Source: Candidatus Omnitrophota bacterium (lineage in GTDB: Bacteria > Omnitrophota > Gorgyraeia > Zapsychrales > JANLHA01). From it: a stretch of DNA of 64,000 nt. The position numbers and the translations under genes were made by a program. Positions within the stretch are counted from its first letter, which is position 1. Each line of letters begins with the position of its first letter. Below, piece by piece: positions 1 to 64,000 of the stretch. Where the stretch lies: contig JAKLFA010000002.1 of assembly GCA_022711395.1 (NCBI GenBank), forward strand, positions 451,864-515,863. Reading direction: 5' to 3'. The notes below the pieces were generated by a model. The model saw nothing but the letters and a program-made list of their open reading frames with translations. It had not been told where the DNA came from and searched no databases.

Positions 1-803
1 CGGATGCCTTTTAAGCTGCCGCTCTCAAGGCCCTGGCGGCTGAGCGGCTGCCAGCGCTCGCCCGCGTCAAGGCTTTGAAAGGCCCCGGAAGCGGCCGCAA
101 CGACCAACCGCTCGCCGGAGATGTCAGCATCAAAGGCCTGAAGTTTGCGTTCAAGAACATATTCTTCGCTCTCTTCGCCGTAAGACGCCTCCTGGGAGAT
201 CCCTCCATCAAAGACCTTATCAAGCCTTTGCGTTTCAAGCTCAAGGCGGTAGAGCTCATGATCCGTGGAGAAATACACATACCGGCCAGCCGGCTTGATC
301 TTAAAAACCGGCGCTGCGGATCTCATCCCTTTCAGGCGATGCCAGATCCGCCCCTCGTCAGAACTATAAAGGACCCCTTGATCATCCGCCGCGTAAAGCG
401 TGCCGTTGGCCAGGGCCATATCGCGGCAGGGGCCCTCCTCTTTGCCGCAGCCCGAAAAGACCTTTCGCGCCTGAGCCTGTTGCGGGTCGATCACATAAAG
501 CCCGTCCTCCGCCGCGGCAAGGACCACTGCGCCTTCAGCCTGGACGGAAAGGACGTCCCCGCGGCCCGCTAAAAAAAATGAGGGCCGTTCAAAACGGCCC
601 TCATGATCATATCTTCGAATTTCTCCAGGAAGTCCCAGCCAGATCCGCCGGCCCCCATCATCAAAACTTAATTCCGTGATCCTTTGCGGCTGGTCCTCCA
701 GCTGCAGCGGCTTCCATAAGTATTGGTCCATCGCCCACCCGGCCTTTACGATTAAAATCCACGCCACCATAACGCAGCCGCCCGTCCATCGCTTCCTTTT
801 CAT
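1..803 (-). CDS. Secreted BNR/Asp-box (Ycf48-like) repeat protein, C-terminus truncated by the window edge
   Basis: Manual reverse-strand translation from the ATG at 803-801 (GGGAGAGAG SD upstream) reads without stops to position 1. N-terminal hydrophobic signal-like segment. Repeats such as 'LYSSDEGRIWHRL' and 'VYFSTDHELYRL'. Absent from the ORF track only because it has no stop inside the window. Confidence 0.5.
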   Translation of the reverse strand, partial: MKRKRWTGGCVMVAWILIVKAGWAMDQYLWKPLQLEDQPQRITELSFDDGGRRIWLGLPGEIRRYDHEGRFERPSFFLAGRGDVLSVQAEGAVVLAAAEDGLYVIDPQQAQARKVFSGCGKEEGPCRDMALANGTLYAADDQGVLYSSDEGRIWHRLKGMRSAAPVFKIKPAGRYVYFSTDHELYRLELETQRLDKVFDGGISQEASYGEESEEYVLERKLQAFDADISGERLVVAAASGAFQSLDAGERWQPLSRQGLESGSLKGI

Positions 804-1002
804 CGCTCTCTCCCGTCAGACATTTAACCGATACGCCATGTGATTTCTTTCAGAATACGTAAAGCATAACATGGTTTTGTTTTTTTGTCAAATATTTTGT
901 TGAGAAAAAAACAATTTTTTTGATAAAATTAACCATTTTATAGAAATATTTATAAAAATAGTTATATTTTTTAAACAAAATTTACTAAAAATCAAAAATA
1001 AA

Positions 1003-1032
1003 TTGACAGTGCATCAAAAATCATGCTAATCT
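1003..1032 (+). promoter_or_regulatory. Putative sigma70-like promoter (TTGACA, 17-18 nt spacer, TAATCT) in the AT-rich leader upstream of fabD
   Basis: TTGACA at 1003-1008 and TAATCT near 1027-1032, about 60 nt upstream of the fabD ATG. Inference from sequence only. Confidence 0.3.
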
Positions 1033-1090
1033 TACAGCATAGTTTTTTTATCAATCATATTCATAGCCGTATCATGAAAGGACTTTGTGG

Positions 1091-1999
1091 ATGTCAAAAA
1101 CAGCATTTATTTTTCCGGGGCAGGGCGCCCAATACGTCGGGATGGGCAAAGATCTTTACGAAACGTTCGAAACAGCCAAACAGATCATTGACCAGGCTGA
1201 TCATATTTTGGGAAACGGGCTTAAAGGCGTGATGTTCGAAGGCCCCGAAGAAAAACTCACACAGACCTCATACTGCCAGCCGGCGATCCTCTCGGTGAGC
1301 TATGCGGCAATGACCGTTTATCTGCAGAAATATCCGCAAAGCGCCCCCTCCTTCGTGGCGGGCTTAAGCCTGGGAGAATATTCGGCGCTCGCGGCGAGCG
1401 GCGCGCTTGAGTTCAGCGATACGATCAGGCTCGTCGAGCGGCGCGGCGCCTTTATGAACGAGGCCGCCCAGCTTAAAAAGGGCGCCATGGCCGCTGTGAT
1501 CGGGATGGAACCCCAGGCGATCAAGACAGTCTGCGACGGCTGCGGGGCCGAGGTTGCTAATTTTAACGCGCCGGACCAGACCGTCATCACCGGCGAAGCG
1601 GAGAAGGTCGCGGCCGCTTCCGCGAAGCTCACGGAAGCCGGCGCCAAACGGGTCATCCCCCTTTCGGTCAGCGGAGCGTTCCACTCCTCCCTGATGCAGC
1701 CGGCAGCGGACCGCTTCCAATCGGTCCTGGCAGAAACCCATTTTAAAACCGCGAAGGTCCCTTTGGTCTCTAACGTCGATGCCTCCCCCTGCACGGACCC
1801 GCAACAGATGCGCATCAAGCTGGAAAAACAGATCGTTTCTTCCGTTCAATGGATCAAGACGATCGAATTCATGGCCGGCCAAGGTGTAACAAAATTTATC
1901 GAGATCGGACCGGGAAAAGTCCTCAAAGGCCTCATCCGTAAGATCAACAAAGACCTTGAGGTCATTAATATAGAGAAGGCGGAAGACTTGCTCAAATAA
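1091..1999 (+). CDS. fabD: Malonyl-CoA:ACP transacylase
   Basis: FIFPGQGAQYVGMG and GLSLGEYSALAASG (GHSLGE nucleophile elbow) motifs. AAAGGA SD 9 nt before the ATG at 1091 (the track's TTG at 1085 is probably too far upstream). Confidence 0.9.
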   Translation: MSKTAFIFPGQGAQYVGMGKDLYETFETAKQIIDQADHILGNGLKGVMFEGPEEKLTQTSYCQPAILSVSYAAMTVYLQKYPQSAPSFVAGLSLGEYSALAASGALEFSDTIRLVERRGAFMNEAAQLKKGAMAAVIGMEPQAIKTVCDGCGAEVANFNAPDQTVITGEAEKVAAASAKLTEAGAKRVIPLSVSGAFHSSLMQPAADRFQSVLAETHFKTAKVPLVSNVDASPCTDPQQMRIKLEKQIVSSVQWIKTIEFMAGQGVTKFIEIGPGKVLKGLIRKINKDLEVINIEKAEDLLK

Positions 2000-2017
2000 C
2001 CGACACGAGGATCGACC

Positions 2018-2575
2018 ATGCTGATCGGAAAAAAAGTCCATGAGTTGCGCAAAGCCCGAAAGATGAGCCTGACCGAGCTCGCTGAAAAGACCGGTATCCA
2101 GATCGCGACCTTAAGCCGCATCGAGCACATGAAAATGACCGGCACCCTTCAGTCCCACATGCTGATCGCAAAAGCGTTAGGGATCGAGCTGACCGACCTC
2201 TACCGCGACCTGCCGGGCGCTTCGGCTTTCTCTGAGGCGGAACCCGCTGATGATACTCCCGAGACCGAACGTTTCACCTACAATGACAAGGCCTCCTATG
2301 AGATCCTGGCCAACAATATCCTTTCCAAAAAAATGATGCCCGTGATGCTCAAGATCGAACCCGGCGGGGAGACCCACACGGAACAAAACCAGCCAAGCTC
2401 GGAACGGTTTGTCCTTGTTCTTAACGGAGCCATTGAACTTGTTTTGAAAGATAAAACGATCACATTAAGAAAGAACCACTCGCTGTATTTTGACGCGTCG
2501 TTCCCCCATTCGTTCAAAAACACTGGGGCTGAAACCGCGCGGGTGCTCTCGGTGGCGACACCGGTCACGCTTTAA
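2018..2575 (+). CDS. XRE-family HTH transcriptional regulator with C-terminal cupin domain
   Basis: N-terminal 'LRKARKMSLTELAEKTGIQIATLSRIE' HTH_3 motif and a C-terminal cupin-like beta-rich region. GAGGA SD precedes the ATG. Confidence 0.75.
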   Translation: MLIGKKVHELRKARKMSLTELAEKTGIQIATLSRIEHMKMTGTLQSHMLIAKALGIELTDLYRDLPGASAFSEAEPADDTPETERFTYNDKASYEILANNILSKKMMPVMLKIEPGGETHTEQNQPSSERFVLVLNGAIELVLKDKTITLRKNHSLYFDASFPHSFKNTGAETARVLSVATPVTL

Positions 2576-2590
2576 ATGAAAGGATCTGTC

Positions 2591-2947
2591 ATGACCAAAA
2601 TACTGATCTGTGATGATGAATTGGGAGTGCGCGAATCATTAAAGTTGATCCTGGGGGATTTCTATCCCCTGATCGTGGTGGATAACGGCGAGGCCGCCCT
2701 GGAAGTCCTGAAGAACACGCCTTCGATCAGCCTTGTTTTTATGGATATCAAAATGCCCAAGACCCCGGGGCTTGACGTCCTGGCGAAGATCAAACAACTT
2801 CACCCTCATGTGAAAGTGGTGATCGTTTCCGGCTACAACTCGGTGGAGACCGCCCAGGAGGCCAGCAAGCTGGGCGCTGACGGCTATATCGTTAAGCCCT
2901 TTGACTCAAAAGACGTGCTGGAAAGAGCAAGGAAATATATAAAATAA
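2591..2947 (+). CDS. Single-domain response regulator receiver (CheY-like)
   Basis: 'KILICDDE...LVFMDIKMP...VVIVSGY...GADGYIVKPF' REC signature. AAAGGA SD precedes the ATG at 2591 (the track starts at 2576). Confidence 0.8.
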   Translation: MTKILICDDELGVRESLKLILGDFYPLIVVDNGEAALEVLKNTPSISLVFMDIKMPKTPGLDVLAKIKQLHPHVKVVIVSGYNSVETAQEASKLGADGYIVKPFDSKDVLERARKYIK

Positions 2948-2950
2948 CAT

Positions 2951-4558
2951 ATGGTTATGAACTTAAATCCATTCGCGATTTCAAACCTCATTACAATTGC
3001 CTGTTCGCTCCCCATCGCGGTAATTATTTTTTTATCAAACGAAAAATCGAAACCAGTCTTATACTTCGGCCTCCACTCCTTTTCGATCTTCTGGTGGGGC
3101 TTATTTGCTTTTTTGTCATCGACAGCACCTGATGGATCATCCGCACTAACTCTGCTAAAAGCCGCCTATGCAGGAGTGTTATTTATACCCATCTTTTTTC
3201 TACATTCAATAATCCAAGTATACAACTTTTGGAACAAAATTCTTCTTTGGCTTGGCTATACACAGGCCTCTGTTTTTCTTTTTCTTACAATCAATAATGT
3301 TCTGTTTACACACATTATATCGTCTTTTAATGGCTACTATTACTGTCCAACAAATATTTTTTATCTAATTTCATTTATAATATGGCTCGCTTTTGCAAGC
3401 ATTGCCTTAGTGAAGCTTGTAAGCAATGTTCTCATACCTTACAATCCAAAAGAGTTCGCATACATTCTTGCTGCCATAATAGCCTATTTGAGTGCGGTAA
3501 CAAACTTTCTTCCCACTCTTGGGTTAGAAATTTTTCCTTGGGGGAATTTCTTAATCGGTCCTGGCAATATAATTATGGCCTATTGGATTTTAAAATATCA
3601 ATCTATGAGTTACCGAATTGTGATTCAAAAAAGCCTCATTTATACCTTGTTGATATCAATTACCACCATTGCTTACCTAATCACTGTAATTTTTCTTGAA
3701 AGAATCTCTTCATCAATTCTAAATTATACATCCTTGACTATTACAATTCTTACTGCGTTTATAATCGGTCTTTGTTTTCTCCCGCTAAAAGAAATCCTTC
3801 AAAAATTTATCGATAAATCTATCTTAACCGGAACACCAGCGGAACTGGCCGATCAAAACCGTATCCTAAAGGAAGAAGCAGCCAGAGCGCAGCGGCTCGA
3901 GGCGGTTTCCATCCTTGCCAGCGGGCTGGCCCATGAGATCCGAAATCCTTTGACCGCTATAAAGACGTTCGCCGAATATCTTCCGGAAAAAATGAACGAC
4001 CCGAAATTCCTGAAGCAATTTTCCACGATCGTGGGTCAGGAATCGGAGCGCATCAACACCCTGGTCCAGCAACTTCTGGATTTTGCCAAGCCTTCTGCCC
4101 CGGCCTTTCAAAAGTGCGATATCCGAAAGATCATCAACGAAACACTGGATTTTCTAAGCAGCCGCTTCATTCAATCGCACATCACCCTCAACAATTATGT
4201 TTCAAAAACCACCCCGGTCTGGCTGCGGATCGATCCGAATCAAGTCCGCCAGGCCTTTCTCAACATTTTCATCAATGCGATCGAGGCCATGCCGGACGGC
4301 GGCAGCTTGACGATCCAGGATGAATTCGCTGAAAACTCATCCTACCGGATCGCCATTTCCGATACCGGCCACGGAATAAACGACGACGACCTCAAGCACC
4401 TGTTCAACCCGTTCTACAGCAAAAAAGACGGCGGGACCGGGCTGGGGCTATCGATCACGCATAACATCATTAAAGAACACCAAGGCAGGATCCTTGTGGC
4501 AAGCGTTCCGGGGAAAGGGACAACATTTACGATCGAACTGCCCAAAACCATAGCGTAA
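2951..4558 (+). CDS. Sensor histidine kinase with N-terminal multi-TM (HisKA_7TM-like) domain
   Basis: About 270 aa of TM helices, then HisKA 'LASGLAHEIRNPLTAI' and HATPase_c 'GTGLGLSITHNIIKEHQGRILVASVPGKGTTFTIELP'. Confidence 0.85.
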   Translation: MVMNLNPFAISNLITIACSLPIAVIIFLSNEKSKPVLYFGLHSFSIFWWGLFAFLSSTAPDGSSALTLLKAAYAGVLFIPIFFLHSIIQVYNFWNKILLWLGYTQASVFLFLTINNVLFTHIISSFNGYYYCPTNIFYLISFIIWLAFASIALVKLVSNVLIPYNPKEFAYILAAIIAYLSAVTNFLPTLGLEIFPWGNFLIGPGNIIMAYWILKYQSMSYRIVIQKSLIYTLLISITTIAYLITVIFLERISSSILNYTSLTITILTAFIIGLCFLPLKEILQKFIDKSILTGTPAELADQNRILKEEAARAQRLEAVSILASGLAHEIRNPLTAIKTFAEYLPEKMNDPKFLKQFSTIVGQESERINTLVQQLLDFAKPSAPAFQKCDIRKIINETLDFLSSRFIQSHITLNNYVSKTTPVWLRIDPNQVRQAFLNIFINAIEAMPDGGSLTIQDEFAENSSYRIAISDTGHGINDDDLKHLFNPFYSKKDGGTGLGLSITHNIIKEHQGRILVASVPGKGTTFTIELPKTIA

Positions 4559-4577
4559 AAAATCTTCGCTTTACGCG
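4552..4577. terminator. Weak putative bidirectional hairpin between convergent genes (GCGTAAA...TTTACGC)
   Basis: 7-bp AT-rich inverted repeat spanning the HK stop codon, followed by a T-rich tract. Low stability. Confidence 0.25.
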
Positions 4578-4583
4578 CTTATT

Positions 4584-5831
4584 TTATTCTTCTCTTTTTA
4601 TGTCTTCGCGCTTAACGATCTCAACGATCCCTCCGGCCTTAAAGACGCATTCCAACGCGTCCACCACTTCCGGATGGAACTGCGTTTCCCGGTTACGGAC
4701 GATCTCCTCCATCGCCTGCTGTGGAGTTCGGGACGGCCGGTATGGCCGTTGAGTGACGATCGAATCGAAGGTGTCCGCGACCGCGATGATCGCGGCAATG
4801 ATCGGGATCTCTTCCCCCTTCAACCCGTCGGGGTAGCCCTTTCCGTCATGACGCTCGTGATGATATCGGATCCCGGCCATGCTGCGCTCAAGTTCTGAAA
4901 GCGGCTTTAAGATCGCGACCCCGTCGACCGGATGGCGCTTGACCAGCGCGTATTCTTCAGGCGTCAGGCGCCCGGGCTTGTTCAGGATCGATTCAGGGAC
5001 ACCGATCTTTCCGATATCATGCAGGGTCCCTGCGACATAAAGGTCTTCCATGAACTTTTCATCAAAATGGTATTTCCCGCTTTTGTTCATTTCCTGGGCG
5101 ATCGCCAGGGCATAGCGGGTAACCCCTTCGCTGTGGCCCCTGGTATACTCATCCTTGACTTCGATGGCCGCGCCCAAAGACATGGTCATGCGCAAGAACA
5201 GGTCGTGATTATGCTCGGCCTGGCTCCTGAGCTGGTCAAACAGCTGCGCGTTGCGAAGGGCCATGGCCGTGTCCGAGGCCAGCGCGCCGAAAAAGCTCAG
5301 TTCCTCGGAATCGAATTTTTCACTGCTTTGTTTTTCACCCAATAGAAGCACCGCCAGCAGTTTATCATGATAGATCGCCGGCACACAGGCGACAACGCCT
5401 AAAAGGTCCATCTGGTCGCTGACCTGATGCAGGATCTCTCGCACCTGAGGATCGCATCCATGGCCGTTCAAGAGCCCTTCCTGCCAGATCATTTTGTTCA
5501 TATCATGCCAGAGGATCGCGTGCTTGCTTTGAAAGAGCGGGCGGAACTTCACGTCGCTGAATACTTTTATGATCGGGCTTGAATGGTTAAAGCGCGCGAA
5601 CCCCTGCGGAATGCGATGCCCGGTCTGGCCTTTTGAGATCGCCAAAAGATACTCATTCTTTTCCGGCGAATAAATGATCATGCCGGCGTGCCTGAGCTTA
5701 AGCCGATAGACGATCATGCGGATGATCATCTTGATCAGAAGCTGCGGGTCATGGACCAGGATCATCCCGCGGCTGGCAGCCTCGAGCGCTTCTTTATAGT
5801 CCAGTTTCTTTGAAAAATTCGGTGTTTTCAA
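4584..5831 (-). CDS. HD-GYP c-di-GMP phosphodiesterase with N-terminal GAF-like domain
   Basis: 'HDIGKIGVPESILNKPGRLTPEEYALVKRHP' and 'HHERHDGKGYPDGL' HD-GYP signature. Confidence 0.85.
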   Translation of the reverse strand: MKTPNFSKKLDYKEALEAASRGMILVHDPQLLIKMIIRMIVYRLKLRHAGMIIYSPEKNEYLLAISKGQTGHRIPQGFARFNHSSPIIKVFSDVKFRPLFQSKHAILWHDMNKMIWQEGLLNGHGCDPQVREILHQVSDQMDLLGVVACVPAIYHDKLLAVLLLGEKQSSEKFDSEELSFFGALASDTAMALRNAQLFDQLRSQAEHNHDLFLRMTMSLGAAIEVKDEYTRGHSEGVTRYALAIAQEMNKSGKYHFDEKFMEDLYVAGTLHDIGKIGVPESILNKPGRLTPEEYALVKRHPVDGVAILKPLSELERSMAGIRYHHERHDGKGYPDGLKGEEIPIIAAIIAVADTFDSIVTQRPYRPSRTPQQAMEEIVRNRETQFHPEVVDALECVFKAGGIVEIVKREDIKREE

Positions 5832-5838
5832 GAGTCCG

Positions 5839-6219
5839 TCAAGCCCCCTGCTTTAGCTCTTTCATCACGATCTTCTGCAGCTCCTCAAGGACGAGCGGCT
5901 TGTGAATAAAACCGATGATCCCCAGGCTCCTGGCCTGGTTGATCGTCTCCTCATCTTCAATGCCGCTGACCATGATGACCTTGGTCGGGTCGCCTTCTCC
6001 CCGCATTTTCTGCAGAAACTCCACCCCGGTCATTTCCTCCATGCGGACATCCAAAAGGATCAGGTCAGGGCGCTCTTCCTTCAGAATGTCCAGCGCCTCG
6101 CTGCCGCCGGACGCCGTGAAGACCTGGATCCCCCTTTTTTTAAAATAATTACGGGCGAACTCCCGGATGTCGATCTCATCATCCACGATCAATAACTTGG
6201 ACATTTTCATCCTTTCCAT
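5839..6219 (-). CDS. Single-domain response regulator receiver
   Basis: 'LLIVDDEIDIRE...LILLDVRMEEMTGVEF...VIMVSG...FIHKP' REC motifs. Sits immediately downstream of the HK, with its start codon abutting the HK stop. Confidence 0.8.
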   Translation of the reverse strand: MERMKMSKLLIVDDEIDIREFARNYFKKRGIQVFTASGGSEALDILKEERPDLILLDVRMEEMTGVEFLQKMRGEGDPTKVIMVSGIEDEETINQARSLGIIGFIHKPLVLEELQKIVMKELKQGA

Positions 6220-8439
6220 TTACGCTTGACGCTCTACGCTTTGTATCATATCCTGGTCCAGACCTTCCACCGTCGGAAGAGTAATATAAACACGCGTCCC
6301 TTTGCCGTATTCCGATTTATAAAAAACCTTTCCCTTATGGTTCTCTTCGATCAATTTCTGGATCACATAAAGGCCAAGCCCGGTCCCTTTTTTACTGGAA
6401 AGCTTGGTCGTAAAAAACGGCGTGAAGATCTTTTCCTGGTCTTCAGCCCTGATCCCGATCCCGTTATCTTCCAGCACAATGCGCATGCTGCCCATGCGCG
6501 ACCGTTCAGCCTTGATGGTGATCCGGGGCTCATACCCCTCCTCCTTGAGGTCGCTTTTACGCTGCATCATGGCGTCATAAGCGTTATCGATCATATTAAA
6601 GAACACTTCCTGAAGCTGGGTGAAATTACCGTGGATCTTAGGAAGCCCCGGCTCAAAATCCCTGACGATCGACATTTCGCCGGTCTTGATCTTGAACTGA
6701 GCCATCGTGACCGCTTCATCAATGAGCTCATCGAGCTCAACCTCCCCGAACTGTTCATCGCTCTTGCGGCTGTATTTCAACAGTCCGCGCACGACCTCCC
6801 CGCCCTGGGAAACATTCTCCTGGATGCGGGTCAGGGCGTGCTCAATATCGACCATCATCTCCTTGACCTCATCGGTCATCTTCAGTTTCTTGTTCAGCTG
6901 GATCGTATCCAGAGCGTCTCCGGCGATAAATCCCAACGCGTGCAGTCGGTTATTGATCTGGTGCGACAGGCCATCAGCCATAATACCGATCGTGGCCATC
7001 TTCTCCGCCCTGAAAAGCTGTTCATGGGTCGCCCGCATGTCCTTATAGAACTGCGCGTTCTCGATCGCCAGCCCCGCCTGGTTTGACAGGATCATAAAAA
7101 CCGCCAGATCATCCTGGCTGTAAAGCTCTCCGCTGACCTTCTTGCCCATGACCATCACCGCGATCAGTTTTTCGTCAATAAAACACGGCACGATCAACTC
7201 CGCGTGAAGCGCGGACATCTGTTCTTCCAACTCCTGCAGCTTAAGATCTTTGAAATCCTGCGCCCGCTGCTGCACCTCTGAAAATACGATCGGAGCGCGG
7301 ATCTTTTTAAGCGCCTTAAGGACGCGAGAGTCGGACGCAATAGTTTGAGGGACATCGGTCCTTTCGTTGCGGAACCGGGACGCCTCTAATTTATACTCTT
7401 TTGATTTTCGGTCGCTTAAATAAATAAAGCTGTGCTCAATGCGCACTGAACGGGTCACCACCCGCACGATCATATCCAGCAGTTTATCCATGTCCTTGAT
7501 CCGGCCCATGCCGGTCGAGGCCTGACGCAGTGTGCTCTGATACCGCCTCTGATCCTGAAACAGCTTCTCTTCCGCCCGGCGCTGGATCGCCAAATAAATA
7601 AACGGCCCTGCCGTTGCCATGACTGTCAAAAGGACCATCGGGGAAAGCCACCACAGTTCACCAAAATGCATCCTCAACCATTCCTGACAGCCGATTGCAA
7701 AAGCGTAGGGGATTCCTAAGATTAGGGAATAAACTGCAACAAAAATTGATGTCCTCGTTATAACCAACGAAACATTCATCAGGCGATATTTAATGACTGA
7801 ATAAAAAGTCATCCCTGTAAATGCAATCATAAATAGAAAACCCATCGGATATAAATCAAATCCATAATTTGGCACAAAATCAACTGCCGCAAATGACCCC
7901 ACGATCGTCCCCCAAAAAATATATCTCGATCGAATAATATGCATATAATGCTTTGTCGAAAAAAAAGATGCCCTAAGAAGAGCAACCGAAATAAGCGTAA
8001 ATAAAAGTGAAAAATAGGATAAAAAGGATATGTGAGGTATTAAATTAACTCTAGGATAATCCCCCCATACGAAAGAATTTAATCCTTTGATTAAAAAGTC
8101 TTGTTTATAGAAATTAAAAAAAACGAAGAAACATGGAAATGGAAGGACCCAATAAAAAAGTCTAGATAAAAACTTGTCTTCCAAAAATTCGCCCGTATAT
8201 AACAACCAAATAATTGGAATAAATGCAATTCCAATATAGCCAACTTTAAACATAAATATCTTAAATATTTCTCCTTCCACAAGAAAAGCAACTGAATAGC
8301 TAAAAAGCCAAACAAATATACAAAAACAAAATAAAAAAAAGATGCGATTCAAACTAACTCGTCTATTTCGAATAAAAATAGTTAAGCCAAAAACAAAAAC
8401 AACAAGTGAGGAAAAAAATAAGGAAAAAGCATGCATCAT
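6220..8439 (-). CDS. Sensor histidine kinase: N-terminal 7TM domain, GAF, HisKA, HATPase_c
   Basis: AT-rich N-terminal multi-TM region paralogous to that of 2951..4558. HisKA 'GLSHQINNRLHAL'. HATPase 'GTGLGLYVIQKLIEENHKGKVFYKSEYGKGTRVYITLP'. Confidence 0.85.
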   Translation of the reverse strand: MMHAFSLFFSSLVVFVFGLTIFIRNRRVSLNRIFFLFCFCIFVWLFSYSVAFLVEGEIFKIFMFKVGYIGIAFIPIIWLLYTGEFLEDKFLSRLFYWVLPFPCFFVFFNFYKQDFLIKGLNSFVWGDYPRVNLIPHISFLSYFSLLFTLISVALLRASFFSTKHYMHIIRSRYIFWGTIVGSFAAVDFVPNYGFDLYPMGFLFMIAFTGMTFYSVIKYRLMNVSLVITRTSIFVAVYSLILGIPYAFAIGCQEWLRMHFGELWWLSPMVLLTVMATAGPFIYLAIQRRAEEKLFQDQRRYQSTLRQASTGMGRIKDMDKLLDMIVRVVTRSVRIEHSFIYLSDRKSKEYKLEASRFRNERTDVPQTIASDSRVLKALKKIRAPIVFSEVQQRAQDFKDLKLQELEEQMSALHAELIVPCFIDEKLIAVMVMGKKVSGELYSQDDLAVFMILSNQAGLAIENAQFYKDMRATHEQLFRAEKMATIGIMADGLSHQINNRLHALGFIAGDALDTIQLNKKLKMTDEVKEMMVDIEHALTRIQENVSQGGEVVRGLLKYSRKSDEQFGEVELDELIDEAVTMAQFKIKTGEMSIVRDFEPGLPKIHGNFTQLQEVFFNMIDNAYDAMMQRKSDLKEEGYEPRITIKAERSRMGSMRIVLEDNGIGIRAEDQEKIFTPFFTTKLSSKKGTGLGLYVIQKLIEENHKGKVFYKSEYGKGTRVYITLPTVEGLDQDMIQSVERQA

Positions 8440-8452
8440 ATAATGAACTTCC

Positions 8453-9511
8453 TTATAGATATTTAACTGCAGGAAATATACGATATTTAAGAATCAAATC
8501 AGCCAAACCTTCTAAATTTTCAGAACTAATTTCACCTCTTCCTAATGAAACCAAATCAAAACGCTTTGAAAAAGCCAATATAATAGCTTCTGTCAAACAA
8601 CCATAAATTGCATTTTGCGGAAAAAAGGATTTCCATTTGCTGTCAAAAATTTTTTTATAAAATGGCAACTCAGAGGTTCCTCCAAAGAATAATGTCTTCT
8701 TGGCAGGAAAACTGGTCAATCCACTCTTCTCAAACGAAACATTTGGGGGCATGCCAATATCACAAATTATTGATCCCTCTTTAAAGTCTGAATATCCCAA
8801 CAATGCATCAACCGAGCTCGCAGCCGCAATTATTAAATCTGCATCCGAAACCGCTTCCCTTGCATCAGTAAAACAAACAAACTGATCAAACCCTTCCGCC
8901 TTTAGTTTTTTACAAATTTCTGAATCATCAGAGATTGTCCTTGAGCAAAGTCTTAAAAACTTTGCCTTCTTAGAATAAATTCTTGCACAAATAGACCCGA
9001 TGTCTCCGGTGGCCCCAATTATGGCAACCGAAAGCTCTCGCACTTTTTTACCATGGCGCCCCGCTTCTTTCTCTAATGCCATTGATGCCAATACCGCAGT
9101 CGTCGCATTCCCTGAAGTTATTGGAATAGATGTCATTTTTGAAACATCCCTCCCACCGTTGGTAACAATTGATGTAAATCCCGCCAACGTTATTATGTTG
9201 ACATTCTCCTGTTCAAAAATTTTAAAACAATCTATTATTTTTTTAATCGTATTTTCTTTTTCAATTAACATTTGTCGAGGAAAAATAGGGAGCAATACCC
9301 CAAGAATTTCGATCTCATAATTATTATGGATCAAATTACAAACATGCATTATCTTGTGAGGAGGGATTCTAACAATGTTGTGCGTTATAAAAGAATCATC
9401 CAGAAATTTAAGAATCCAATTCCCAAAAAAAGTGTATATTTTGGGGAATAAATCCCGAAAACTTTCAGTGTTTAGAGGGTGAATTATAATCCCGATTTTT
9501 ACTCTTTCCAT
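8453..9511 (-). CDS. Acyl-ACP reductase (AAR)-family NAD(P)-dependent reductase homologue
   Basis: By-eye collinear alignment with cyanobacterial AAR: GIIIHPLNTE~GLIGHLTSLE, LAGFTSIV~LGGFTSII, TSGNATTAVL~TTGNTHTAYV, IIGATGDIGS~VVGATGDIGS, YGCLTEAII~FACFAEAML (catalytic Cys retained). GC about 38% versus about 60% in neighbours. Confidence 0.6.
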   Translation of the reverse strand: MERVKIGIIIHPLNTESFRDLFPKIYTFFGNWILKFLDDSFITHNIVRIPPHKIMHVCNLIHNNYEIEILGVLLPIFPRQMLIEKENTIKKIIDCFKIFEQENVNIITLAGFTSIVTNGGRDVSKMTSIPITSGNATTAVLASMALEKEAGRHGKKVRELSVAIIGATGDIGSICARIYSKKAKFLRLCSRTISDDSEICKKLKAEGFDQFVCFTDAREAVSDADLIIAAASSVDALLGYSDFKEGSIICDIGMPPNVSFEKSGLTSFPAKKTLFFGGTSELPFYKKIFDSKWKSFFPQNAIYGCLTEAIILAFSKRFDLVSLGRGEISSENLEGLADLILKYRIFPAVKYL

Positions 9512-10728
9512 TTTTTTAACACCAAAGAGAAATTGTTCCCCCCAAACGCAAGGGAATTATTCAATACAACTCTAACCCTATGTTTCCTAAACGTATTCGG
9601 CACACAATCAATATCACACTCCGGGTCCGGGGTCTCATAATTGATCGTTGGCGGGATCTTTTGATCCTTGATCGCCAAGCAGCAGGCTATGGATTCTAAT
9701 GCCGATGCCGCGCCCATCGTATGCCCCAGCATGGATTTGATCGAACTGACCGGGATGTTTTTCAACCGCTCTCCAAAGACAGCTTTAAAGACTTCGCATT
9801 CTGTCTTGTCATTTTCAGGCGTTCCTGTCCCGTGGGCATTAATATAATCGACATCCTCCGGACTCAAACCCGCATCGTTTAAGGCCTTTCTGATAGCTTT
9901 GATCCCACCCTTTGCTTGAGGCTGAGTCAAGTGAAAAGCATCCGATGCCGCTCCACATCCCAAAATTTCCGCATAGATCAGCGCCCCACGCTTACGGGCA
10001 TGTTCAAGCTCTTCCAAAACAAGAATTCCCGCTCCTTCTCCTGGGATCATGCCTTGACGGTTCTTGTCAAAAGGCCTGCACTTTTGCGAATCGATAGCAA
10101 CCAAACGATGAAAACCTGTAAAAGCAATACGAGATAAAGGGTCAACCCCCCCCGCAAACATGCAATTAGTAAAACCCGTTCGTATCATATCTGTCGCTCT
10201 ACCGACAGCAAAATTCCCCGCAGCACAAGCATTCGCGAAAAGATGGCTATTATTTTTAATATCAAAGACATGTGCAAAATTTGAACTTATTGAATTTGCA
10301 GGATAAGTTAGTGGTAAAATTTTTTCCAATGTATCACATCCTATAGTCGTATCAATTTCTACGCATTTTTCAATAACCTGCCCTTCCCCCATGGTAGTTC
10401 CCACGCAAAGACCCGCATTAGTTTCTTTTAAATCAGCCTTAGCAAGCATCGAATCTTTTAAAGCCAACCCCCCCGCAACAATCAACATTTGAGAGGCTCG
10501 TCCAAAATGCTTGAAATTATTTTTTGGGCAAAATATTTTAAAATCAAAATCTCTAACTTGGCCAACCAATTTCCTATCATATTTTGAAGAATCCACATAA
10601 TCAACTTCCGATATCCCGCTCTTCCCTGCCAGCAAATTTTTCCAAAATTCCTGCCAGCCGATGCCGATCGAGGACACAACCCCCAGGCCGGTGACCACCA
10701 CTCTGCGTTTTACATTGTTATTTCGCAT
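9499..10728 (-). CDS. Beta-ketoacyl-ACP synthase I/II-like (FabF/FabB family)
   Basis: VVVTGLGVVS, active-site 'ANACAAGN' Cys, 'HGTGT' and 'GHTMGAAS' His residues, 'AFGGNNFS'. Start is more likely MRNNNVKRRVVV (10728) than the track's 10791, which would read through the GTGTC repeat. Confidence 0.8.
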   Translation of the reverse strand: MRNNNVKRRVVVTGLGVVSSIGIGWQEFWKNLLAGKSGISEVDYVDSSKYDRKLVGQVRDFDFKIFCPKNNFKHFGRASQMLIVAGGLALKDSMLAKADLKETNAGLCVGTTMGEGQVIEKCVEIDTTIGCDTLEKILPLTYPANSISSNFAHVFDIKNNSHLFANACAAGNFAVGRATDMIRTGFTNCMFAGGVDPLSRIAFTGFHRLVAIDSQKCRPFDKNRQGMIPGEGAGILVLEELEHARKRGALIYAEILGCGAASDAFHLTQPQAKGGIKAIRKALNDAGLSPEDVDYINAHGTGTPENDKTECEVFKAVFGERLKNIPVSSIKSMLGHTMGAASALESIACCLAIKDQKIPPTINYETPDPECDIDCVPNTFRKHRVRVVLNNSLAFGGNNFSLVLKKWKE

Positions 10729-10783
10729 TTCCAATCTCTTGTTTCGTATTATACCTTTTACTCCGTGTGTCCTGTGTCCTGTG

Positions 10784-11239
10784 TCATGCATCTTGCCTTA
10801 AAAACGAATAAAACACCTGCGCCTGCCCCAATTTCTCATTTTGCCCGCGCGTCATCTCGATATCCGCATACCCGCCGCTCGCCATCACCCGCCCCTGTAA
10901 AACTTCCATCCTCAGCACATCCCCCACTTCCGCAGGAAAGTTGATATCACATTTGATCTTGCCCAGCACGATCGTGCGCCGCTCCGGATCACCCCGTTCG
11001 ATCAAAGTCCGATACACAAAAAAAGACGCCGCCTGGGCCGCGGCCTCGATCATCAGCGTCGGCGGAAAAATGACCGAACCATCCGGCTGGCGCACAAGAT
11101 AGGGATCATTCGTCGTCACGTTTCTGACAGCGGTCAAACCTTTCCCAGGAACAAAATCCACAATAGAATCAATGAACAGAAAAGGAGGCTTTTGCGGCAG
11201 AACTGCGCGGATATCATCCTGGTCAAACACCGTGTTCAT
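10784..11239 (-). CDS. FabZ-like hotdog-fold protein with catalytic His replaced by Gln
   Basis: Gap-free alignment to E. coli FabZ: LPHRFPFLLVD...[26 protein letters not shown] versus LPQKPPFLFID...NDPYLVRQPDGSVIFPPTLMIEAAAQ. Both His positions (PHR and GHF) are Gln; the Glu is conserved. AAGGAGAG SD before the ATG at 11239. Confidence 0.7.
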   Translation of the reverse strand: MNTVFDQDDIRAVLPQKPPFLFIDSIVDFVPGKGLTAVRNVTTNDPYLVRQPDGSVIFPPTLMIEAAAQAASFFVYRTLIERGDPERRTIVLGKIKCDINFPAEVGDVLRMEVLQGRVMASGGYADIEMTRGQNEKLGQAQVFYSFLRQDA

Positions 11240-11367
11240 CAAACCGCTCTCCTTTGAGCAGTGTTCCCAAGACATATAAGTTATTTAAATAGAAATAGAT
11301 ATAGATATACTAGACGAACTTATTATAGAAGTGATTTTTATGACGGTCAAACAGAAAGAAGAAAAAA

Positions 11368-12342
11368 CTACCACTTGATCAGATTGGCGGCCGTGACAAG
11401 CCCCGAGCCGAAGGTGACCATAACGACCACGCTTCCGGGCTTGATCATCCCCTCTTCCACCGCTTCATAAAGAGCGATCGCCACCGCGGCCGCTGAGGTA
11501 TTACCATATTTCTGGATGTTGATGAAAAACTTATCTTTTGAAACGCCGGCCCGCTTCGCCACCGCGGAAATGATCCGGTCATTGGCCTGATGCGGAACAA
11601 CACAGTCCACATCTTCCAGTTTAAGGCCGGCTTTTTCAACGACCAGATCCACCGCGTCCGCCATCGAAGTGACCGCGACCTTAAACAGCTCCTGCCCCTG
11701 CATCACAATGGCTGGCTTCTGGATCTTCGTGTTGAACTCCAACTGGGCGGGCTCTTCGGTCTTGACATACAGAAGCTCATGGAACTCCCCGGCTGAATGA
11801 AGATATTCCGAAAGGATCCCCCTGCCCTCTTCAACCGGAGCAAGGATGCAGGCCCCGGCGCCGTCCCCAAAAAGCACGCAGGTGGCGCGGTCGCTCCAAT
11901 CAAGCAGGTTGGTGGCCTTCTCAGCGGCGATGACCAGGGCGGTCTTGAACATCCCCGATGTCAAATATTGTTTAGCCGTCGTGATCGCGCATAAAAACCC
12001 CGAACAGGCTGCGCTGACATCGAACGCGGCCGCGTTCTTCGCGCCGATGGCGCTCTGGACTTTGCAGGCAACAGCGGGAAAATTGGAATCCGTGCTGGCG
12101 GTCGCCACAATGATCAGCTCGATCCCCTCAGCAGGAACCGGCGAACCGTCCAAGGCGCTTTTCGCGGCCTCAATGGCCATATCCGTTGTGGTTTCATCCC
12201 GACGGGCCAGGCGGCGCTCCTTGATCCCGGTCCGTGTCGTGATCCACTCATCGGATGTTTCAACGACCTTTTCCAGGTCATGGTTGGTCACGATCCGTTC
12301 AGGCACGTATTTTCCGACAGCAACGATCCCTATATTTTTCAT
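11368..12342 (-). CDS. fabH: Beta-ketoacyl-ACP synthase III
   Basis: N-terminal 'MKNIGIVAVGKYVPERIVTNHDLEKVVETSDEWITTRTGIKER', then 'AACSGF' Cys and C-terminal 'HQANDRII...GNTSAAAV'. Confidence 0.9.
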   Translation of the reverse strand: MKNIGIVAVGKYVPERIVTNHDLEKVVETSDEWITTRTGIKERRLARRDETTTDMAIEAAKSALDGSPVPAEGIELIIVATASTDSNFPAVACKVQSAIGAKNAAAFDVSAACSGFLCAITTAKQYLTSGMFKTALVIAAEKATNLLDWSDRATCVLFGDGAGACILAPVEEGRGILSEYLHSAGEFHELLYVKTEEPAQLEFNTKIQKPAIVMQGQELFKVAVTSMADAVDLVVEKAGLKLEDVDCVVPHQANDRIISAVAKRAGVSKDKFFINIQKYGNTSAAAVAIALYEAVEEGMIKPGSVVVMVTFGSGLVTAANLIKW

Positions 12343-13343
12343 GCAAAACGTCCGATCTCTTTGCGCATATGTTCAATGACGTTATGTTCAACCTCGCGGC
12401 GTGCGGCGCGGATGGCGTTCTTGATCGCCTTGGCATCCGACCGCCCGTGGCTGATCATGACGATCCCGTCCACGCCCAAAAGCGGCGCCCCGCCGTATTC
12501 CGAATAATCCGCGTAACGCCTGATCTGCTTCAGGCGGGATTTCATCAGCCAGGCGCCGAGCATCGCCACCGGGCTTTTTTTGAGCTCCCGTTTTAAAAGC
12601 GCGATCGCTGATTCCGCCAGGCTTTCTGAAACCTTCAAGACCACATTTCCCACGAACCCGTCGCAGACGATGCAATCGCAATCCCCGCGGTAGATCCCGC
12701 TCCCCTCGACATTGCCGACAAAATTCTGCGGCAAACGCTCCGATAAAATCCGGTGGATCTCCTTAACAAAATCCGTCCCCTTCGTCTCTTCCTCGCCTAC
12801 ATTGAGCAAACCGACGCTGGGGTTCTCGATCCCCAACATGTCCCTGGCGTAAACATGCGCCAGCAGTGCCGACTGGACCAGATGCTGCGGTTTGGGGTCC
12901 GTATTGGCCCCCACGTCCAGCACAAGAGCGAAGCCTTTCAGCGTCGGCAAGACCGCACCGATCGCCGGACGTTCGACCCCCTGCATCATTCCCAAAAAGA
13001 CCGTCGCTGCCGCCACCACCGCGCCCGTGTTTCCCGCTGAAATGAAGCCCCTGCAATCCGGATCCGCCTTTAACAGATTGATCCCCACCGAAACGGAAGA
13101 ATTGCGTTTCTTGCGGATCGTTACCGTCGCCGGATCGTCCATCGCCACCACGTCCGGAGCATCCACAATACTGACCAACTCTTTAGGATAATCATACTGG
13201 CTCAGCTCCTGAAGGATCCTTTCCTTGGGCCCGGTCAGGACAACGCTGATCCCAAATTCCTTGACGGCCTGGATCGTCCCGTCCACAACAGCCTGCGGCG
13301 CATGATCCCCACCCATGGCATCAACAACGATTTTCATAAACAC
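12339..13343 (-). CDS. plsX: Phosphate acyltransferase PlsX
   Basis: 'KIVVDAMGGDHAPQAVV' N-terminus and overall PlsX collinearity. Overlaps the fabH start by 4 nt. True start may be MKIVVD at 13337. Confidence 0.9.
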   Translation of the reverse strand: MFMKIVVDAMGGDHAPQAVVDGTIQAVKEFGISVVLTGPKERILQELSQYDYPKELVSIVDAPDVVAMDDPATVTIRKKRNSSVSVGINLLKADPDCRGFISAGNTGAVVAAATVFLGMMQGVERPAIGAVLPTLKGFALVLDVGANTDPKPQHLVQSALLAHVYARDMLGIENPSVGLLNVGEEETKGTDFVKEIHRILSERLPQNFVGNVEGSGIYRGDCDCIVCDGFVGNVVLKVSESLAESAIALLKRELKKSPVAMLGAWLMKSRLKQIRRYADYSEYGGAPLLGVDGIVMISHGRSDAKAIKNAIRAARREVEHNVIEHMRKEIGRFA

Positions 13344-13388
13344 CTCGTATTTCGTGGCGTATAGATTTTTGTGAGCCGAACTGACAGG

Positions 13389-13589
13389 TTAGTCTTTTGC
13401 TTTTTTCTCTTTTGCTTCGACGGTCACGACCACATTCTTCTTGTAGTGGCCGCAAAACGGGCAGACCCGGTGCGAGATCACCTGCTTGCCGCAATGGCTG
13501 CACGGCTGCATTTTAGGCAGAACAACGCCCTGATGAGTGCGGCGTTTGCGTCCGCGTTGTTTTGAATGTTGTCTTTTTGGATTTGGCAT
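13389..13589 (-). CDS. rpmF: 50S ribosomal protein L32
   Basis: 'MPNPKRQHSKQRGRKRRTH...CSHCGKQVISHRVCPFCGHY' with Zn-ribbon Cys pairs. GGAGT SD before the ATG at 13589 (the track's longer ORF from 13661 is too long). Confidence 0.85.
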   Translation of the reverse strand: MPNPKRQHSKQRGRKRRTHQGVVLPKMQPCSHCGKQVISHRVCPFCGHYKKNVVVTVEAKEKKAKD

Positions 13590-13657
13590 GCTTGACTCCG
13601 TTTTTTCGAATGACACAAGACACATGACACACGACGCAAGAGATTCAAAATCCTGTG

Positions 13658-14089
13658 TCATGTGTCCTGTGTCGTGTGTCCTAAGTTACAGTTACACTGT
13701 TTCTGATTTAAATTTTGCCCGCACTGAAGGCACAACCCCTTACAATCATTTCGGCAAAGCTCGAACACTGAATTGGCAATGATCAGCTCTTCCCTTAGAT
13801 CATCTTTAAACTCAACATATTCCGTCGATGAATCGATATCGAATGCCAGCTCGAACCTGTCCGTTTTTTGCCGCTCGAACTCTTCCAGGCAGCGTGAGCA
13901 CGTCAAAGCGTAGGTCGCTTTTACTTCAAAAGCCGCAAGGACCTCATCACCGGCGCGACTGAAGACAGCCTCGACTTTTAAAGGGCCTCTTGCCTTCAGC
14001 GCGTCCTGCGGAAGGTCCAATTCCCCAGCGGTCAGAACTCGGCTGTATTGAAGCCCCCGGTCCGAAATATTGCGTAACGGGATCCTCAT
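13658..14089 (-). CDS. yceD: YceD/DUF177 family protein (23S rRNA accumulation factor)
   Basis: Conserved position upstream of rpmF-plsX-fabH. C-terminal CxxC...CxxC motifs 'CSRCLEEF...CKGLCLQCGQNLN'. The last ~8 codons are encoded by the GTGTC repeat. Confidence 0.7.
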   Translation of the reverse strand: MRIPLRNISDRGLQYSRVLTAGELDLPQDALKARGPLKVEAVFSRAGDEVLAAFEVKATYALTCSRCLEEFERQKTDRFELAFDIDSSTEYVEFKDDLREELIIANSVFELCRNDCKGLCLQCGQNLNQKQCNCNLGHTTQDT

Positions 14090-14568
14090 GATCGAAATCG
14101 GTCTTTCAGCTTTGCTTCCACATTCGGAGGGACAAAACTGGAAATGTCAGCCCCCAGGATCGCGGATTCTTTCAACAATTTTGATGACAAGAAAGAAAAC
14201 TGTTCCGACGGCATCAAAAAAACGGTCTCCACATCATCCGCCAGGCGCCGGTTGGTAAGGGCCATCTGAAACTCATATTCAAAATCCGAAACCATCCTCA
14301 AGCCCCGGATCAGCACATTGATCCCCCTTGATCTGGCAAAATCAACGACCAGTCCGTCAAACGCCACAACCTCAACATTCGCGATCCCCTTGACCGCCTC
14401 CTGCAGCATTTCAAAACGCTCATCTTTATCAAATAAAGGCTTTTTATGAAGGTTATTGGCAACGCCAACCACCACCCTATCAAAGATCCGCGACGCACGC
14501 TCGATCAGATCAATGTGCCCGTATGTCACTGGGTCGAAAGATCCCGGATATAACGCCGAACGTTTCAT
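14086..14568 (-). CDS. coaD: Phosphopantetheine adenylyltransferase
   Basis: 'ALYPGSFDPVTYGHIDLIERA' (T/HxGH motif). Start is probably MKRSALY rather than the track's upstream Met. Confidence 0.85.
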   Translation of the reverse strand: MKRSALYPGSFDPVTYGHIDLIERASRIFDRVVVGVANNLHKKPLFDKDERFEMLQEAVKGIANVEVVAFDGLVVDFARSRGINVLIRGLRMVSDFEYEFQMALTNRRLADDVETVFLMPSEQFSFLSSKLLKESAILGADISSFVPPNVEAKLKDRFRS

Positions 14569-14609
14569 CATTTTGCCTTTTTTAGAACTGATTTTCAAGC
14601 TTTTTAAGC

Positions 14610-15173
14610 TTATTTTACTCCATAAATAGCTAAACAGGACTTGCCATACCTGCGCAGCGTGATCTCATTGAAATCATGCTCACATGAGGCAAGTCCCTCT
14701 AATTTCCCGAATTCCACCACAATTCGGAAATTGGGGTGTAATATATCATAGGCGCTCAGGGTTTTCAAGGTCTTTTTTGCTAATCCAGCGTCGTAAGGAG
14801 GGTCCAGAAAAACCACATCGAACTTCCGGCCCTGGCGGGCCAGCATCTTGATCGTCACGAACACATCCGCCCCGAAAACCTCAAACATCCGGCCGTCTTT
14901 GCGGGGTTCCCCCAGCCCAAAACGCTCCATATTGGTCCTGATCGTTTCAAGGCACAATGGGTCTTTTTCCACCGCGACCACCTCTTTGGCCCCGGCTGAA
15001 AACGCCTCAAACCCCAAGGCTCCGCTTCCTGCAAACAGATCCAGCACCCTTAAACCTGATAGATCATGGCCCAAAAGGTCAAAAACCGCTTTGCGCACCA
15101 TGTTCTGGGTCGGCCGGATGTTGACCGGCATATAAAAATTCCGCCCCTTGAATTCACCTGTTAGAACTTTCAT
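14610..15173 (-). CDS. rsmD: 16S rRNA (guanine966-N2)-methyltransferase
   Basis: 'LDLFAGSGALGFEA...VVAVEKD...VVFLDPPY' RsmD/N6-MTase signature. Confidence 0.8.
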   Translation of the reverse strand: MKVLTGEFKGRNFYMPVNIRPTQNMVRKAVFDLLGHDLSGLRVLDLFAGSGALGFEAFSAGAKEVVAVEKDPLCLETIRTNMERFGLGEPRKDGRMFEVFGADVFVTIKMLARQGRKFDVVFLDPPYDAGLAKKTLKTLSAYDILHPNFRIVVEFGKLEGLASCEHDFNEITLRRYGKSCLAIYGVK

Positions 15174-15266
15174 GAAGCCTCTATCCTTTCATATAAGACA
15201 CATGAAAAAGCAGCCCGTCTTTCCTTGTTCCTCCGTGCGCCGTGTGTCATGTGTCCGGTGTCTGTA

Positions 15267-17372
15267 TTAACCCGCTTCCACATTTTCCAAAAATCCCGGA
15301 AAACGCTCCGCAATGACCGCCTTCAGCCCCGCGTTCTGCGGCTCGATCAAATGAAGGTCCTTATGGACCGTCTCTTCCGCCTCTTTGCGGGCCAATTCCA
15401 AAATATCGATCTGACGCATGGGATCGGAAAACCGCAACTCGTTCAGCCCGTGTTGATGACGCCCAAAATATTGCCCCGGCCCGCGGATCTCAAGGTCTTT
15501 CTGGGCGATCTCAAATCCGTTACGGGTCGAGACGATCGCCTCCAGCCGTGAAAGCCCGCTTTCCGTGGTAGGGTCCGCGATCAAAAAGCACACACCGTTT
15601 TTCCCGCCGCGGCCGATCCGCCCCCGCAGTTGATGAAGCTGCGAAAGCCCGAACCGCTCCGCGTGTTCAATGACCATCACATTCGCATTGGGGACATCGA
15701 TCCCGACCTCAAGCACGGTCGTTGCCACAAGAAGATCCAGCTCATGCCTTTTAAATTTACTCATCACATTTTCCGCTTCAGAATTCTTCATCTGGCCGTG
15801 CACCAGCCCGATACGGAACTCTTTAAAAATCTTCGTGCGGAACTCTTTATACATCGTCTCAGCCGCTTTAAGGTCCAGAGCTTCCGATTCTTCGACCAAG
15901 GGATAAATAATATAGGCCTGTTCCCCCTGTCTTAAGATCTCCTTGACCTTCCCGTAAACCCCTTGCGCCTCATCCATTGGAAAGACCAGGGTCTCGACAT
16001 CACCACGGCCCGGAGGCAGTTCATCGATCACCGAAACATCCAGGTCCCCGAAAAGCGTCAAGCTCAACGTCCGGGGGATCGGTGTCGCCGTCATGACCAA
16101 AACATCAGGGCATTGCCCTTTGGAAGACAAAAGCGCGCGCTGCCTGACACCGAATTTATGCTGTTCATCGATCACCGCAAAACTTAGGCGTGGGATCGTC
16201 ACGCCTTCGCTTAAAAGCGCGTGCGTTCCGATGACCAGGTCGATCTCTCCCCTGGCCAACTGTGACGAAACCCGCTCATGTTCGGCCTTGGGCATGCTTC
16301 CGACCAGCAGGTTCACGCGCATCGAGCTTAACGGTCCGTCTGCGATCATGCGCTGGATGCTCTCAAAATGCTGCCTGGCCAAAACTTCGGTCGGCGCCAT
16401 GACGGCCGCCTGCCGGCCGTTGCGGAAGGCAGTGACGCATCCGAATAACGCCACCACGGTTTTTCCCGAGCCCACGTCCCCCTGAAGCAACCGAAGCATG
16501 GGAGAAGTCTTTTGCATATCTGCCGAGATCTCATGAATAACCCGCCTCTGAGCCGCTGTCAGCGTAAAAGGAAGCTGTTCCTTAAACTCCTCCACCATCT
16601 GGCCCGAAACCGCATGCTCAACACCCGGCCTGCGCACAATGCTCATGCGCCGGCAAATGACCGAGATCTGAAAAAGAAAAAATTCCTCAAACGACATCCG
16701 GCGCAGCGCCTCTTCCTGTTCCTGCGCGTTTTCCGGAAAATGCAGATTCTGAATACTCCGACGGATATTGGGAAGCCGGTGTTTGTTGCGCAGCCATACC
16801 GGCAAAACATCCTCCAGCTCATCCAAATACTCATCCAGCCCTGCCGCGATGATCTTGCGCAGATATCGCTGCGTCATCCCTCGCGTCAAAGGATAGATCG
16901 GCACGATCCGCCCCATATTCAGCTTCTCATCGCCCCGGTCAATGATCTCATATTCGGGAGAGATCATCTGCAGACGGTTCTTGTAAACCTCCGCTTTCCC
17001 GTAGAGAACCACGCGGCTGCCGACCTTAAAATAATGGGCCAGATACGGCTGGTTAAACCAGACCGCCGTGATCTGCCCTGAACCGTCCGTGACCACGATT
17101 TCATGAACATGCTTTCGTTTATAATAGCTCCGACGGGCGGATTGACGCAGGACATCACCTGCGACAACCTGACATTCCCCAGCGCGAACATTTTTGAGCT
17201 CTACCATGCGGCTGCGGTCTTCATAGCGCCGGGGGAACAGATAGAACAGGTCCTCTATGTTGTCCACGCCAAGATTACCGAACAGAATTTTCCGCTTGGG
17301 GCCAACGCCTTTAATATACTGGATCGAAGTATTGGCGAGCTTATTCATAATTGAAGACGCAGGGAAGGTCAA
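15267..17372 (-). CDS. recG: ATP-dependent DNA helicase RecG
   Basis: Wedge domain, Walker A 'GDVGSGKTVVAL', DEQH box 'VIDEQHKFGV', helicase C motifs. Length 701 aa. Confidence 0.9.
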   Translation of the reverse strand: MTFPASSIMNKLANTSIQYIKGVGPKRKILFGNLGVDNIEDLFYLFPRRYEDRSRMVELKNVRAGECQVVAGDVLRQSARRSYYKRKHVHEIVVTDGSGQITAVWFNQPYLAHYFKVGSRVVLYGKAEVYKNRLQMISPEYEIIDRGDEKLNMGRIVPIYPLTRGMTQRYLRKIIAAGLDEYLDELEDVLPVWLRNKHRLPNIRRSIQNLHFPENAQEQEEALRRMSFEEFFLFQISVICRRMSIVRRPGVEHAVSGQMVEEFKEQLPFTLTAAQRRVIHEISADMQKTSPMLRLLQGDVGSGKTVVALFGCVTAFRNGRQAAVMAPTEVLARQHFESIQRMIADGPLSSMRVNLLVGSMPKAEHERVSSQLARGEIDLVIGTHALLSEGVTIPRLSFAVIDEQHKFGVRQRALLSSKGQCPDVLVMTATPIPRTLSLTLFGDLDVSVIDELPPGRGDVETLVFPMDEAQGVYGKVKEILRQGEQAYIIYPLVEESEALDLKAAETMYKEFRTKIFKEFRIGLVHGQMKNSEAENVMSKFKRHELDLLVATTVLEVGIDVPNANVMVIEHAERFGLSQLHQLRGRIGRGGKNGVCFLIADPTTESGLSRLEAIVSTRNGFEIAQKDLEIRGPGQYFGRHQHGLNELRFSDPMRQIDILELARKEAEETVHKDLHLIEPQNAGLKAVIAERFPGFLENVEAG

Positions 17373-17764
17373 TACCGTAACTGGCTGATCTTTTTTTCGA
17401 CCGCCCTGCGGTAAACGGGGCCGAAGATCGTTTCCAGATCATAAACACCGCGAAAATCATCCAGAGAATCGTCTTCGGTCTTGCTCAGGATCTTCTTCTG
17501 AACCAAATTGAAGACAATGTTACCGAAATCCTCGGTCGATTTGATCCCCCAGTATTGCAGGACCGAAAGCGCCATGGGGCCGAAACGCTCCATCAAAAGC
17601 ACTTTGACCCCCTCCAGGAGCTCTTTTCCTGTGACATGTTTCTTGCGCCGGAACTTATATTGCGTGAAGGAAAGCGCCTCCAGGACAAATTCATAGGCGT
17701 CCTCATGATAGCGCGGGTCTTCCAGGCAGAGAGTCTCGATCAAAGTATCCAAATGCTGTTTCAT
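17369..17764 (-). CDS. Hypothetical protein (131 aa, soluble)
   Basis: Complete ORF. 4-nt overlap with the recG start suggests translational coupling. No recognisable motifs. Confidence 0.5.
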   Translation of the reverse strand: MKQHLDTLIETLCLEDPRYHEDAYEFVLEALSFTQYKFRRKKHVTGKELLEGVKVLLMERFGPMALSVLQYWGIKSTEDFGNIVFNLVQKKILSKTEDDSLDDFRGVYDLETIFGPVYRRAVEKKISQLRY

Positions 17765-17896
17765 GGTTTTATTTTAACACAACGGGTTTTCAAAAAAAGA
17801 AGAAAGAGGAAATTTCTTAATATGCCCCTCTGTTGGTCCTCATCCAGTTTTGGTTTTCGCCGTTTACATTCTTAATCTTTTTGTCATAATATTTTC

Positions 17897-18349
17897 ATGA
17901 ATATCCACCCCAAAAACCACTGGATCTGGATCACCTACCTCGTTTTCTACACGTTCTACATGACCCAGATCACACAAGAATTCTTTGTCGCGGATTCCGC
18001 CATGCGCCATTATTATATTTTTTTAGTCCTTTTCGACCGCTATTATCTGATTCCACTGTTCATGAACGCCCTGATGATCATCATGAACATCCTTTCGATC
18101 ATCCCGGTATACTGCTACATCTTTAAACGAAAGTTTTTATCGGAAAACTTTTGGAAGCTTTTTCTTGTGATCCGGATCTGCGCGGAACTGAACGGCCACC
18201 ATTATGAATCAAAGGTCGTGCAAGCCTTTTGGTTCGACGACCCATTTGTCAGCTTTTCGATCGTTTTGATGGGGCTATGCTGGATGGCGCCTTCCTACCT
18301 CGTGCTCTATATTTACGCTTTCAAGCGCTCGAAAGCCCTGGGTCATTAG
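17897..18349 (+). CDS. Hypothetical small membrane protein (about 4 TM)
   Basis: Only convincing plus-strand gene in the 17-64 kb region. Hydrophobic helices. Convergent 4-nt overlap with the RND gene. AT-rich. Confidence 0.45.
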   Translation: MNIHPKNHWIWITYLVFYTFYMTQITQEFFVADSAMRHYYIFLVLFDRYYLIPLFMNALMIIMNILSIIPVYCYIFKRKFLSENFWKLFLVIRICAELNGHHYESKVVQAFWFDDPFVSFSIVLMGLCWMAPSYLVLYIYAFKRSKALGH

Positions 18350-21300
18350 ATCTCGGGGGCGTCTTGAGAGACCTTCACAGTGCCCCGATGGAAAAATTTC
18401 ATCCAAATATCATCGATGATGGCATAAATACAAGGAATGGCAATGAGCGTCAGCCCAGTGGCAAAAAGCAGACCCCAAAAGATCGCCAGGGCCATGGGCT
18501 TTAAAAATGGATCCCCGCCTCCGATTCCATAAGCCACGGATACAAGTCCAGCAAGCGTTGTGATGGTTGTCATCAAAACAGGACGCAAGCGCATCCGTCC
18601 GGCATCGATCAGAGACGCCCGTCTGCTATGCCCGCTCTGACGGAGCTTATTGACAAAATCCATGAGAACGATCGAATCATTGACCACGATCCCGGTTAAG
18701 CCGACCACTCCCATCAGGGCAAAAAAGCTCAAAGGCCTGCCATGAGCTAGAAAGGCCAAAATAACACCGATGATCCCGAACGGAATAGCCATCATGACCA
18801 CGAACGGCTGAACAATAGAATTGAACACGGCGGCAAGAATGATAAAAATCAAAAACATCGCGACCAAAAATGACCCCTGCAAATTGCCCTTGGTTACCTG
18901 CTGCTCCTCATATTCGCCGCTGTATTTTACCGTGTAACCCGGGTATTGCGCGGGAATTTCTTTAAACTCTTTTTGGAGCTGATTATTGACCCCATAAGAC
19001 GTTGCTTTTTTTTCATCAACCTGTGCGGTCACATAGACCACGCGCTTTCCGTCCAAATGATTGATCTTAAAAACCCCATCATACTCATCGACCTGAGCTA
19101 CAGCAGACAGCGGAACAAGATTTCCTTTTGAATTAGGAACCAGGATCTTGGAGAACGCATCCATACTGCGGCGGCTCTCCTCCGGAAAACGCACCCGCAC
19201 CGTGATCTCTTCTTCCGCTTTGACCGGCTTGATCGTCGTGGCAACGCCACCGTCTAAGGCATTGCGCACGCTCTCGGCGATCTGGCCGACCGTCAAATAA
19301 TATTTCTGCGCCTTTGCCTCATCAATATTGACCTTCAATTGCTTTTTGCCGACTTCATGGCCAAGAAGAACGTCCGAGACCCCGTCGATTCCTTTCAATG
19401 CGTTAATGAACTTTTGCGCGATCTGCTCCAGGGTGAAAAAATCATCCCCTTTGATCCCGATCTCGATCGGCTTTCCGACAGGCGGCCCTTCTTTACTGGT
19501 ATGAAAATAAAGCTTGTCAAAACCCTGGATCTTTTCCAACTCGGGACGCAGGCTGGCAACGATCTCCTGAGGGGTTCTCTTGCGGGACTGGGCAGGGGTC
19601 AAAAAAACCGTGATCTGCGCCAAATGGGTTCCTTTTTTCGAATGGGGGTCAAAACCGCGGTCCTCTGCGATCAAGCCCAGATCCGTAACATAAGAATCCA
19701 GCTCAGAATCCGGCAACGTTTCGATCAAGGCCTCCACTGGACGTATCCGCTCATCCATGGCGGTCAACGGCGTGCCCTTAACAGCCTCGGCTCTCACCTG
19801 AAATTCCTCGATCCCCTCACCGGTGAAAAGGACCATTTTCATGTGGGTCGCCGCGATAAAAAGAGAAAAAAACAAAAGTCCGATCAGACCTATGAACACA
19901 AAATAACGGTGATCAAGGGCCTTATTGAGGGTTCCGGCGTACGCCTCAACAAGCCATTTATACCACTTTCGGTCTTTATGAACATCGTCCTTATGTGTGT
20001 CTTTAAATTTTTTTGTGCGGATAAAATCCGATAAATGGGACGGCAGAATAATGAACGCTTCCAACAAAGACGCAAACAACGCGATTATGACGACAACCGG
20101 AATATACCGAACGAATTTTCCCATGATATCCGGCATGAACATCAAGGGAGCGAACGCCGCGCAGGTCGTCAGGATCGTGCCTGTAACAGGCGCGATCACC
20201 TCCGTCGTCCCCCTTACAGCCGCTTCCTTGGGTGACATCCCTTCTTCAATATAGCGATATACGTTTTCGGAAACAACGATCCCATCATCCACCAGCATAC
20301 CCAGAACAATGATCAGACCCAGCATCGTTACCAGATTGATGCTTAATCCCATCCATTGCATCACAATGAATGTCGAAAAAAGCGCGACTGGCACTCCCAA
20401 TGCCGTCATCAAAGCTGGGATCGGGTCCAAAAAAAGGAACAGAACAACAATGACCAGAACAAGACCGATGATCCCGTTGTTCTTCAAAACTCCCAGGCGG
20501 CGCTTTACGTAATAGGACATGTCATCGGTCACCTCAATGTCCATACCTTGTGGAAGGGTCTTTTTAAACTCTTCAATTGTCTTTTGGATCTCAGCAACAA
20601 TCGCAATAATGTCTCCGGAATCGTTTTTCACGACGATCATAGAGACCGCTTTTTTACCGTTCAATTTCGAGATCTCATCCGGGTCTTCAAACGTGGAAAC
20701 AACCCGGCCGATGTCCCGAACGCGCAACCAGTTTCCAGCGTCATTGGCGCGAATGATGACCTCTTCCACTTCCTGCGGCTGGGTGAACTCTCCTGTGATC
20801 CGCACGTTAAATTCAGTCTGACGGGTATCCAACTGACCGGCGGGGATCGTGACATTGCGTTTTCCTAACGCAGCCATCACCTCTTCCAACGAAACATGAT
20901 ATTCACTAAGTTTGGACGGGTCAACTTCAACCCAGAACTCCGGATCCCGCCAAGCCACCCTTCGCACCGACCCTACTCCTTTAATATCAAGGATCAGATC
21001 TTCCAGATGCTCGGCGTACTGGCGCTTCACATGCTCAGAGAAATCTCCGCTCAGCGTGATCTGAAGGACCGGGAATTCATCAGCCGACAGCTCAACCACA
21101 AGCGGATCATCTTTCACTTCCTGGGGCAAATCCCTAACCCGGTCTACCGCGTCCTTTATATCGTCAACGACTTTCCTTTTATTGGAAACGTTCGGATCGA
21201 TCTCGATCCCGATCTTGGAAAGCCCCTCTTCTGAAGAAGACGACATCTCCTTGACCCCGCTGATCCCACGCAACTCTTTTTCGATCGGAGTGGTCACGAA

Positions 21301-21483
21301 TTTCTCAACATCCTCTGCTGGCGCGCCAGGATAAACGGTCGTGACCGTCACTTCATCGAATTGGATCGGAGGAAACGCCTCCCTCTTTAATCTGAACATT
21401 GTAAAAAATCCGACCACAATGATAAAAATCGAAAGCAGGTTGACGAGTAAGGAATTTTTAACTGAAAATTCAGCCAGTTTCAT
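18346..21483 (-). CDS. RND-superfamily efflux permease (AcrB/CzcA-like), 1045 aa
   Basis: 12-TM topology with two large periplasmic loops. N-terminus 'MKLAEFSVKNSLLVNLLSIFIIVVG...' is typical of the ACR_tran family. Confidence 0.85.
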   Translation of the reverse strand: MKLAEFSVKNSLLVNLLSIFIIVVGFFTMFRLKREAFPPIQFDEVTVTTVYPGAPAEDVEKFVTTPIEKELRGISGVKEMSSSSEEGLSKIGIEIDPNVSNKRKVVDDIKDAVDRVRDLPQEVKDDPLVVELSADEFPVLQITLSGDFSEHVKRQYAEHLEDLILDIKGVGSVRRVAWRDPEFWVEVDPSKLSEYHVSLEEVMAALGKRNVTIPAGQLDTRQTEFNVRITGEFTQPQEVEEVIIRANDAGNWLRVRDIGRVVSTFEDPDEISKLNGKKAVSMIVVKNDSGDIIAIVAEIQKTIEEFKKTLPQGMDIEVTDDMSYYVKRRLGVLKNNGIIGLVLVIVVLFLFLDPIPALMTALGVPVALFSTFIVMQWMGLSINLVTMLGLIIVLGMLVDDGIVVSENVYRYIEEGMSPKEAAVRGTTEVIAPVTGTILTTCAAFAPLMFMPDIMGKFVRYIPVVVIIALFASLLEAFIILPSHLSDFIRTKKFKDTHKDDVHKDRKWYKWLVEAYAGTLNKALDHRYFVFIGLIGLLFFSLFIAATHMKMVLFTGEGIEEFQVRAEAVKGTPLTAMDERIRPVEALIETLPDSELDSYVTDLGLIAEDRGFDPHSKKGTHLAQITVFLTPAQSRKRTPQEIVASLRPELEKIQGFDKLYFHTSKEGPPVGKPIEIGIKGDDFFTLEQIAQKFINALKGIDGVSDVLLGHEVGKKQLKVNIDEAKAQKYYLTVGQIAESVRNALDGGVATTIKPVKAEEEITVRVRFPEESRRSMDAFSKILVPNSKGNLVPLSAVAQVDEYDGVFKINHLDGKRVVYVTAQVDEKKATSYGVNNQLQKEFKEIPAQYPGYTVKYSGEYEEQQVTKGNLQGSFLVAMFLIFIILAAVFNSIVQPFVVMMAIPFGIIGVILAFLAHGRPLSFFALMGVVGLTGIVVNDSIVLMDFVNKLRQSGHSRRASLIDAGRMRLRPVLMTTITTLAGLVSVAYGIGGGDPFLKPMALAIFWGLLFATGLTLIAIPCIYAIIDDIWMKFFHRGTVKVSQDAPEI

Positions 21484-21519
21484 ATGATGGGTTCCGAATG
21501 CATATTGAAGGCATCCGGC

Positions 21520-23061
21520 CTATTGCCGTTGTTCGATTTTTCCATCCCAGTAAGAACTTAAAAGGACCCCTTCCGAGCGCCTCAAATCAATCCGTGCCGA
21601 ATAATATGCGAACTTTGCCTGAGCGGCGAGCCAGCGCGCCTGGATCGCATCTTCCTGAAAACGGATCACCGTGTTTGTATCCGACCGGCCGGCATTAAAA
21701 CGTTTCATTTCTGCTTCGAGTTTCTGACTCTGGAGATCCGCGACCTTGACCTGATTCATCGCCACATCACGCAGAACATTACAGTTTCTCACCCGGTCGA
21801 TCACATCAACCATGACCCTGCGTTCCAGAGATTTCATTGCCAGGATCGCCTGCCTTTTTTTTAGTTCTGCTGACCGTCGCTGGGCCCTCTCTTTTGTGTT
21901 TTCCAAGGGCATCTTTAAACTCACCCCGATCCAATAATCAGGATTATCCTCATCACTGATGTCCTGGGTGCCGTCTTTAAATGACCCCCCGTCAATACCG
22001 TTTCGGGCATAACTTGCCTCAAGATCGATCTGCGGCCAAAGATTATTTGTGTTGAGTGAAAGCTCGATCTTACGCGCCTCGATCATTTTTTTTGCTTGCT
22101 GATAATCATACCGATTGGAAAACGCCTTTTCTAGAGACGGGGTCTCTTCTTCTACGGGCTGCTGGTCAACATTAAACCCCTCTGAAGGAATGACCCGCAC
22201 GGAAACTTGCTCAAGATTCAGCAGAAGCTCCAATGTGCTTTCCTTGGTCGCCAAAATATTCCCGGCTTGCATAACGGCATTGGCCCTCAAGTGATAATTT
22301 GCTTCGGAGTCCAACAATTCCGGCTTCTCAATGAGCCCATCCCGGAACTTTTCGCTATTCAGATCATAAAGTCTCTTTGCCTGTTGGAACATGTCTTCCT
22401 CGATGGAAACCCTCTCATGCTGAAGGACCAAATCCCAGTAAACTTTTTGAACATCCGTGATCAAACCTTCAATCTTATCCATCGACGTGAATTCCGCGTT
22501 CTCAATCTCCAGCCTAGTGATCTTGATCTTCCCGCGGTCCTGTAGTCCAAAAAAATTCTTTCCTAGCTCCTGGGTCAACGCTATTTCAGCCGTTGAATCA
22601 TAGTACGGGCTTGTTATGTTCGATGAGCTGTTACTGGACCCACGGTTGTTGGTCCAGTCCGTTTCAAGCGTTGTTCCAGAAGGAAGTTTTTTTGACAAAC
22701 CAATATTGTGATCGTTCGTGCGTGATTCTGTCGGGGCAAGGGTCGAAACACCGGCGGATTCATCACGGCGGTATTTTGTGCTCGCCTCAAGGACAGTATC
22801 ATAGATCGACTCTGCCGCAGTCTCCTGCGTGCGAGAGATCAGCGTATCATACTGAATGATCTGAACGTCAAAATTGTTGTTTAAGGCCGCTTTTGTGGCC
22901 TCCTCCAAGGACAGCAAATAGTCCACACCTGTTCCGTCTCGCGGAACTTGGAGTATTTGCGCAAATGATAACGACACGGCCATTGAAAAAAGAACCAAAA
23001 AAAATACTACTCGGCAAAACCCGCCCAAAGCTCTTATTTTTTCCAGGAAGGATTTAAACAT
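21520..23061 (-). CDS. TolC-family outer-membrane efflux protein
   Basis: Signal peptide, two OEP repeats, coiled-coil-rich. 513 aa, directly upstream of the RND gene. Confidence 0.75.
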   Translation of the reverse strand: MFKSFLEKIRALGGFCRVVFFLVLFSMAVSLSFAQILQVPRDGTGVDYLLSLEEATKAALNNNFDVQIIQYDTLISRTQETAAESIYDTVLEASTKYRRDESAGVSTLAPTESRTNDHNIGLSKKLPSGTTLETDWTNNRGSSNSSSNITSPYYDSTAEIALTQELGKNFFGLQDRGKIKITRLEIENAEFTSMDKIEGLITDVQKVYWDLVLQHERVSIEEDMFQQAKRLYDLNSEKFRDGLIEKPELLDSEANYHLRANAVMQAGNILATKESTLELLLNLEQVSVRVIPSEGFNVDQQPVEEETPSLEKAFSNRYDYQQAKKMIEARKIELSLNTNNLWPQIDLEASYARNGIDGGSFKDGTQDISDEDNPDYWIGVSLKMPLENTKERAQRRSAELKKRQAILAMKSLERRVMVDVIDRVRNCNVLRDVAMNQVKVADLQSQKLEAEMKRFNAGRSDTNTVIRFQEDAIQARWLAAQAKFAYYSARIDLRRSEGVLLSSYWDGKIEQRQ

Positions 23062-23470
23062 AGATCGAGATCTTTTTCATGCTGTTAACAAACGCCCGGG
23101 CCTCTTCTGAAGGCACATGGCTTAAAATTTCCATCCACCGCTTTTGCGCAACAGCGCGCATGCGCTTAGCCAAAGCCAGCCCCTTTGGCGTCAAGGTTGC
23201 ATAAACGACCCTTCGGTCCTTTGTGTCGTGCACGCGCTGCAGATGCCCCCCTTGCTCAAGACGTGAAACGATCCCCGTCATGGTTGGCGCTGAAACTCTC
23301 AGAAGGCATGCCAGGTCGGTGATACGGGTCTTGCCTTCCTCATAAAGCGCCAGGATCGTAAAGATCTGAGCATTCGAAAAATCGTGAGCCTGTGTCATTC
23401 TCATGACGATCGCCCGGCCGATCCGTGGACCGATCAAACTCATTTCATTTGCAATAGATTCAAGCGTCAT
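23054..23470 (-). CDS. MarR-family transcriptional regulator
   Basis: Winged-helix 'ITDLACLLRVSAPTMTGIVSRLEQGGHLQRVHDTKDRRVVYATLTPKGL'. Confidence 0.8.
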   Translation of the reverse strand: MTLESIANEMSLIGPRIGRAIVMRMTQAHDFSNAQIFTILALYEEGKTRITDLACLLRVSAPTMTGIVSRLEQGGHLQRVHDTKDRRVVYATLTPKGLALAKRMRAVAQKRWMEILSHVPSEEARAFVNSMKKISIYV

Positions 23471-23554
23471 GGCCGCCCTTATTTACTTAGCTTTGCTAAA
23501 TATTATCATAGAATGATACGATGTCAAGGAATGGGGTTAGAATACATTAAACGG

Positions 23555-24037
23555 CTATGGACATCCACAGCCGAGGGCAAGGTCGAACCCGTAACAATCC
23601 GGATCCGAGATTGAAGAAAAAGCTCCCTGACCGCACTTCATGATGTTGTTCTCAAATCCCAACAATGGCCCCGCAAAGGTTATTTCAAAAAAAATGACGC
23701 TATTAGGGTCCCCGCCATCACGAGTGTTACGGCAGGCGAAAATCCGCCAAAGCTCGGCCCCTATATTTGCCATACAATAATGAAAATGAGAATTCGGATT
23801 ATTGCTCTGGTTGTCCATACCAAGACTTTCCCAGGTAATGCAAGAATTATTGAAAACCGTTGTTTGCATTAAACACACTTCAGCCGCGCGTCGGGCGCTT
23901 GAAATCACTGCAAATGCCTCCGCAGATCTTGCAAATTCGACAGCCCGGAACAAACGCGGAAGCGCCAGAGATGCCAGAACTCCCACAATGATTATCACAA
24001 TAATAAGCTCTAAAAGTGTAAAACCTTTTGAATTCAT
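23555..24037 (-). CDS. Type IV pilin / T2SS pseudopilin-like protein (prepilin N-terminal methylation domain)
   Basis: 'KGFTLLELIIVIIIVGVLASLALP' class III signal (G|FTLLE). Start at MNSKGF (24037) rather than the track's 24082. Confidence 0.7.
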   Translation of the reverse strand: MNSKGFTLLELIIVIIIVGVLASLALPRLFRAVEFARSAEAFAVISSARRAAEVCLMQTTVFNNSCITWESLGMDNQSNNPNSHFHYCMANIGAELWRIFACRNTRDGGDPNSVIFFEITFAGPLLGFENNIMKCGQGAFSSISDPDCYGFDLALGCGCP

Positions 24038-24140
24038 AAAAACCCCCACTAAAAGAATAATCCCGCCATGATCAAAACACAATCGATTTCAAAAAACTTT
24101 TTCAATAAAAATCGCCGTCTCTTGCGCATATTCTTTTAAC

Positions 24141-24179
24141 GATAATAAAAAGGCTCCAATGATTTCTCATTGGAGCCTC
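24141..24179 (-). terminator. Rho-independent terminator of the rrn operon
   Basis: On the minus strand: AGGCTCCAATGA-gaaa-TCATTGGAGCCT hairpin followed by TTTTTATTAT, immediately 3' of the 5S rRNA. Confidence 0.6.
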
Positions 24180-24186
24180 ATATTAA

Positions 24187-24304
24187 TCCCGGCAACGTTC
24201 TACTCTCCCAAAGCCTTGCGACTTAAGTACCATCGACCTCAGCGGGCTTAACTGCCGTGTTCGGAATGGGAACGGGTGTTTCCCCGCTAGCATAATCGCC
24301 GAGA
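24187..24304 (-). rRNA. rrf: 5S ribosomal RNA
   Basis: Reverse complement contains conserved 5S segments 'CCGAACACGGCAGTTAAGCCCGCTG' and '...GGGAGAGTAGAACGTTGCCGGG'. Confidence 0.8.
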
Positions 24305-24374
24305 AAATCTAAATTTCCAGTTATGTGATAATTGATGTATGACCCGTAAGCATACTAGACATGATGTATTTATG

Positions 24375-27335
<2,961 letters not shown>

Positions 27336-27483
27336 TACTATGACTAGTAAACCTACGAAAATTGCATACACCAATTATCACATAACTGTCAAAGAACGAT
27401 TTAACGCCAAAATGGCGCAACAGGAACAGAATTCCCGTTTAAATCTATCTTGAATTTTATTGCCAAACCATAACACCTAAATT

Positions 27484-27559
27484 TGGTGGAGCTGAGGAGG
27501 ATCGAACTCCTGACCCTCTGCTTGCAAAGCAGATGCTCTCCCAGCTGAGCTACAGCCCC
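27484..27559 (-). tRNA. tRNA-Ala (anticodon UGC)
   Basis: Reverse complement GGGGCTGTAGCTCAGCTGGGAGAGCATCTGCTTTGCAAGCAGAGGGTCAGGAGTTCGATCCTCCTCAGCTCCACCA. Cloverleaf with encoded CCA. Confidence 0.9.
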
Positions 27560-27604
27560 ACATGAAAGTCACTATACACAACTTTTTGTGCTTCGTGTCT
27601 TAAA

Positions 27605-27681
27605 TGGTGGGCCCGAGAGGATTCGAACCGCTGACCCCCGCGTTATCAGCACGGTGCTCTAACCACCTGAGCTACGGGCCC
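27605..27681 (-). tRNA. tRNA-Ile (anticodon GAU)
   Basis: Reverse complement GGGCCCGTAGCTCAGGTGGTTAGAGCACCGTGCTGATAACGCGGGGGTCAGCGGTTCGAATCCTCTCGGGCCCACCA. Confidence 0.9.
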
Positions 27682-27867
27682 AAAACCCAGCAAATTCGAT
27701 CCTTCGATCTCATTAAATTTAGAAAGCCAAGCTCTTTGAAAGAGCTTTTCCTTTGACCACAAGTTCGTGTGAGAACGAACTCATTGCCGTCTTTCCCTCG
27801 GGCAGGGTTCCTAGCATCATTATGATTGCCTATTCAATGAATAGTTTCTCGAAAACGAGAAAATAGA

Positions 27868-29452
<1,585 letters not shown>

Positions 29453-29731
29453 AACTTGGCTTTGATTTCATATTTCGCTCAAAGGCGTTATGGGTTCCAA
29501 ATTGGCAATAAAATTTCAAAGATCAAATCTGGAATGGTTATCCAAAAAGGTTCACAAAGAATACCAGACTGCAATACCTTTGTCAAGTAATTTTTTAAAC
29601 CTTTTTTAAAAATTTTTTTCCAAGGTCAAAAAATCAAAAAATCAATCATCCCAACATGTTAAAACGTTATTGGGGGCGTCCTGTTTTTTGGCCTTACTCA
29701 AGGCTGGAATGAGAAAAAATACACACCCAAT

Positions 29732-29968
29732 TTATTCCATCAGGTGGTGCGATTTCAGCTCATTTTCTACCTGTTGAAGCGCCTTCTGGAGATCTTTCAA
29801 GAGAGAAACATTGATCGAAACACCCTTGGCTGTCGGAACCATCTCCTCGGAGCCCTGCGTCATCGTCCATGTGCGGATGTCAATCAAATCATTTCCCTTA
29901 TATTCCCTGATCCCAACACGCACCTCTTGAAACTTGTTCTTTTTGAACACTGACACTGTTTTATCCAT
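29732..29968 (-). CDS. PC4/YdbC-like ssDNA-binding transcriptional coactivator family protein
   Basis: 'FKKNKFQEVRVGIREYKGNDLIDIRTW' resembles the PC4 fold signature. GAGAGGAGAA SD before MDKTVSV (the track's start at 30034 is likely too long). Confidence 0.5.
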   Translation of the reverse strand: MDKTVSVFKKNKFQEVRVGIREYKGNDLIDIRTWTMTQGSEEMVPTAKGVSINVSLLKDLQKALQQVENELKSHHLME

Positions 29969-30008
29969 TTCTCCTCTCACCCCCTCACATTGAGATTCAC
30001 CCGAGCAC

Positions 30009-30512
30009 TTAGTTCCTTTCACGGGTCTCCACAAAACATTTTAACGCCTTAAAAATCTCCTTTAAATTCTTTTCAAATCGTTTCTGAAAAAACAGCTTCC
30101 AAATCAATTTCTGGCTTAAACTTTGCGCCGCCAACTGCATCAAATAATCAATTCGCACACCGTTAGACCGCTCTTCCAGCGTCAGCAATTCCCGCGCCCT
30201 TAAGAATCCTTTTTGAAAATCCACCTCAAGCCGGCTCTTTTGGTCACAATAAACAACTTCGCCCTCAAACTTCAAAATCCATGGCTTTAAAATATCCAAT
30301 GAGACCTTTTGCCCCTGCTGAGCGATCCCCCCTCCTTCACGCGAATAACGAACCTCTACCTTCCCCGGCCACCATTCAGCCGCCCCCCATTTAAAAAGCT
30401 CCGCAATAAGCCTCTCATGATCCTGCTCAATAAAAACAAATTGATGAACGCGTAACAGATCCTTCGATGTGTTTCGTTCTTTCGATAAAAATTTTAATTC
30501 CATAAAGACCAC
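30009..30512 (-). CDS. SRPBCC (START/polyketide-cyclase-like) family protein
   Basis: About 165 aa, hydrophobic ligand-cavity-type pattern. Weak assignment from overall shape only. Confidence 0.4.
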   Translation of the reverse strand: MVFMELKFLSKERNTSKDLLRVHQFVFIEQDHERLIAELFKWGAAEWWPGKVEVRYSREGGGIAQQGQKVSLDILKPWILKFEGEVVYCDQKSRLEVDFQKGFLRARELLTLEERSNGVRIDYLMQLAAQSLSQKLIWKLFFQKRFEKNLKEIFKALKCFVETRERN

Positions 30513-30518
30513 GCTCCT

Positions 30519-31091
30519 CTATGACTGAGCCAGCAATTCAACCTGAGCCGCGTATTCCAACGCCTGAAGGAGCATGAAGCATTCCATCAGATCTTTCCCT
30601 CGAGCCAAACTCCCATGATTGCGCAAATGGATAACCTTGTGTCCCGCCAACGCATCCACAACTGGACCAATATCCTCAACAGTAAGTGTTTTCTGATCCA
30701 CCACAGGAACGTCACCCAAAACATGCCTTGACTCAAGAATTCTCGGGCGCAAGACCCCATGCTTTAAAAAAAATGCGTTTGCGAACACCGAATGCACATG
30801 GATCACCGCCCCGCCTTCAAGAATTTTTTGATAAACGGCCCGATGAAGCGTGTTCTCGCTCGACGGCTTTCCGCCCTGAATGACACGGCCCTGAAGGTCC
30901 ATATGCACAATATCTTTTGACGTCAAAAAACCCAAGCTCGTTTCAGTCGCTGTAATCGCAATACCGCTTCCGCCACCGAGCTTAACACTCATATTGCCAC
31001 TTGAACCAACGGTCAAATTCTTATCCCAAAGATATTTTCCGAAACGGACGATTTCATCGGATGCTGATTGAAAACTATCAAAGTCCGTCAT
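30519..31091 (-). CDS. Class II aldolase/adducin family protein
   Basis: 'GSSGNMSVK...GIAITATETS' and 'HVHSVFANAFF' metal-binding His motifs typical of FucA/MtnB-like class II aldolases. Confidence 0.7.
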   Translation of the reverse strand: MTDFDSFQSASDEIVRFGKYLWDKNLTVGSSGNMSVKLGGGSGIAITATETSLGFLTSKDIVHMDLQGRVIQGGKPSSENTLHRAVYQKILEGGAVIHVHSVFANAFFLKHGVLRPRILESRHVLGDVPVVDQKTLTVEDIGPVVDALAGHKVIHLRNHGSLARGKDLMECFMLLQALEYAAQVELLAQS

Positions 31092-31531
31092 TGCCCCACC
31101 GTTTCAAACCGACTGCCAAGTTGACCGAACACCATCTCGGAGACTTTTTGCTTTGCGTGCGTGCTCAAAGAAGATATTTCAACACGTGTTGATCCTTCAT
31201 GCCAGCGGTCAAAAAATATCCCCACTTCCGTCGTATCGACCGCATCCGGGACCCTCATGACCACAATATATCCTTTATCAGGGTCAAACATATGCCTCAA
31301 AAGACGGTCTTGAGTTTTGCTGGCCGCATGCTCCCGATAGGAATCGGTCATAGCAAAAACTGCGTCAAAACACTCATTTTGTGCGCAAAGAAACTCTTTC
31401 GCCAGCGCGCCATCCCGTTGCCGTTGAAGAACCCTGACGGAAGAACCCCAAAGTGTCCTGGGAAAATCTGTCACATATGAACAGGAACTAATAAATATAG
31501 TAATAAATAATAATATATATAGTTTTATCAT
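31088..31531 (-). CDS. Hypothetical lipoprotein
   Basis: 'MIKLYILLFITIFISSCSY' signal peptide with lipobox-like Cys. 4-nt overlap with the aldolase start. Confidence 0.5.
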   Translation of the reverse strand: MIKLYILLFITIFISSCSYVTDFPRTLWGSSVRVLQRQRDGALAKEFLCAQNECFDAVFAMTDSYREHAASKTQDRLLRHMFDPDKGYIVVMRVPDAVDTTEVGIFFDRWHEGSTRVEISSLSTHAKQKVSEMVFGQLGSRFETVGQ

Positions 31532-31586
31532 AGTTATGTATTATAACAAAGATTTGATTTTTGACAAATTTTCTTTTTAAAGGCAA

Positions 31587-31994
31587 CTAACCAGGCAACA
31601 ATGGAAACAGGAGCCCTTCTTCCAACTCAAGCCGTTGTATAACCCGGCTCGAGAACTTTAAAAATTCCATGGCAAAGGCCCTCATACGCAGAAGACTGTC
31701 CGGATGCGAAAACCGCTCATAAAATTCAAGGATCTCTATTCGGAGTTCCGTTATGTCTTGGGCCAAGAATTCAAGCATTTTCAAATTTTCCCGGTTCCCG
31801 CTATTTTGCTCCTCCAATTGCTGAAAGACAGGCGCGGTCTGTAGGCTCATATAATCCAGCAGCATCTCATACAACTCAAGCAAAAAAGGCCTCGCATCCT
31901 CATATGAACGGCCGCACTGCCTGACCTGATCAATCCGCGTCACAATACTGGCATGAGCAAAACGAAAAACCTTCTGGGTAGGAATCTTAGCCAA
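31587..31994 (-). CDS. Hypothetical protein (135 aa, alpha-helical)
   Basis: Complete ORF in operon context. No motifs recognised. Confidence 0.4.
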   Translation of the reverse strand: MAKIPTQKVFRFAHASIVTRIDQVRQCGRSYEDARPFLLELYEMLLDYMSLQTAPVFQQLEEQNSGNRENLKMLEFLAQDITELRIEILEFYERFSHPDSLLRMRAFAMEFLKFSSRVIQRLELEEGLLFPLLPG

Positions 31995-32006
31995 CTGTTT
32001 TCCCCG

Positions 32007-33197
32007 CTAATGCGAACCAAGCTCCCGCTGGAATTCTTCACAGATCTTCTGAAGGCCCATTGCCTGGGTCTGGCTCTTGAGAAGCTCTTCACTTAAAAGG
32101 CCTTCTTTTTCCTTCAAAAACTGGTTCAGAAGCTTCAATTCGTTAAGCTGCCTTTGCAAATCACTATTCGACTCCTGCAAGCCATTTGCATTTTCCGCGG
32201 CATGCTCCACCATTGAACGATCCAAACCCCTTCGTGAAATTTCCAGATCCCGCTCAAGTTCTTCCCGACGGGTGCGGTTTACAGCGATCTCATTGTTCAA
32301 AACACCGATCTGATCCTTCAATGATTGTATATAACCATGCGCATCCTTTAACCGCCGTTCGCTGTCATCTCGCAAAAGCTGAACCTCATGCTCCAACCGC
32401 TCAAGATCAGCGGCACCCTGAAGCTGGCTTGCTGCGGATTCCTGGCCCTTTTCCTGCTGCAGCCGCTCGATCATGGCCCTTGCCTCAAGAAGTTCACGCT
32501 CTTTTTGATCGCGGATATCCTCCACCTCAGTCTTCACCCGCGCGATCTTTTCAGTCATACGCTGAATTCCCTCTTGAAAAGCCGAATTTTCAGAACGCAA
32601 GCGCTCAGCCTCAGCGACCATTTGAGCCAACTCCGCCCCTGATCGTTCCTTCACATCAGATAATTCTTTCTCAAGATGTGAAATCTTCTCTTGGTTAGCC
32701 TGAATCTGTTGCTGTAAAACCGCCCTTTCTTTTTGAAGGGCCTCAATATGTTCGGGGGGCATCGTTTGATCTAAATGATCCAATTCTTCCTTCAAAGACT
32801 TTCTTTGCGAATCTAATGTTTGAATAGCCGCAATCGCCTGTCGGGCCTGGTCATCTGCCTTGCGAGAAAGAAATTCCAACTGCCTCTTTAATTGTGTAAT
32901 CGCGGTCTGATATTCCTGGTCACGGGAACGCAATGCGTCTACCTGACGGCTCACCTCTTCTCCGGACGCGATTTTTTGTCGAGAATCTTCAAGCTCAACG
33001 GCCATCAGATCAAGCTGCTGCTTAAGGCCTTGTTCCTCATCGAGAATACGACGCAGCTCCTGCTGGGCCTGTTCATACTCTTTTTTGCTAACGACTTTTT
33101 CCATATCCGGAGCACTGACCGTCGCCTTCAGAACAAACGACACACCAATGACAAAAGAAACAATCCCGAGCAATGAAAGCGTGATGATAAAAACCAT
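32007..33197 (-). CDS. Membrane-anchored coiled-coil protein
   Basis: N-terminal TM 'FIITLSLLGIVSFVIGVSFVL', then about 360 aa of heptad-rich, E/Q/R/L-rich coiled coil. Confidence 0.5.
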   Translation of the reverse strand: MVFIITLSLLGIVSFVIGVSFVLKATVSAPDMEKVVSKKEYEQAQQELRRILDEEQGLKQQLDLMAVELEDSRQKIASGEEVSRQVDALRSRDQEYQTAITQLKRQLEFLSRKADDQARQAIAAIQTLDSQRKSLKEELDHLDQTMPPEHIEALQKERAVLQQQIQANQEKISHLEKELSDVKERSGAELAQMVAEAERLRSENSAFQEGIQRMTEKIARVKTEVEDIRDQKERELLEARAMIERLQQEKGQESAASQLQGAADLERLEHEVQLLRDDSERRLKDAHGYIQSLKDQIGVLNNEIAVNRTRREELERDLEISRRGLDRSMVEHAAENANGLQESNSDLQRQLNELKLLNQFLKEKEGLLSEELLKSQTQAMGLQKICEEFQRELGSH

Positions 33198-33215
33198 ATG
33201 GTCTCCAATGTCAGT

Positions 33216-34187
33216 TTACCAGAACGTCTTTTGGTTCAGATAGGAACACACATACTCAAAAACACCGTCCTCCAGCGTCGTAAAAGGCCGGTCATAACCG
33301 ACTGAACGGATCTTTTCCATGGGGGCTTCTGTAAAATACTGATACCTCGGACGAAGGTATGGCGGCATTTCGACATAATCGATCCTCAATGGCCTTCCCA
33401 GCGCAGAAAAAAGCGCCGCGGCAACATCATTCCAACTGCGCGCCCGGCCGGTTCCGATGTTATAGATCCCGGAAAGATCGGAATGATCCAAAAAAAACAA
33501 CGTCATGTCGACCGCGTCCTTGACATAGATAAAATCCCTTTTCTGCTCCCCGTCGGCATAATCCGGATGGTACGACTTAAAAAGAGAGATCCGTCCTTCT
33601 GACACAACACGCGGATACGCCTTATTGACCACGCTGCGCATATCCCCCTTGTGATATTCATTCGGTCCGTAAACATTGAAGAACTTCAATCCCACGATGC
33701 GGTCCAAAACCCCCTGCTCAAGCGCCCAAAGATCAAATTTATGTTTCGATTCGCCATAAAAATTCAAAGGTCTATATCGACCAAGCATCGCTTCATCATC
33801 ACTATAGCCCTGTAACCCATCCCCATACGTCGAGGCTGAACTCGCATAAATAAAACGCACATCATGCCGCAAACACCATCGGGCCACATCCCGAGTATAT
33901 TCAAAATTGTTCTTTTGATAATAGGCTTCATCAAAACCCATCGTTGCGCTGCAAGCCCCCATGTGAATGACCGTATCCACCGAGGGATCGATCGAATCCG
34001 AAAGGACCTTCTTCAAGAACTCCTCTTTATCCTCATAAGAACGGTAACGTTTTGATTTGAGATTCTCGGCCTTACCATCACCCGCTGCCACTTCATCAAC
34101 GACGATCAAATCCTCACGACCCCGCTCATTCAATTTCGCAAGAATACAACTTCCGATGAATCCCGCCCCACCTGTCACAACGATCAC
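33216..34187 (-). CDS. hldD: ADP-L-glycero-D-manno-heptose 6-epimerase
   Basis: 'MIVVTGGAGFIGS' Rossmann, 'ASSASTYG' and YxxxK SDR-extended motifs. C-terminus typical of HldD/RfaD. Confidence 0.8.
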   Translation of the reverse strand: MIVVTGGAGFIGSCILAKLNERGREDLIVVDEVAAGDGKAENLKSKRYRSYEDKEEFLKKVLSDSIDPSVDTVIHMGACSATMGFDEAYYQKNNFEYTRDVARWCLRHDVRFIYASSASTYGDGLQGYSDDEAMLGRYRPLNFYGESKHKFDLWALEQGVLDRIVGLKFFNVYGPNEYHKGDMRSVVNKAYPRVVSEGRISLFKSYHPDYADGEQKRDFIYVKDAVDMTLFFLDHSDLSGIYNIGTGRARSWNDVAAALFSALGRPLRIDYVEMPPYLRPRYQYFTEAPMEKIRSVGYDRPFTTLEDGVFEYVCSYLNQKTFW

Positions 34188-36322
34188 TCCCCCGCCCCCT
34201 TCTGATTTTTATTCTTTCCCGTGGACAGCGCCATAAGACAACGCGCGAGCTTACCACCCATCTCTGTTGCCAAAATGTTGAAATTCCGCCCTTCGTCCAA
34301 AAAAGACACCTTTTCGAGCGAAAAAACAGCCGCCACACTGGAATCCTTTTGATAAAGCATTTTACCGTGCGCAGAGATCACGCGCTTTGGTTTTTTTAAT
34401 AAAAAACGCTTCCATAATTTCCCCTGCCGAAGCTCATCAATCTGCCCCATAACGATCAAATCCGCATGAGCGGCCGAAGCGTCTCCCAAAACCTCTAGAC
34501 GGCCGTCACGTTCAAATTCTTGGGCCATGCCCTTTACGATCGACAGTGCTGTTCGGCTGGTCGTTTCATCTGAAAAAACACGCGGCCCCGCTGAGAACGG
34601 AACGATCACAATGCTCGTAGAGCCTTCCACAAGCTCCGGACGTAGCACATCACACGCCCCGCAACCGCGTTCAGAATCCAAGCACTCTTGCGCCCATCCA
34701 ACTTGCGCTGCAAATATCACGGCCACAGCAACGCAGCATAATGCGAACCCTTTTCTGACCATCACAACATCCTTTTTTTGGCACGCGGCCCTGCCATTCT
34801 CCTCTGTCAACGTCCTTAAATCCGCGATCATCTCCTCAGTCAGATCCTTTGTTCTAAACCGCCACCCCCAATTGCCGCTGGAAGATCCAGGCACATTCAT
34901 GCGCCCTTCAACTCCAAGATTTAAAATATCCTGAACTGGCACAAGGGCAAGTGCGGCCCGGGACCGAAAAGCGACCCGTGTCATCTCCCATGCCACATCC
35001 TCCGCCCGGACATCCCTGCCCAAATACTGCCGAAGGTGATCGTGTTCTTCTTGTGAAGCATCCCGCTCAAACCATCCACGGGTAGTGTTGTTATCATGTG
35101 TTCCGGTATAGACAACGCAATTTTCGTCATAATTCTCAGGAATGTAGGGATGCGTCGACATCTCTCCACTGAAGGCGAATTGAAGGACCTTCATCCCGGG
35201 GATCCTAAACGTTTTCATCAACTCCTTGACGCCCTCCGTGATGATCCCCAGGTCTTCCGCAATGAGAGGCAGACCCGCGAACTGCTGTGAAATCGCGGAA
35301 AGAAAATCGGCCTTCGGCCCTTCCCCCCAAGATCCGTTCACCGCCGTCATTTCCTTGGCAGGAATCTGCCAAAAAGATTCAAAACCGCGAAAATGGTCTA
35401 TTCTCACGATATCAAAAAGATCGAACTGGCGTTTCAGCCGTTTGAGCCACCACTTAAACCCATCCGCCTTCAGACGCTTCCAATCATAAACGGGATTCCC
35501 CCACCGCTGCCCCGTCGAACTGAAATAATCAGGCGGAACACCCGCGACAAATTTCGGCCGATGCTTGGCATCCAGAACAAAAAATTTCTGGTTCGCCCAG
35601 ACATCAACACTGTCATCATTCACATAGATCGGGATATCGCCGATCAATTCAAGCCCCAGACCTTTGCAGTATGAACGCAAAACTTTCCACTGCCGCTGAA
35701 AAAGGTATTGCAGGAATTTATGCAGACCGATCGCGTCCTTCAGTTTCTGCCGGGCGGCCCGCAGCGCGTCCTTCTCCCGTCCGGCGATCTCGTCAGGCCA
35801 TTCATCCCAACGCTTCTGCGGAAATTCACTTTTCAAGGCCATGAACAAGGCGTAATCATCAAGCCAAAAAGAATCCTCCTGGCAAAAAAGGTCGTAGTCG
35901 TTCTGCAGATCCTGCCTGTCCTTGAACGCCGTATACGCCTTTCGCATCACGGTCATTTTAAAATCACGGACCGCCGAGAACTCAACCCGGTCCTGAGCAA
36001 AAGCTCTCGGAAGTTTTAAATCATCCGGAGTCAAAAGCCCCATCGCAGAGACCTCATCAAGACTGATAAAAAGAGGATTGCATGCAAAAGCTGAAGGGCT
36101 GCTGTAAGGCGACTCGCCGTAGATCCCATCCGTCGGGTTTAAAGGCAGCATCTGCCAATACCTCTGCCTGCCCGCCTTCAAGACATCGGCGATCCAGAAC
36201 GCCCCAGGCCCTAGGTCGCCGATCCCGTATTCCGAAGGAAGAGAGGAAAGATGAACCAAAAGACCGCTTCCTCGTTTTAACATAATTCGAATCCTTTCAT
36301 AAGAATATCCGTTTTCCGTCAA
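34184..36322 (-). CDS. malQ: 4-alpha-glucanotransferase (GH77 amylomaltase) with unusual ~190-aa C-terminal extension containing a signal-peptide-like segment
   Basis: GH77 N-terminal ~510 aa ('GSGLLVHLSSLPS...GIGDLG', 'IAEDLG'), then in-frame 'MVRKGFALCCVAVAVIFAAQVGWAQEC...' to the stop at 34184. Confidence 0.75.
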   Translation of the reverse strand: MTENGYSYERIRIMLKRGSGLLVHLSSLPSEYGIGDLGPGAFWIADVLKAGRQRYWQMLPLNPTDGIYGESPYSSPSAFACNPLFISLDEVSAMGLLTPDDLKLPRAFAQDRVEFSAVRDFKMTVMRKAYTAFKDRQDLQNDYDLFCQEDSFWLDDYALFMALKSEFPQKRWDEWPDEIAGREKDALRAARQKLKDAIGLHKFLQYLFQRQWKVLRSYCKGLGLELIGDIPIYVNDDSVDVWANQKFFVLDAKHRPKFVAGVPPDYFSSTGQRWGNPVYDWKRLKADGFKWWLKRLKRQFDLFDIVRIDHFRGFESFWQIPAKEMTAVNGSWGEGPKADFLSAISQQFAGLPLIAEDLGIITEGVKELMKTFRIPGMKVLQFAFSGEMSTHPYIPENYDENCVVYTGTHDNNTTRGWFERDASQEEHDHLRQYLGRDVRAEDVAWEMTRVAFRSRAALALVPVQDILNLGVEGRMNVPGSSSGNWGWRFRTKDLTEEMIADLRTLTEENGRAACQKKDVVMVRKGFALCCVAVAVIFAAQVGWAQECLDSERGCGACDVLRPELVEGSTSIVIVPFSAGPRVFSDETTSRTALSIVKGMAQEFERDGRLEVLGDASAAHADLIVMGQIDELRQGKLWKRFLLKKPKRVISAHGKMLYQKDSSVAAVFSLEKVSFLDEGRNFNILATEMGGKLARCLMALSTGKNKNQKGAGE

Positions 36323-38766
36323 GCATGGAAATCAACTTTTAAGAAACTTCCCAAACGCTCAAAATTCTTGACCCACTCCCGAGTCCCGGGGTCTTCCGTG
36401 TCTCTCTGCCTCTTGATCTTTGGGTAAAGTCGTTGCAACATTGAAAAATAAATATTCTGCGCCCGCCAAAGTTCCGGTTCCAAGGGGACCACCTGAAGGA
36501 TCCGTAAAAATTCGCAGATCACGCTCAAGAGACCGACATCCCGGGAATGCTGTGTTAAGCGGGCCATGAACTGGTTCAACCGTGTTGACGCTGCGAAATT
36601 CAGCGCATCCTTGTCACGCGTGAAGGACCATCGTTTGATCTCCTGCGCGATCCGCTCCAGACGCTCAAAATCAATATGCTCCTGCTGCAATTCATTGACC
36701 AAATCCCGGTTCAAAATGAATTCCACGCTCATCGCCAAGGCTTTCGGAAGCGGGATCCGAAAATCAGGGCGCACCTGCATCAAAGGATAATAATGCTCAT
36801 ACACAGCCCTAAAATTATTTTCGATTGATTGCAGCGTTTGATCAAAAATCTGCTCCAGAACCTTTCCTTGTTCATTCTTAAAAAGATCCCAAAGATTATA
36901 CCGGTTACGGCCAAAAAATTCATTCATAAGTTGAATGACGTCGGTAATATTATTCTCCTCAAAACATTTCTTAAGGGCATCCGTCATCTCAGAAAACTCG
37001 CGGTCCTCACCCGCCAGGCGCACCCCCCCGCTTACGTTATAATCACCAAAATGCAACGCGGCAAAATCCATGGCCACCTCTTCAAAGGTGACATTCGATT
37101 TGACCATCAATTGCCCCACTGAAAACTTTTGTTTTCCAAACTCATAGAACTTATGATTTCGCAGCTCAATATGGTAACAGTAGATCTCCGCGGCCTGTGG
37201 ATATTGATCGAACAGGCAAGAGATCGCAAAATGCGCGCCAACATCTAGAAGGCTCGTGACCGAAGGTTTGACCTGCTGTTCATAAATAACTCGTCCGTTC
37301 TGATACTCCCGCACATTACTGGGCGCCTCTTCGAGGCGGATCAAAAAATCTTTCTCCAGATCGACCCCGGAAATATCCTTCGCCAACTGAATGGCCCGCG
37401 CGGCATACTGCATGATCTGAACGGTTTCGATCCCGGAGAGCTCATCAAAAAACCATCCACAGCTGGTATACATGAGCATCCCGTTGCGCTGCATTTCAAG
37501 CAGTTTCAAAACACGGACGACCTCTGATTCAGATAACGGCCGCTTACAGTTTGTTTTTAGAAAACGATCAACCGTCTTGCCCGACCGGTCAAGGATCACT
37601 GAAATGTAATTATTGCGCATGCTCCAGGGATCGTCCGAATATTCGGCCATCGCCTGTTCATAAACAACGACCAACTGGTCCCGGAGCCAATCCAGGCTTT
37701 TACGTAAGGGCTTGCGCCATTTCTGGTCCCATCCCGCATGCCCTCCGATGCAACATCCGCAGTTCGAGCGCCAGCGCTCCACCCCGTGAGAACAACTCCA
37801 GGACGATTGTTCGACGATCTCCACCTCATGCTCCGGCGGATGTTTTTCAAGATATTCCCCAAAAACCGTAATAACCGCAGCCTGCTTTTGCTCAATATAA
37901 TGCAAACAGTACGATAACGCCATATTACCGAAACGATGATGGTGCCCGTATGTTTCACCGTCGGTAGCCACATTCACTAACCGCGGCCGCTCATCTGAGG
38001 CGGCAGCGGCATTAAAAAGACGGCCGGCGAAAGCCTCCCCATTTCCCAACAGGCCCGAAAAAGCGATATCATGGGAGATCGGCCCATCATAAAAGAAAAT
38101 AACGATCGATCGTCCGCTTGGAAGACGACAAATGTACGGCTGCTGGCAATCGACCACACCACCCGCATCCTTTACGACCGTCCAATCCTTCTCGTCTATC
38201 TTGCGAAACGCCTTCGCCTGATACGGAGCCAAGATAGTGAATCGAATGCCATATTGCGCCAAGATCTCCAGAGTTTCCATGTCCACGGCGGTTTCAGGAA
38301 GCCACATCCCTTCCGGCTCACGCTTGAAACGGTATTCGAAATCCCGGATCCCCCAGATAACCTGGGTCTGCTTATCGCGAGCATTGGCTAACGGCATGAT
38401 CATATGATTGTAGGCCTGAGCGATCGCCCCGCCGTGACCGTTAAAAAAATGCTGGCTGGATTTATCAGCCTTTAAAATAGCTAAATAAATGTCGGGCTCT
38501 TCCCGTTCCATCCAAGAAAGTAACGTGGGGCCGAAATTGAAACTGATCTTGGAATAATTATTCACGATATCCGTGATCTTTCCCTCTGACCCAAGGATGC
38601 GCGAAGCGACGTTGGGGGCATAGCATTCATCCGTGATGCGCTTGTTCCAATTAGCATATGGAAAAGCGGAATCCTGAAGTTCGATCTCTTCCAGCCAGGG
38701 GTTCTCCCTGGGAGGCTGATAGAAGTGCCCATGGATGCAAATAAATTTATTCATAGATGATCTCAC
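36319..38766 (-). CDS. GH57-family glycoside hydrolase with C-terminal DUF3536-like domain
   Basis: 'ICIHGHFYQPPRE' GH57 N-terminal signature. About 815 aa, typical of GH57+DUF3536 alpha-glucan enzymes. Confidence 0.7.
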   Translation of the reverse strand: MRSSMNKFICIHGHFYQPPRENPWLEEIELQDSAFPYANWNKRITDECYAPNVASRILGSEGKITDIVNNYSKISFNFGPTLLSWMEREEPDIYLAILKADKSSQHFFNGHGGAIAQAYNHMIMPLANARDKQTQVIWGIRDFEYRFKREPEGMWLPETAVDMETLEILAQYGIRFTILAPYQAKAFRKIDEKDWTVVKDAGGVVDCQQPYICRLPSGRSIVIFFYDGPISHDIAFSGLLGNGEAFAGRLFNAAAASDERPRLVNVATDGETYGHHHRFGNMALSYCLHYIEQKQAAVITVFGEYLEKHPPEHEVEIVEQSSWSCSHGVERWRSNCGCCIGGHAGWDQKWRKPLRKSLDWLRDQLVVVYEQAMAEYSDDPWSMRNNYISVILDRSGKTVDRFLKTNCKRPLSESEVVRVLKLLEMQRNGMLMYTSCGWFFDELSGIETVQIMQYAARAIQLAKDISGVDLEKDFLIRLEEAPSNVREYQNGRVIYEQQVKPSVTSLLDVGAHFAISCLFDQYPQAAEIYCYHIELRNHKFYEFGKQKFSVGQLMVKSNVTFEEVAMDFAALHFGDYNVSGGVRLAGEDREFSEMTDALKKCFEENNITDVIQLMNEFFGRNRYNLWDLFKNEQGKVLEQIFDQTLQSIENNFRAVYEHYYPLMQVRPDFRIPLPKALAMSVEFILNRDLVNELQQEHIDFERLERIAQEIKRWSFTRDKDALNFAASTRLNQFMARLTQHSRDVGLLSVICEFLRILQVVPLEPELWRAQNIYFSMLQRLYPKIKRQRDTEDPGTREWVKNFERLGSFLKVDFHA

Positions 38767-38845
38767 GAGCCGTCCCGCGTCTGCCAGTCAAAACACGGTA
38801 AAAGCTCAGTTTTTCTCCTGACCACTGTTGATTAGTGCCGCCGTT

Positions 38846-39133
38846 TTAAAAACGCTTTAAGAGCTTGCGCCAAAAACTTTTTTCCGATTTCTGATCTGAA
38901 CGCTTATAAAATTCGCGAAAAATATTCAGCTCCGATTCAACCAGTGAGAACATAATCTCGCTTCGGCCCTGAGTATAACGGACCTTATCCTCCCTCGCCA
39001 GCCATCCCAAAGCCATGTTGACGATCGCCTCATTCTCATTTAAAGCACTGGCGATCTGTCGGCTCGACGCCTCGCCCTTGACACCCAGCTCATGCCACGT
39101 TCTTCCGGCCACTTCAATGACTTTGTCCTTCAT
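38846..39133 (-). CDS. Small winged-helix-like hypothetical protein
   Basis: 95 aa. 'SSRQIASALNENEAIVNMALGWLAREDKV' HTH-like. Location between GH57 and glgB. Confidence 0.4.
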   Translation of the reverse strand: MKDKVIEVAGRTWHELGVKGEASSRQIASALNENEAIVNMALGWLAREDKVRYTQGRSEIMFSLVESELNIFREFYKRSDQKSEKSFWRKLLKRF

Positions 39134-39189
39134 GATTGCCCCCCTTTTTGGTCATTACGATCTTTCTCAAAAATCCTTTTTGACATCCG

Positions 39190-41139
39190 TTATTCTGGAG
39201 ACTCCGCGGCCATCCGCTGTGAAACATCTAATTTAAAATACACAGCCCCCAACGGAGGAATGGTCAAGTCTAAAGAAAAAGGCCGGCCATGATATGGCGT
39301 ATTCTCAGCCTCAAGACCGCCGAGATTCCCTATTCCTCCTCCGCCGTAGACCGGCGCGTCGGAATTGAAGATCTCCTTCCAATACCCGATAACCGGGACG
39401 CCCACACGATAATGTTGCCGGGGAACAGGAGTGAAATTACAGGCGACCAGGATCGCATCCTCAATACTGTGGGAGGTCTTACGTAGAAACGTCAAGACGC
39501 TGTTCTGCCAATCATCGCAATGGATCCATTCAAACCCCGCCGGGTCAAAATCCTTTTCGGAAAAAGCCGGATTCCGTCGGTATAAATGGTTCAGATCACG
39601 GACCAGATGCTGGATCCCCTTATGAGTATCGAATTCCAACAAATGCCAATCCAGACTTTGTTCGTGATACCATTCCGCCCATTGACCGAATTCCGATCCC
39701 ATAAAAAGCAGTTTCTTTCCAGGATGAGCATACATGTAAGAAAGCAATAACCGCAAATTCGCGAACTTCTGCCAGTTATCCCCCGGCATCTTGGACAAAA
39801 GCGAGCACTTTCCATGCACGACTTCGTCATGCGACAACGAGAGAACGAAATTTTCGGTATAGGCATACAACATACTGAAGGTCAACTCGTTATGATGATA
39901 TTTCCGGTGAATGGCGTTTTTTGAAAAATATTTCAAGGTGTCGTGCATCCATCCCATATTCCACTTAAGGCCAAATCCCAGGCCGCCCATAAATGTCGGT
40001 CTCGAAACCCCTCCCCAATCGGTGGACTCTTCCGCGATCGTCTGAACATCAGGAAAATTCGCATAGATCGCCTCATTCATCGTTTTGATCAAATGGATCG
40101 CTTCGATATTGTCCCGTCCCCCGTACTGATTGGGGATCCACTGCCCGTCTTCTCGGGAGTAATCCAAATACAGCATGGATGCCACCCCATCGACCCGCAG
40201 CCCATCAGCATGATATTTATCCAGCCAAAAGAGCGCACTGGAAATCAAAAAATTCTTGACCTCCGCGCGACCGTAATTAAAAATGCAACTTTTCCAATCC
40301 GGATGAAACCCCTTGCGAGGATCCTCATGTTCATAAAGATGCGTCCCGTCAAAATAACTTAAACCGTGCGAATCGGTCGGGAAATGCGATGGGACCCAAT
40401 CTAAGATAACGCCGATGCCTGCCTGATGAAGGCAGTCGATCAGATACATCAGATCCTGAGGCGTTCCGTAAAACCCGCTGGGAGCAAAATATCCCAATAC
40501 CTGATACCCCCATGAACCGTAGAACGGATGAGCCATCACAGGCATCAATTCCACGTGAGTGTAGCCCATATTCCGAATATAATTCGGCAGTTGGTCCGCC
40601 AATTCCCGGTAAGATAAATAACGATTCCCTTCGACATGGCGCATCCAGGACCCCACATGGAGCTCATAAACCGCCATTGGAGCATCCAGGGCGTTGCGTT
40701 CATGCCGAAGCTTCATCCATCCATGATCGTTCCATTTATAAGAAAGGTCGCCGACCACAGACGCTGTGCGAGGCGGAACTTCGCATTGAAATCCGTAAGG
40801 GTCCTGCTTGTCCACGCAGTAATTATTGTGCTGGGAGCGAATGTGATATTTGTAGATCTCCCCCTGCATAACCCGTGGGACAAATCCTTCCCATATCCCT
40901 GAACTGTCCCAACGAGGCGCCAACGGGTGCCGGTCTGCGTCCCAATCGTTAAAATCCCCGATCAATGAAACTGCGGCCGCATTGGGGGCCCAGACCGCAA
41001 AATAGGTCCCCGGCTGGCCATGGGCGTTCATGACGTGCGCGCCAAAATGTTCATAGGCGCGATATAACGTGCCCTGTTTAAAAAAATAAATAACTTCATC
41101 TGAAAAACGGCTCACATCATGTCTGATTGCAGTTTCCAA
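39190..41139 (-). CDS. glgB: 1,4-alpha-glucan branching enzyme (GH13)
   Basis: CBM48 N-terminus, then catalytic 'GVILDWVPSHF', 'GLRVDGVASMLY', 'AEESTDWGGVS', 'SHDEVVHGK'. Confidence 0.9.
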   Translation of the reverse strand: METAIRHDVSRFSDEVIYFFKQGTLYRAYEHFGAHVMNAHGQPGTYFAVWAPNAAAVSLIGDFNDWDADRHPLAPRWDSSGIWEGFVPRVMQGEIYKYHIRSQHNNYCVDKQDPYGFQCEVPPRTASVVGDLSYKWNDHGWMKLRHERNALDAPMAVYELHVGSWMRHVEGNRYLSYRELADQLPNYIRNMGYTHVELMPVMAHPFYGSWGYQVLGYFAPSGFYGTPQDLMYLIDCLHQAGIGVILDWVPSHFPTDSHGLSYFDGTHLYEHEDPRKGFHPDWKSCIFNYGRAEVKNFLISSALFWLDKYHADGLRVDGVASMLYLDYSREDGQWIPNQYGGRDNIEAIHLIKTMNEAIYANFPDVQTIAEESTDWGGVSRPTFMGGLGFGLKWNMGWMHDTLKYFSKNAIHRKYHHNELTFSMLYAYTENFVLSLSHDEVVHGKCSLLSKMPGDNWQKFANLRLLLSYMYAHPGKKLLFMGSEFGQWAEWYHEQSLDWHLLEFDTHKGIQHLVRDLNHLYRRNPAFSEKDFDPAGFEWIHCDDWQNSVLTFLRKTSHSIEDAILVACNFTPVPRQHYRVGVPVIGYWKEIFNSDAPVYGGGGIGNLGGLEAENTPYHGRPFSLDLTIPPLGAVYFKLDVSQRMAAESPE

Positions 41140-41169
41140 AATCCCCCCCCATCTCCATGAATAGAACGA

Positions 41170-42255
41170 TTATTGAATTTTAAAATCATCCCCGTCCTTC
41201 GGATGACGTATCCTCAATTCAAAATCATTGGTCATTCCCTCAGCGCCTTTGGCGTTCGCTTCGATATTCAGATGACTTTTTGGCTTAACATCCTTTTCAT
41301 CATAAATTTCACCGAACAGTTCTTCTAAAACGTCTTCCATGGTCACAAGCCCGACGTCTTTGCCATGCGTATCCTGCACGATAAAAAGGTGCTGATGATG
41401 GACCTGAAATTTCTCCAGTAATTCATCAGCCCTTGTGAACCAATTCACAAAGATCGGGATCGCCATGAATTCGCGCAGCTTAGCACTGTAATTATCCTTA
41501 GCGATCTCTCGCAACAGCACGCGGTGCTGGACCATCCCGACAAAATCTTTCGGGTCCTTATCGAAGACCGCCAGCCGGCTGAACCGCGAATTAATGATCT
41601 CCTCCCGCAGTTCTCCCAGTGTTCTATCCGCTGGAAGTGCGAAGATCTGATCGATCGGTTTCATGATCTGAAAAGCCCTGAGATCATTGAGCCGAAAGAC
41701 CCGGTCACAAAGAACCGCTTCATCCATTTCGACCGTTCCGGAATCCCGTCCCAATTTAAGCATCATTTTGATCTCATCTTCCGTGACACGGGGAAGCCCT
41801 TTGTTCAGAACGAACGGCCTCGTCACAAAAGTCACAAAAAGCACGAACGGCTTCAAGATCCAGACCAAGACCCGGACGAATTTGGCGGTGTACAGTGAAA
41901 CCCGAGCCTTATAACGCTCCCCGATCGTTTTTGGAATGATCTCACCGCAGACGATGATCGTAAAGGTCAAGACCGTTGACGCCAAGCCCAGCCATTGATC
42001 TCCAAACTTCTTGGCAATTTGCTGGCCGATAAAAATAGAACCAATGATATTGATCGCATTGTTGACAATAACGATTGACGCGATGGTCATGCTGATATGC
42101 TCTTTGAGAAACATAAGATCTTTGGAACCATGTCGCTTTTCGTCCAAAAGGATGCGCGCACGGATCGATGGAAGGCTCAGCAAGGCAGCCTCGGTCATAG
42201 AGCAAACTGCCGAGGCCAGAATGACAACAAAAAATAAAATAATTAGACTAAGCAT
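41170..42255 (-). CDS. CNNM/DUF21 transmembrane domain plus CBS pair (HlyC/CorC-family transporter)
   Basis: 4-TM DUF21 N-terminus followed by tandem CBS domains. 361 aa. Confidence 0.7.
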   Translation of the reverse strand: MLSLIILFFVVILASAVCSMTEAALLSLPSIRARILLDEKRHGSKDLMFLKEHISMTIASIVIVNNAINIIGSIFIGQQIAKKFGDQWLGLASTVLTFTIIVCGEIIPKTIGERYKARVSLYTAKFVRVLVWILKPFVLFVTFVTRPFVLNKGLPRVTEDEIKMMLKLGRDSGTVEMDEAVLCDRVFRLNDLRAFQIMKPIDQIFALPADRTLGELREEIINSRFSRLAVFDKDPKDFVGMVQHRVLLREIAKDNYSAKLREFMAIPIFVNWFTRADELLEKFQVHHQHLFIVQDTHGKDVGLVTMEDVLEELFGEIYDEKDVKPKSHLNIEANAKGAEGMTNDFELRIRHPKDGDDFKIQ

Positions 42256-42346
42256 ATTAATATATAGATTAGTATTAAAGCCAACAAATTATAGCAACAA
42301 AACATGCAATTGCAAAAAGAAATATAAAAGAATTACTGGTGAGGAA

Positions 42347-43519
42347 CTAACTTTTTTGAATATCGGAGAAGTGGGACAAGTTCAGTTCTGCTGTAGGTTT
42401 AAACAAATAAAATCCCTGCCCGCAGGAAACTCCCAGCTCACGGACAGCATCCAGATCGCTTCGGGTTTCAACCCCTTCCGCGATGGAAATAATGTTGTTT
42501 TCCCGGCAAAAGGAAACAATGAATTTCACAATGCTCTTTTTGAACGGGTCTTTGGCCAGATCAGAAATAATGTGTCGGTCGATCTTAACGACCTCGGGTT
42601 TTGTCTGCACGATGGACTCAAGGCTGGCATACCCCCCGCCCACATCATCCACCGCGAAATGAAAACCGTATTTCCGATAACGGTCCAACTGCTCGTAAAA
42701 CATTTTAAAATCCGTGATTGCTGAGCGCTCGGTGATCTCCAGGATCACATTTTTGGTAGCGATCTCGTGTCGCTCAAAGACCGTCTTCACCCGCTCGAAT
42801 TTCGCGGTCTCAATAAAATACGGATTGCAATTTAAAAAGATCCTCTCATCGCTGATCGAACGCGACAAACGTTCCAACGCCAAAGACCAGGCCATGATCT
42901 CCATTTCTGTGTAAAGACCATACTGCAATGCCGCTCTAAAAAAAACTTCCGGGTTGGACAAGACCCCGGAAACGGATGGGCGGCTCAAGATCTCGATCCC
43001 GTAAAGGGAAAAGGGTTCAAAAAGATAGATCGGTTGAAAATGCGGGACCACCAGCGACTCATCCAGGATCTTCCGCAGTTGAACGACGATCGTATCGTCC
43101 TCCTTCTTTGAAGAGAACGACCGACCCCTCCGCATGACCGCTTCCATTCGGGCAAAAAGCTCCTCATGGTCGCAAGGCTTCACCAAAAAATCATCAGCAC
43201 CCAGATACAGGCCTTCGACCTTATCTTCTGAGAGCGACTGCGCGCTCAGCATGATAATAGGTATATGTGCGGTCTCTTGGGATTCTTTGAGCTTGCGGCA
43301 GACTTCCAGTCCATTGAAATCAGGAAGGATTAAATCCAACAGAATCAGATCAAATTCTGAAGATGCTTTATGTAAGGCTTCCGTAGCGGTCCCAGCGACC
43401 TCCACCGCATAGCCTCGTGTTTCTAAAAGCATTCCCAGAAGGTCGGTCAAACCCTTTTCATCGTCAACCAAAAGGATTTGCTTTTTTTGACCATTCGAAC
43501 CACTGTCCATGAAGCACAC
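42347..43519 (-). CDS. Response regulator receiver fused to EAL c-di-GMP phosphodiesterase
   Basis: REC 'ILLVDDEKG...LILLDLILPDFNGLEV...IIMLSA'. EAL domain 'EILSRP', 'ILEITER', 'FAVDDVGGGYASL', 'AEGVET...GQGFYLFKP'. Confidence 0.85.
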   Translation of the reverse strand: MCFMDSGSNGQKKQILLVDDEKGLTDLLGMLLETRGYAVEVAGTATEALHKASSEFDLILLDLILPDFNGLEVCRKLKESQETAHIPIIMLSAQSLSEDKVEGLYLGADDFLVKPCDHEELFARMEAVMRRGRSFSSKKEDDTIVVQLRKILDESLVVPHFQPIYLFEPFSLYGIEILSRPSVSGVLSNPEVFFRAALQYGLYTEMEIMAWSLALERLSRSISDERIFLNCNPYFIETAKFERVKTVFERHEIATKNVILEITERSAITDFKMFYEQLDRYRKYGFHFAVDDVGGGYASLESIVQTKPEVVKIDRHIISDLAKDPFKKSIVKFIVSFCRENNIISIAEGVETRSDLDAVRELGVSCGQGFYLFKPTAELNLSHFSDIQKS

Positions 43520-43636
43520 TCTCTCATATGGAGTTCATGAATCGTTTGCTTTTATCCACCATAAGTATATTATAATTGTTTAAAAAAATCAATAAATTTA
43601 ATTTGTAGTGTCTAAATTTTTAAACATTTTTCAATT

Positions 43637-44158
43637 TTATTTTGAAAATAGGGAAAAATGAAAGATTGTGCCCTGCTCTGACTGCGGATCTTCAGAAGAA
43701 ATAATTTTAAAATCAGAAGGGATTTCAGGAAAGAATGCATCGCATTCAAAAAGACCGTGAATGACAGTAAGATACAATATGCGACACTGCGCCAACATGA
43801 TCGCGTCTTTATAGACCTGCGCCCCACCGATCACAAAGACCTGATCGACATCCGCCATCTGAGAAACCCTCGAAAGGACCTCTTGCAAGGAGGACCCCCG
43901 CAAAACCCCCTCAGGAAGCGCGTATCGCGTGTTATGGGTAAGAACAATATTCAAGCGCTCAGGCAGCGGACGGAACCGCTCAGGGATCGATTCCCATGTT
44001 TTGCGGCCCATGATCACGGCATTCCGTTGTCCACTCTTGGACGATGTCGTCACGCTCTTGAAATGCGCCATGTCCGCGGATAAACGCCACGGCAATAATC
44101 CGCCTTTCCCGATCCCTTGGCGTGAATCCATAGCGGCAATGATGGAAAAATCTTTCAT
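43637..44158 (-). CDS. folA: Dihydrofolate reductase
   Basis: 'IIAAMDSRQGIGKGGLLPW...VIMGRKTWESIP' DHFR signature. Confidence 0.9.
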   Translation of the reverse strand: MKDFSIIAAMDSRQGIGKGGLLPWRLSADMAHFKSVTTSSKSGQRNAVIMGRKTWESIPERFRPLPERLNIVLTHNTRYALPEGVLRGSSLQEVLSRVSQMADVDQVFVIGGAQVYKDAIMLAQCRILYLTVIHGLFECDAFFPEIPSDFKIISSEDPQSEQGTIFHFSLFSK

Positions 44159-44172
44159 GGATCCCCCCTCCT

Positions 44173-44988
44173 TCAGACCGCGATCGGAAATTTTATGAAC
44201 GCATCATGCTGATAATTTAAAAGTTTGATATCCGAGAATTGAACATCCATGACCGGCTTATGGGCGATATGGACTTGAGGCAACGGCTTCGGCGTCCGCG
44301 TTAACTGCAGGCGCAATCCTTCCACATGATTCAAATAAATATGGGCATCCCCGATCGTGTGGACAAAGACCCCGGGGACCAGCCCACACTCCTGGGCCAC
44401 CATCATCAAAAGCAACGAATAACTGGCGATATTAAACGGCACGCCCAAAGCGATATCCGCTGACCGCTGATAAAGCTGGCAGTCCAGACGGCCGTTGATC
44501 ACATAAAATTGGAAAAACGCATGGCATGGCGGAAGCGCCATACGGTCAAGGTCTGCGACATTCCAGGCGGAAACAATGATACGACGGGAATCAGGCTGGT
44601 TCTTGATAAGGTCAATAGCTCCCCTGATCTGATCAATATGCGTTTTACGATATTGCTGTGAATCGTCATCCCACGCGAACCTTTCCCACTTGCGCCATTG
44701 ATAACCGTAGATCGGGCCAAGCTCTCCCCGTTCATCAGCCCAGGCGTTCCAGATCGGAGTATGCTCTTTAAGGCCGTCATTGATATTGGTCGCCCCCTTA
44801 AGGAACCACAGTAATTCATGAACAACGGCGTCAAACAGGACCTTTTTCGTGGTCAGAAGCGGGAACCCTTCCCGCAGATCATATTTTTTCTGCACACCGA
44901 AGATCGACAGCGTTCCGGTCCCGGTGCGGTCTTCCTTGCGTTCCCCGTGATCAAGAACATCCTGCACGAGCTCAAGATATTGCTTCAT
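44173..44988 (-). CDS. thyA: Thymidylate synthase
   Basis: '[12 protein letters not shown]', '[12 protein letters not shown]' active-site Cys, '[12 protein letters not shown]'. Start at MKQYLEL. Confidence 0.9.
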
Positions 44989-45027
44989 AAACAACAGCCT
45001 CTATTTTAAAACGGTTGTGCCAGAAAA

Positions 45028-47061
45028 TCAGGACGGCAATTTCCACATTTCGGATTCATACTGCGAAACCATCCGATCGGTATTAAAGAACGCGGCCCTT
45101 TGGATACAATGGATCATTTTATCGATCCAGGCGCTTTTAGCGTTCAACTGTCCGGCTTTATAAGTTTGATAATACAACGCGACCGCCTGCCGTAAGACTT
45201 CATACAAAGCTTTGCTGTCTTCCTGCAAACGGGCGTCATGCTCACCCCCCAGGTCCGTTCCCGTGTGGCGGTAGCCAAAGATCCATCCGATATCGTCATT
45301 CTCCGCTTCCACGACCCACCCATCCAACGTGCTGCACTGCAGGACCCCGTTCATGATCGCCTTCATTCCGCTGGTGCCCGAGGCCTCGAATGGCGGCAGC
45401 GGGTTGTTCAGCCAGACATCAACCGAATTGCTCAAAAGTTTTCCGAAATACGTGTCATAATTTTCCAAAAGCAGGACGCGGATATCATCACGATATTCAT
45501 TGAGCTCATTGATATGGTCCATGATCTTGTCGATATGGGCCCCGCCGAGATTATCGTTAGGATGGGCCTTACCAGCCACAACGATCTGAAGCGGCCCCTG
45601 TTCTTTTGCGATCTGGACCAATTGCTTCACATCTTGAAAAATCAAAGCGGGACGTTTGTAGGAAGCGATCCGCCGGGCCCAGGAGATCGTGAACACATCC
45701 TCCCGCAGGCCCCAATGGCGGATGATGGAGATCATGTTCCGTTTGTTCTGCTGATGGGCCTCAAAAAGATCCTTCCGGAACGCCGCATCGCTCTTCAGCT
45801 CCAGGACTTTAAGCAGATTGTGCTGGTCCTTGCGCCAATCCCCGAACACCCGGTCATACTTATCGAAAAGTTTCGCGAAGCTCTCGGAAAGCCAAGTATG
45901 AAGATGGACGCCGTTGGTGATGGCCTGGATCTTTTCCTTAAACATCGGAAACTGCAGGCGCATGACCTCTCCGTGCTTTTGAGCAACAGCGTTCATGCGG
46001 CTGGCGTTGTTCAAGGACATCAGCGTAAGATTGACCTGGTCCGACGAAGGATTTTCCTTCCCGAACATCTGGGCCGCGTCAATGTATGGCTGGGTCAAAA
46101 CCCGGGACAGATCATGAACTCCAAAACGGTCGTGTCCCGCGGCGACAGGCGTATGGCAAGTAAAAATAAATTTCTTACGGTGCTCTTCCATTTGGGATTT
46201 GTCCTGCAGGCTGATGTATTTTTCAAGCAAGGCAAAGGCCGCGTGGCCTTCATTGAGGTGATACCGGTCCACTTTGTAACCTAGAGAATCCAGCGCCTTC
46301 ATGCCGCCGATCCCAAGGATGGAGCGCTGAAAGATCTTCCACCACACATCATCACTGCGGTAGAGCTGATCCGTCAGTTTCTTAAAATGTTCGGGATTGC
46401 CCTCGACATTGGAATCCAAGAGGACCAGAGGGCAAACATGCTTTTTGTCATAACTATAAACATAATATTTCCAAAGGCGCAATGCCAGCCTTCCCTCGCG
46501 CGTGTCCAGATAAACAATGTTCTTAAGCGGGACCAGCCCGGGATAGGCGTCCGGGTCCCACTGAAGCTCCTCCGGGATCTGCCCATGCTTATACCAGAAA
46601 TTCTGTTTGAAATACCCCTTGTTCCAAAGGATCCCCAATCCAACGAAAGACACGCCCCTGTCCGCCGCGCTTTTGATCGTATCTCCGGCCAGAACCCCCA
46701 GCCCCCCGCTGTAGATCGGGATGTCGAGCATTTTATCGATATGGATCTTAAAAATATAATCCGCCAGCCAGTAATTGGAAAAGACCTCGTGAGTAAAGAA
46801 CTGGTTTTTCTCACCCATGGAATGCGCTGAAGAAAATGTGTTGTAAATGCTCGGCGCAAGGCCGTATTCCATGGAAAAATAGGCCACCGACGGGATCTCA
46901 GGATTCAAAAGCCTCTTCTCATCCTCTAGAACGGCTTTCAGCGGGAAACCAAAAAATTGTTTTTCGGTGATATCATCCTTGTAATCAGGATCGAAACGCT
47001 CGATGCTCGCAGCGATGTCGTCGTATTTATATGACATGGTCTGCTTGGGGGCCGTTTCCAT
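45028..47061 (-). CDS. glgP: Alpha-glucan (glycogen/maltodextrin) phosphorylase, GT35
   Basis: 677 aa. 'EASGTSGMK' pyridoxal-phosphate Lys motif, 'NEGHAAF'. Short archaeal/bacterial-type phosphorylase. Confidence 0.85.
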   Translation of the reverse strand: METAPKQTMSYKYDDIAASIERFDPDYKDDITEKQFFGFPLKAVLEDEKRLLNPEIPSVAYFSMEYGLAPSIYNTFSSAHSMGEKNQFFTHEVFSNYWLADYIFKIHIDKMLDIPIYSGGLGVLAGDTIKSAADRGVSFVGLGILWNKGYFKQNFWYKHGQIPEELQWDPDAYPGLVPLKNIVYLDTREGRLALRLWKYYVYSYDKKHVCPLVLLDSNVEGNPEHFKKLTDQLYRSDDVWWKIFQRSILGIGGMKALDSLGYKVDRYHLNEGHAAFALLEKYISLQDKSQMEEHRKKFIFTCHTPVAAGHDRFGVHDLSRVLTQPYIDAAQMFGKENPSSDQVNLTLMSLNNASRMNAVAQKHGEVMRLQFPMFKEKIQAITNGVHLHTWLSESFAKLFDKYDRVFGDWRKDQHNLLKVLELKSDAAFRKDLFEAHQQNKRNMISIIRHWGLREDVFTISWARRIASYKRPALIFQDVKQLVQIAKEQGPLQIVVAGKAHPNDNLGGAHIDKIMDHINELNEYRDDIRVLLLENYDTYFGKLLSNSVDVWLNNPLPPFEASGTSGMKAIMNGVLQCSTLDGWVVEAENDDIGWIFGYRHTGTDLGGEHDARLQEDSKALYEVLRQAVALYYQTYKAGQLNAKSAWIDKMIHCIQRAAFFNTDRMVSQYESEMWKLPS

Positions 47062-47132
47062 AAATTCTCCTTTTCCTCTCGTCTATGTGCAGCGGTATTA
47101 TAACAAAAATTATCCGCCCCATAAGGTTTTTT

Positions 47133-48170
47133 TCAAAAACTTAAGTTTTTAGGCTCTGATTGAACGGAACGGTACTCGCGACTTGAAAAAAACTGCGGCC
47201 CGCCATCCCCCTCTGCGATCACCAGCGCGGCAAACCCCTCCCCCAGCCCATCCAAACAGGCGATCCCCGCCTGCGGATCCCAGATCATCAGCGCTGTTGA
47301 ATACGCGTCGGCTTCCATCGCCGAAGGAGCGATGACCGTGGCACTGATATTTCCGACCTGGGGGTAGCCCGTCCGCGGATCAATGATATGCGAGTAATGT
47401 TTTCCATCGATCTCAACAAAGCGTTCATAATCCCCCGAAGTGGTCACCGCCTGGTCCGAGATCGATAGAATATCCAGCAATTCGTCCTTTTTCCGCGGAT
47501 GCTGGATCCCGATGCGCCAGTGTTCCCCTTTCAAATTCAGGCCCGCCGCGTAAACATCTCCCCCTGCATCGATAAAAAAATCCTTAAAACCATGCGACCT
47601 CAGGATACGCGCCGCCTCATCCACGGCATAGCCCTTAGCCACCCCTCCCAGATCGATCTCCATGCCGGGATATAAAAAGCGTATGGTCCTCTCATCGACC
47701 AATTCGATCAGTTCGGATCCGGTCTTCAAACCAGCAGAAACGATCTCCTGGTATGCCGGCTCTTTTTTAAGTTCCCCTGCGCGGTTCCAAACATCGATCA
47801 ACGGCCTTACAGTAATGTCAAAAAGGCCTCCCGTTTCTATGGAGACTTTCCTGGAAAGCGCGATCACCTCCAGGATATCTGCCGAGACCTGAACATTTTC
47901 ACCGGTCTTGTATCCGTGAAGCCTCGCCACTTCGCTTTCCGGATTATAGGCGTTCATCCGGAGATTGATATCCTCAAAACGGGCCCAGACATCTTTAAAT
48001 GCCCTGTCGGCCTTTGCGCCCTCCCTCTTCTTCGCACAAATATCGATCTGAACAAACGTCCCCAGAATGGCCCGTTCCTCATGGAACTTGACCCGTTCCT
48101 GCAAGCCACAACCTGTGAGCAGGCCCAGCATTAAAATATAAACACTCAAACGATGAGACATCATGTTCAT
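47133..48170 (-). CDS. apbE: FAD:protein FMN transferase (ApbE family) lipoprotein
   Basis: Lipobox 'LLTGCGLQ'. ApbE motifs 'IDLGGVAKGYAVD' and C-terminal 'GDGG'. Overlaps the upstream gene by 4 nt. Confidence 0.8.
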   Translation of the reverse strand: MNMMSHRLSVYILMLGLLTGCGLQERVKFHEERAILGTFVQIDICAKKREGAKADRAFKDVWARFEDINLRMNAYNPESEVARLHGYKTGENVQVSADILEVIALSRKVSIETGGLFDITVRPLIDVWNRAGELKKEPAYQEIVSAGLKTGSELIELVDERTIRFLYPGMEIDLGGVAKGYAVDEAARILRSHGFKDFFIDAGGDVYAAGLNLKGEHWRIGIQHPRKKDELLDILSISDQAVTTSGDYERFVEIDGKHYSHIIDPRTGYPQVGNISATVIAPSAMEADAYSTALMIWDPQAGIACLDGLGEGFAALVIAEGDGGPQFFSSREYRSVQSEPKNLSF

Positions 48171-48901
48171 CGGTCCGCCTTTTGGATCACAATGTCAAAA
48201 CGCCAATTGACCGTTGATGGCTGTCCAGGCCTGAAAAACGGATTAAAAGAATCCCGGACCTTGTATGAACAGTCCTTTTCATCCAAAAGAGATGCCCAAA
48301 AACCCCTTTCATACAGCTGGATCGGGATCGGGTGCTGATCACGCGTTTCACGCAAATGAGGAAAATGCTCATTACAAAACCGGCGGTATTCCTCTTTCGC
48401 GGCATCATATCCTTCAGAACGGCTCTTGTCCGGGAGCTGGCCGATCAGGATCCTCCCGCCGGGTTCTGTGACCCGCAACAGCTCATCGACCGCCCGCCTG
48501 ATCTCAGCAGGATTTAAAAAATTGATGAACACAAAATAACATAGAACCGCATCAAAAACTTCCGGCTGAAAGGGCAACGCGCAAAGATCAGCGCAGACAA
48601 CGCTGGAATTCTTGCGCTCGCTGTTGCGGAGCATCTCAAAGGCAATGTCCACCCCCACGCATTGACGCTCGGAAGACCCCAGCCGCTCGCTCATCCAACC
48701 TCCGCCGCAGCCGGCATCCAAGATCCTCCGGCACGATTTCAGGTCAAGCGCCCCGTCAACATGAGCGAATAAGGCGGAGATCTTCTCTTCTGAAACGGGC
48801 ACGCCATCGAGCGTGTCCCATTTGCTTAAAAGCCATTGGTTGGACCGGTAACGGCCGGCGGTAAACAGCGCCCACTGATTGAAAAGGTCTTTGAGCTGCA
48901 T
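48167..48901 (-). CDS. Class I SAM-dependent methyltransferase
   Basis: 'ILDAGCGGGWMS' motif I and 'VFDAVLC' motif (Methyltransf_11-like). Confidence 0.75.
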   Translation of the reverse strand: MQLKDLFNQWALFTAGRYRSNQWLLSKWDTLDGVPVSEEKISALFAHVDGALDLKSCRRILDAGCGGGWMSERLGSSERQCVGVDIAFEMLRNSERKNSSVVCADLCALPFQPEVFDAVLCYFVFINFLNPAEIRRAVDELLRVTEPGGRILIGQLPDKSRSEGYDAAKEEYRRFCNEHFPHLRETRDQHPIPIQLYERGFWASLLDEKDCSYKVRDSFNPFFRPGQPSTVNWRFDIVIQKADR

Positions 48902-49930
48902 TTATGACAGATAATGGTAAATGGTCTTGCTGCCTAATTTGACCATCGCATTCGGCATCCAAGGCAGCGTAAAGAACCAAGTCGCGAATTTTAGAATGCG
49001 TTTTTTGCTGAATTTATACCCTTCCGGGTGAAAGCCCAGGTGAACGATCTCCGAACCCTGCGCGCCGACATGCTCCTTAAAACGGATCAGCCCCGTCTGA
49101 TCATGCCCGCTGGAGCCAAGATCAATGAACGAAAGCCCCTGCCGCTTTGCCAGACGGATCCCCTCCCAAAACAGGATATTGTTCGGCCGAAACGCCAAAG
49201 AATCATGACGGGATGTATTGAATTTATAATACAGCGTGTCGCCGCAGACCAGAAAAATATTCCCACCGATGAACTCACCCCGGTCATTATAGGCTCCCAG
49301 CAAAAATCCATTGCCCTTTTCCATGAACAGGTCCCAGATATTGCTGAAAAACGAGAACGGCTGGGGAAAGACACGGTATTTGTTTTTGCGCACCCTCAGG
49401 TGCAGTTCATAAAACTTTTTCAACTCTGACCTGGGACATTCACGCACCGTCACTCCCTTGCGCTGCGACTGGCTAATGGCGGCTTTATAAGAATCCTGGA
49501 TACGCCGGCGTATTTCTTCGATCGGAGGCCTGACATCCAAAAGATGGAATCGTTCCCTCGAAAGCTCTTTAAAAACACCCGCCTCACGCGCGTATTGATC
49601 ACGCAGATTACGGACCGCGATCCGATACTGAGGATACTCCTGGCGCAAAGACTGAAAAAACTGCCGCCAGTCATCGGCCGAACGCACATAACCGTCACAA
49701 TAATCGCAATAAGAGGCGATGCAGATCTTCCATTCCAAAAAATTCTTAACAACGGAATACAAAATATAACTGACAACGCGGCCATCCTGTTCAATATACT
49801 TCACGAAGAACTTCGTTCCATACGTGCGAATGATCCCTTCGATCCATTCTGGTGAAGCGAACAGGTTCCGATGCAAACCGGGAAGGTCCAGATTTTTAAG
49901 CGCGTCCTGAAAGGAGACCGTTCGGAGCAT
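48902..49930 (-). CDS. FemAB-family/GNAT-like acyltransferase (Acetyltransf_6-type)
   Basis: About 340 aa with two GNAT-like halves. Typical size and organisation of FemAB/BioF2-like proteins. By-eye assignment. Confidence 0.5.
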   Translation of the reverse strand: MLRTVSFQDALKNLDLPGLHRNLFASPEWIEGIIRTYGTKFFVKYIEQDGRVVSYILYSVVKNFLEWKICIASYCDYCDGYVRSADDWRQFFQSLRQEYPQYRIAVRNLRDQYAREAGVFKELSRERFHLLDVRPPIEEIRRRIQDSYKAAISQSQRKGVTVRECPRSELKKFYELHLRVRKNKYRVFPQPFSFFSNIWDLFMEKGNGFLLGAYNDRGEFIGGNIFLVCGDTLYYKFNTSRHDSLAFRPNNILFWEGIRLAKRQGLSFIDLGSSGHDQTGLIRFKEHVGAQGSEIVHLGFHPEGYKFSKKRILKFATWFFTLPWMPNAMVKLGSKTIYHYLS

Positions 49931-51573
49931 TACGGAGTCCCTCCCGCTGAAGATTGAGACCGGAGCAGCGCCGCCAACATCGAATTGACAACCGTGTTCA
50001 CATCATAAACATAAAGTCTGCCCTGGGAAAATCCATCCTTTTTCGCGGCATTCAAAAAATGGACCGACTGGAGCAGATTTCCGGAATGTTCAAAGACGAA
50101 GCGTTCAAGCATCACATCGCTGAAATGAGAGAATTCTTTGACCGGCCGAACGGTTCTCTTTAAATATTCCAGATATCCGATCAGCTCGAACGGAAAGCGC
50201 TCCTTGCCGGGGATCCATGAAACATACGCCTGCGGGTCGATGACCAAGAACCGGTACCCTTCCGCCAACCCTTGCGCCAGTCCTTCAAAGGAATTGGGGC
50301 AGGGTTTGACCTGCTCCAGCCTCGAAGCATACAAACTCTGAACGATATCCTGCGTCGAGAACCACTTTGCCTGAGGATCCTGGCTCAAAATATATTCAGC
50401 TGATGTGCGATAATCCGACCGGATCAACGCAACCGCGTAAGACTTGACCGCCAGCCCCGCTATCATCGCGACGCAAAGGCCTGCGACCGCGGCTTTGGCC
50501 TGCCAGCGGGAAAAACGCTCATAAAAAGACACGATCCCGAAAGCCACGGACATGGCCATAAACGGATATGTAATGCACAGGTACCTCGCCCCTTTTTCAG
50601 ACGGCAGAGAAAAGATCGCCATCATTAAAAGCACGAAGACCATGGGCAGCATTTTTGAGAACGTTCCTTTTTTGAAACCATAAAAGCTCAAAAAAAACAT
50701 CAGCCCGAACAGCCAGTGTTCCAGCCGGAACAAATAATACGGATATGAGAGAAAATTGACCGGATGAAAGACCTCGCCAGCCATTTGTGCCTGATGGAAC
50801 ATCCAGGCAAAGGTCAGGAATGTGTTGCGACCGTTATCGATATTGCCGATCACAAACACCCCCGCGGTGAACATCAGAAGCGCCGTGACCAAACGCCTTT
50901 CATCGACCCGTTTAGAACCGAACCATGCCAGCCATAATTCCACCATGATGATCGGAACCGGCAGGATGATCAGACGGTAATTTGAAAAAAAACAGGCCGC
51001 GAAGATCGCGCCTGAAACAAAACTACGCCAATTATACTGCCGGCTGAAAACATAAAGATACAGTCCCAGCGAGACCAGAAACGTGCTCAACGCCTCCTGC
51101 ATGCCGATCCGTGAATAAAAAACATGGCTCGGCAGAAGCGCCAGGATCGCCAACGACAGACCGGCCACGGCCTTGGAAGCATACCATCTCCTGGCAAAAC
51201 GGTAGACGATCAAAAGGGTCGCACATCCGAAAACGCTGGCCATGATCCGCGCGTAGAACCATGTCCGGAAAAGCCCAAAAAAGATCCGGCTGTCGGCGAT
51301 GGCGAACCACAGCGATTTTCCGCTGGCCAAACATGAACTGATATAAGCATAAAGAGCCTTGCCGAACTCAGAAAGGCTTTTTGGAAAATACACCGTGAAG
51401 ATCTGCCCCAGCACCCGGTTGTGATTTAAATACAGCCCCTCATCATAAAAAACGAAATCATTCTGCGCGATATTCCAGGCCCGAAAAACAAGGCCAAAAA
51501 CAACGCAAAGGATCACGCTCAAAAGAAAAAAACGGCTAAGCCGCTCATGGTTGAAGAATGACGTATTCGTCAT
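49930..51573 (-). CDS. Glycosyltransferase family 39 (ArnT/PMT-like) polytopic membrane protein
   Basis: More than 10 TM helices. N-terminal loop 'FYDEGLYLNH' resembles the GT-C DE-motif region. Start at MTNTSFF (51573) gives an ATGA overlap with the GT2 gene stop. Confidence 0.65.
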   Translation of the reverse strand: MTNTSFFNHERLSRFFLLSVILCVVFGLVFRAWNIAQNDFVFYDEGLYLNHNRVLGQIFTVYFPKSLSEFGKALYAYISSCLASGKSLWFAIADSRIFFGLFRTWFYARIMASVFGCATLLIVYRFARRWYASKAVAGLSLAILALLPSHVFYSRIGMQEALSTFLVSLGLYLYVFSRQYNWRSFVSGAIFAACFFSNYRLIILPVPIIMVELWLAWFGSKRVDERRLVTALLMFTAGVFVIGNIDNGRNTFLTFAWMFHQAQMAGEVFHPVNFLSYPYYLFRLEHWLFGLMFFLSFYGFKKGTFSKMLPMVFVLLMMAIFSLPSEKGARYLCITYPFMAMSVAFGIVSFYERFSRWQAKAAVAGLCVAMIAGLAVKSYAVALIRSDYRTSAEYILSQDPQAKWFSTQDIVQSLYASRLEQVKPCPNSFEGLAQGLAEGYRFLVIDPQAYVSWIPGKERFPFELIGYLEYLKRTVRPVKEFSHFSDVMLERFVFEHSGNLLQSVHFLNAAKKDGFSQGRLYVYDVNTVVNSMLAALLRSQSSAGGTP

Positions 51574-52331
51574 TTTTTGATCCCCATCCCCAGCAAAAAA
51601 AGCGGGCGTAAAATACTCCACCATCCTGAAAAAGGCCTCATCTTCGTATAGCCCTCTTTGTGATCAGGATAAATTTTCTTCACGGCAACTTCCTTGACCT
51701 TATACCCTAAACGGATCGCCTTATAAAAAAGATACGGTTCCAGCTCATACTGATCAAGCCAGTCTTGCGCAAGATCGATCCTCGGGTCATCGCAAAGAGA
51801 CAACCGGACAGCGCGAAATCCGTTGGTGCTGTCCGTGATCTTCATTCCGGAAAACAATGAAAAGAACAACGGGTGCACATACTTCGTCGCTAAAAGCCGA
51901 TAGAACGGCATATTCCCATACGCCCCTCCCGGCAAATAACGCGAACCCTGGACAAAATCATACCCCTGCTCGACCGCCTCCATAAGCGCCGGGACATCCG
52001 CGGCATCATCCTTATCATTGCCGGAAACAAAAACGACGACCGCGTATCCATATTGTTTGGCATAATCGATGATCTGCCGTGTCCCGTAACCAGCCCCCAT
52101 CGGCCGCTCGTTACGCATCATGCGAATACGATTGTCCAAAGACAGGGCACGGATCGATCCATCCGTGGACCCGTCATCGATCAGAAGGACATCATACCGG
52201 CTGAAATCATTGAACTTTTCGATAACGCGGCGTATCTTGTCTCCTTCATTATAGGAGCATATACCGAGCAGACAGGACTTTGGAGAGTTCGGGGAAAAAG
52301 ACATAGATGTATGATACCCAGTTTTCAGCAT
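51570..52331 (-). CDS. Glycosyltransferase family 2 (polyprenyl-phosphate sugar synthase-like)
   Basis: 'VLLIDDGSTDGS' and 'VVFVSGNDKDD' DXD-type motifs. ArnC/DPM1-like length. Confidence 0.75.
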   Translation of the reverse strand: MLKTGYHTSMSFSPNSPKSCLLGICSYNEGDKIRRVIEKFNDFSRYDVLLIDDGSTDGSIRALSLDNRIRMMRNERPMGAGYGTRQIIDYAKQYGYAVVVFVSGNDKDDAADVPALMEAVEQGYDFVQGSRYLPGGAYGNMPFYRLLATKYVHPLFFSLFSGMKITDSTNGFRAVRLSLCDDPRIDLAQDWLDQYELEPYLFYKAIRLGYKVKEVAVKKIYPDHKEGYTKMRPFSGWWSILRPLFLLGMGIKK

Positions 52332-52397
52332 TTTTTCAAAAAGTATTTATATTAATATTAAATATTGGTTTTAAAACCGGCAAAAACGGAAGGTCCT

Positions 52398-52826
52398 TTA
52401 AAGAAAAGGGTCGAGGCTGGAGCGTGATATGCGCTTACGGGACTGCTTACGCTGCGAACGTTGGCGCTTATTTTCTAGGACAGCTTCCTGGACTTTGCGT
52501 AAACGTTTGCGTTTTCGGGCGTTTTCTTTGAAACGTTCAGCCGATGCCGCCCGACGGCAGGCCGCTTTCCGCGCTTTGAGCTTCTCGATCAGGACCTCCC
52601 GAGCGCGGAGGCGGTTCGCCGCCTGGCTGCGGAACGATGATTCCTTAACACGGATGCCGGACGGCTTATGAAAAAGCTCAACACAGGTCGCCACCTTGTT
52701 GACGTTCTGCCCGCCGGGCCCGGAAGCAAGGATAAACTTTTCACAAAGGTCCTCTTCCCTGACCCCCACCTCGCTCAGGCGCGTTGAAATATCCGCTCCT
52801 TTTTTTGATCTCAGTTGATCAGGCAT
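52398..52826 (-). CDS. arfB: Alternative ribosome-rescue factor ArfB (peptidyl-tRNA hydrolase)
   Basis: '[14 protein letters not shown]' GGQ motif and basic C-terminal tail. Confidence 0.85.
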
Positions 52827-53685
52827 GCGAAACTTTCTTTTTGTATAAAATAGCGGCCCAAGCCTTTCCTCTCAAGATCCGGCGACAGACAAGCTCGCGG
52901 CTTTTGAACGAACGGCGAAAGCGCTCAAGGTTCTTTAGTGAAATCCCGGAAACCGCCAAAGTTCCGCCAGGGGCGACGCTTCCGATAATTCTATCTTTCA
53001 TGGAAATAAGCTCATCCGTGATGATATTGGCCGCGACATAATCAAAGACTCCCTCAAGGATGATCTGCCTGAAATCCCCGGACCGGACCGAGTCAAATTC
53101 CAAATGATTGGCTTTCATGTTCTCCTGGGCCGTCACGACACTGTTGGGATCAATATCGACTGCCCACAGCTCTTTCGCTCCGCATTTCGCTGCGATGACC
53201 GAAAGAAGCCCCGTGCCGGTCCCGATATCCAAAAACCGTTTGAACGGACCCTTGTGCCACTCGATCAGATATGCCATAAAGCGCGTGGTCTCATGCAGCC
53301 CGGTCCCGAAAGCCAGGGTCGTGTCCAAAAATAACGGTTCGCGAGGTGAACGCTTTCGCGACTTGCTCCACGCTGGAACAACATCAAAACGGTCCGTGAG
53401 CTTAAACGGCTTGAGGTCTTTTTTCCAGCGGTCCCGCCAATCCTCCGTCCTCAAAGTCTTTTGACGGATCCGAATTCCCTTCAAATGACAAGCTCGGAGC
53501 TTCTTCAAAACTTCCTGAAGGCGGCCTTCACGTTCAAAAAACACCGAAAGGCACACCCCCTGTTTCGGCACTGTTTTTTCGATCACGCGCTCTGGAGCGA
53601 TCCCGATATTGGCCAACAGTTCGATCAGGATATGGACCGATACAGCCCCCGCTGAAATGTTTGTTATTTGAAGTTCATGGATCAT
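52819..53685 (-). CDS. prmA: Ribosomal protein L11 methyltransferase
   Basis: '[30 protein letters not shown]' and PrmA-type N-terminal domain. Confidence 0.8.
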
Positions 53686-53736
53686 GAAAAAAAGCCGCTG
53701 AAAAAATTTCAGCGGCCCTTAGACAAAAGATAGACC

Positions 53737-54777
53737 TTAAATTTTCGCGATCTTGATCGCATTGCGCCCTGCCTTCTTGACATCATACATCGCGTTATCA
53801 GCCAAGGCCAAAAGATCCTTGGCGTCCTTTGCCTTTTTGGGTGAATAACCGGCGATCCCGATACTCAACGTAATATAAAATTTGATCACGTTCTTATACC
53901 GGAACAATGTCTTGGCAAAAATCTTCTGCAGCCGTTGGGCCGCGAAATTGGCGTTACGCGCGCTTGTTTCAGGAAGGATCACCACGAACTCATCCCCGCC
54001 ATATCGTCCGATGACATCCACTTTCCGAAAACAATCCTTGATCATATCCGCGACCTTCTTGAGGATCTGATCGCCTTTTTGATGGCCGAACTTGTCGTTA
54101 ATGACCTTAAAAAAATCCAGGTCGATCATCATACACGACAATTCAAGGCCGTAACGCTTGGCGCGGATCAGCTCAATATCAAGTTTATCAAGGATCGCGC
54201 TTTGATTATAAAGACGCGTCATACCATCGATCTGAGCTTCTTTTCTGAGCTTGCGTTCGATCCGTTTCCAGGCGGTAATATCCTGTAGGGTCACCAGGAC
54301 ATGGCCCAGCGATGTCCCATATTTTTTCGGCACGGAAACACGGATAAAAATGTCCTGCTGCCGGTTTCGGGCGATCGAGCATTTCAGTTCACCCGAAAAC
54401 TCGCCCTCCCCGGAGAGTAAAGACACCAGCTGTTCCACAAAAACGTCAAAGGATTTTCCACAATAAGCCCGGACCAAAGCTTCCGAAAAGTTGGCCGCCG
54501 TGCGCACCCCATACAACGACAATGCGGTGTCATTGACGAGACCGACCTTGAATTTTTTAGCGACGGCTTTGATCTGGGTTGCATGTTTGTAAAGATATTG
54601 CCGGATCTCGGAGCGTTCAACGCCTTTCAGTTTCTGCTGAATTTCAGAAAGGCCGCTATAATCAAAATCCACGATCGCCACCGGGACCTCATTGAAAAGC
54701 GTCTTGTAAATATCCTTCGCCTGGGGCATGCCTCCTCCTTGCAATTTCAGTTGACCGTCATGATTATATCCGTCCAA
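53737..54777 (-). CDS. PAS-GGDEF diguanylate cyclase
   Basis: N-terminal PAS. GGDEF domain with RxxD I-site 'RKVD' five residues before 'RYGGDEF'. Confidence 0.85.
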   Translation of the reverse strand: MDGYNHDGQLKLQGGGMPQAKDIYKTLFNEVPVAIVDFDYSGLSEIQQKLKGVERSEIRQYLYKHATQIKAVAKKFKVGLVNDTALSLYGVRTAANFSEALVRAYCGKSFDVFVEQLVSLLSGEGEFSGELKCSIARNRQQDIFIRVSVPKKYGTSLGHVLVTLQDITAWKRIERKLRKEAQIDGMTRLYNQSAILDKLDIELIRAKRYGLELSCMMIDLDFFKVINDKFGHQKGDQILKKVADMIKDCFRKVDVIGRYGGDEFVVILPETSARNANFAAQRLQKIFAKTLFRYKNVIKFYITLSIGIAGYSPKKAKDAKDLLALADNAMYDVKKAGRNAIKIAKI

Positions 54778-54839
54778 GGAGACAGAAACAAATCTTTTTA
54801 GGAAAAATTTGCGGAATCTGCACCGGCTTCAAGGCCGCC

Positions 54840-56468
54840 TTATTTAAAAGAGATCAGGGATGGATCATAGTCCTGCGGCTTTTCAAATCCAAGCAAGTTC
54901 AAAAGAGTCGCCGCGACATTGGAAAGCCCTCGCTTATCGAGAACGCCGATCTCATACTCCCCCTTAAATCCTGAATCGATGATCGCGAAGGGAACAGGGT
55001 TCAGGGAATGCGCCGTACTGACCGCTCTCTTTCCCTTGCTTTCCTTGAAAAGCTCATCGGCATTACCGTGGTCTGCCGTGACCACTACCACACCCCCGAG
55101 AGCGCAGACCGTATCAATCAGCTTCTGTGTGCAGGCATCGACTGTTTCGACCGCAGTAATGACCGCGTCCTTGATCCCGGTATGGCCGACCATGTCACCA
55201 TTAGCGAAATTCACCCGCCCAAAACGGAATTTCCCGGACTTCAGGAGCTCGATGGTCTTTTCCGTGATCTCAAAAGCCTTCATCTTCGGAGCGCGGTCAA
55301 ACTGGATCCTGTCGGAAGGGATCTCGACATAAAGTTCCTGACTTTTATCGATGTAGCCTGAATTGTTCCCGTTCCAGAAATAAGTCACATGCCCGTATTT
55401 TTGCGTCTCCGAGATCGCAAAAGACGTGACGCCATTCGCGCAGAGATACTGCCCGATCGTCTTGTCGATTTCCGGAGGCGAAACAAGAAAGTGTCCCGGG
55501 ATATGCAGGTCTCCGTCATATTCCATCATCCCGGCATAAAACACATTCGGGACACGCTCACGGTCAAACTTGTCAAACTCCTTGCCCATTTCAAACGCCT
55601 GCGACAATTCAATGGCCCGGTCTCCCCGAAAATTGAAAAACACGACCGTATCCCCGTCCTGGATCGCGCCCACAGGCTTTCCGTTCTCCGCGATCACAAA
55701 GGAGTCCAAATATTGATCAGTGATCTTAGGGTCTTCCGCGTAATATGTCTGGACTGCTTCTGCAGCTGAAGAAAACGCCCGGGCCTTACCTAAAACATGC
55801 GCATCCCAACCCCGCTTGACCACGCTCCAGTCAGCATTATACCGGTCCATTGTGGTGACCATGCGGCCGCCGCCGGATGCGATGCGATAATCCGTTTTGT
55901 ATGTTTCATTCAATTCTTTCAAAACAGTTTCTGTTTTTTCGATATAGGTCACCGCTGAACGCTCATAAACATCCCGGCCATCCTGAAGTGCATGGATCCT
56001 TACCTTTTTGACCCCCTCCTGCGCACAGGTTCTTAGCATGACAAGAAGATGGTCGATGTGCGAATGGACATTCCCATCCGATAATAAACCGATAAAATGC
56101 AGCGTCGCTCCCGATTTAGCCGGAGATGTCACCTTACCCCAAACATCCGTCTTAAAAATGCTTTTGTCGTCAATGGCGCTCTGGACACGCTTTGCCCCCT
56201 GCGCGAACACCCTTCCGGCACCGAGCGCGTTATGACCAACCTCACTGTTTCCCATATCATCATCAGACGGCATTCCTACCGCTGTTCCGTGCGCTTTTAG
56301 TTGAGTGTAAAGCTTCTGCCCCATCAATTTATCCAAACATGGGGTCTTCGCCAAAAAAACGCCATCACTCTCATCGCGTTTGCCGATCCCAACACCATCC
56401 ATAATGATCAATAACAGCGGCCCTTTGCGACCAGAGAATTTTTTCAATCGTTTAAGTTCAAAAGACAT
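54840..56468 (-). CDS. gpmI: 2,3-bisphosphoglycerate-independent phosphoglycerate mutase
   Basis: 'LLIIMDGVGIG', 'SEVGHNALGAGR', 'ADHGNAD' iPGM motifs. 542 aa. Confidence 0.9.
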   Translation of the reverse strand: MSFELKRLKKFSGRKGPLLLIIMDGVGIGKRDESDGVFLAKTPCLDKLMGQKLYTQLKAHGTAVGMPSDDDMGNSEVGHNALGAGRVFAQGAKRVQSAIDDKSIFKTDVWGKVTSPAKSGATLHFIGLLSDGNVHSHIDHLLVMLRTCAQEGVKKVRIHALQDGRDVYERSAVTYIEKTETVLKELNETYKTDYRIASGGGRMVTTMDRYNADWSVVKRGWDAHVLGKARAFSSAAEAVQTYYAEDPKITDQYLDSFVIAENGKPVGAIQDGDTVVFFNFRGDRAIELSQAFEMGKEFDKFDRERVPNVFYAGMMEYDGDLHIPGHFLVSPPEIDKTIGQYLCANGVTSFAISETQKYGHVTYFWNGNNSGYIDKSQELYVEIPSDRIQFDRAPKMKAFEITEKTIELLKSGKFRFGRVNFANGDMVGHTGIKDAVITAVETVDACTQKLIDTVCALGGVVVVTADHGNADELFKESKGKRAVSTAHSLNPVPFAIIDSGFKGEYEIGVLDKRGLSNVAATLLNLLGFEKPQDYDPSLISFK

Positions 56469-56555
56469 GAACAGCTCCCTTCACAGTTAAACATCTTTCC
56501 AATATGTCGACCGATTGTACACAAAATTTCATGAAATGTTAACATTTTTTTGCAC

Positions 56556-56586
56556 GAAAGGCCATGGGATATCCATGGCCTTTTGG
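56556..56586 (-). terminator. Putative terminator hairpin (AAAGGCCATGG-gatat-CCATGGCCTTT)
   Basis: Perfect 11-bp inverted repeat about 20 nt downstream of the 56602..56901 gene on the minus strand. U-tract is poor on the minus strand and better on the plus strand. Confidence 0.4.
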
Positions 56587-56601
56587 AAAGAAATCACGAT
56601 T

Positions 56602-56901
56602 CTACCTAAGATATGACTTTGCGTGGCGCTTGCGTGGCGTTTTATTAACAGCTGCGGATTTCGCGGCCGGCACTGATTGTGCAACAGGAGCAGAATTCCC
56701 ATTCTGTGCCCTTTTCAATACTTCCGGCATATGGTATTCGACCCATGCCTTTGAAAATCTCTTCAACCAATCCGCCTTCGCGTTCTCAAAACCAATATCA
56801 TAACCGAGCTTTTCACTTTCGATCCACAAATGGCGATCGATCTCGGCAATAACCCTTTTATCACTCAATAATTTATCAGAAATGGCGCTCTGCTCATTCA
56901 T
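56602..56901 (-). CDS. Hypothetical protein (99 aa)
   Basis: Complete ORF followed by a hairpin. Basic C-terminal tail. No motif recognised. Confidence 0.4.
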   Translation of the reverse strand: MNEQSAISDKLLSDKRVIAEIDRHLWIESEKLGYDIGFENAKADWLKRFSKAWVEYHMPEVLKRAQNGNSAPVAQSVPAAKSAAVNKTPRKRHAKSYLR

Positions 56902-57057
56902 TGAAATACCCTCCTTCTTAAGATGAAATTATTCTAAAACAAAGTTAACGCAATGTCAACCGAAAGATTCCTAAGACAATGATTTTCAAGGTATAACAAA
57001 AAGGCCCGAATGAATATCCGGGCCGTTTTAATAACGATCTGAATTTATGGTCTTGGT

Positions 57058-57261
57058 CTAACCTCTCACGACATTGCGAGCTTTGGAGCCCTTATCATCT
57101 TTAAACACTTCAAATACAACCGCATCCCCCTCATCCAGGCTTTTGTAGCCATCCTGCTGGATCTCACTGAAATGCACAAAAATATCGCCCTTTTCCTCCT
57201 CTGATTGAATGAATCCATAGCCTTTTTTCGCATTAAACCATTTCACCGTTCCTTTAGCCAT
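57058..57261 (-). CDS. cspA: Cold-shock protein (CspA family)
   Basis: '[15 protein letters not shown]' RNP1 and 'VFVHFS' RNP2 motifs. 67 aa. Long untranslated leader upstream (57262-57429). Confidence 0.95.
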
Positions 57262-57429
57262 CCCTCAAAACCTCCTTTTGGAAAATCTCCCAGTTCCAAG
57301 ATCCGATCTTGAATTCTGGTTATTCAAAGGCACACTGCTTTGCCGGATAATTTCATTTTAAAATTAGAGCATCCGCCTGTAAAGAAAAAATGGGGGTTTC
57401 TGCGAAGCATGAAAACCATTTGTCCCTGC

Positions 57430-58161
57430 CTATAAAATTCCAGCCAGATTCCGTTCTGCCAGCCAGCCGTGAATGTATAAAAACGAAAAGATCAGAAAGC
57501 ATGTGCTGTAAATAATGAAAATAACGCTGGCGCGCACTTTTTTCTGCTTAAAAGGATTCGCTAAAAGGACAAAAACATAAAACAAAATCGGCAAATAGGC
57601 GAGCGCCGCCGAAGAAAGGATCACCGTAAAGATCGAGAACAATGTTTCCTTAAATTCAAGAAAAATGCCGCGGTTCCTTAACCAGTTCAACACATAGATA
57701 CACGAAAACATGAAGATCCCTGCCCCATAGGCAAAGAATATCCTGTGAAAGATCTTTCCCTCTTCCGCATAGCGCAAAGGATTTTTTAAGATCAAATAAT
57801 AGGCAAAGGGAAGATACGTCGCAATCGCAAAACAAAATAGAACAATGGAAACCGTTGAAAGAATATTAAATGGATCGATCTCAAAACGGCCGCGTTGCAG
57901 AAAATTAAAAAGATACAGGATCAGGATGAGCCAAAAACAGATCCCATAAATGATCACCGCGCCACGGACACGCGTTTTTTTCTCTCTCCTTAAAGAAAAC
58001 TCTTTGGAAACCAGGAAAATCCCGATCTTGCGCGCCGTCTCAGCACGGTAAGACGCCAAGGGATTAAAGATCAAATATATGACGATCGGAAGAAAAGCCA
58101 GGACCGCAGGCCAGAAAACAAGCAAAAACACCTTGAGGAAAAGCCCAAAAAGAACGCCCAT
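57430..58161 (-). CDS. Hypothetical polytopic membrane protein
   Basis: 6-8 predicted TM helices. Directly upstream of the REC-pseudoREC/HK pair on the same strand. Confidence 0.5.
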   Translation of the reverse strand: MGVLFGLFLKVFLLVFWPAVLAFLPIVIYLIFNPLASYRAETARKIGIFLVSKEFSLRREKKTRVRGAVIIYGICFWLILILYLFNFLQRGRFEIDPFNILSTVSIVLFCFAIATYLPFAYYLILKNPLRYAEEGKIFHRIFFAYGAGIFMFSCIYVLNWLRNRGIFLEFKETLFSIFTVILSSAALAYLPILFYVFVLLANPFKQKKVRASVIFIIYSTCFLIFSFLYIHGWLAERNLAGIL

Positions 58162-58174
58162 TTTATGCCCCCGC

Positions 58175-59137
58175 TCATGCGCCTGTTAAAATCCGTTTTG
58201 CGATGCGGACCACTTCCGTCCCTTCCGCGCTCAAAATCTCTCCCCCGCTTGAACCATGCCCCTCAGACACTTTCTGAGTCAGACCGCTATATACGATCAC
58301 TGGAACATCCTTTAGAGGCATTCTGCCCTTAATCTCAGCGGCTAATTTTTCGGCGTCAATAAAATTCGGCATATTCCGCAACACGATCAGGTCGGGCCTA
58401 AGCCGCTGGACTTCTTTTATGCATTCGTTATACCCCAGGACCAGCTCAACAGCGCAATCACAAGCAAGAAAGACATTCTGCAAAACATGATATGGCGCTA
58501 TTTCCTTCTCAAGCACAACCACCTTCTTTTTAGCTGTCTGGGAATCGATCTTCGGCATGGACGCCGCCACAAGCTCAGCCTTTTTTCCCTCCTCGGGCTC
58601 TTTCAATCGTTTCTCATCAGGGTCCAGGTCCAGCGATGTGTTCTTAATGACCGCTTCATCCTGTGCCGTGATAACGACATCTGTCTTGGCTCCGCTCTTT
58701 TGTTGAGGCATTGCCGGAGCCGGAGGTTGAAACCCGGGAAGCGATCTACTTAAGACGTCCCTTATTTTTTCGATCAGCTGGCTCAGCTCGAACGGTTTCT
58801 CAAAAAAACAATCCACGCCGACCAGCTCAAAATAATCACGCATTTTCCCGCGCGCCGTGACAACAATAAACGGGATGTCTTTCCCGAAATCCAAAGCCTT
58901 GACTTTCTTAAGGAACTGGTTCCCGTCTGACTTCGGCATGATCACGTCTGAAATGATCAGGTCCGGCTTGAATTCCTGGACCATCCGGAACCCTTCATCT
59001 CCATCACGGGCCTGAAAGACCTGATAACCCAGATCGCTCAGTTTTTCAGAAACGATCGTGCGTATATCCTCTTCATCTTCGACGATCAAAATCAATATTT
59101 TTCTGTCCGAAACCATAACCGCCCCCTTCCGCTGCAT
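58175..59137 (-). CDS. Response regulator with an N-terminal receiver and a C-terminal degenerate (pseudo-)receiver
   Basis: First REC 'ILIVEDEEDIR...LIISDVIMPKSDG...FIVVTARG'. The second REC-like domain has 'VLEKE' in place of the acidic pocket and Arg where the phospho-Asp should be ('LIVLRNMP'). Confidence 0.7.
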   Translation of the reverse strand: MQRKGAVMVSDRKILILIVEDEEDIRTIVSEKLSDLGYQVFQARDGDEGFRMVQEFKPDLIISDVIMPKSDGNQFLKKVKALDFGKDIPFIVVTARGKMRDYFELVGVDCFFEKPFELSQLIEKIRDVLSRSLPGFQPPAPAMPQQKSGAKTDVVITAQDEAVIKNTSLDLDPDEKRLKEPEEGKKAELVAASMPKIDSQTAKKKVVVLEKEIAPYHVLQNVFLACDCAVELVLGYNECIKEVQRLRPDLIVLRNMPNFIDAEKLAAEIKGRMPLKDVPVIVYSGLTQKVSEGHGSSGGEILSAEGTEVVRIAKRILTGA

Positions 59138-59148
59138 CGCTCAATCTT

Positions 59149-60966
59149 TTATGCTTGAGTTGAAGACTTCATGCGAAATTTTACAAAAAATGTTGTGCCC
59201 TTCCCCAGCTCGCTCTGAACACTGATCGAACCCTTATGTTCAGTGATCAAAGTATGGGCCGTGCTTAAACCCAGCCCCACACCTTTCCCGGGATCTTTTG
59301 TCGTAAAAAACGGATCGAAGACCTTTGCTAAATTCTCTTCGGGTATCCCCTTGCCGGTATCCGAAATTTCCACCAGCGCATCACCCCCCCCAGCAACGGA
59401 ATATTTGATAAAGACCTCGCCCTCCCCTCCTTCAAATGCGTCCACCGCGTTAAGAAATATATTAACAAATGCCTGTTCCAAAAGGACCCGGTCCCCCATG
59501 ATATCCATCCTGGGCCCATCATTCGAGCGGAACGTGACGTTCACCGCCTTGTCCATGCTTTTGACCAGGGTCATCGCTCCATCGATCACATCATTCAAAC
59601 AGACGGCCTCAAACGTCTCCAGCGAACTTTTAGAAAAGGCCAGCAGTTCCTGAACGACCTTATCCGCGCGCTTGGCGGACCTCTTGATCATCGCCAAACG
59701 CTGAACGGACCGCTCATCCATCTGCGCGATCTTTTCCTCGATCGTCTCCACGCTCAGCAAGATCACCGCCAAGGGGTTCTTGATCTCATGAGCGACCCCC
59801 GCCGCAAGCTGTCCGACGGCAGCCAATTTTTCCGATTGAAGAAGGCCTTTTTGGGCATCGCGCAAGCTGCGGTTCGCCTGTTCGAGTTCCGACAACATCT
59901 TTTTGAGGGCCTGCTCGTTGAGCATTAATTCCTTGTTGATCGCGTCCAGTTCTTTCTGCGCCGCCATACGTTCCTGGGCCTCTTTTTTGAATCGCTCATT
60001 AGCCTCTTTTAAAATATGCGCGTTCTGAGCTTCCCACTCCGCCCGTAACGTGCGGGCCTTCAATCGTAAAAATGTATGCGCGGAGGCGATCAGCAAAATG
60101 ATCAGGACCTCAGAAAACAGGAACATCGAACGGCTGTATTGAAGGACCTTATGATGGACTTGACTGAAATCCTCCGCCGTCACAAGCAAAAGACTGGTGC
60201 GATCGATCTCGACCGACGTCCAGGAAAACAGAAACTCCCCTTTTGGAGTATCGATGAATTCCATTCCGTCTGCCGTATGTCCAAATAACTTTTCGGCCTC
60301 CAATTCAAACCCCAACACCTCATTCATCCTTTTCAAACCATGCAACTTCTGCTTTTCAAGCAGAAAAGTCATCCGCGGACCGCCCGAAATGGAAATGTCC
60401 TCCACGATGTCCTGGGCAGAAGCTTCTGCCCGAATAGCGCCGATCACCTCCCCTTTATCAAGGATCGGGGACAAAAAAATAAATAAAAGCTGCTCATCGG
60501 GCAGTGATTCCACTTCAAAAAACGGCAGATGCGTCTCAAACAGAATCCGCATCTGAAGGCCGGACTGAAATTGGGAAGGCCTCATCTCGATGATGCCATG
60601 GATCATTTCCTTACTGACCGCGCCATCTTCATCAAGCCAATAAACGGCCCTGACCCAATTTTTGACCATTTTTAAAAGACGCCCGACTTCCTCAAGATCT
60701 TCCTGCGTCGGAACAGGCTCAACCTCCTTAAGTCTTGAGACCTTGATGACCGATTCATTAAGTGAAAGAACGTTGATCTTATCTTTGATGTCATTCACAT
60801 ATTGGACCAGCATCCTGGCCTTCAGCTGCAAGGCCGCGTCAGCCCCTTTCCGTGCGTGCTCCTGAATAATCCCATCAAAATACCTCACATTAAAACGGGC
60901 ATATAACACGATCACTGCGATAACCATCAGGATCGGAACATAGAAAAAGTTTTTTATTGTCTTCAT
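59149..60966 (-). CDS. Sensor histidine kinase (TM, extracytoplasmic sensor, coiled coil, HisKA, HATPase_c)
   Basis: HisKA 'AAGVAHEIKNPLAVI'. HATPase 'GKGVGLGLSTAHTLITEHKGSISVQSELGKGTTFFVKF'. Confidence 0.85.
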   Translation of the reverse strand: MKTIKNFFYVPILMVIAVIVLYARFNVRYFDGIIQEHARKGADAALQLKARMLVQYVNDIKDKINVLSLNESVIKVSRLKEVEPVPTQEDLEEVGRLLKMVKNWVRAVYWLDEDGAVSKEMIHGIIEMRPSQFQSGLQMRILFETHLPFFEVESLPDEQLLFIFLSPILDKGEVIGAIRAEASAQDIVEDISISGGPRMTFLLEKQKLHGLKRMNEVLGFELEAEKLFGHTADGMEFIDTPKGEFLFSWTSVEIDRTSLLLVTAEDFSQVHHKVLQYSRSMFLFSEVLIILLIASAHTFLRLKARTLRAEWEAQNAHILKEANERFKKEAQERMAAQKELDAINKELMLNEQALKKMLSELEQANRSLRDAQKGLLQSEKLAAVGQLAAGVAHEIKNPLAVILLSVETIEEKIAQMDERSVQRLAMIKRSAKRADKVVQELLAFSKSSLETFEAVCLNDVIDGAMTLVKSMDKAVNVTFRSNDGPRMDIMGDRVLLEQAFVNIFLNAVDAFEGGEGEVFIKYSVAGGGDALVEISDTGKGIPEENLAKVFDPFFTTKDPGKGVGLGLSTAHTLITEHKGSISVQSELGKGTTFFVKFRMKSSTQA

Positions 60967-60991
60967 TCAAGGTCCTTATTGGTCAACGGGC

Positions 60992-61999
60992 TTAAATCCC
61001 CAATCCAAAAAATGCAATACAAAAATTTCCCACAACGACGGCCCAAACGATCCAGCCAAGCGCGAACGGGCGAAGGAACGATGAGGCAACCTGTTTAACA
61101 TCCACCGTCATGCCCAAAGACGTCATGGCCAGGGTCCATAAAAACGCGCTGAAATCTTTCATAGACTGTTCAAAAACGGAACTGTGTGGAAAATACGCGA
61201 AAAGCACCCCGGTCAGGATAAAACCCCAAAGAAACAGCGGTATTTTCAGAAAAGAATTTTTTACTAGCATTTGGACAGAAAAATCAGCGTGCTCGCGTAT
61301 GTTCATATAGAATGATATGCAGAAAACCAACGGAATGATCATGGCGGTCCTGACGGCCTTGACAGCCAACGCCGCGCTTAAGCAATCCGGACTCACTGAA
61401 GAAGCCGCTAATCGGACAAGCCCGGTCTGATGCAGGGTCGTTGCGCTAAAGAACGCGAAACTCTCTTCCGGTATCCGCACCCCCAGCCCGGTGAGAAAAT
61501 ACGTCACAAGAACAATCAGTCCGATAAGCGTAATAACCAACAAGGCAATACTGGTATCCTTGGATTTTGCCTTCACGAGAGGAGATATCAGAGCGATCGC
61601 AGACGCCCCGCAGATCGCCGTGCCGACACAGATCAGAATAATCTGCCGAGCGTCAACCCTTAAGGATTCCCCAGCGATGATCCCGATCCAGAAAATCAGC
61701 AAAATTCCGATAACAACCTGACCCCAGACATAAAAATCGACCTTCAACATCTCAGAAAAATTCAAATTCACGCCATAAGCCACAATGCCCACAGCAATGA
61801 GGATATAGGAAAGATCAATGAAAATTTTTTCACTGCTGCCGGACTTGAAAAAAACCTGCCTCGCGATCATGCCCAGGATGATCCCTAAAACCAACGGGTC
61901 TAGAATACGGTGAAACGATGACAGATAGAATGCAACCCCGCCGATCAGCAAGGCCGCGATCAAATTCAGCGCGCCTTCTCTATAAATGCGAAAATCCAT
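60992..61999 (-). CDS. YeiH/UPF0324-family (putative sulfate-exporter-like) membrane protein
   Basis: About 335 aa, roughly 10 TM helices with an internal duplication pattern. Assignment by overall resemblance only. Confidence 0.45.
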   Translation of the reverse strand: MDFRIYREGALNLIAALLIGGVAFYLSSFHRILDPLVLGIILGMIARQVFFKSGSSEKIFIDLSYILIAVGIVAYGVNLNFSEMLKVDFYVWGQVVIGILLIFWIGIIAGESLRVDARQIILICVGTAICGASAIALISPLVKAKSKDTSIALLVITLIGLIVLVTYFLTGLGVRIPEESFAFFSATTLHQTGLVRLAASSVSPDCLSAALAVKAVRTAMIIPLVFCISFYMNIREHADFSVQMLVKNSFLKIPLFLWGFILTGVLFAYFPHSSVFEQSMKDFSAFLWTLAMTSLGMTVDVKQVASSFLRPFALGWIVWAVVVGNFCIAFFGLGI

Positions 62000-62044
62000 A
62001 TATCCCCGCCTTGTAAAAAATGGTTGTTAAGAACGCCATCAGTA

Positions 62045-62419
62045 TCAGGACCCGATCAGCCTTTGCACCGCCTGAAGGATTTCTCCCCCCTTAAAAGGCT
62101 TCATAAAGGTCTGTTTAACAGCCGGAAAGAAATTCCTCACGGTCTCAAGATAGGCCTCAGGATGGATCTTTCCTCCTCCCGAGATTGCGATGATCTTGAT
62201 CTCAGGGAACATCTTCACAAAATTTCCGATGGTCTCCACCCCTTCCATTTCCGGCATAATAATATCGGTGATCATCAGATCGACTTGCTTGTCCTTGCAA
62301 AAATCCATCGCCTCTTTGCCGTTAGCCGCGATCTCGACCTCATAACCGGCACCTTTGAACAGGTCCCTCAGCAGAACTCTTATATCCTGTTCATCATCAA
62401 TAATAAGAATTCGTGCCAT
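62045..62419 (-). CDS. Single-domain response regulator receiver
   Basis: 'ILIIDDEQDIR...LMITDIIMPEMEGVE...IIAISGG' REC motifs. Confidence 0.8.
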   Translation of the reverse strand: MARILIIDDEQDIRVLLRDLFKGAGYEVEIAANGKEAMDFCKDKQVDLMITDIIMPEMEGVETIGNFVKMFPEIKIIAISGGGKIHPEAYLETVRNFFPAVKQTFMKPFKGGEILQAVQRLIGS

Positions 62420-62469
62420 AGCGCCCTCCTCCTGAAAAATATCCTTGGTAAAAGCCCTCTGACGTCAGA

Positions 62470-62952
62470 TCACCCTGAAAGAACGCACTTCAAGACATCC
62501 AAAATGTCGCTCCTGGAGAACGGCTTTGACATAAACGCTCGGACATTGAACCTCTCGGCCATTTGACCCGCGACCTTTCGCCACGCACAGTCAACTGATG
62601 CGCCGAAATCCCGCCCCTTCGAATCATCCGGCCCTAAAACTGAAGACCAATCCATGGCGCCCCTGTTTTTAAAATAGATCCTTTCCCCCAGACCGCTCAT
62701 AAGAATAACCGCCGGCGTTCTTTCACCGTGGTTGTTATTGATAAATTCCAAGACATCGTCCCCCTTGACATCAGGCATAATATAGTCTAAAAAAACAACG
62801 TCCGGCTTTATCTCAACGAATTTCCGCATCGCCTCTTCGCCGCTGTTCACCACATGAATCTCGTGCCCGCCCGCTTCCCGTTGTAAGATCTCAGAAATCA
62901 AAAACGTGAGGTCTTGTTCATCATCCACCACCAAGATCTTGCGACTATCCAT
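62470..62952 (-). CDS. Response regulator receiver with C-terminal extension
   Basis: 'ILVVDDEQDL...VVFLDYIMPDVKGDDV...VILMSG...FMSKPF'. Overlaps the upstream HK stop by 8 nt. Confidence 0.75.
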   Translation of the reverse strand: MDSRKILVVDDEQDLTFLISEILQREAGGHEIHVVNSGEEAMRKFVEIKPDVVFLDYIMPDVKGDDVLEFINNNHGERTPAVILMSGLGERIYFKNRGAMDWSSVLGPDDSKGRDFGASVDCAWRKVAGQMAERFNVRAFMSKPFSRSDILDVLKCVLSG

Positions 62953-64000
62953 TGTTCCCCTCCGGTTGATTCGCCCGGTCCTTTAAAGGCAATGTGATCG
63001 TGAATTTTGTCCCCTTGCCCTTCTCGCTTTCCGCCCTGATCGTGCCTTTGTGATTCTCGATGATCGTAAAGACCATGCTCAAACCAAGACCGGTCCCCTG
63101 CCCGACTTTTTTCGTTGTAAAGAACGGATCGAATATCTTGTCAATGATTTCCGGAGGGATACCACAGCCGTTGTCAATGACCTCAAGGACGAGCTTTTGG
63201 CCCGTTTCCTCTTCGCCGGCGAACGATGAGGCCCGCACAATGATCTTCCCCCGGATGTCCGAAACGGCATCCATCGCGTTCGAAAGCAGATTGATCAGGA
63301 CCTGCTCGATAAGCTGGGAATCGCCTAAGATCGTTGTATCCTCCGGAATGTTAAACTCACACACGATCTCAGCACCTTTGATCCTCGCGCTCGACTCAAC
63401 CAACGAAACGGTCTGCCGGACAACATCCAGCACTTTGACGTCCTTCAATTTTATGTCCGAATACCGCGCAAAATTCATAAGGTCCATGACGACCTTGTTC
63501 GCTCTTTGCGCGGCACTTTTGATCATATCGATATAACGGAAACCCTCTTCGCCCAAAGAAGGAACCGTTCTTTGCAAAGCCTCAAGGCTAAGCAAAATAA
63601 TGGCCAGTGGGTTCTTGACCTCATGCGCGACACCGGCCGAAAGCTGCCCGACCGCCGCCATCTTTTGACTCTGAAGAAGCATTCCCTGAACGCTCTTCAG
63701 CTCTTCAAAATTCTGTTCCAACTGTTCCCGGATCTCACTGTTGTCCTCCAGCATGCTGACAAGGATCTCGCGGGACTTCAGGGCCTCCGCCAAAGCAGTC
63801 TCGATCTGAACGGTCTGTTCCCGCAGCTTGGCCTGGCTCTCAAGAAGAACGGCCTGGTTCTGGCGCAATTCGTTATCGACCCTTTTGCGGGCGCTCTCGA
63901 TCTCTATTTTCCAAAGCGCGAACCCCAGATCTTCCGCCACTTCAATGAACAAACGCTGATCCTCAACTTCGTGAGCATACTTTCGGTCCAGGCCGATCGT
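62945..64000 (-). CDS. Sensor histidine kinase (coiled coil, HisKA, HATPase_c), N-terminus beyond window end
   Basis: HisKA 'SAGVAHEVKNPLAIILLS'. HATPase 'GQGTGLGLSMVFTIIENHKGTIRAESEKGKGTKFTITLP'. The reading frame stays open upstream of the track's TTG at 63952 through to position 64000. Confidence 0.8.
   Translation of the reverse strand, partial: TIGLDRKYAHEVEDQRLFIEVAEDLGFALWKIEIESARKRVDNELRQNQAVLLESQAKLREQTVQIETALAEALKSREILVSMLEDNSEIREQLEQNFEELKSVQGMLLQSQKMAAVGQLSAGVAHEVKNPLAIILLSLEALQRTVPSLGEEGFRYIDMIKSAAQRANKVVMDLMNFARYSDIKLKDVKVLDVVRQTVSLVESSARIKGAEIVCEFNIPEDTTILGDSQLIEQVLINLLSNAMDAVSDIRGKIIVRASSFAGEEETGQKLVLEVIDNGCGIPPEIIDKIFDPFFTTKKVGQGTGLGLSMVFTIIENHKGTIRAESEKGKGTKFTITLPLKDRANQPEGNNG

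Follow-up and report, generated by a model that had tools for sequence, protein, structure and literature searches.

Gene order around the AAR-like gene

The window, meaning the whole 64-kb stretch of DNA analysed, comes from an uncultured Omnitrophota bacterium and carries on its minus strand an intact, ATG-started open reading frame of 352 aa (8453–9511). Profile, structure and alignment evidence point to an acyl-thioester reductase resembling the cyanobacterial acyl-ACP reductase (AAR) as its product. A preliminary description of this locus did not state the strand, and the JGI call of the gene is truncated to 298 aa; the 352-aa frame is the correct one, because homologues align from residue 1–5. 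Upstream on the same strand lie the housekeeping genes plsX (12339–13343) and fabH (11368–12342), the latter immediately preceding the gene for a FabZ-like hotdog protein (10784–11275). The 92-nt gap between fabH and the FabZ-like gene holds the best promoter-like site of the region, TTGACC-17-TATAAT on the minus strand (11322–11350), identified as a consensus match only, with 11 of 12 matches. The FabZ-like protein scores below the cutoffs of the FabZ models, and its catalytic His is replaced by Gln with the Glu kept, as located with an E. coli FabZ reference that was used only to find His54 and Glu68. This paralogue is probably not an active dehydratase. The next gene (9499–10791, minus strand; start at 10728 in the JGI call) encodes a FabF-type beta-ketoacyl-ACP synthase II. 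It resembles a normal KAS II of chain elongation, with its Cys-His-His triad intact and a score of 406.6 bits, above the 387-bit cutoff of PRK07314. Its stop overlaps the start of the AAR-like gene by 13 nt (ATG inside ..AAATGGAAAGAGTAA), and not by 2 nt as initially described; the position after plsX-fabH and the shared direction with the FabZ-like and FabF genes were described correctly.

Downstream, 13 nt past the stop of the AAR-like gene, begins a minus-strand gene (6220–8439) for a sensor histidine kinase composed of an N-terminal HisKA_7TM domain followed by GAF, DHp and HATPase_c; its N-terminus contains about nine transmembrane helices joined by short loops, with no periplasmic domain. 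It is followed on the same strand, with a 0-nt gap, by a stand-alone REC response regulator (5839–6219) and, after 7 nt, by an HD-GYP-type c-di-GMP phosphodiesterase (HD_5; 4584–5831) in which the HDIGK and HHERHDGKGYP motifs are intact. Directly past its stop lies a terminator-like hairpin with an 8-pair stem (4553–4576, minus strand; consensus match only), which likely marks the end of the six-gene unit. The six genes from FabZ-like to HD-GYP are spaced 0–13 nt. The locus had been viewed as a three-gene lipid module; the FabZ-like, FabF and AAR-like genes are indeed co-directional, but the operon runs unbroken into the kinase, response regulator and HD-GYP genes, and it is this linkage, not the three-gene module, that constitutes the conserved unit. 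A convergent plus-strand operon (1091–4558) comprises fabD (1091–1999) and genes for an HTH-cupin regulator (2018–2575), a response regulator (2576–2947) and a histidine kinase (2951–4558); its association with the cluster is conserved in relatives as well. The window contains no gene for ACP, FabG or an aldehyde-consuming enzyme, and none for a CrtI-like desaturase, a FAR, an MGDG-synthase-like protein or FadL.

Fold and catalytic residues of the 352-aa product

So far, AAR has been seen as one of the two parts of the alkane pathway of cyanobacteria, and its relatives outside this group are known mainly as aminotransferase- or NRPS-fused domains in antibiotic pathways. In a phmmer search of the PDB, residues 86–347 of the AAR-like protein matched AAR (6JZU/6JZQ) with E 2.5e-12, and the protein matched PigE (4PPM) with E 2.7e-14. 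Of the NCBIfam models, the AAR equivalog TIGR04058 gave E 1.5e-19 and 70.5 bits, not reaching its cutoff of 449.7, and the PigE model was the top sequence-model match (105 bits, E 2.4e-30). The N-terminal 85 residues were left unaligned by HMMER. An AF2 model of the protein (pLDDT 94) matched AAR over its full length in Foldseek (E 5e-23, TM 0.75–0.80), and the three domains of AAR, the N-terminal one among them, are all present in the predicted structure. The resemblance to AAR is far beyond chance. Relatives of the protein carry COG5322 and K14330 names at JGI.

The segments originally matched to AAR by hand were recovered by multiple alignment, with H11 corresponding to AAR H7, TSGN132-135 to TTGN128-131, and GATGDIG166-172 to an identical loop at 162-168. 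The catalytic Cys had been placed in the sequence YGCL, and this assignment also holds: Cys305 is equivalent to AAR Cys294 both in the pairwise HMMER alignment and in an 83-sequence alignment, is invariant in 48/48 sequences and, in the AF2 model, opens the helix 304–315. Counted over 22 Omnitrophota, 37 Bacteroidota and 18 cyanobacterial sequences, the invariant set consists of H11, T132/G134/N135, GATGDIG, R191, S232, D251, P255, C305, E308 and R325. Two of these, R191 and R325, correspond to AAR R189 and R314 of the NADPH 2'-phosphate pocket and are both conserved in the AAR-like clade; AAR R193 is replaced by Asp195, a position occupied by K, R, D or E across the clade. The S. elongatus AAR reference clusters with the cyanobacterial sequences and reproduces every residue number quoted in the AAR structure paper, with which our numbering agrees (PMC7089970). 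The common fold, the invariant Cys, TxGN and GxTGxIG that unite the COG5322-type superfamily of AAR, the PigE N-terminal domain, KecF and TAD are all found in the protein. Judged from alignment and predicted structure, the product is a true AAR homologue with an equivalently placed catalytic Cys.

Comparison with characterized systems delimits this relationship. Cyanobacterial AAR (S. elongatus orf1594; 6JZQ/6JZU; TIGR04058; EC 1.2.1.80) is likewise a stand-alone protein of ~340–350 aa with the Cys opening the equivalent helix, the GATGDIG loop, the R189 and R314 pocket, the TxGN motif and E297, whereas the Omnitrophota protein is only ~22% identical to it. The PigE N-terminal domain, TamH and KecF (COG5322; prodigiosin, tambjamine and koreenceine pathways) share the conserved Cys (PigE Cys296) and a proposed role in the reductive release of carrier-bound chains from FAS or type II PKS-like enzymes. 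In contrast to the stand-alone Omnitrophota protein, they are joined to a PLP aminotransferase, which uses up the aldehyde, and no aminotransferase is encoded in the AAR-like operon or the window. The TAD of the carmabin NRPS CarI (9E4S) differs in being a C-terminal NRPS domain that is NAD-specific via an Asp, whereas the stand-alone Omnitrophota protein has the NADPH-type Arg191; it also has an invariant Asp in its DDSGP loop, where the sequence of the Omnitrophota protein is CDIGMP and Ile252 takes the place of Asp2170.

The Omnitrophota clade and its gene neighbourhood

A quick neighbour-joining tree from BLOSUM distances, suited to clade separation and not to deep branching order, placed the AAR-like protein in an Omnitrophota-specific clade apart from the Bacteroidota and cyanobacterial clades. 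Among the species-representative genomes matching our search pattern, this clade occurs in about two dozen only. A literature search on Omnitrophota and AAR, AAR-like homologues and Bacteroidetes ADO returned no account of it. In the flanks fetched, an ADO-like gene accompanied the reductase gene, usually as its immediate upstream neighbour, at almost every Bacteroidota locus and at most of the cyanobacterial ones, and at 0 of 22 loci of the Omnitrophota clade. At the locus studied here, the earlier statement that ADO is missing nearby stands, but the extent given for it, 25 kb on each side, needs correcting: no ADO-like ORF was found in the window and a further 9 kb of the contig (~73 kb examined), corresponding to 54.5 kb on one side and ~17 kb on the other, the latter including contig sequence fetched beyond the window start. 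In agreement, the residues that form the ADO contact and tunnel end in AAR (M21, Y23, Y26 and M279, AAR numbering) are unconserved in the Omnitrophota clade; M21, Y23 and Y26 are F29, N31 and L34 in the AAR-like protein and vary within the clade. On these sequence criteria the protein is not an orthologue of cyanobacterial AAR, because it scores 70 bits against a 450-bit cutoff, does not conserve the ADO-contact residues and has no ADO gene in the ~73 kb examined.

Instead of an ADO partner, the gene has conserved neighbours of another kind. In 19 of the 22 Omnitrophota loci it belongs to a FAS-II-like cluster whose last genes are those for the 7TM histidine kinase, response regulator and HD-GYP protein. 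The kinase gene is downstream on the same strand in 19/22 non-redundant clade loci, and within 60 nt or overlapping in 10 of the 22; a KS gene is directly adjacent in 14/22. Part of this synteny may stem from common descent, as all these loci belong to one phylum. The clusters of relatives are large. Beside KS, CLF, KR, DH and ACP they encode a methyltransferase and CrtI-like desaturases, and MGDG-synthase-like and LpxL-like genes come after them; the KS heterodimers of these clusters recall those with which KecF works.

The association was also examined reciprocally, starting from the kinase gene in metagenomic sequence: 37 such kinase-anchored loci extended 2.5 kb or more upstream of it, and FAS-type genes were present in 23/37. 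The AAR-like gene was found in 11 loci, a FAR/TR-type reductase (PF07993, NAD_binding_4) instead of it in 7, both in 1, and no reductase within the 6-kb flank in 18/37. Therefore, the kinase is tied to the whole lipid cluster and not uniquely to the AAR-like gene. At locus L092, the order FabZ'-FabF-FAR-kinase-RR-HD-GYP reproduces the operon of the window with a non-homologous thioester reductase in the AAR-like slot. This enzyme is expected to perform the same conversion, acyl thioester to aldehyde or alcohol, but has an unrelated extended-SDR fold, with Tyr/Lys as catalytic residues and without a covalent intermediate on Cys, so that the likeness is one of analogy, not homology. The occupation of the same slot in sibling loci lends independent support to reductive acyl release.

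Proposed function and competing readings

We consider it fairly probable that the product of the gene is an NADPH-using, stand-alone member of the AAR superfamily that reduces acyl thioesters, represents an ADO-independent Omnitrophota clade and feeds a lineage-specific lipid. An acyl chain from the adjacent FAS-II enzymes, most likely acyl-ACP, would be loaded onto Cys305 as an acyl-enzyme thioester; NADPH bound on GATGDIG166-172, with its 2'-phosphate held by Arg191 and Arg325, would then give a hydride and free the fatty aldehyde. The aldehyde or a derived alcohol would end up in a lipid specific to the lineage, most likely a specialised envelope lipid, rather than in an alkane. The AAR-like gene would supply the reductive release in a variable FAS-II-like cluster, predicted to be transcriptionally and translationally coupled to the 7TM kinase, response regulator and HD-GYP phosphodiesterase, a module that presumably senses lipid or membrane state. 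The operon context points to an undescribed lipid pathway. An ADO-independent aldehyde/alcohol branch had been suggested at the outset, and the PF07993 reductase in the same slot lends this putative branch independent support. The protein is new in its clade and context, but not as a kind of enzyme, since PigE, KecF and TAD had already shown AAR-like reductase domains to exist beyond cyanobacteria. A role as a housekeeping FAS reductase, substituting for FabG or FabI, was considered and rejected: the AAR-specific Cys and TxGN are invariant, FabG co-occurs in the clusters of relatives, a FAR-type reductase is interchangeable in the slot, and the distribution of the clade is narrow.

The only Pfam match of the protein, uninformative by itself, is PF01488 Shikimate_DH (E 3e-8), and some relatives are named "shikimate dehydrogenase" at NCBI, as would be expected of an ordinary Rossmann dehydrogenase (shikimate dehydrogenase, GluTR or an amino-acid dehydrogenase, a label found in some databases) that resembles AAR by chance. 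The full-length structural match to AAR, in which the N-terminal domain also aligns, effectively refutes this reading, the least credible of all; the protein shows neither the full-length fold of shikimate dehydrogenase or GluTR nor a family-model score above cutoff, and is not placed in either family. Scarcely more credible is a genuine alkane-pathway AAR of the cyanobacterial type whose ADO is encoded elsewhere. The fold and catalytic residues are the same, and the ~73 kb inspected belong to a genome of at least 516 kb, but the ADO linkage usual in cyanobacteria and Bacteroidota never occurs in the 22 Omnitrophota loci, and the unconserved ADO interface, the score far under the equivalog cutoff and the separate position in the tree all argue against it. 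In addition, ADO needs O2, whereas Omnitrophota are mostly anaerobes. For several lineages of the phylum, an anaerobic metabolism (acetogenesis) has been deduced from genomes (PMC10066038). Non-reductive chemistry, TAD-like or other, in which a nucleophile would take the acyl group off Cys305 by amidation or acyl transfer, or the use of a non-fatty thioester (3-oxoacyl or polyketide) as in PigE, is somewhat less remote, though still improbable: the protein is fused to neither an NRPS nor an aminotransferase, has the NADPH-type arginines and not the NAD-specific Asp of TAD, with Ile or Val where TAD has its invariant Asp2170, and is replaced in the same slot by a FAR-type enzyme in sibling loci, which argues for reduction.

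The strongest competitor, itself unlikely, retains reduction and reassigns the product: by analogy with the DSF system (RpfF, RpfC and the REC-HD-GYP protein RpfG), the aldehyde or alcohol from the AAR-like or FAR-type enzyme would be a diffusible autoinducer sensed within the membrane by the 7TM kinase and relayed through the response regulator and HD-GYP protein to c-di-GMP. Both systems cluster an enzyme diverting acyl-ACP from FAS with a multi-TM kinase and an HD-GYP phosphodiesterase, and the signal would, like DSF, be drawn from FAS intermediates. The reductase/kinase gaps of -17 to +16 nt in 10 loci suggest translational coupling; the membrane-embedded kinase N-terminus without a periplasmic domain, the intact HD-GYP motif and, in some loci (L108), a FadL-type outer-membrane lipid transporter upstream of the kinase are consistent with this circuit. 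However, the likeness is architectural only: RpfF belongs to the crotonase family, of which no gene is found in the AAR-like operon, and REC and HD-GYP are separate proteins in Omnitrophota. Half of the kinase-anchored loci have no nearby reductase, the literature found on HisKA_7TM names no ligand for the kinase, and the large clusters of relatives, with their MGDG-synthase-like and LpxL-like genes, suit a structural lipid better.

These data add to the AAR superfamily a stand-alone, ADO-independent clade in an Omnitrophota fatty-acid synthesis operon, consistently linked to a sensor kinase and a c-di-GMP phosphodiesterase. We know of no isolates and no lipid biochemistry for this phylum. If the predicted activity is true, Omnitrophota would possess a route to fatty aldehydes and alcohols, possibly leading to ether, alkyl-glycoside or wax-type lipids as candidate environmental biomarkers; the enzyme would offer a new O2-independent AAR scaffold for fatty aldehyde/alcohol production, and its genomic linkage a concrete hypothesis for what the HisKA_7TM sensor domain detects. 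If the lipid is a signal, the locus would encode a DSF-like autoinducer/c-di-GMP circuit, in a phylum that is uncultured, nanobacterial and possibly dependent on hosts, and a membrane-soluble aldehyde or alcohol would be the first ligand class for HisKA_7TM. As a speculation, the substrate could also be the acyl-phosphate produced by the neighbouring PlsX, given the comparable chemistry of ASADH and ArgC.

Other AAR-like loci show further architectures. At L089 the AAR-like gene is accompanied by genes for an ACP and an AMP-ligase, at L006 an SRPBCC lipid-binding fusion lies beside a PlsC-type acyltransferase, and KS/CLF/KR/DH/ACP clusters also occur. These arrangements place AAR-like proteins beside ACP-bound chains, as in the published parallels of PigE (PMC8341465) and KecF (PMC6498172).

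The AAR-like protein and its active site

The gene at window positions 8453-9511 had been described as a homologue of cyanobacterial acyl-ACP reductase (AAR) that keeps the catalytic cysteine. The ORF stands, with the minus strand now added; it starts with ATG and encodes 352 aa. The JGI gene call (516-kb metagenome contig Ga0116241_10000030, to which the window belongs) begins at Met55 and is N-terminally truncated to 298 aa, cutting away part of the N-terminal domain. The 352-aa version is the correct one, because alignments with 350-375-aa homologues begin at residues 1-5, because His11 (AAR H7) is almost invariant, and because residues 1-20 form an N-terminal-domain strand in the AF2 model, with pLDDT >90. 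The nearest relatives of the window proteins are found in Candidatus Omnitrophota MAGs.

Searches of the PDB with phmmer matched this AAR-like protein to AAR (6JZU/6JZQ, E 2.5e-12, residues 86-347 on 75-336) and to PigE (4PPM, E 2.7e-14), and the NCBIfam models for PigE and AAR (TIGR04058) scored 105.6 bits and 70.5 bits (E 1.5e-19), respectively. Pfam matched the Rossmann part alone, as Shikimate_DH. The AF2 model, built on a 48-sequence alignment, reached pLDDT 94 and pTM 0.92, and Foldseek ranked AAR chains top over its full length (E 5e-23, TM 0.75-0.80), which argues against an unrelated Rossmann family with no alignment to the N-terminal part of AAR. phmmer, NCBIfam, AF2 and Foldseek thus agree with the homology claimed earlier: the protein is homologous to AAR far beyond chance. 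Clustered at 50%, its family counts 69 representatives with E ≤ 1e-30, rising to 740 with E ≤ 1e-10, and automated names for relatives include "fatty aldehyde-generating acyl-ACP reductase", "predicted amino acid dehydrogenase", "shikimate dehydrogenase" and hypothetical.

Residues were compared in an 83-sequence alignment covering Omnitrophota (n = 22), Bacteroidota (n = 37) and cyanobacterial (n = 18) clades, with AAR positions numbered as in the paper on its structure (PMC7089970). C305 aligns with the catalytic C294 of AAR, as had been proposed, and is invariant in all three clades, as are H11 (AAR H7), T132/G134/N135 (T128/G130/N131), the GATGDIG motif at 166-172 (162-168), R191 (R189), S232 (S224), D251 (D244), P255 (P248) and E308 (E297). 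The position of R325 (R314) is Arg in Omnitrophota and cyanobacteria, whereas most Bacteroidota have Lys. Of the three AAR arginines contacting the NADPH 2'-phosphate, two are retained and the third, R193, is Asp195. In contrast to AAR, where M21/Y23/Y26/M279 close the acyl tunnel facing the alkane-forming partner, aldehyde-deformylating oxygenase (ADO), the protein has F29/N31/L34/D290, and these positions vary within the Omnitrophota clade. AAR-like domains outside cyanobacteria have been reported in PigE (PMC8341465), in KecF from the koreenceine pathway, itself type II PKS-like (PMC6498172), and as the terminal amidation domain (TAD) of the carmabin NRPS CarI (bioRxiv 10.1101/2024.10.28.620694). 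The position of the invariant TAD Asp2170 is Ile252 here; the active site is therefore AAR-like, and a TAD-like site is rejected. The kind of enzyme is thus already known, and it is the clade and its genomic wiring that are new; our literature search found no description of stand-alone Omnitrophota AAR homologues or of their kinase linkage.

Separation from the cyanobacterial AAR/ADO pair

The AAR-like protein is not orthologous to cyanobacterial AAR. Its TIGR04058 score lies far under the cutoff of 449.7 bits, and a neighbour-joining tree separates Omnitrophota, Bacteroidota and cyanobacterial clades, the latter two clustering together. ADO-like ORFs were present in the fetched flanks of nearly all Bacteroidota loci, most cyanobacterial loci and one Acidobacteriaceae locus (L063), immediately upstream of the reductase gene wherever gene order was inspected. 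None was found in any of the 22 non-redundant Omnitrophota-clade loci, so the absence of ADO is a clade-wide property. The absence noted in the preliminary description holds, with the span checked corrected to the 64-kb window and the next 9 kb of contig to its left.

In Bacteroidota (Flavobacteriaceae, Chitinophagaceae and Cytophagales, with Algoriphagus, Robiginitalea and Flagellimonas among the cultured members) we observed a conserved cluster encoding GNAT, ADO-like ferritin, AAR-like protein, DUF3419 (BtaA-like), fatty-acid desaturase and PAP2 (loci L027-L060 and L088; e.g. L049:6072-10955, numbered within the locus). Its ferritin matches PF11266 and scores 57 bits with TIGR04059, under the cutoff. 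Judged by sequence, this cluster is a predicted AAR/ADO-type pair outside cyanobacteria, on which our literature search found no paper.

A conserved operon ending in a kinase and HD-GYP gene

The minus strand reads rsmD, coaD, yceD, rpmF, plsX, fabH, a 92-nt gap and six closely packed genes. The region's best promoter-like site lies in this gap (TTGACC-17-TATAAT, 11350-11322, -; consensus match only). It is followed by a FabZ-like gene (FabZ', 10784-11275) overlapping the FabF gene (9499-10791) by 8 nt, which in turn overlaps the AAR-like gene by 13 nt and not by the 2 nt first reported. After a further 13 nt come genes for a 7TM histidine kinase (6220-8439), directly abutting a REC response regulator (RR; 5839-6219), and, 7 nt on, an HD-GYP c-di-GMP phosphodiesterase (4584-5831), all on the minus strand, and a terminator-like hairpin (4576-4553, -; consensus match only). 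The three-gene module proposed earlier is therefore too small, the conserved unit continuing into kinase, RR and HD-GYP genes. A convergent operon of fabD, HTH-cupin, RR and HK genes (1091-4558, +), also conserved in relatives, abuts the HD-GYP gene. The kinase has about nine predicted TM helices and short loops, without a periplasmic domain; we found no ligand reported for HisKA_7TM.

In FabF the Cys-His-His triad is present, and the protein scores above the cutoff of the KAS II subfamily. The FabZ paralogue had been recognized, its loss of the catalytic His missed: Gln replaces it, with the Glu retained. Each of the seven operons of this type with plsX-fabH-fabD linkage (the window, L004, L016, L019, L092, L094 and L098) encodes a paralogue that has Gln, Pro, Ala, Ser or Gly in place of the His and still carries the Glu, and FabZ is canonical in sibling clusters containing ACP/KR. 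FabZ' is probably a dead FabZ paralogue.

Across the 22 Omnitrophota-clade loci, an orthologous HisKA_7TM kinase gene lies downstream on the same strand in 19, within 60 nt of the reductase gene or overlapping it in 10, and a ketosynthase (KS) gene immediately adjoins the AAR-like gene (AAR') in 14. Three upstream arrangements (plsX, fabH, fabD, FabZ', FabF, AAR'; CLF-like KS', AAR', FabG, ACP, FabZ, FabF, nitroreductase, CrtI-family flavoprotein; and KS', FabG, FabZ, FabF, CrtI-like, AAR') share one ending: kinase, RR, occasionally a second RR, and HD-GYP. In the CLF-like KS' (L005:6748-8001, L013:3728-4969, L016:4977-6224 and others) the catalytic Cys is Phe/Met and the two His are Ser/Asn and Glu; by analogy, clusters with KS' and a CrtI/CrtISO-family flavoprotein resemble a highly reducing type II PKS/FAS hybrid. 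A sister group has the AAR-like protein fused to an SRPBCC lipid-binding domain, beside a PlsC-type acyltransferase. Elsewhere, a metagenome contig carries SRPBCC, AAR-like, ACP and AMP-ligase genes in order (L089:5739-10295), and a Hyphomicrobiales MAG a ThDP enzyme (PigD-like) gene, then an AAR-like gene (L068:5465-8891).

Reductase displacement and predicted role

Reciprocally, metagenomes were scanned with the kinase alignment, and 37 loci, those with 2.5 kb or more of sequence upstream, were kept. FAS-type genes precede the kinase gene in 23. An AAR-like gene is present in 11; in 7 its place is taken by a PF07993 (NAD_binding_4, "male sterility") FAR/TR-type thioester reductase of 362-364 aa (e.g. 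L092:1633-2721, L109:2859-3953). One locus has both, and 18 have neither within the 6-kb flank. The order in L092 is FabZ' (His-less), FabF, FAR-type reductase, 7TM kinase, RR and HD-GYP, matching the window operon except that the AAR position is filled by an acyl-thioester reductase of an unrelated family. This replacement is a non-orthologous displacement. Alternation of two unrelated families with the same chemistry at one slot points to reductive acyl-thioester release as the task of the slot, for which it is the strongest computational evidence available.

A plausible function can be predicted from these sequence data. Acyl-ACP supplied by the adjacent FAS enzymes would acylate Cys305, and NADPH would reduce the thioester to a fatty aldehyde, following the ping-pong mechanism described for AAR (PMC7089970). 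The aldehyde, or an alcohol derived from it, would enter a lineage-specific lipid; the 7TM kinase may sense that lipid or membrane state, its output running through REC and HD-GYP to c-di-GMP. We regard the predicted enzymatic assignment as reasonably likely. Alternatively, the pathway product itself could act as a signal, which we consider improbable; within the assignment, a structural-lipid role seems more likely. Genes for an MGDG-synthase-like protein (GT28), an LpxL-like lipid A acyltransferase and GT2 lie 3' of HD-GYP in 12-14 loci (e.g. L109:9856-12509) and hint at a structural glycolipid; all three are absent from the window. A few loci have a FadL-type transporter gene 5' of the kinase gene.

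The contig left of window position 1 (L169:1-9680) encodes a bAvd/23S_rRNA_IVP diversity-generating retroelement accessory protein, a Gmad1-like protein and a giant SpvB/TcdB/RHS toxin-like protein (>2634 aa). The window also holds a complete rRNA operon (24187-29452, -; 16S, two spacer tRNAs, 23S, 5S), a glycogen-metabolism cluster (34184-47061, -; GH77, GH57+DUF3536, branching enzyme, phosphorylase) and more c-di-GMP genes (REC-EAL, GGDEF; 42347-43519 and 53737-54777).

Follow-up and report, generated by a model that had tools for sequence, protein, structure and literature searches.

Why does a run of fatty-acid synthesis genes in a Candidatus Omnitrophota genome lead into a stretch of AT-rich DNA, and how did that stretch come to be there? 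A sequence-only reading of the 64 kb analysed here (the window) had proposed that an AAR-like gene and a KAS gene form a low-GC module (8453-10791) that was acquired horizontally in a single event and inserted between fabH and a set of downstream HK-RR-HD-GYP signalling genes, with GTGTC-repeat elements at its edges. Our comparison with related loci led us to a different answer. We consider it likely that this is a replacement-type variable locus and not an insertion, in which an exchangeable cassette unites a slot gene with the 7TM sensor domain of the following histidine kinase (HK2). The features concerned are listed in Table 1.

Table 1. Features of the AT-rich locus and its flanks, in window coordinates
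Feature	Position	Strand	Basis or remark
HK1 transmembrane sensor domain, AT-rich, hypervariable	2951..3800	+	GC3 0.35; unalignable at DNA level; smaller trough
Terminator-like hairpin	4553-4576		After GAF/HD-GYP gene
GAF/HD-GYP protein, predicted c-di-GMP phosphodiesterase	4584..5831	-	Pfam HD_5 130 bits; 90 % aa identity to L003
RR2, stand-alone receiver domain protein	5839..6219	-	Pfam Response_reg; 85 % aa identity to L003
HK2 conserved part: linker, GAF, HisKA/HATPase core	6220..7745	-	Pfam GAF_2, HATPase_c; GC3 0.675
HK2 residues 1-231, HisKA_7TM sensor domain, hypervariable, AT-rich	7746..8439	-	Pfam PF16927
Core AT-rich cassette: AAR-like gene and HK2 HisKA_7TM coding part	7746..9523	-	Unalignable at DNA level with closest relatives
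AAR-like oxidoreductase, 352 aa	8453..9511	-	Acyl-ACP reductase / PigE N-domain superfamily
KAS II (FabF-type, Cys-His-His), fabF position	9499..10728	-	NF005589 and TIGR03150 matches
AT-rich divergent KAS patch, residues ~39-163	10240..10612	-	Unalignable with L013 or L003; window-lineage specific; smaller trough
(GGACACA)x3 heptad tandem repeat	10766..10785	-	Between FabZ-like stop and KAS start codons
FabZ-like hotdog protein	10784..11275	-	Normal composition; FabA Pfam 35 bits; FabZ NCBIfam 56 bits (cut-off 113)
Sigma-70-like promoter match TTGACC-17-TATAAT, 11/12	11322..11350	-	fabH/FabZ-like gap; consensus match only
fabH and plsX, conserved GC-richer flank	11368..13343	-	NCBIfam fabH and plsX above cut-off

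The dip in GC was confirmed, and its depth far exceeds what chance would produce. With the 64 kb of this genome as background (mean GC 48.8 %), the AAR-like gene had the lowest values among the 53 ORFs of the window (GC 0.357, GC3 0.303), and the 1.5 % of 1059-bp windows that matched its AT-richness all lay within this one trough. Its own amino acids and the codon usage of the window predict a GC of 0.464 and a GC3 of 0.579 (z = -10.9), so amino-acid composition does not explain the drop, and the earlier judgement that hydrophobic-codon bias was not its cause was upheld. Change-point segmentation placed the core trough at 7711-9540 (GC 0.336), corresponding to the AAR-like gene and the first ~230 codons of the downstream HK2 gene, which encode the 7TM sensor domain. 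The minimum of 26 % was reached at 8200-8499, across the boundary between the AAR-like gene (3' end) and HK2 (5' end). The proposed island was thus correctly recognized as AT-rich and atypical, but its borders were misplaced; it runs ~700 bp into the histidine-kinase gene that had been taken as native flank. The background was also less GC-rich than claimed, with fabH at 56.7 % and plsX at 57.1 % (instead of 60-68 %) and the FabZ-like gene at 52.6 % (instead of ~55 %).

Two smaller troughs were found within KAS and the HK1 sensor domain, the latter extending over 2881-3840. The KAS gene as a whole had a GC of 0.439 and a GC3 of 0.42 (z = -7.3; residues 51-200, z = -7.8), and was strongly AT-rich only at residues 39-163 of the corrected protein (GC3 0.25-0.29). 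GC3 was 0.28 in HK2 residues 1-250 (z = -10.0) and 0.68 in residues 251-739, and was 0.35 in HK1 residues 1-300 (z = -8.8). The neighbouring parts of the genes that carry AT-rich segments had GC3 z values of +2 to +4. The AT-rich composition supports the view that this DNA has a history unlike that of its flanks.

The kinases show the same division in their protein sequences. HK2 matched HisKA_7TM (PF16927) over residues 7-223 with 54.1 bits (gathering cut-off 28.6), and HATPase_c was also matched. Identity to the related locus L003 was 28-38 % in the 7TM part and 88-100 % downstream of it, with GC3 at 0.20-0.36 versus 0.62-0.78; at the nucleotide level, the conserved part of HK2 was 83 % identical to that of L013, the closest relative, and 80 % identical to that of L003. 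The genes for the 7TM kinase, stand-alone receiver and GAF-HD-GYP protein are adjacent and tightly spaced, and may form an operon. HK1 was 22-44 % identical to its L003 counterpart in the sensor domain, versus 54-94 % in the kinase core. No Pfam match was obtained for the HK1 N-terminal domain, which is distantly related to that of HK2 (24 % identity, E = 5e-6).

Related loci of Candidatus Omnitrophota share the gene run rsmD-coaD-yceD-rpmF-plsX-fabH-(fabD)-(FabZ-like)-KAS-[slot]-HK2-RR2-HD-GYP-HK1-RR1, and the order fabH...KAS, slot, HK2 core-RR2-HD-GYP was kept in >12 loci. In each of the 12 related loci with linked fab genes (L003, L004, L005, L012, L013, L015, L017, L018, L022, L024, L038 and L041), the slot is directly preceded by a KAS orthologue, and KAS was therefore not inserted. 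The suggested module consequently held only in part; the AAR-like gene is not fixed among the relatives, but KAS is. It had also been expected that fabH would directly precede the kinase wherever the module was absent. Instead, the slot was almost never empty and usually contained other acyl-handling genes. L034 alone lacks both KAS and a slot gene, and its kinase also lacks the 7TM domain.

An AAR-like gene occupies the slot in the window and in L004, L017, L022, L023, L032, L036 and L041, and a NAD_binding_4/FAR gene does so in L003, L012, L015, L020, L024 and L038. Other occupants were KAS-like genes (L005, L018), a PKS of 2524 aa (L019), hotdog thioesterase-like genes (L013, L025), a PlsC-type acyltransferase with a HAD hydrolase (L026) and a PilZ-methyltransferase (L028); amine-oxidase-like and nitroreductase genes were also present among the slot contents. 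Where the fab genes are unlinked, a FadL-type lipid transporter or a SRPBCC lipid-binding protein adjoins the slot. The GC3 of slot genes was 0.21-0.36 in 16 of 20 loci, versus 0.43-0.75 in the flanks, whilst little or no trough was seen in L004, L012, L015 and L019 (slot GC3 0.41-0.57). As cassettes are AT-rich in almost every lineage regardless of flank GC, the low GC appears to be a property of a circulating cassette pool, and is no sign of a single recent arrival from outside the clade.

DNA alignment (blastn, word size 9) located the breakpoints. No alignment was obtained over 9523-7746 with L013 or over 9527-7773 with L003, whereas the flanks were 73-86 % identical, and the AT-rich segments are exactly those that did not align with these two relatives. 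The junctions recurred within ~70 bp in the two comparisons (L013/L003: 10613/10543, the 70-bp case; 10239/10239; 9524/9527; 7745/7773), and the junction in HK1, at 3800, was defined by the L003 comparison only. Evidence of exchange came from L025 and L022. From HK2 residue ~215-245 onwards the two were 95.5 % identical at the nucleotide level for 4.1 kb, but on the upstream side their 7TM domains were 27 % identical and their slot genes unrelated. A near-identical downstream region joined to different slot genes and 7TM domains shows that slot gene and sensor domain were exchanged together. L025 and L013, in turn, were 62 % identical in the 7TM domain and only 59 % in the kinase parts, with slot ORFs 47 % identical. 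Across 190 pairs, 7TM identity was poorly correlated with kinase-core identity (r = 0.17), and loci sharing a slot type had 7TM identities 4.3 points higher (permutation p = 0.006; no such difference in the kinase core, p = 0.52), an association that could reflect physical linkage alone. We found nothing close enough to be the donor of the window's own cassette (closest homologues: AAR-like, 41 % identity; 7TM, 34 %), and we therefore infer exchange in this lineage from the mosaic structure and from the relatives. Part of the low GC and high divergence could stem from fast evolution in place under AT-biased mutation.

The KAS gene is itself a mosaic. Its true start is the ATG at 10728, and not 10791, as the start-codon context is kept in L013 and L003. 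The protein scored 406.6 bits against NF005589 (cut-off 387) and 408.5 bits against TIGR03150 (cut-off 493.75). Compared with L013, identity was 97 % in the N-terminal 38 residues and 80 % in the C-terminal 246 residues, and 38 % in the middle part, where L003 and L013 share 64 %. The middle part in the window (GC3 0.25) was closest to that of L005 (50 %), followed by L004 (48 %). This is the least conserved region of this KAS in all pairs, and some of the patch divergence is therefore ordinary. Directly upstream, the FabZ-like protein was 83 % identical (amino acids) to that of L013, and its alignment to PDB 8ayd showed the FabZ catalytic His replaced by Gln. The fabH and plsX genes (GC 0.57, GC3 0.69-0.70) were 84 % and 90 % identical to L003 at the amino acid level.

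These data leave little room for the AAR-like and KAS genes to have arrived as one inserted module, which we regard as highly improbable. Such an insertion would account for the strongly atypical synonymous-site composition, and a heptad repeat does lie just upstream of the KAS start codon. However, KAS holds the same position in 12 relatives, with N- and C-terminal parts 97 % and 80 % identical to the closest of them, the slot is filled in nearly all relatives, and the trough reaches into HK2. The proposed repeat edges fared little better. GTGTC heptads were indeed present at 10766-10785, 13612-13680 and 15244-15262 (11 matches versus 1.3 expected), at the fabZ-like/KAS, yceD/rpmF and recG/rsmD junctions, but the latter two lie well inside conserved DNA and no heptad was found at the AAR/HK2 side of the trough. 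The FabZ-like/KAS spacer repeat also varies among close relatives, being a different heptad, (GTAAAGC)x7, in L013 and degenerate in L003. The GTGTC heptads are ordinary junction repeats, not island edges. Neither a repeat pair flanking the AT-rich segment nor an integrase or transposase at either edge was detected, the neighbouring ORFs all belonging to fab or signalling families; no tRNA lies at the edges, the only tRNAs of the window being in the rRNA operon at 27.5 kb.

Three further explanations were considered. The fastest-evolving native segments might have turned AT-rich in place, through AT-biased mutation without a force maintaining GC3. The exact coincidence of low GC3 with high divergence, the recurrence of the trough at the same place in lineages with very different flank GC and the lack of a donor for the window cassette would all fit. 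We nonetheless consider this quite unlikely, given that slot genes with unrelated protein folds cannot arise by divergence, that the L022/L025 junction is sharp (95.5 % identical on one side, unrelated on the other), that the cassette of L025 corresponds to one in a far more distant lineage and that the window KAS patch is nearer to distant relatives than to close ones; AT-biased evolution in place may still help to keep cassettes AT-rich. It is very unlikely that the trough merely reflects hydrophobic or Lys/Asn/Ile-rich proteins and their AT-rich codons. The GC expected on this basis (0.42-0.43 for the kinase 7TM domains, 0.46 for the AAR-like gene) is below the window mean of 0.49, and the share of the GC drop that amino-acid bias explains ranges, by segment, from about one fifth to less than half, but the observed GC was 0.31-0.36, the GC3 0.28-0.35 against an expected ~0.58, and another hydrophobic ORF (17897-18349, GC2 0.27) had a GC3 of 0.67. 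Least probable of all is a chimera, made in assembly or binning, of fragments from organisms with different GC. The metagenome-assembly source and the abrupt composition changes inside genes might suggest one, yet reading frames were intact across every junction, a separate assembly of an ENA sample yielded an identical 10.5-kb locus (L001), JGI samples likewise contained the gene (L002, P0001) and the same architecture was seen in >15 independent contigs.

We therefore return to the replacement-type locus. In our model, the slot gene and the following HK2 7TM sensor domain constitute one exchangeable cassette that differs between lineages and is exchanged when the conserved DNA on either side recombines. 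Of the two breakpoints, one lies in the HK2 7TM/GAF linker, at residue ~215-245, and the other either within the 3' half of KAS or a short way upstream of it; in the window, the cassette comprises 7746-9523, the AAR-like gene with HK2 residues 1-231. A second imported patch, specific to the window, probably replaced KAS residues ~39-163, and the HK1 sensor domain varies in the same manner as the cassette.

The AAR-like product matched Pfam Shikimate_DH (34 bits) and NCBIfam PigE (105.6 bits), and scored 70.5 bits against the cyanobacterial AAR equivalog TIGR04058, under the curated cut-off of 449.7. Its GATGDIGS nucleotide-binding motif (GxTGxIG) aligns with the GATGDIGS of AAR (PDB 6jzu), and its Cys305 (iYGCLTEA) is matched in the same structure by the Cys of mFACFAEA, the catalytic Cys294 of Synechococcus elongatus AAR. 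GATGDIG and Cys305 also align with PigE (PDB 4ppm), so that fold family, nucleotide-binding motif and acyl-carrying Cys are common to cyanobacterial AAR, the PigE N-domain and the AAR-like protein. As the NAD(P)H motif and catalytic Cys are kept, the enzyme probably reduces acyl-ACP from FabH/KAS to a fatty aldehyde or alcohol. Unlike cyanobacterial AAR, the protein scores well short of the equivalog threshold, is part of a divergent group that occurs chiefly in Omnitrophota (nearest non-self homologues, 36-41 % identity) and has no aldehyde-deformylating oxygenase among its immediate neighbours (KAS, HK2). The other slot enzymes (FAR reductases, thioesterase-like proteins, an acyltransferase, an extra KAS or PKS) would likewise remove the acyl chain from ACP or extend it.

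An AT-rich composition is familiar in O-antigen clusters. Replacement flexible genomic islands include O-antigen and other surface-structure loci, which change hands through homologous recombination (Lopez-Perez et al. 2014, PMC4033161). The Omnitrophota locus resembles them in occupying the same position in all relatives, between conserved flanks, with partly non-homologous genes of related function, in its lack of mobility genes and in exchange between near-identical backgrounds, as in L022 and L025 and presumably in the window. It differs in carrying fatty-acyl rather than sugar genes, in the tiny size of the cassette (one to three genes) and in having one border inside a gene, at a histidine-kinase domain boundary. 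Replacement islands encode exposed structures targeted by phages; the products here are lipid enzymes and a membrane sensor.

In the agrBDC system of Staphylococcus, a variable block comprises the signal-producing genes and the membrane sensor of the histidine kinase, while the kinase core and regulator are conserved. The variable agrBDC region of S. aureus shows linkage disequilibrium within itself and is unlinked to agrA (PMC8768832). Our locus is alike in that its variable block covers the upstream gene(s) and the membrane sensor part, with the kinase core and regulator conserved; it shows no sequence relationship to agr, however, and its upstream gene encodes a lipid enzyme in place of a peptide precursor or a processing protease. 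In the rpf system, RpfF acts on acyl-ACP, the multi-pass sensor kinase RpfC perceives the product and the HD-GYP phosphodiesterase RpfG provides the output (PMC4504480). Two rpf variants of S. maltophilia, differing in RpfF and the transmembrane input domain of RpfC, have been attributed to horizontal exchange (PMC4517397). The likeness to this DSF system of Xanthomonas and Stenotrophomonas is one of architecture only (putative acyl-ACP enzyme, membrane sensor kinase, HD-GYP protein). No crotonase-family (RpfF-type) domain was found among the locus proteins, the sensor is HisKA_7TM and not an RpfC-type input, and receiver and HD-GYP are on separate proteins.

We speculate, while judging it unlikely, that the locus encodes a lipid signalling system whose specificity types are interchangeable, following a logic like that of agr pherotypes and the variants of rpf. 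An acyl chain taken off ACP by the slot enzyme would become a fatty aldehyde, alcohol or acid specific to the lineage, with its length perhaps tuned by the KAS pocket patch, and the co-inherited HisKA_7TM domain of HK2 would recognize this product. Through the kinase core, RR2 and the HD-GYP protein, the signal would be turned into a change in c-di-GMP, and co-transfer of enzyme and sensor domain would keep producer matched to receptor. Mildly in favour are the co-exchange of enzyme and sensor, the association of 7TM domain with slot type (p = 0.006), the conserved HD-GYP output, the PilZ slot protein in one lineage and the FadL-type transporter or SRPBCC protein near the slot where fab is unlinked.

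To read a low-GC island as horizontal transfer is routine, and three points here go further. The composition shift is domain-precise, ending inside the histidine-kinase gene at the sensor/GAF boundary, so that gene-by-gene GC screens would mis-call the island. Next to its fatty-acid synthesis genes, a whole clade of uncultivated Omnitrophota has retained a small slot for gene replacement. Its occupants are unrelated enzymes that all work on acyl chains, among them two non-homologous acyl-thioester reductases, which suggests that these cells diversify a lipid product. Finally, an enzyme gene that travels with a kinase sensor domain gives a concrete, testable idea of what HisKA_7TM senses. If the signalling interpretation were true, it would provide the first ligand class for this uncharacterized domain and would reveal signalling, either cell-cell or membrane-state, in the uncultivated Omnitrophota.

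The trough in GC content described in the sequence-only reading is real and highly significant, but the borders assigned to it (8453-10791, enclosing the acyl-ACP reductase-like (AAR-like) and KAS genes) and the background values were wrong. Against a window mean of 48.8 % GC, only 7300-9800 and about 2700-4200 fell below 40 % in 1-kb windows across the whole window. The flanks, put at 60-68 % GC, had been overstated: fabH has 56.7 % and plsX 57.1 %, no 300-nt window exceeded 60 %, and the FabZ-like gene, read as about 55 %, measured 52.6 %. The AAR-like ORF (GC 0.357) had the lowest GC3, 0.303, among 53 window ORFs; the KAS ORF had GC 0.439 and GC3 0.42. Each gene was recoded with the codon usage of the remainder of the window, which gave an expectation of GC 0.464 and GC3 0.579 for the AAR-like protein. 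The observed GC3 deviated from this by z = -10.9, so the drop is mostly synonymous; hydrophobic codons explain only part of it, in agreement with the earlier judgement that amino-acid bias is insufficient.

Likelihood segmentation returned 7711-9540 as one segment (GC 0.336), and, at 2881-3840 (GC 0.353), a further segment formed by the transmembrane domain of another histidine kinase, HK1. In 50-codon blocks, the GC3 of histidine kinase HK2 was 0.20-0.36 over residues 1-250 and 0.62-0.78 from residue 251 onward, a step inside the gene. KAS was strongly AT-rich at residues ~39-163 only (GC3 0.25-0.29). A third low-GC spot, at 56-58 kb, looks ordinary, comprising small ORFs (one for a cold-shock-like protein) and a membrane protein.

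Features of the locus and its surroundings (window positions; the minus-strand genes from plsX to the GAF-HD-GYP gene are in order of transcription)
Feature	Position	Strand	Remark
plsX		-
fabH		-
FabZ-like hotdog gene	10784-11275	-
FabF-type KAS	start 10728	-	ATG start
AAR-like gene	8453-9511	-
HK2	6220-8439	-	HisKA_7TM, GAF and kinase domains
RR2		-	stand-alone receiver
GAF-HD-GYP protein gene		-
RR1 (receiver)		+
HK1		+
fabD	1085-1999	+
AT-rich segment upstream of fabD	841-1110		270 bp, GC 0.22; 12-nt tandem repeat at 937-966; probably promoter or intergenic region
Heptad repeat	10766-10785		FabZ-like stop/KAS spacer
Heptad repeat	13612-13680		yceD stop/rpmF spacer; inverted pair, 91 % complementary, 16-nt loop, hairpin possible
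Heptad repeat	15244-15262		recG stop/rsmD spacer
rRNA operon, complete (16S, tRNA-Ile, tRNA-Ala, 23S, 5S)	24187-29452	-	RNA-gene search

The locus is chromosomal core DNA, since the window also contains an rRNA operon. An identical 10.5-kb copy was found in an ENA assembly (L001), and the AAR-like gene is also present in JGI samples. KAS starts at the tabulated ATG and not at 10791: the start context is kept in relatives, and the 21 codons upstream are heptad repeat in the spacer. KAS shares 13 nt with the AAR-like gene, and a gap of 13 nt separates the latter from HK2. This tight spacing, together with a good sigma-70-like match upstream of the FabZ-like gene and, 3' of the HD-GYP gene, a terminator-like hairpin, would fit a single transcription unit from 11350 to 4553 without proving it. 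The AAR-like protein scored 105.6 bits against the PigE N-terminal domain and 70.5 bits against the cyanobacterial AAR model (the cut-off, 449.7, is far above); it retains a GATGDIG motif and a Cys aligned to the acyl-carrying Cys of AAR. Comparison of the FabZ-like protein with FabZ structures placed Gln (RQPD) at the position of the catalytic His (GHFP), with the Glu of the IEA motif kept, and the protein may not be a dehydratase. The FabZ-like/KAS pair also occurs in L013, L003, L017, L018, L022, L024 and L041. In the window and L003, fabD is encoded on the other strand, past the signalling genes; other relatives (L004, L005, L012, L015) have it between fabH and KAS. This is a local rearrangement in the window/L003 sub-lineage. 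Unlike in the distant L011, fabG was not seen in the fab run of the window's clade.

Relatives were gathered via FabH (genomes, all Candidatus Omnitrophota MAGs) and via the conserved part of HK2 (metagenomes), and were then annotated. The sequence-only reading had proposed that the AAR-like and KAS genes were inserted together as a module. However, a KAS orthologue stood directly upstream of the slot, the position between KAS and HK2, in all 12 loci with linked fab genes, and therefore KAS was not inserted. Pfam annotation showed that the slot itself is nearly always filled, by differing genes. It holds an AAR-like gene in the window, L004, L017, L022, L023, L032, L036 and L041, and a NAD_binding_4 'male sterility'/FAR-type reductase in L003, L012, L015, L020, L024 and L038, which in some cases comes with an amine-oxidase-like flavoprotein plus a nitroreductase. 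Acyl-thioester reductases of two unrelated folds at the same position represent non-orthologous displacement. The other occupants are a second, divergent KAS (L005, L018), a 2524-aa PKS (L019), a hotdog thioesterase-like gene (L013, L025), a PlsC-type acyltransferase with a HAD hydrolase (L026) and a PilZ-methyltransferase (L028). Slot-gene GC3 was 0.21-0.36 in 16 of 20 loci, with flanks anywhere from 0.43 to 0.75; the exceptions were L004, L012, L015 and L019 (0.41-0.57).

Several slot genes have features of their own. The polyketide-synthase-like ORF (L019:1654-9228; KS and AT matches) is a lone gene that replaces both KAS and the slot gene directly upstream of HK2. In L028, the slot gene (734-2104) has a GC of 0.28, and its c-di-GMP-binding PilZ domain adjoins the HD-GYP signalling unit. 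The L013 slot gene (2016-3055) is broken into ORFs of 224 and 134 aa that overlap and each match the single ORF of L025, a probable frameshift from pseudogene formation or sequencing error. AAR-like and SRPBCC/polyketide-cyclase lipid-binding domains are fused in Omnitrophota proteins of ~520 aa (P0072, P0075, P0079-P0082, P0093-P0096, P0100), and are separate adjacent genes in L032 (7731-9246).

The window aligned as DNA with its closest relative, L013, over 11502-10613 (86 %), 10239-9524 (78 %) and 7745-5969 (83 %), with no DNA alignment between these stretches. The junctions with L003 were nearly equal (10543, 10239, 9527, 7773), and the L003 alignment was also gapped at the HK1 sensor domain (3800-2951). 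The AT-rich segments are thus recombinant segments. The earlier interpretation is borne out in part: the AAR-like gene does have a history of its own, but no AAR+KAS module was inserted. Residues 1-200 of HK2 were 28-38 % identical to the L003 protein, and much of the remainder 88-100 %. The window KAS has about the same identity to L003, L004 and L005 (64-66 %), which led us to consider replacement of the whole KAS gene. This was dropped in favour of an internal patch, as identity to L013 was 97, 38 and 80 % for the N-terminal, middle and C-terminal parts, the outer parts being alignable as DNA; L003 and L013 share 64 % in the middle. The middle of the window KAS is most similar to L005 and L004, both of them more distant, which identifies it as a window-specific imported patch.

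Direct evidence of exchange comes from L025 and L022, which are 95.5 % identical in nucleotides across 4.1 kb from HK2 residue ~215-245. Upstream of this point, their 7TM domains are only 27 % identical, and L022 has an AAR-like slot gene where L025 has an unrelated, thioesterase-like one. L025 and L013 share 62 % identity in the 7TM domain, only 59 % in the kinase part and 47 % in the slot ORF. Over 190 pairs, 7TM and kinase-core identity were almost uncorrelated (r = 0.17); 7TM identity was 4.3 points higher where loci shared a slot type (permutation p = 0.006), with no such difference in the kinase core (p = 0.52). These comparisons show that the HisKA_7TM domain is exchanged jointly with the slot gene, as one cassette whose junction falls at the domain boundary; the window's own exchange unit is 7746-9523. 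HK1 is present as two tandem paralogues in L022 (13322-16550) and as one gene in L025 (4807-6411), the sensor domain of which is not alignable with L022, so tandem duplication, deletion or domain exchange also acts on HK1.

GTGTC repeats had been read as the edges of an island. On the coding strand they are (GACACAN)x3-4 heptads at three sites (11 matches against 1.3 expected), each beginning at or overlapping the stop codon of one gene (FabZ-like, yceD or recG), a short way upstream of the one that follows. Two of these gene junctions lie in conserved DNA, and in close relatives the heptad in the FabZ-like/KAS spacer is unrelated: L013 carries (GTAAAGC)x7 and L003 a degenerate form, with other short tandem repeats at L003 gene junctions. 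Having such repeats between genes is a habit of the lineage; they are not the scars of an island. RNA genes and tRNAs were also considered as integration sites; the window search gave nothing beyond the rRNA operon (24-29 kb) and the tRNA-Ile and tRNA-Ala inside it.

The backgrounds of L022 and L025 are nearly identical, yet both alleles are AT-rich, which makes AT-richness a property of the cassette pool rather than of decay after arrival. The pool may have originated in AT-rich members of the clade (loci of several relatives have 35-39 % GC), or may have been cut off over a long time from the process that maintains a high GC3 in recombining core DNA, or may reflect selection. No close donor for the window's own cassette was found in the databases searched: the best identity to the AAR-like protein was 39 % in the protein collection and 41 % in L004, and the HK2 7TM search gave one match, at 34 %.

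On our best reading, the slot enzyme would decide what becomes of acyl-ACP supplied by the adjacent FabH, FabZ-like protein and KAS; in the window, it would be reduced to an aldehyde or alcohol. HK2 loci that lie apart from fab genes still have lipid-related neighbours, namely FadL/TodX transporters (L036, L026) and an SRPBCC protein (L032). No papers on acyl-ACP reductase in Omnitrophica came up in a literature search.

The closest known kind of element is the replacement flexible genomic island, swapped by homologous recombination (PMC4033161). The producer gene and the membrane sensor part of the kinase vary jointly while the kinase core is conserved, as in agrBDC's variable region (PMC8768832). 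The locus also resembles rpf/DSF, where an enzyme whose substrate is acyl-ACP works together with a multi-pass sensor kinase and an HD-GYP regulator, and variants of which arose through exchange (PMC4504480, PMC4517397). Both parallels concern organization only, and no homology to RpfF, RpfC or Agr proteins was found for the locus. We consider it unlikely that the slot enzyme makes a lipid signal sensed by the co-inherited 7TM domain of HK2. The locus is a variable locus of a known kind, in a new form.

Follow-up and report, generated by a model that had tools for sequence, protein, structure and literature searches.

Short intergenic arrays of heptanucleotide repeats are a class of sequence known in several phyla since 1990. 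The arrays that we describe here, from a window of 64,000 nucleotides (64 kb) of an Omnitrophota genome, match its published traits. The cyanobacterial STRR sequences have the units CCCCAGT, TTGGTCA and CAACAGT. These 7-bp repeats form hairpins between hupS and hupL (PMC2670836), and roles in transcript stability or translational coupling have been proposed for them (PMC2670836; PMC4692102). Xanthomonas carries GGGAATC arrays, 89–93% of which are intergenic and most of which have 4 units (Rehm et al. 2015, PMC4692102). They lie on average 28 nt from the upstream ORF and 160 nt from the next ORF, and show no strand preference relative to the flanking genes (30–35% each way). They include 70–75 inverted pairs, and related species have them in the same gene gaps, with extensive variation in length and sequence (PMC4692102). 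Geobacter metallireducens has 49 copies of four tandem heptamers (PMC2700814), and TAACTGA direct repeats occur in Beggiatoaceae, Cyanobacteria and Bacteroidetes (MacGregor 2015, PMC4679880).

With the STRR sequences our arrays share contiguous 7-bp units in short intergenic arrays that can often form a hairpin between operon genes and vary between strains. They differ in phylum (Omnitrophota instead of Cyanobacteria) and in unit (GACACNN in the window, GGGGAYT among STRRs); furthermore, window arrays extend over the stop codon and supply the C-terminal residues of YceD. Xanthomonas GGGAATC and Nostoc GGGGA(C/T)T arrays are likewise intergenic, about 4 units long and nearer to the end of the upstream ORF. 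They too include inverted pairs with stem-loop potential, vary between the same genes and show no theme among neighbouring genes. Their units, however, are G-rich and have been interpreted via the G-quadruplex (G4). GACACNN cannot form a G4. Hence, a rule set shared by all these arrays cannot depend on it. The strand differs as well: Xanthomonas arrays have no preference, whereas GACAC stands on the sense strand of the upstream gene in 37 of 44 co-directional gaps (84%, p = 5e-6). The TAACTGA and Geobacter repeats are similar in being genome-specific heptamers, repeated 2–6 times in many intergenic places including ribosomal-protein operons, with stop triplets in the units and a suspected post-transcriptional role. 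In contrast to window-type arrays, which are anchored at stop codons and often paired, most TAACTGA repeats precede a start codon by a few nucleotides, and they include just one inverted set.

The first-pass annotation called the elements REP/BIME-like, which is apt for their position and behaviour. REP, BIME and REPIN sequences are extragenic, lie mainly downstream of ORFs and are species-specific; a REPIN consists of two inverted arms and a spacer that form a long hairpin (PMC3733652; PMC3116915). Some REPs supply the stop codon or lie within genes (PMC3733652). Membership in the REP family, in contrast, is not supported. A REP is one palindrome of 20–40 bp, whereas the arms here are tandem heptamers; a consistent GTAG/CGTC tag is missing, and the unit varies between neighbouring gaps of one strain.

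To explain these observations, we consider it probable that the arrays are an STRR-like class of intergenic heptanucleotide arrays: partly dispersed repeat DNA with a fast turnover, which forms REP-like hairpins when paired. They are not sequence-specific operators, intrinsic terminators or phase-variation switches.

Three arrays at the ends of genes

The three copies are present as first described, as (GTGTCNT)3-4 arrays at 10767–10785, 13612–13680 and 15244–15262, except that the sequence quoted for copy (i) starts at 10763 and not at 10764. All three lie in minus-strand gaps, where the mRNA strand reads GACAC and the 7-base unit is GACACNN. Pfam confirms the gene assignments (recG, rsmD, coaD, yceD, rpmF, plsX, fabH, a FabA-like dehydratase and KAS). 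Copies (i), (ii) and (iii) are linked to the stop codons of the FabA-like gene, yceD and recG, respectively. The features, including a fourth site discussed below, are:

10767 to 10785, minus strand: copy (i), three contiguous heptads, CA[TGA]CACAG GACACAG GACACAC on the mRNA
13612 to 13637, minus strand: 3' arm of copy (ii), GCGTCGT GTGTCAT GTGTCTT GTGTC on the mRNA
13638 to 13654, minus strand: loop of copy (ii), about 16–17 nt, GATTTTGAATCTCTTGC on the mRNA strand
13655 to 13680, minus strand: 5' arm of copy (ii), GGACACAC GACACAG GACACAT GACACAG on the mRNA
15196 to 15205, minus strand: single inverted unit of copy (iii), TCATGTGTCT on the mRNA strand
15244 to 15262, minus strand: array of copy (iii), GACACCG GACACAT GACACAC on the mRNA
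17349 to 17368, minus strand: empty or remnant site between a 131-aa ORF and recG, CCTTCCCTGCGTCTTCAATT on the mRNA strand

The pattern GTGTCNTGTGTCNTGTGTC, with at most 2 mismatches, has 8 overlapping matches in the 64 kb, all within the three sites, compared to 0.00 in 100 dinucleotide-preserving shuffles. Two-unit matches number 10, where 0.36 are expected, and there is no further cluster of at least three GTGTC or GACAC elsewhere in the 64 kb. The copies make up a true family of extragenic repeats in an array of genes on one strand. A second motif, CAAGAGATT, had also been proposed as common to two of the copies. It stands on opposite strands in the two, its 2 occurrences compare to 0.74 expected, and at least 2 are found in 16% of shuffles; related elements do not contain it. 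Judging by this shuffle frequency and by its absence from related elements, the motif is due to chance.

The arrays had been placed just after stop codons. This is true for copy (iii), whose array begins 4 nt past the recG stop TAA (15267–15269), but the other two overlap the stop. In copy (i) (TRF period 7, 2.9 copies, 100% match) the first unit includes the TGA of the FabA-like gene (10784–10786). Copy (i) is a solo array without an inverted partner, and the KAS start codon (10729–10731) follows 35 nt downstream. Copy (ii) consists of two inverted arms of 23 nt, 91% complementary and 16 nt apart; its loop is not homologous to what lies between the arms of the other copies. The yceD stop TGA (13658–13660) falls in the fourth unit of the 5' arm, and the final 8 residues of YceD (LGHTTQDT) are encoded by the array. 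The window's YceD thus ends in QCNCNLGHTTQDT, that of the closest relative in QCNCK. The 3' arm ends 19 nt from the rpmF start codon (13590–13592) and leaves the GGAG Shine-Dalgarno sequence uncovered. Similarly, the inverted unit of copy (iii) ends 22 nt from the rsmD start codon (15171–15173).

An array starts at the upstream stop codon, or inside it, both in the window and in the related loci L001, L003, L005, L127, L134, L136, L152, L153 and L165, and the second arm ends 7–30 nt ahead of the next start codon. The repeat DNA fills the sole permissive slot of a tightly packed operon, from the stop codon to just before the next ribosome-binding site.

Predicted hairpins in the transcript

As the first-pass annotation expected, copy (ii) is predicted to fold as RNA into a very stable hairpin, with 20 contiguous pairs plus 3 (−45 kcal/mol, z −5.24, 0 of 200 shuffles as stable). 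In copy (iii), TCATGTGTCT pairs with the array's GGACACATGA in a stem of 10 bp that closes a loop of about 45 nt and is of marginal significance (−22 kcal/mol, z −1.93; 9 of 200 shuffles reach this stability). Copy (i) has no predicted structure (MFE −0.2 kcal/mol). Just one of the three window copies is thus a strong hairpin, which counts against the preferred reading. The yceD-rpmF gap of L001 is as stable as that of the window despite its different unit (−47.4 kcal/mol, z −5.1). In a test for selection at the RNA level, sense RNA is stabler than antisense RNA in 12 of 16 elements; flanking control windows have the same compositional bias (p = 0.27).

Very stable hairpins right after a stop codon, as in copy (ii) and several related elements, could be terminators or attenuators that punctuate the gene array from recG to KAS. 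The STRR hairpin upstream of hoxW has been suggested as a termination site (PMC2670836). For our arrays, such a role, which had also been put forward for the window, is very improbable. No T-run (a U-tract in the RNA) follows any copy on either strand, the terminator scan calls none there, and a comparison of the elements with Rfam matched no family. Two of the three copies are unstructured or marginal. Copy (ii), moreover, sits inside the gene order yceD-rpmF-plsX-fabH, which is kept across relatives, and the same yceD-rpmF gap is just 33 nt long in L007 and unstructured in L005 (z −0.04).

If the arrays are STRR-like repeat DNA, paired arms would fold, within the polycistronic RNA, into a long stem-loop whose most likely effect would be that of a REP or BIME. 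The stem may act as a structural barrier or processing point, so that the cistrons on either side decay or are translated independently of each other. A ribosome that ends yceD would, for copy (ii), also have to unwind the stem, whose 5' arm contains the stop codon. Solo arrays such as copy (i) may be halves of elements, or seeds, with hardly any function or none.

Turnover between relatives

Turnover of the arrays is fast: they vary in the number and sequence of their units and even in period (7 or 8). Relatives with 98% and 90% identical PlsX have octamers, GGCACTNN, or heptamers, GTAAAGC, in the same gaps. A 78% relative, with gaps of just 26–33 nt, has no arrays. Even within L001 neighbouring gaps carry different units, namely GACACNN, GGCACTNN and GTAAAGC. 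In inverted same-unit arrays as in copy (ii), the arms remain complementary through sequence change. For example, the arms in the fabD-fabG gap are ACAGCT/AGCTGT in L136 and L139 and ACAGTT/AACTGT in L153, a complementary change in every unit of both arms. Within the strain the arrays are stable: all three are identical across 8–9 independent assemblies from different samples.

This stability bears on another reading of simple sequence repeats whose unit number differs among related strains. Contingency (phase-variation) repeats change copy number frequently and thereby switch the flanking genes, which is hardly conceivable for arrays that are identical in all these assemblies. They also have just 3–4 units, and they lie where housekeeping genes end, away from promoters and 5' coding regions. 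Phase variation was likewise rejected for the Xanthomonas and Nostoc repeats (PMC4692102).

OmpR/NarL-type operators, another early suggestion for the heptads, do not fit either. The 7-bp period is contiguous, with neither 10–11 bp phasing nor a 7-2-7 arrangement; the arrays lie at gene ends and not at promoters; the same gaps in relatives hold unrelated units, and the 78% relative has none. More generally, the heptads may act in cis as binding sites for a regulator of the flanking genes that polymerises along contiguous units of 7 nt. Candidates are a ribbon-helix-helix repressor or partition protein on DNA, of the omega (pSM19035) type, or an S1/Csp/CsrA-like protein on mRNA. Omega operators are contiguous heptads, WATCACW, in direct and inverted orientation, with a CAC-containing core as in our arrays; they lie over promoters and also function as the centromere of the plasmid. 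The arrays here, in contrast, are chromosomal, unconserved, at gene 3' ends and without a cognate gene nearby. In favour of a binding protein are the one GACAC core in three neighbouring gaps, the similar core G(A/G)CAC(T) of the octamers in relatives and the strong sense-strand bias, as well as ACAGGA in many units, which resembles the CsrA motif. Deletion of heptamer repeats altered reporter output in Nostoc recO/recF constructs (bioRxiv 10.1101/2022.06.06.494920), and MacGregor proposed S1/Csp/CsrA binding for the TAACTGA repeats (PMC4679880). Nevertheless, we regard protein sites as improbable. Orthologous genes have unrelated units or nothing upstream, units differ from genome to genome, and the arrays are partly in coding sequence and away from predicted promoters. 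Furthermore, no flank examined encodes a candidate protein, and the flanking genes have no functional theme, like the published cases.

Gain, loss and copying of elements

Entire elements also come and go, and some genomes have copied them to other locations. In the gap that separates the 131-aa ORF from recG, L001 and L005 carry a full hairpin element, (GACACNN)4 or 2 ... (NNGTGTC)4 or 2, with 4+4 and 2+2 units. The window has lost it, and what remains there aligns with the right-hand end of the L001/L005 element. Between plsX and fabH, which overlap by 4 nt in the window, L165 has a paired-array element of 130 nt. Two copies on different contigs of one Omnitrophota MAG (L011 and L117) have sub-terminal sequence in common beyond the heptads (z 4.1). 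Two copies on a Planctomycetia contig (L106) are alike across some 100 nt, loop included, and their flanks are unrelated. In-frame arrays are found inside ProRS and a MiaB-like gene.

In-frame arrays in essential genes and dispersed composite copies elsewhere suggest that sequence was copied between loci, and lean towards mobile elements. These would be non-autonomous (MITE- or REPIN-like), with heptad arrays as terminal inverted repeats, moved by a putative transposase and inserting beside stop codons; solo arrays would be decayed halves. The presence or absence of the element upstream of recG agrees with this, as do the L165 element and the in-frame arrays, since stepwise 7-nt slippage would give frameshifts. 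REPs, too, follow stop codons and occur within genes (PMC3733652). However, we still consider mobile elements unlikely. The filled and empty sites upstream of recG differ without a target-site duplication or clean boundary, and no transposase is encoded in any flank examined. Window copies have just the heptads in common and no internal homology, one strain (L001) has different units in neighbouring gaps, and the local stop-codon sequence seems to be the source of many units. The stepwise unit number of orthologous elements (4+4 vs 2+2) also speaks against transposition.

The GACAC core is common to three neighbouring gaps of the window. Simple local slippage does not explain this, which counts against STRR-like repeat DNA as the full account.

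The same architecture extends well beyond the window. The first-pass annotation had tied its reading to further copies or to conservation in related genomes. The window contains just the three copies and their sequence is unconserved at two of the three gaps, but the architecture recurs in these gaps and in related genomes. Among the tandem repeats in the related loci examined, 324 arrays have period 7 and 52 have period 8, compared to at most 13 for each of the periods 4, 5 and 10–13. The median array has 4.6 units (interquartile range 3.7–5.7), and an inverted array of the same unit accompanies 72 of 406 arrays (18%). GACAC arrays are found across many phyla.

Heptad arrays at the ends of minus-strand genes

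Three tandem arrays of the heptad GTGTCNT lie within 4.5 kb of the window, and the other 59 kb contain none. By its best named PlsX relatives, the organism is a Candidatus Omnitrophota bacterium. All three read GACACNN on the mRNA strand.

Copy (i): 10767-10785, plus strand, three GTGTCNT units
Copy (ii): 13655-13680, plus strand, four GTGTCNT units; complementary GACACNN units at 13612-13637
Copy (iii): 15244-15262, plus strand, three GTGTCNT units; one inverted unit at 15196-15205

The three copies described in the first-pass annotation are real and far exceed chance expectation. A three-unit pattern with at most two mismatches has eight overlapping matches, every one at the three sites, compared to 0.00 in 100 dinucleotide-preserving shuffles. 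For a two-unit pattern we found 10 matches where 0.36 were expected. Beyond the three sites the 64-kb window has no further cluster of three or more GTGTC/GACAC. TRF reports period 7 at all three copies, with 2.9, 4.3 and 3.9 copies of the unit and a match of 82-100%.

Every gene of the array region lies on the minus strand.

Genes of the array region (Pfam assignments)
15267-17372, minus strand, recG
14610-15173, minus strand, rsmD
14086-14598, minus strand, coaD
13658-14089, minus strand, yceD
13389-13592, minus strand, rpmF
12339-13343, minus strand, plsX
11368-12342, minus strand, fabH
10784-11275, minus strand, FabA-like dehydratase
9499-10731, minus strand, KAS

A complete rRNA operon (16S, tRNA-Ile, tRNA-Ala, 23S, 5S) has the same orientation as this gene array (24187-29452, minus strand).

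The arrays start 0-4 nt from the upstream stop codon or overlap it. The TGA that terminates the FabA-like gene forms the beginning of copy (i), copy (iii) begins 4 nt past the recG stop, and the fourth unit of copy (ii) holds the yceD stop codon. Hence copy (ii) encodes the last eight residues of YceD, which ends in ...QCNCNLGHTTQDT in the window and in ...QCNCK in the closest relative. At the other side, they stop 19-35 nt short of the following start codon, and the ribosome-binding site stays free. As repeat DNA, the elements are restricted to the slot between stop codon and ribosome-binding site.

This position has a practical consequence: heptad arrays mislead gene callers. The reading frames of the downstream genes run open through the arrays (window 13389-13661 and 9499-10791). 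Thus some public calls start L32 in the hairpin and KAS in copy (i), giving an L32 of 90 aa instead of 66 and a KAS of 430 aa instead of 409 (L186, L188, L190, L195).

The motif CAAGAGATT, claimed earlier as a companion of two copies, occurs twice in the window, on opposite strands, where 0.74 occurrences are expected. Related elements lack it. Its presence is due to chance, and it is not part of the heptad family. We also rejected a promoter in copy (i), GGTATAAT 3' of the heptads, because there is no acceptable -35 hexamer at 16-18 nt and the promoter scan omits the site. In the consensus scan, the region's best sigma-70-like match is TTGACC-17-TATAAT (11350-11322, minus strand), a strong promoter-like site that precedes the FabA-like gene. 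The FabA-like/KAS pair is probably transcribed from a promoter of its own. The AT-rich spacer that separates fabH from the FabA-like gene (11276-11367) holds this site and also contains (AAATAG)3.8.

Turnover between lineages and stability within the strain

An exact look-up with the PlsX sequence of the window returned no match. Orthologous loci were obtained through PlsX homologues, and the window's own strain was located through YceD and RsmD. In 8-9 independent assemblies of this strain, from different samples and one of them a 516-kb contig (Ga0116241_10000030, JGI 3300010429), all three arrays are identical. This invariance excludes phase variation. Together with a location at the 3' ends of housekeeping genes, it leads us to reject phase-variable contingency SSRs.

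Between lineages the same gaps are filled differently. A relative with 98% PlsX identity (L001-L004) is ~89-92% identical across the locus at the nucleotide level. Its yceD-rpmF gap contains a hairpin as stable as that of the window (-47.4 kcal/mol, z -5.13). This hairpin consists of 8-nt units, GGCACTNN, and its 6-bp core helices are separated by mismatched 2-nt spacers. Its recG-rsmD gap holds octamers of AGTGTCNN, and its FabA-like/KAS gap holds (GTAAAGC)7. At 90% PlsX identity (L005), (ACTAAGGC)6.4 and an inverted arm follow recG (-49.6 kcal/mol, z -4.1), and the yceD-rpmF gap is unstructured. At 78% (L007), the gaps are 26-33 nt long and array-free. L001 and L005 also share an orthologous hairpin, GACACNN...NNGTGTC, on the upstream side of recG. 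It has 4+4 and 2+2 units and a homologous loop (z 11.6), and a 20-nt remnant is all that the window keeps of it. The contents of these gaps in L001, L005 and the window thus imply that the gaps are persistently occupied by arrays, and that unit sequence, period and copy number turn over fast. Between lineages the elements change rapidly; within a strain they stay constant.

The upstream-recG site also marks a change in sequence identity. The window and L001 are 97.8% identical over window 22500-17379 and 89-92% identical over 17351-11980. This change coincides exactly with the site (window 17351-17379; L001 5826-5954) where L001 has the hairpin and the window the remnant, which suggests a recombination boundary at this element. 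Two conserved ORFs of 131 and 150 residues adjoin the element (window 17369-17764 and 17897-18349; L001 4856-5836), and neither has a Pfam match on record.

Heptamer arrays across phyla

An exact scan for (GTGTCNT)2GTGTC, with one genome per species, returned at least 119 loci. In these loci GACAC units are mostly embedded in longer arrays of related heptamers (AAGACAC, AAGATGC, AGGGCAC). The matches listed include Bacteroidota, Verrucomicrobiota, Planctomycetota, Acidobacteriota, Chloroflexota, Cyanobacteria and others, as well as 12 loci from nine Omnitrophota MAGs. By crude gene calls the arrays sit near the upstream stop. With the same crude calls, 37 of the 44 co-directional gaps among the matches listed have GACAC in sense orientation (p = 5e-6).

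Scanning metagenomes with PlsX added 58 loci, mostly from distant relatives with 36-85% identity. Many of these have other heptamers in the gaps of the fab operon, often as inverted pairs.

Repeat units in fab operon gaps
AGCTGAC, heptamer: L136, L139
AGTTAAC/AGTTGAC, heptamer: L153, L134
AAATGAC, heptamer: L152, L165
GTTCAGG, heptamer: L158
GAAACTG, heptamer: L159
ACAGAGTC, octamer, 20 copies: L165

At L165 (85% PlsX identity) the octamer forms arrays of 20 and 8.5 copies after fabH (1545-1707 and 2116-2183). Its plsX and fabH are separated by a 130-nt paired AAATGAC element, and the same genes overlap by 4 nt in the window.

Over all compared loci, 324 arrays have period 7 and 52 have period 8, and each of the periods 4, 5 and 10-13 accounts for at most 13. 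The median array has 4.6 units. The first array typically starts at or inside the upstream stop codon, and a stop triplet is often found within the unit. Stop triplets are present in the sense units of 53 of 98 arrays, compared to 25 of 98 for the antisense and 31% for random heptamers. This excess comes wholly from arrays in which the stop of the upstream ORF itself is included; of the other 58 arrays, at most 13 have a stop triplet, about chance. Hence the statistic is partly circular. There is no stop triplet at all in AAGACAC and GGGAATC units. We rejected a 'three-frame stop cassette' mechanism and keep the stop-triplet counts as an observation only.

Records of tandem heptanucleotide arrays in bacterial genomes go back to 1990, and such arrays are statistically over-represented. 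To our knowledge, neither their function nor the mechanism that generates them has been established.

The GGGAATC arrays of Xanthomonas are 89-93% intergenic and mostly have four units, and their mean distance is 28 nt to the upstream ORF and 160 nt to the next ORF (PMC4692102). They include 70-75 inverted pairs, occupy the same gene gaps in related species with extensive variation, and are transcribed without an identified function (PMC4692102). The short tandemly repeated repetitive heptanucleotide sequences (STRR) of cyanobacteria are 7-bp repeats that form hairpins, for example, between hupS and hupL, with proposed roles in transcript stability or translational coupling (PMC2670836). In Geobacter metallireducens, 49 elements consist of four heptamers each (PMC2700814). 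TAACTGA repeats occur in Beggiatoaceae, Cyanobacteria and Bacteroidetes, where binding of S1, Csp or CsrA has been proposed (PMC4679880). In Nostoc, deleting heptamer repeats altered reporter output (bioRxiv 10.1101/2022.06.06.494920).

The window arrays resemble STRR in four ways: they consist of contiguous 7-nt units in at least two to three copies, they are non-coding and nearer to the end of the upstream ORF than to the next ORF, they vary in length and sequence at the same gap between relatives, and they frequently form inverted pairs with stem-loop potential (copy (ii); an inverted partner of the same unit for 72 of 406 arrays over all compared loci). The arrays are a known kind of bacterial heptamer repeat, here in a new phylum (Omnitrophota) and with a new unit. 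The published repeats of Xanthomonas and the STRR follow the same positional rules as the window family, although GACACNN cannot form a G-quadruplex. This argues that the rules reflect a general process and not the chemistry of a particular unit.

The first-pass annotation had placed the copies in a REP/BIME-like family. REPs are located after ORFs, occasionally supply stop codons and have intragenic copies. Their defining features are a short palindrome and a GTAG or CGTC tag, with RAYT transposases for GTAG REPs (PMC3733652, PMC3116915). Copies of a REP number from tens to thousands in a genome. The likeness in location holds: the window arrays are extragenic, lie downstream of ORFs and may supply the stop codon (PMC3733652). 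Membership is not supported. A REP/BIME is an imperfect palindrome of 20-40 bp with a 5-13-bp stem and a short loop, whereas copy (ii) has a 23-27-bp stem, 4+4 heptads and a 16-nt loop. Furthermore, GTAG is absent from all three copies, and the single CGTC is found in copy (ii), where it forms the inner end of one arm.

RNA folding, arm pairing and dispersal

The inverted pair of copy (ii) (13612-13680) has arms of 23 nt that are 91% complementary and separated by 16 nt. Folding of the sense RNA bears out the stem that had been claimed for it, with 20 contiguous pairs and 3 more (-45 kcal/mol, z -5.24). Copy (iii) has a 10-bp stem only (z -1.93), and copy (i) is unstructured and not palindromic. 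Rfam 15 covariance models give no gathering-level match in the region; the lone match at E <= 1, mir-187, is spurious (23 bits, gathering score 58 bits). In a comparison aimed at RNA-level selection, the sense strand folds more stably in 12 of 16 elements (G-U pairs 50 vs 33), with the same sense bias in flanking control windows (mean -3.4 vs -4.9 kcal/mol, Mann-Whitney p = 0.27).

A terminator role, also suggested earlier, is not supported. No T-run follows any of the copies (i)-(iii), and a terminator scan of 9000-18500 calls nothing at them. An intrinsic (Rho-independent) terminator is a G+C-rich stem with a U-tract behind it. In the reading we favour, paired arrays would form hairpins within the polycistronic mRNA that work as those of REP/BIME do, with an effect on segmental stability or on the termination and coupling of translation. 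Solo arrays would then be seeds or halves. As an analogy, the comparison with REPs is a reasonable description of how the elements may work.

Paired arms stay complementary. In the fabD-fabG gap the arm cores are ACAGCT/AGCTGT in L136 and L139, and ACAGTT/AACTGT in the orthologous L153. Every unit of both arms has undergone the complementary change, and the loops are unrelated. Hence selection or a templated mechanism maintains arm complementarity. Between L136 (4036-4097) and L139 (8031-8094), the coding flanks are identical, the heptad arms near-identical and the sequences between the arms largely unrelated; this spacer is apparently hypervariable or replaced.

In some genomes composite elements have been copied to unrelated places. 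This is the case in one Omnitrophota MAG (L011/L117) and in a Planctomycetia contig (L106), and in both the copies share internal homology. Arrays can also be inserted in-frame into essential genes: GACAC heptad arrays lie within ProRS (insert KDTGHKTQDTRKEE) and a MiaB-like radical-SAM gene (insert KTHDTRHKTH); the two arrays are at L018 199-224 and L022 5140-5165. Both inserts are rich in Asp/Thr/His/Lys and resemble the YceD tail of the window.

Simple slippage leaves the GACAC strand bias and the core common to three adjacent gaps unaccounted for, and this keeps two rival explanations alive. The first is that the arrays are mobile elements. The window family has inverted arms, a trait of MITEs, and L011/L117 and L106 show the homologous internal sequence that MITE copies also share. 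No loop or internal homology among the three window copies reaches z > 4, no target-site duplication is seen between the filled and the empty upstream-recG site, and no Y1 transposase is found in flanks of up to 10 kb with called genes. We consider this explanation unlikely. The second is that a protein binds the arrays, which we consider quite improbable. The OmpR/NarL-type sites proposed in the first-pass annotation are not supported, nor are OmpR/PhoB-type operators: the units are contiguous with a 7-bp period, neither phased at ~10-11 bp nor arranged as 7-2-7, the arrays lie at gene 3' ends and not at promoters, and orthologous gaps hold other units or none.

Three features provide handles on whether the arrays are protein sites, structural elements of RNA or selfish DNA: they overlap stop codons, all units of two arms are replaced in a complementary manner between orthologous elements, and in-frame arrays occur in essential genes. 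A bolder proposal, quite improbable in our estimate, is that heptad and octad arrays serve as cis-elements for a single unrecognised machinery common to many phyla. A set of shared rules would point to it: three to five units, anchoring at the stop codon, a preferred mRNA strand, frequent inverted pairs with co-evolving arms, and en-bloc in-frame insertion into genes. These rules apply irrespective of the unit, which would exclude explanations tied to one unit, G-quadruplexes among them. Candidates for such a machinery are a dedicated enzyme that mobilises the arrays and is directed to gene ends, or a protein polymerising on RNA or DNA units of 7 nt.

A GC-rich palindrome, CCTGCCTGCCGGCAGGCAGG with the core GCCTGCCGGCAGG, occurs in unrelated lineages (L034 3172-3185, L040 4552-4565, L106 2294-2306, L152 10704-10717), with ~0.04 occurrences expected by chance in the 1.4 Mb examined. 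It is nested in a heptad array in L040 and in one copy of the dispersed element in L106. Such nested palindromes recall the small dispersed repeats reported within the heptamer repeats of Nostoc.

Follow-up and report, generated by a model that had tools for sequence, protein, structure and literature searches.

Organization of the locus

The gene of interest, hereafter hotQ, lies on the reverse strand of a 64-kb stretch of DNA (the window) and is accompanied by genes of lipid synthesis (Table 1). The open reading frame at 10784..11275 on this strand spans 163 residues and contains the hotQ coding sequence. All hotQ orthologues start at a Met internal to this frame (MNxVFDQ) and a strong Shine–Dalgarno sequence, AAAGGAGAG, is positioned 8 nt 5' of it; the coding sequence is therefore the 151-residue frame given in Table 1, which is exactly the interval assigned to the gene in the original prediction. 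An E. coli FabZ query matches only the hotQ frame in the window (phmmer E = 1e-15).

Table 1. Coordinates of hotQ and of the associated features in the window
Feature	Position	Strand	Remarks
fabD (malonyl-CoA:ACP transacylase)	1085..1999	+	Beyond the sensor kinase block
AAR/PigE-N-terminal-domain-like NAD(P)-dependent acyl-thioester reductase	8453..9511	-	352 residues
beta-Ketoacyl-ACP synthase (KAS)	9499..10728	-	409 residues from Met22 of a 430-residue frame
hotQ (His-less FabZ-fold protein)	10784..11239	-	151 residues; Gln16, Gln51, Pro60, Glu65, Gln69
Sigma-70-like promoter match	11322..11350	-	TTGACC-17 nt-TATAAT, 11/12; consensus match only
fabH (KAS III)	11368..12342	-	TIGR00747 398 bits, cut-off 292; upstream neighbour of hotQ
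plsX	12339..13343	-	TIGR00182 337 bits, cut-off 243; first gene of the conserved lipid block

The arrangement is conserved. Across approximately 30 loci the gene order is recG-rsmD-coaD-yceD-rpmF-plsX-fabH-fabD-[His-less hotdog]-KAS-[variable genes]-sensor kinase-response regulator-HD-GYP. In most Omnitrophota fabD directly precedes the hotdog gene, whereas in the sub-clade of the window it is found beyond the signalling block. The adjacency of the hotdog gene and the KAS gene is invariant in these loci, and the KAS is the sole invariant neighbour; the two genes often overlap, by 1–50 nt, whereas in the window they are 55 nt apart. The promoter match of Table 1 is the best in the region 8000–13800 and falls within the 128-nt AT-rich spacer between fabH and the hotdog gene, and from this putative promoter the hotdog, KAS and reductase genes may be transcribed as a separate unit.

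A chain-release or tailoring gene (reductase, thioesterase-like or methyltransferase) is almost always present 3' of the hotdog–KAS pair. The contents of this variable slot differ between genomes and include a second Cys-bearing KAS-like gene, a PDH/amine-oxidase-like FAD enzyme, SAM methyltransferases, NAD_binding_4 reductases, AAR-like reductases, 4HBT_2 thioesterase-like proteins and a FabG-like gene. In the window the slot is occupied by a reductase that aligns to the N-terminal domain of PigE and to cyanobacterial AAR (PDB entries 4PPM and 6JZU), with profile scores that are both below the cut-off (PigE, 105.6 bits; AcACP_reductase, 70.5 bits). Its Gly-Cys-x-x-Glu motif (Cys304) lines up with the Gly-Cys-x-x-Glu of the PigE N-terminal domain. 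From the coordinates, this Cys is the probable equivalent of Cys294 of AAR. The reductase region has a GC content of 0.27–0.42 compared with approximately 0.5, and the gene that follows the KAS is a different one in close relatives (a 4HBT_2 thioesterase-like gene in L003, an NAD_binding_4 reductase in L001 and a methyltransferase in L006); both observations are consistent with the reductase being a recent replacement in the variable slot. The original prediction that hotQ is followed by a KAS and an AAR-like reductase is thus borne out as regards the presence of the two genes, but the AAR-like enzyme is not a fixed partner.

No canonical fabZ, acpP or fabG gene, second KAS gene or Cys-less partner KAS was found within the 64-kb window. 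An ACP gene is absent both from the window and from every His-less locus, and a His-bearing FabZ is not encoded beside the His-less hotdog gene in any of the approximately 30 loci, nor elsewhere in the window. The rest of the window carries an rRNA operon, glycogen metabolism genes and signalling genes.

The adjacent ketosynthase

The Cys-His-His triad, the Lys and the gating Phe of the KAS encoded next to hotQ are all intact. The protein scores 408.5 bits against TIGR03150, which is below the cut-off of 493.75, and 406.6 against PRK07314, which is above the cut-off of 387. Comparison with solved structures gives 415 bits for chain B of PDB entry 9S5H, 327 bits for B. subtilis FabF (the best canonical FabF), 316 bits for Iga11, 298 bits for E. 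coli FabF and at most 197 bits for FabB and other KAS I types. These scores place the KAS with anammox amxFabF2 and not with FabB or canonical FabF, where the identity of 9S5H chain B is itself deduced. The second KAS chain of 9S5H is matched by a Cys-less KAS from Omnitrophota at 409 bits and entry 9S5I includes an ACP chain; because of this chain content, rather than the entry titles, we infer that 9S5H and 9S5I represent the amxFabF2/amxFabFmut heterodimer with amxACP. A ketosynthase heterodimer of this description, in which an active and an inactive paralogue are combined with amxACP, has been reported (preprint 10.64898/2026.05.19.726425).

The hotdog–KAS adjacency mirrors the amxFabZ–amxFabF2 gene pair. 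The pairing had been likened in the original prediction to that of FabA and FabB, a comparison that is ruled out by the amxFabF2-type character of the KAS.

Active-site residues and predicted fold of hotQ

A profile built from hotQ and four orthologues was aligned to the solved FabZ structures 8AYD, 6N3P and 4H4G, and the alignments are free of gaps across the active-site region. Gln51 (codon CAG, 11087–11089) is opposite the catalytic His of the solved enzymes, Gln16 (codon CAA, 11192–11194) is opposite the His of the LPHR motif and Glu65 (codon GAG, 11045–11047) is opposite the catalytic Glu; together with Gln69, Glu65 forms the E-x3-Q motif. The Pro-Gly at the N-terminus of the helix corresponds to Pro59-Pro60 in hotQ, in which the Gly is replaced by Pro60. 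The active-site loop is 14 residues in length and no placement of a gap restores a catalytic His. Both Gln residues are present in all six close public homologues. The alignments thus confirm hotQ as a FabZ homologue in which the catalytic His is replaced by Gln and the catalytic Glu is kept. Because the catalytic His is Gln in hotQ, canonical stand-alone dehydration is unlikely on sequence grounds, as originally proposed, and the suggestion of a non-catalytic or partner role was a sensible direction.

Two features to which weight had been given are less informative. The change of the upstream PHR to PQK is not significant, as LPQ is found in 34 of the 83 His-bearing FabZ-like matches of the HMM search described below and also in the active anammox FabZ (8AYD). 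Nor can Gln51 be a functional stand-in for His, since this position is hypervariable across the hotQ family, in which insertions also occur in the loop. The basic ACP-docking residues are also absent: Lys102 and Arg121 of E. coli FabZ correspond to Asn100 and Met119 in hotQ.

The AlphaFold2 model of hotQ (41-sequence alignment) has a mean pLDDT of 92.4, and the 50 best Foldseek matches of the model in the PDB are all FabZ, with TM scores of 0.72–0.83. hotQ is predicted to adopt a single hotdog fold of the FabZ type. At the level of sequence families, hotQ passes the gathering threshold of the Pfam FabA-like family PF07977 (35.4 bits, threshold 23), against which its relatives score 34–54 bits, but it fails to reach the cut-offs of the FabZ equivalogs NF000582 (56.3 bits, cut-off 113, i.e. 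half) and TIGR01750 (50.3 bits, cut-off 155.15). Ten tested members of the family all fall below the curated FabZ cut-offs, with scores of 56–98 bits, and no other named family claimed them in the family-profile scans. Proteins of the hotQ family should not carry the FabZ label in annotation.

Distribution of the His-less family

An exhaustive HMM search over 1.84 billion representatives returned one cluster above 1e-30, which is the clade of hotQ itself, followed by a tier of approximately 50 clusters at 75–110 bits, all of which match over the full length and lack the catalytic His. The residue at the His position in the family is Y, R, L, E, P, K, G, N, T, A, C, V, D, F or Q. In a neighbour-joining tree 49 of the 50 His-less sequences form one clade (Jaccard of at least 0.85 in 100 of 100 bootstraps), which indicates a single ancient loss of the His. 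The sub-clade of the window is nested within this clade, and its sister group is entirely His-less in 99 of 100 bootstraps.

When each GTDB species was represented by one genome, a scan identified 34 loci. The strong matches among them are all from Candidatus Omnitrophota, some being labelled 'uncultured Planctomycetales' and one 'uncultured Gammaproteobacteria'; the approximately 50 sequence clusters of the His-less clade are likewise almost all from Candidatus Omnitrophota. hotQ is a member of a conserved, Omnitrophota-wide clade of FabZ-derived pseudo-dehydratases and not an isolated oddity. No description of a His-less FabZ family was found in the searchable literature, where the papers on Omnitrophota genomics state only that fatty-acid synthesis is encoded, and the hotQ family is apparently undescribed. 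Selection on hotQ is purifying, with pairwise dN/dS values of 0.11–0.29.

Pattern of constraint in the His-less and His-type proteins

In FabA each active site of the dimer is built from two subunits, one of which gives the His and the oxyanion amide (of the Pro-Gly), while the other gives the acidic residue. A FabZ site is likewise shared, with the His loop and, by analogy with FabA, the oxyanion amide coming from one subunit and the Glu of the central helix from its partner. The tunnel of FabZ is described as being built from two subunits in the study of its complex with ACP (PMC5143422). Mean column entropies were compared between 48 His-less and 36 His-type single-domain sequences. The His loop has an entropy of 3.13 bits in the His-less set compared with 1.67 bits in the His-type set, and its length ranges from 10 to 57 residues in the former but is fixed at 14 residues in the latter. 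The catalytic His is 100% conserved in the His-type relatives and absent throughout the His-less clade, and the glycine of the Pro-Gly, which is conserved at 97% in the His-type set, is Glu, Pro or Gln in the His-less set. In contrast, the central helix (0.99 bits in the His-less set versus 1.15 bits in the His-type set), the N-terminal LPxxxPF motif (0.99 versus 1.08 bits) and the beta-2 AVKNxT motif (1.29 versus 1.46 bits) are at least as constrained in the His-less proteins as in the His-type FabZs, and neither the Glu nor the Gln of E-x3-Q varies in either set. The alignment contains no newly conserved polar residue in the His-less family beyond those of FabZ, and no conserved candidate base in the His loop.

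With each site combining two subunits, the elements that a His-less protein would supply to its own site have thus disappeared, namely the His, the GHFP loop and the Gly. Those that it would supply in trans, namely the Glu-x3-Gln helix together with the tunnel motifs of the N-terminus and of beta-2, are retained under strong constraint.

The additional fab locus with a His-bearing FabZ

Omnitrophota also have FabZs, so annotated, that bear the His and are encoded at a second locus together with ACP, FabG and KAS genes, in the order Cys-less KAS–(FabG)–ACP–FabZ–active KAS–hydrolase–PDH-like. In one such locus a B12 radical SAM enzyme and a CMAS-like methyltransferase are encoded upstream. The best solved relatives of the FabZ and ACP of the second locus are amxFabZ and amxACP from anammox bacteria. 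The FabZs of this locus share with the His-less family several hallmarks of amxFabZ: the LPQ motif, the non-basic residues at the positive-patch positions and a hydrophobic x-K-L-M-x-x-G-G segment. All five His-type FabZ loci that were looked up are in assemblies other than those of the His-less loci. The simplest history would be one in which an amxFabZ–amxFabF2-like pair was duplicated into the plsX operon and the His half-site was then lost in the copy. Homologues of the 'ladderane' enzyme set of anammox bacteria are present in Omnitrophota.

Possible roles of hotQ

Our preferred reading, which is tentative and to which we give a little less than even weight, is that hotQ serves as a pseudo-dehydratase subunit, its Glu helix being supplied in trans to a His-bearing FabZ of the amx type whose gene lies elsewhere. 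hotQ would assemble with the His-bearing amx-type FabZ of the second fab locus, and each dimer of the resulting hetero-oligomer would have a single competent site, formed by the His of the partner and the Glu of hotQ, with a tunnel wall set by the hotQ helix. In dehydration hotQ would then be a partner that determines specificity or chain length, much as the chain-length factor does for a ketosynthase. The putative co-expression of hotQ with an amxFabF2-type KAS and a release or tailoring enzyme suggests that the module passes a particular acyl-ACP pool to release as an aldehyde, alcohol or acid.

Several lines of evidence argue for such a trans-acting subunit: the half-site signature of constraint, the purifying selection (dN/dS of 0.11–0.29), the single origin of the family, the high-confidence FabZ fold, the occurrence of His-bearing FabZs at the second Omnitrophota locus and the presence of the Cys-less KAS partner in Omnitrophota. 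By analogy, the amxFabF2/amxFabFmut pair and the ApeI/ApeP heterodimer would serve as precedents. Proteins made of two fused FabZ halves, one of them His-less, also occur repeatedly, and in one such protein (P0123) the losses are complementary, with only the Glu retained in the N-terminal half and only the His in the C-terminal half. The fused proteins have a weak preference for the His-less profile and are not clearly in the hotQ clade, and so are considered as an analogy and not as specific Rosetta-stone evidence. Other observations weigh against the trans-acting role. A His-bearing FabZ is not adjacent in the approximately 30 loci, although the partners of known heteromeric hotdog proteins (ApeI/ApeP and HadA/B/C) are usually co-encoded; the His-type and His-less proteins come from different assemblies; and a KAS that is the sole invariant neighbour fits a role with the KAS equally well. 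The absence of the basic ACP-docking residues could also be held against it, yet amxFabZ has neither of them and still functions with its own ACP.

The wider proposal that Omnitrophota run an amx-type fatty-acid synthase, with a Cys-less FabF and a His-less FabZ as the dead-paralogue partners of its two iterative enzymes, the ketosynthase and the dehydratase, is possible but on balance doubtful. If it is true, the His-less FabZ would be the first chain-length or specificity factor for a FabZ-type dehydratase, located in the primary fab operon of a whole phylum, and the so-called ladderane Cluster I enzyme set would not be unique to ladderane producers.

A rather unlikely explanation, which corresponds to the 'gatekeeper' idea of the original prediction, is that hotQ is a non-catalytic binder of acyl-ACP (for example 3-hydroxyacyl-ACP) that, as a homo-oligomer or bound to the KAS, shields an intermediate or hands it on to the KAS and the release enzyme. 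The invariant hotdog–KAS adjacency, often with overlapping stop and start codons, the release or tailoring gene that almost always comes next, the conserved tunnel-lining motifs and the lack of a His-bearing partner encoded nearby would all be accounted for. However, a binder has no obvious need for an invariant buried Glu and Gln, and both tunnels of a homodimer would be walled by the hypervariable loop of 10–57 residues, which is a poor fit to a conserved binding site. The adjacency to the KAS may, moreover, simply be inherited, as the active FabZ of the second locus also adjoins a KAS.

The invariance of Glu65 and Gln69 would fit an enzyme of other chemistry that, like other hotdog enzymes, needs the helix Glu only; it might be an isomerase, a decarboxylase or a thioesterase acting on acyl-ACP. 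Hotdog thioesterases use Asp or Glu together with a helix N-terminus. There is also AmcE, a FabZ-like hotdog protein that acts as the cyclizing decarboxylase of cispentacin synthesis (PMC10698177), the NCBIfam profile of which (NF058663) is weakly matched by hotQ. The match, at 30.2 bits, is far below the cut-off of 140 and AmcE retains its conserved His66 (PMC10698177); an AmcE-like decarboxylase is rejected on these grounds. For chemistry of this kind in general, the His-loop half of the pocket is unconstrained, no new conserved polar residue has appeared in the His-less family and isomerization by FabA needs the same His; we regard it as improbable. A stand-alone 3-hydroxyacyl-ACP dehydratase with another general base is very improbable indeed, despite the FabZ fold, the retained Glu and the fab operon setting. 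His mutants of FabZ are generally inactive. The loop of the His-less proteins contains no conserved candidate base, the FabZ equivalog score of hotQ is half of the cut-off (56 versus 113) and the H48N variant of amxFabZ was crystallized alongside the wild type (PDB entry 8AYI). Both this residual dehydratase and the Glu-only enzyme are made less likely by the lack of a new conserved catalytic residue and by the unconstrained loop half. Finally, although a single third-position base change would suffice to convert His to Gln, as the original prediction cautioned, an artefact, whether a miscalled base in that codon or a gene in decay, has a negligible probability: the Gln51 codon is CAG in four independent assemblies, which have CAA or CAG at position 16, the dN/dS values are 0.11–0.29 and the entire clade is without the His, so that both forms of artefact are refuted.

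The searchable literature yielded no account of a His-less FabZ as a constant component of the core plsX-fabH-fabD operon throughout an uncultured phylum. If hotQ is a trans-acting half-site subunit, it would offer a simple, testable handle on chain length and on the fate of intermediates in type II synthases. The findings also tie the lipid synthesis of Omnitrophota to the anammox 'ladderane' set (amxFabZ, amxACP, amxFabF2/FabFmut, the PDH-like enzyme and the B12 radical SAM enzyme), and these homologues bear on whether the ladderane cluster is really ladderane-specific.

Comparison with known systems

Pseudo-enzyme partners are already known for ketosynthases (the chain-length factors) and for some hotdog dehydratases (ApeI/ApeP and HadA/C). 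Canonical FabZ (NF000582/TIGR01750) and hotQ have the same fold, Glu helix, tunnel motifs and fab operon context, but the catalytic His, the GHFP loop, the Pro-Gly and the basic ACP-docking residues of canonical FabZ are missing in hotQ.

ApeI/ApeP, from aryl-polyene clusters, is reported to be a FabZ-like heterodimeric dehydratase with a single active site (PMC8041823). Its mode of action is the one proposed here for hotQ, and the system also includes a KS/chain-length-factor heterodimer; the two partners share one cluster, whereas hotQ has no adjacent partner. The likeness is one of mechanism only and does not extend to membership of the ApeP family: hotQ does not match the Pfam ApeP-like family PF22817 at E ≤ 0.1 (gathering threshold 27), one relative scores 18.1 bits, and the precomputed matches of homologues are flagged as weak. 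In the mycobacterial HadAB and HadBC dehydratases, HadA and HadC (also HadD) are non-catalytic hotdog subunits that set chain-length specificity beside a catalytic paralogue. A HadBD heterodimer is the stated subject of PMC10949391. HadA and HadC are MaoC-type hotdog proteins encoded by adjacent genes, whereas hotQ is of the FabZ type, and no sequence relationship between them was detected.

The closest comparison is with amxFabZ (PDB entries 8AYD, 7QV0 and 8AYB; PMC10139942), the best solved relative of the hotQ-family profile at 68 bits. amxFabZ, which is encoded in a putative ladderane cluster, is an active dehydratase with its own ACP despite its non-basic positive patch (PMC10139942). It differs from hotQ in keeping His48, the GHFP loop and the Pro-Gly, all three of which are lost in hotQ, and in having an adjacent amxACP gene, whereas no ACP gene adjoins hotQ. 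The Ile that blocks the tunnel in amxFabZ is a bulky Leu in most members of the hotQ family and Ser72 in the sub-clade of the window. The two proteins nevertheless share the LPQ-K N-terminal motif and non-basic residues at the two positive-patch positions, and both genes are immediately 5' of an amxFabF2-type KAS. For amxFabF2/amxFabFmut the likeness concerns the KAS next to hotQ and the principle of combining an active with a dead paralogue.

Divergence among FabZ-like hotdog proteins

Some members of the Omnitrophota-wide family of FabZ-fold (hotdog) proteins that lack the catalytic His carry 15-43 extra residues, in part of low complexity, exactly at the former His loop. Loci L007 and L027 (L-numbers denote loci compared from other genomes) each have, a few kilobases upstream of the intact His-less hotdog gene, a shortened extra copy covering its N-terminal part; these copies look like leftovers of local duplication. 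The HMM search also returned double FabZ proteins of about 300 residues with the catalytic His missing from one half (P0067, P0091, P0097, P0133, P0139, P0155, P0057 and P0123). In P0123 the loss is complementary: the N-terminal half retains only the Glu, and the C-terminal half only the His and the Pro-Gly.

Locations of the compared features (L, loci from other genomes with locus-internal coordinates; P, protein matches)
Feature	Location	Strand
His-loop insertions	L027 7910-8539; L012 7683-8372; proteins P0032, P0059, P0050, P0014	
Shortened extra copies of the His-less hotdog N-terminal part	L007 2760-2978; L027 5308-5622	
Slot after the KAS	window 8453-9511; equivalent position in L001, L003, L006	
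Second divergent KAS-like gene	L012 10797-12068; L018 11681-12961; L019 6527-7789; L025 12530-13834; L013 1693-2991	
Nucleotidyltransferase/HepT-like toxin-antitoxin pair	L018 9138-9757; L017 432-1051; L035 9266-9888	
Complete rRNA operon (16S, two tRNAs, 23S, 5S)	window 24187-29452	-
Signalling block	window 2018-8439; L001, L003, L006 and most other loci	
Small HTH_17 (excisionase/MerR-like) gene	L008 2881-3072; L009 353-547; L010 180-374; L053 4487-4711	
Second Omnitrophota fab locus	L047 4494-10015; L050 3954-7623; L053 1970-8936; L054/L055	

Variable and conserved neighbours

The gene that follows the ketosynthase (KAS) is exchanged even among close relatives (the window, L001, L003 and L006), the occupants being an AAR/PigE-like reductase, a 4HBT_2 thioesterase-like protein, an NAD_binding_4 reductase or a SAM methyltransferase. 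The GC content of this slot in the window is 0.27-0.42, compared with about 0.5 in the surroundings, which suggests that the gene was acquired recently. In several genomes the first KAS is followed by a second, divergent KAS-like gene with 26-29% identity to it; the Cys and both His residues are retained, but with alterations in the His motifs and in the Phe-Gly-Gly gating motif.

In some genomes, fabD and the hotdog gene are set apart by an insertion of the toxin-antitoxin pair, and in L016 a 23S rRNA-IVP family gene separates the hotdog from the KAS. The ORF-free stretch of the window is explained by the complete rRNA operon.

In the signalling block, genes for a 7TM-GAF histidine kinase, a response regulator and an HD-GYP protein occur together with those for another 7TM kinase and its regulator and for an XRE-cupin regulator, the last adjoining fabD. 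Its synteny with the lipid genes extends across the phylum, which hints at coupled regulation of the two. In some genomes the HTH_17 gene is the immediate upstream neighbour of the His-less hotdog, and in L053 it precedes the second fab locus; its product is possibly a regulator common to both.

A second, amx-like fab locus

The second fab locus encodes, in order, a Cys-less KAS, FabG, an ACP, a His-type FabZ, an active amxFabF2-like KAS, an α/β hydrolase and a PDH-like FAD enzyme. The Cys-less KAS scores 409 bits against 9S5H_C, and the top PDB matches of the ACP and the FabZ are the anammox-specific (amx) proteins amxACP and amxFabZ, respectively. In L053 these genes are additionally preceded by one for a B12-binding radical SAM enzyme and one for a CMAS-like methyltransferase.

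A Bacillota MAG (L038 321-14805) also has a KAS-ACP-FabZ(His)-KAS cluster, flanked by four ORFs that resemble the L053 B12 radical SAM enzyme. This cluster may represent a further amx-like lipid cluster, beyond the PVC group.

The second fab locus of Omnitrophota mirrors the putative ladderane 'Cluster I' of anammox bacteria, which is restricted to ladderane producers according to a 2026 preprint (10.64898/2026.05.19.726425).
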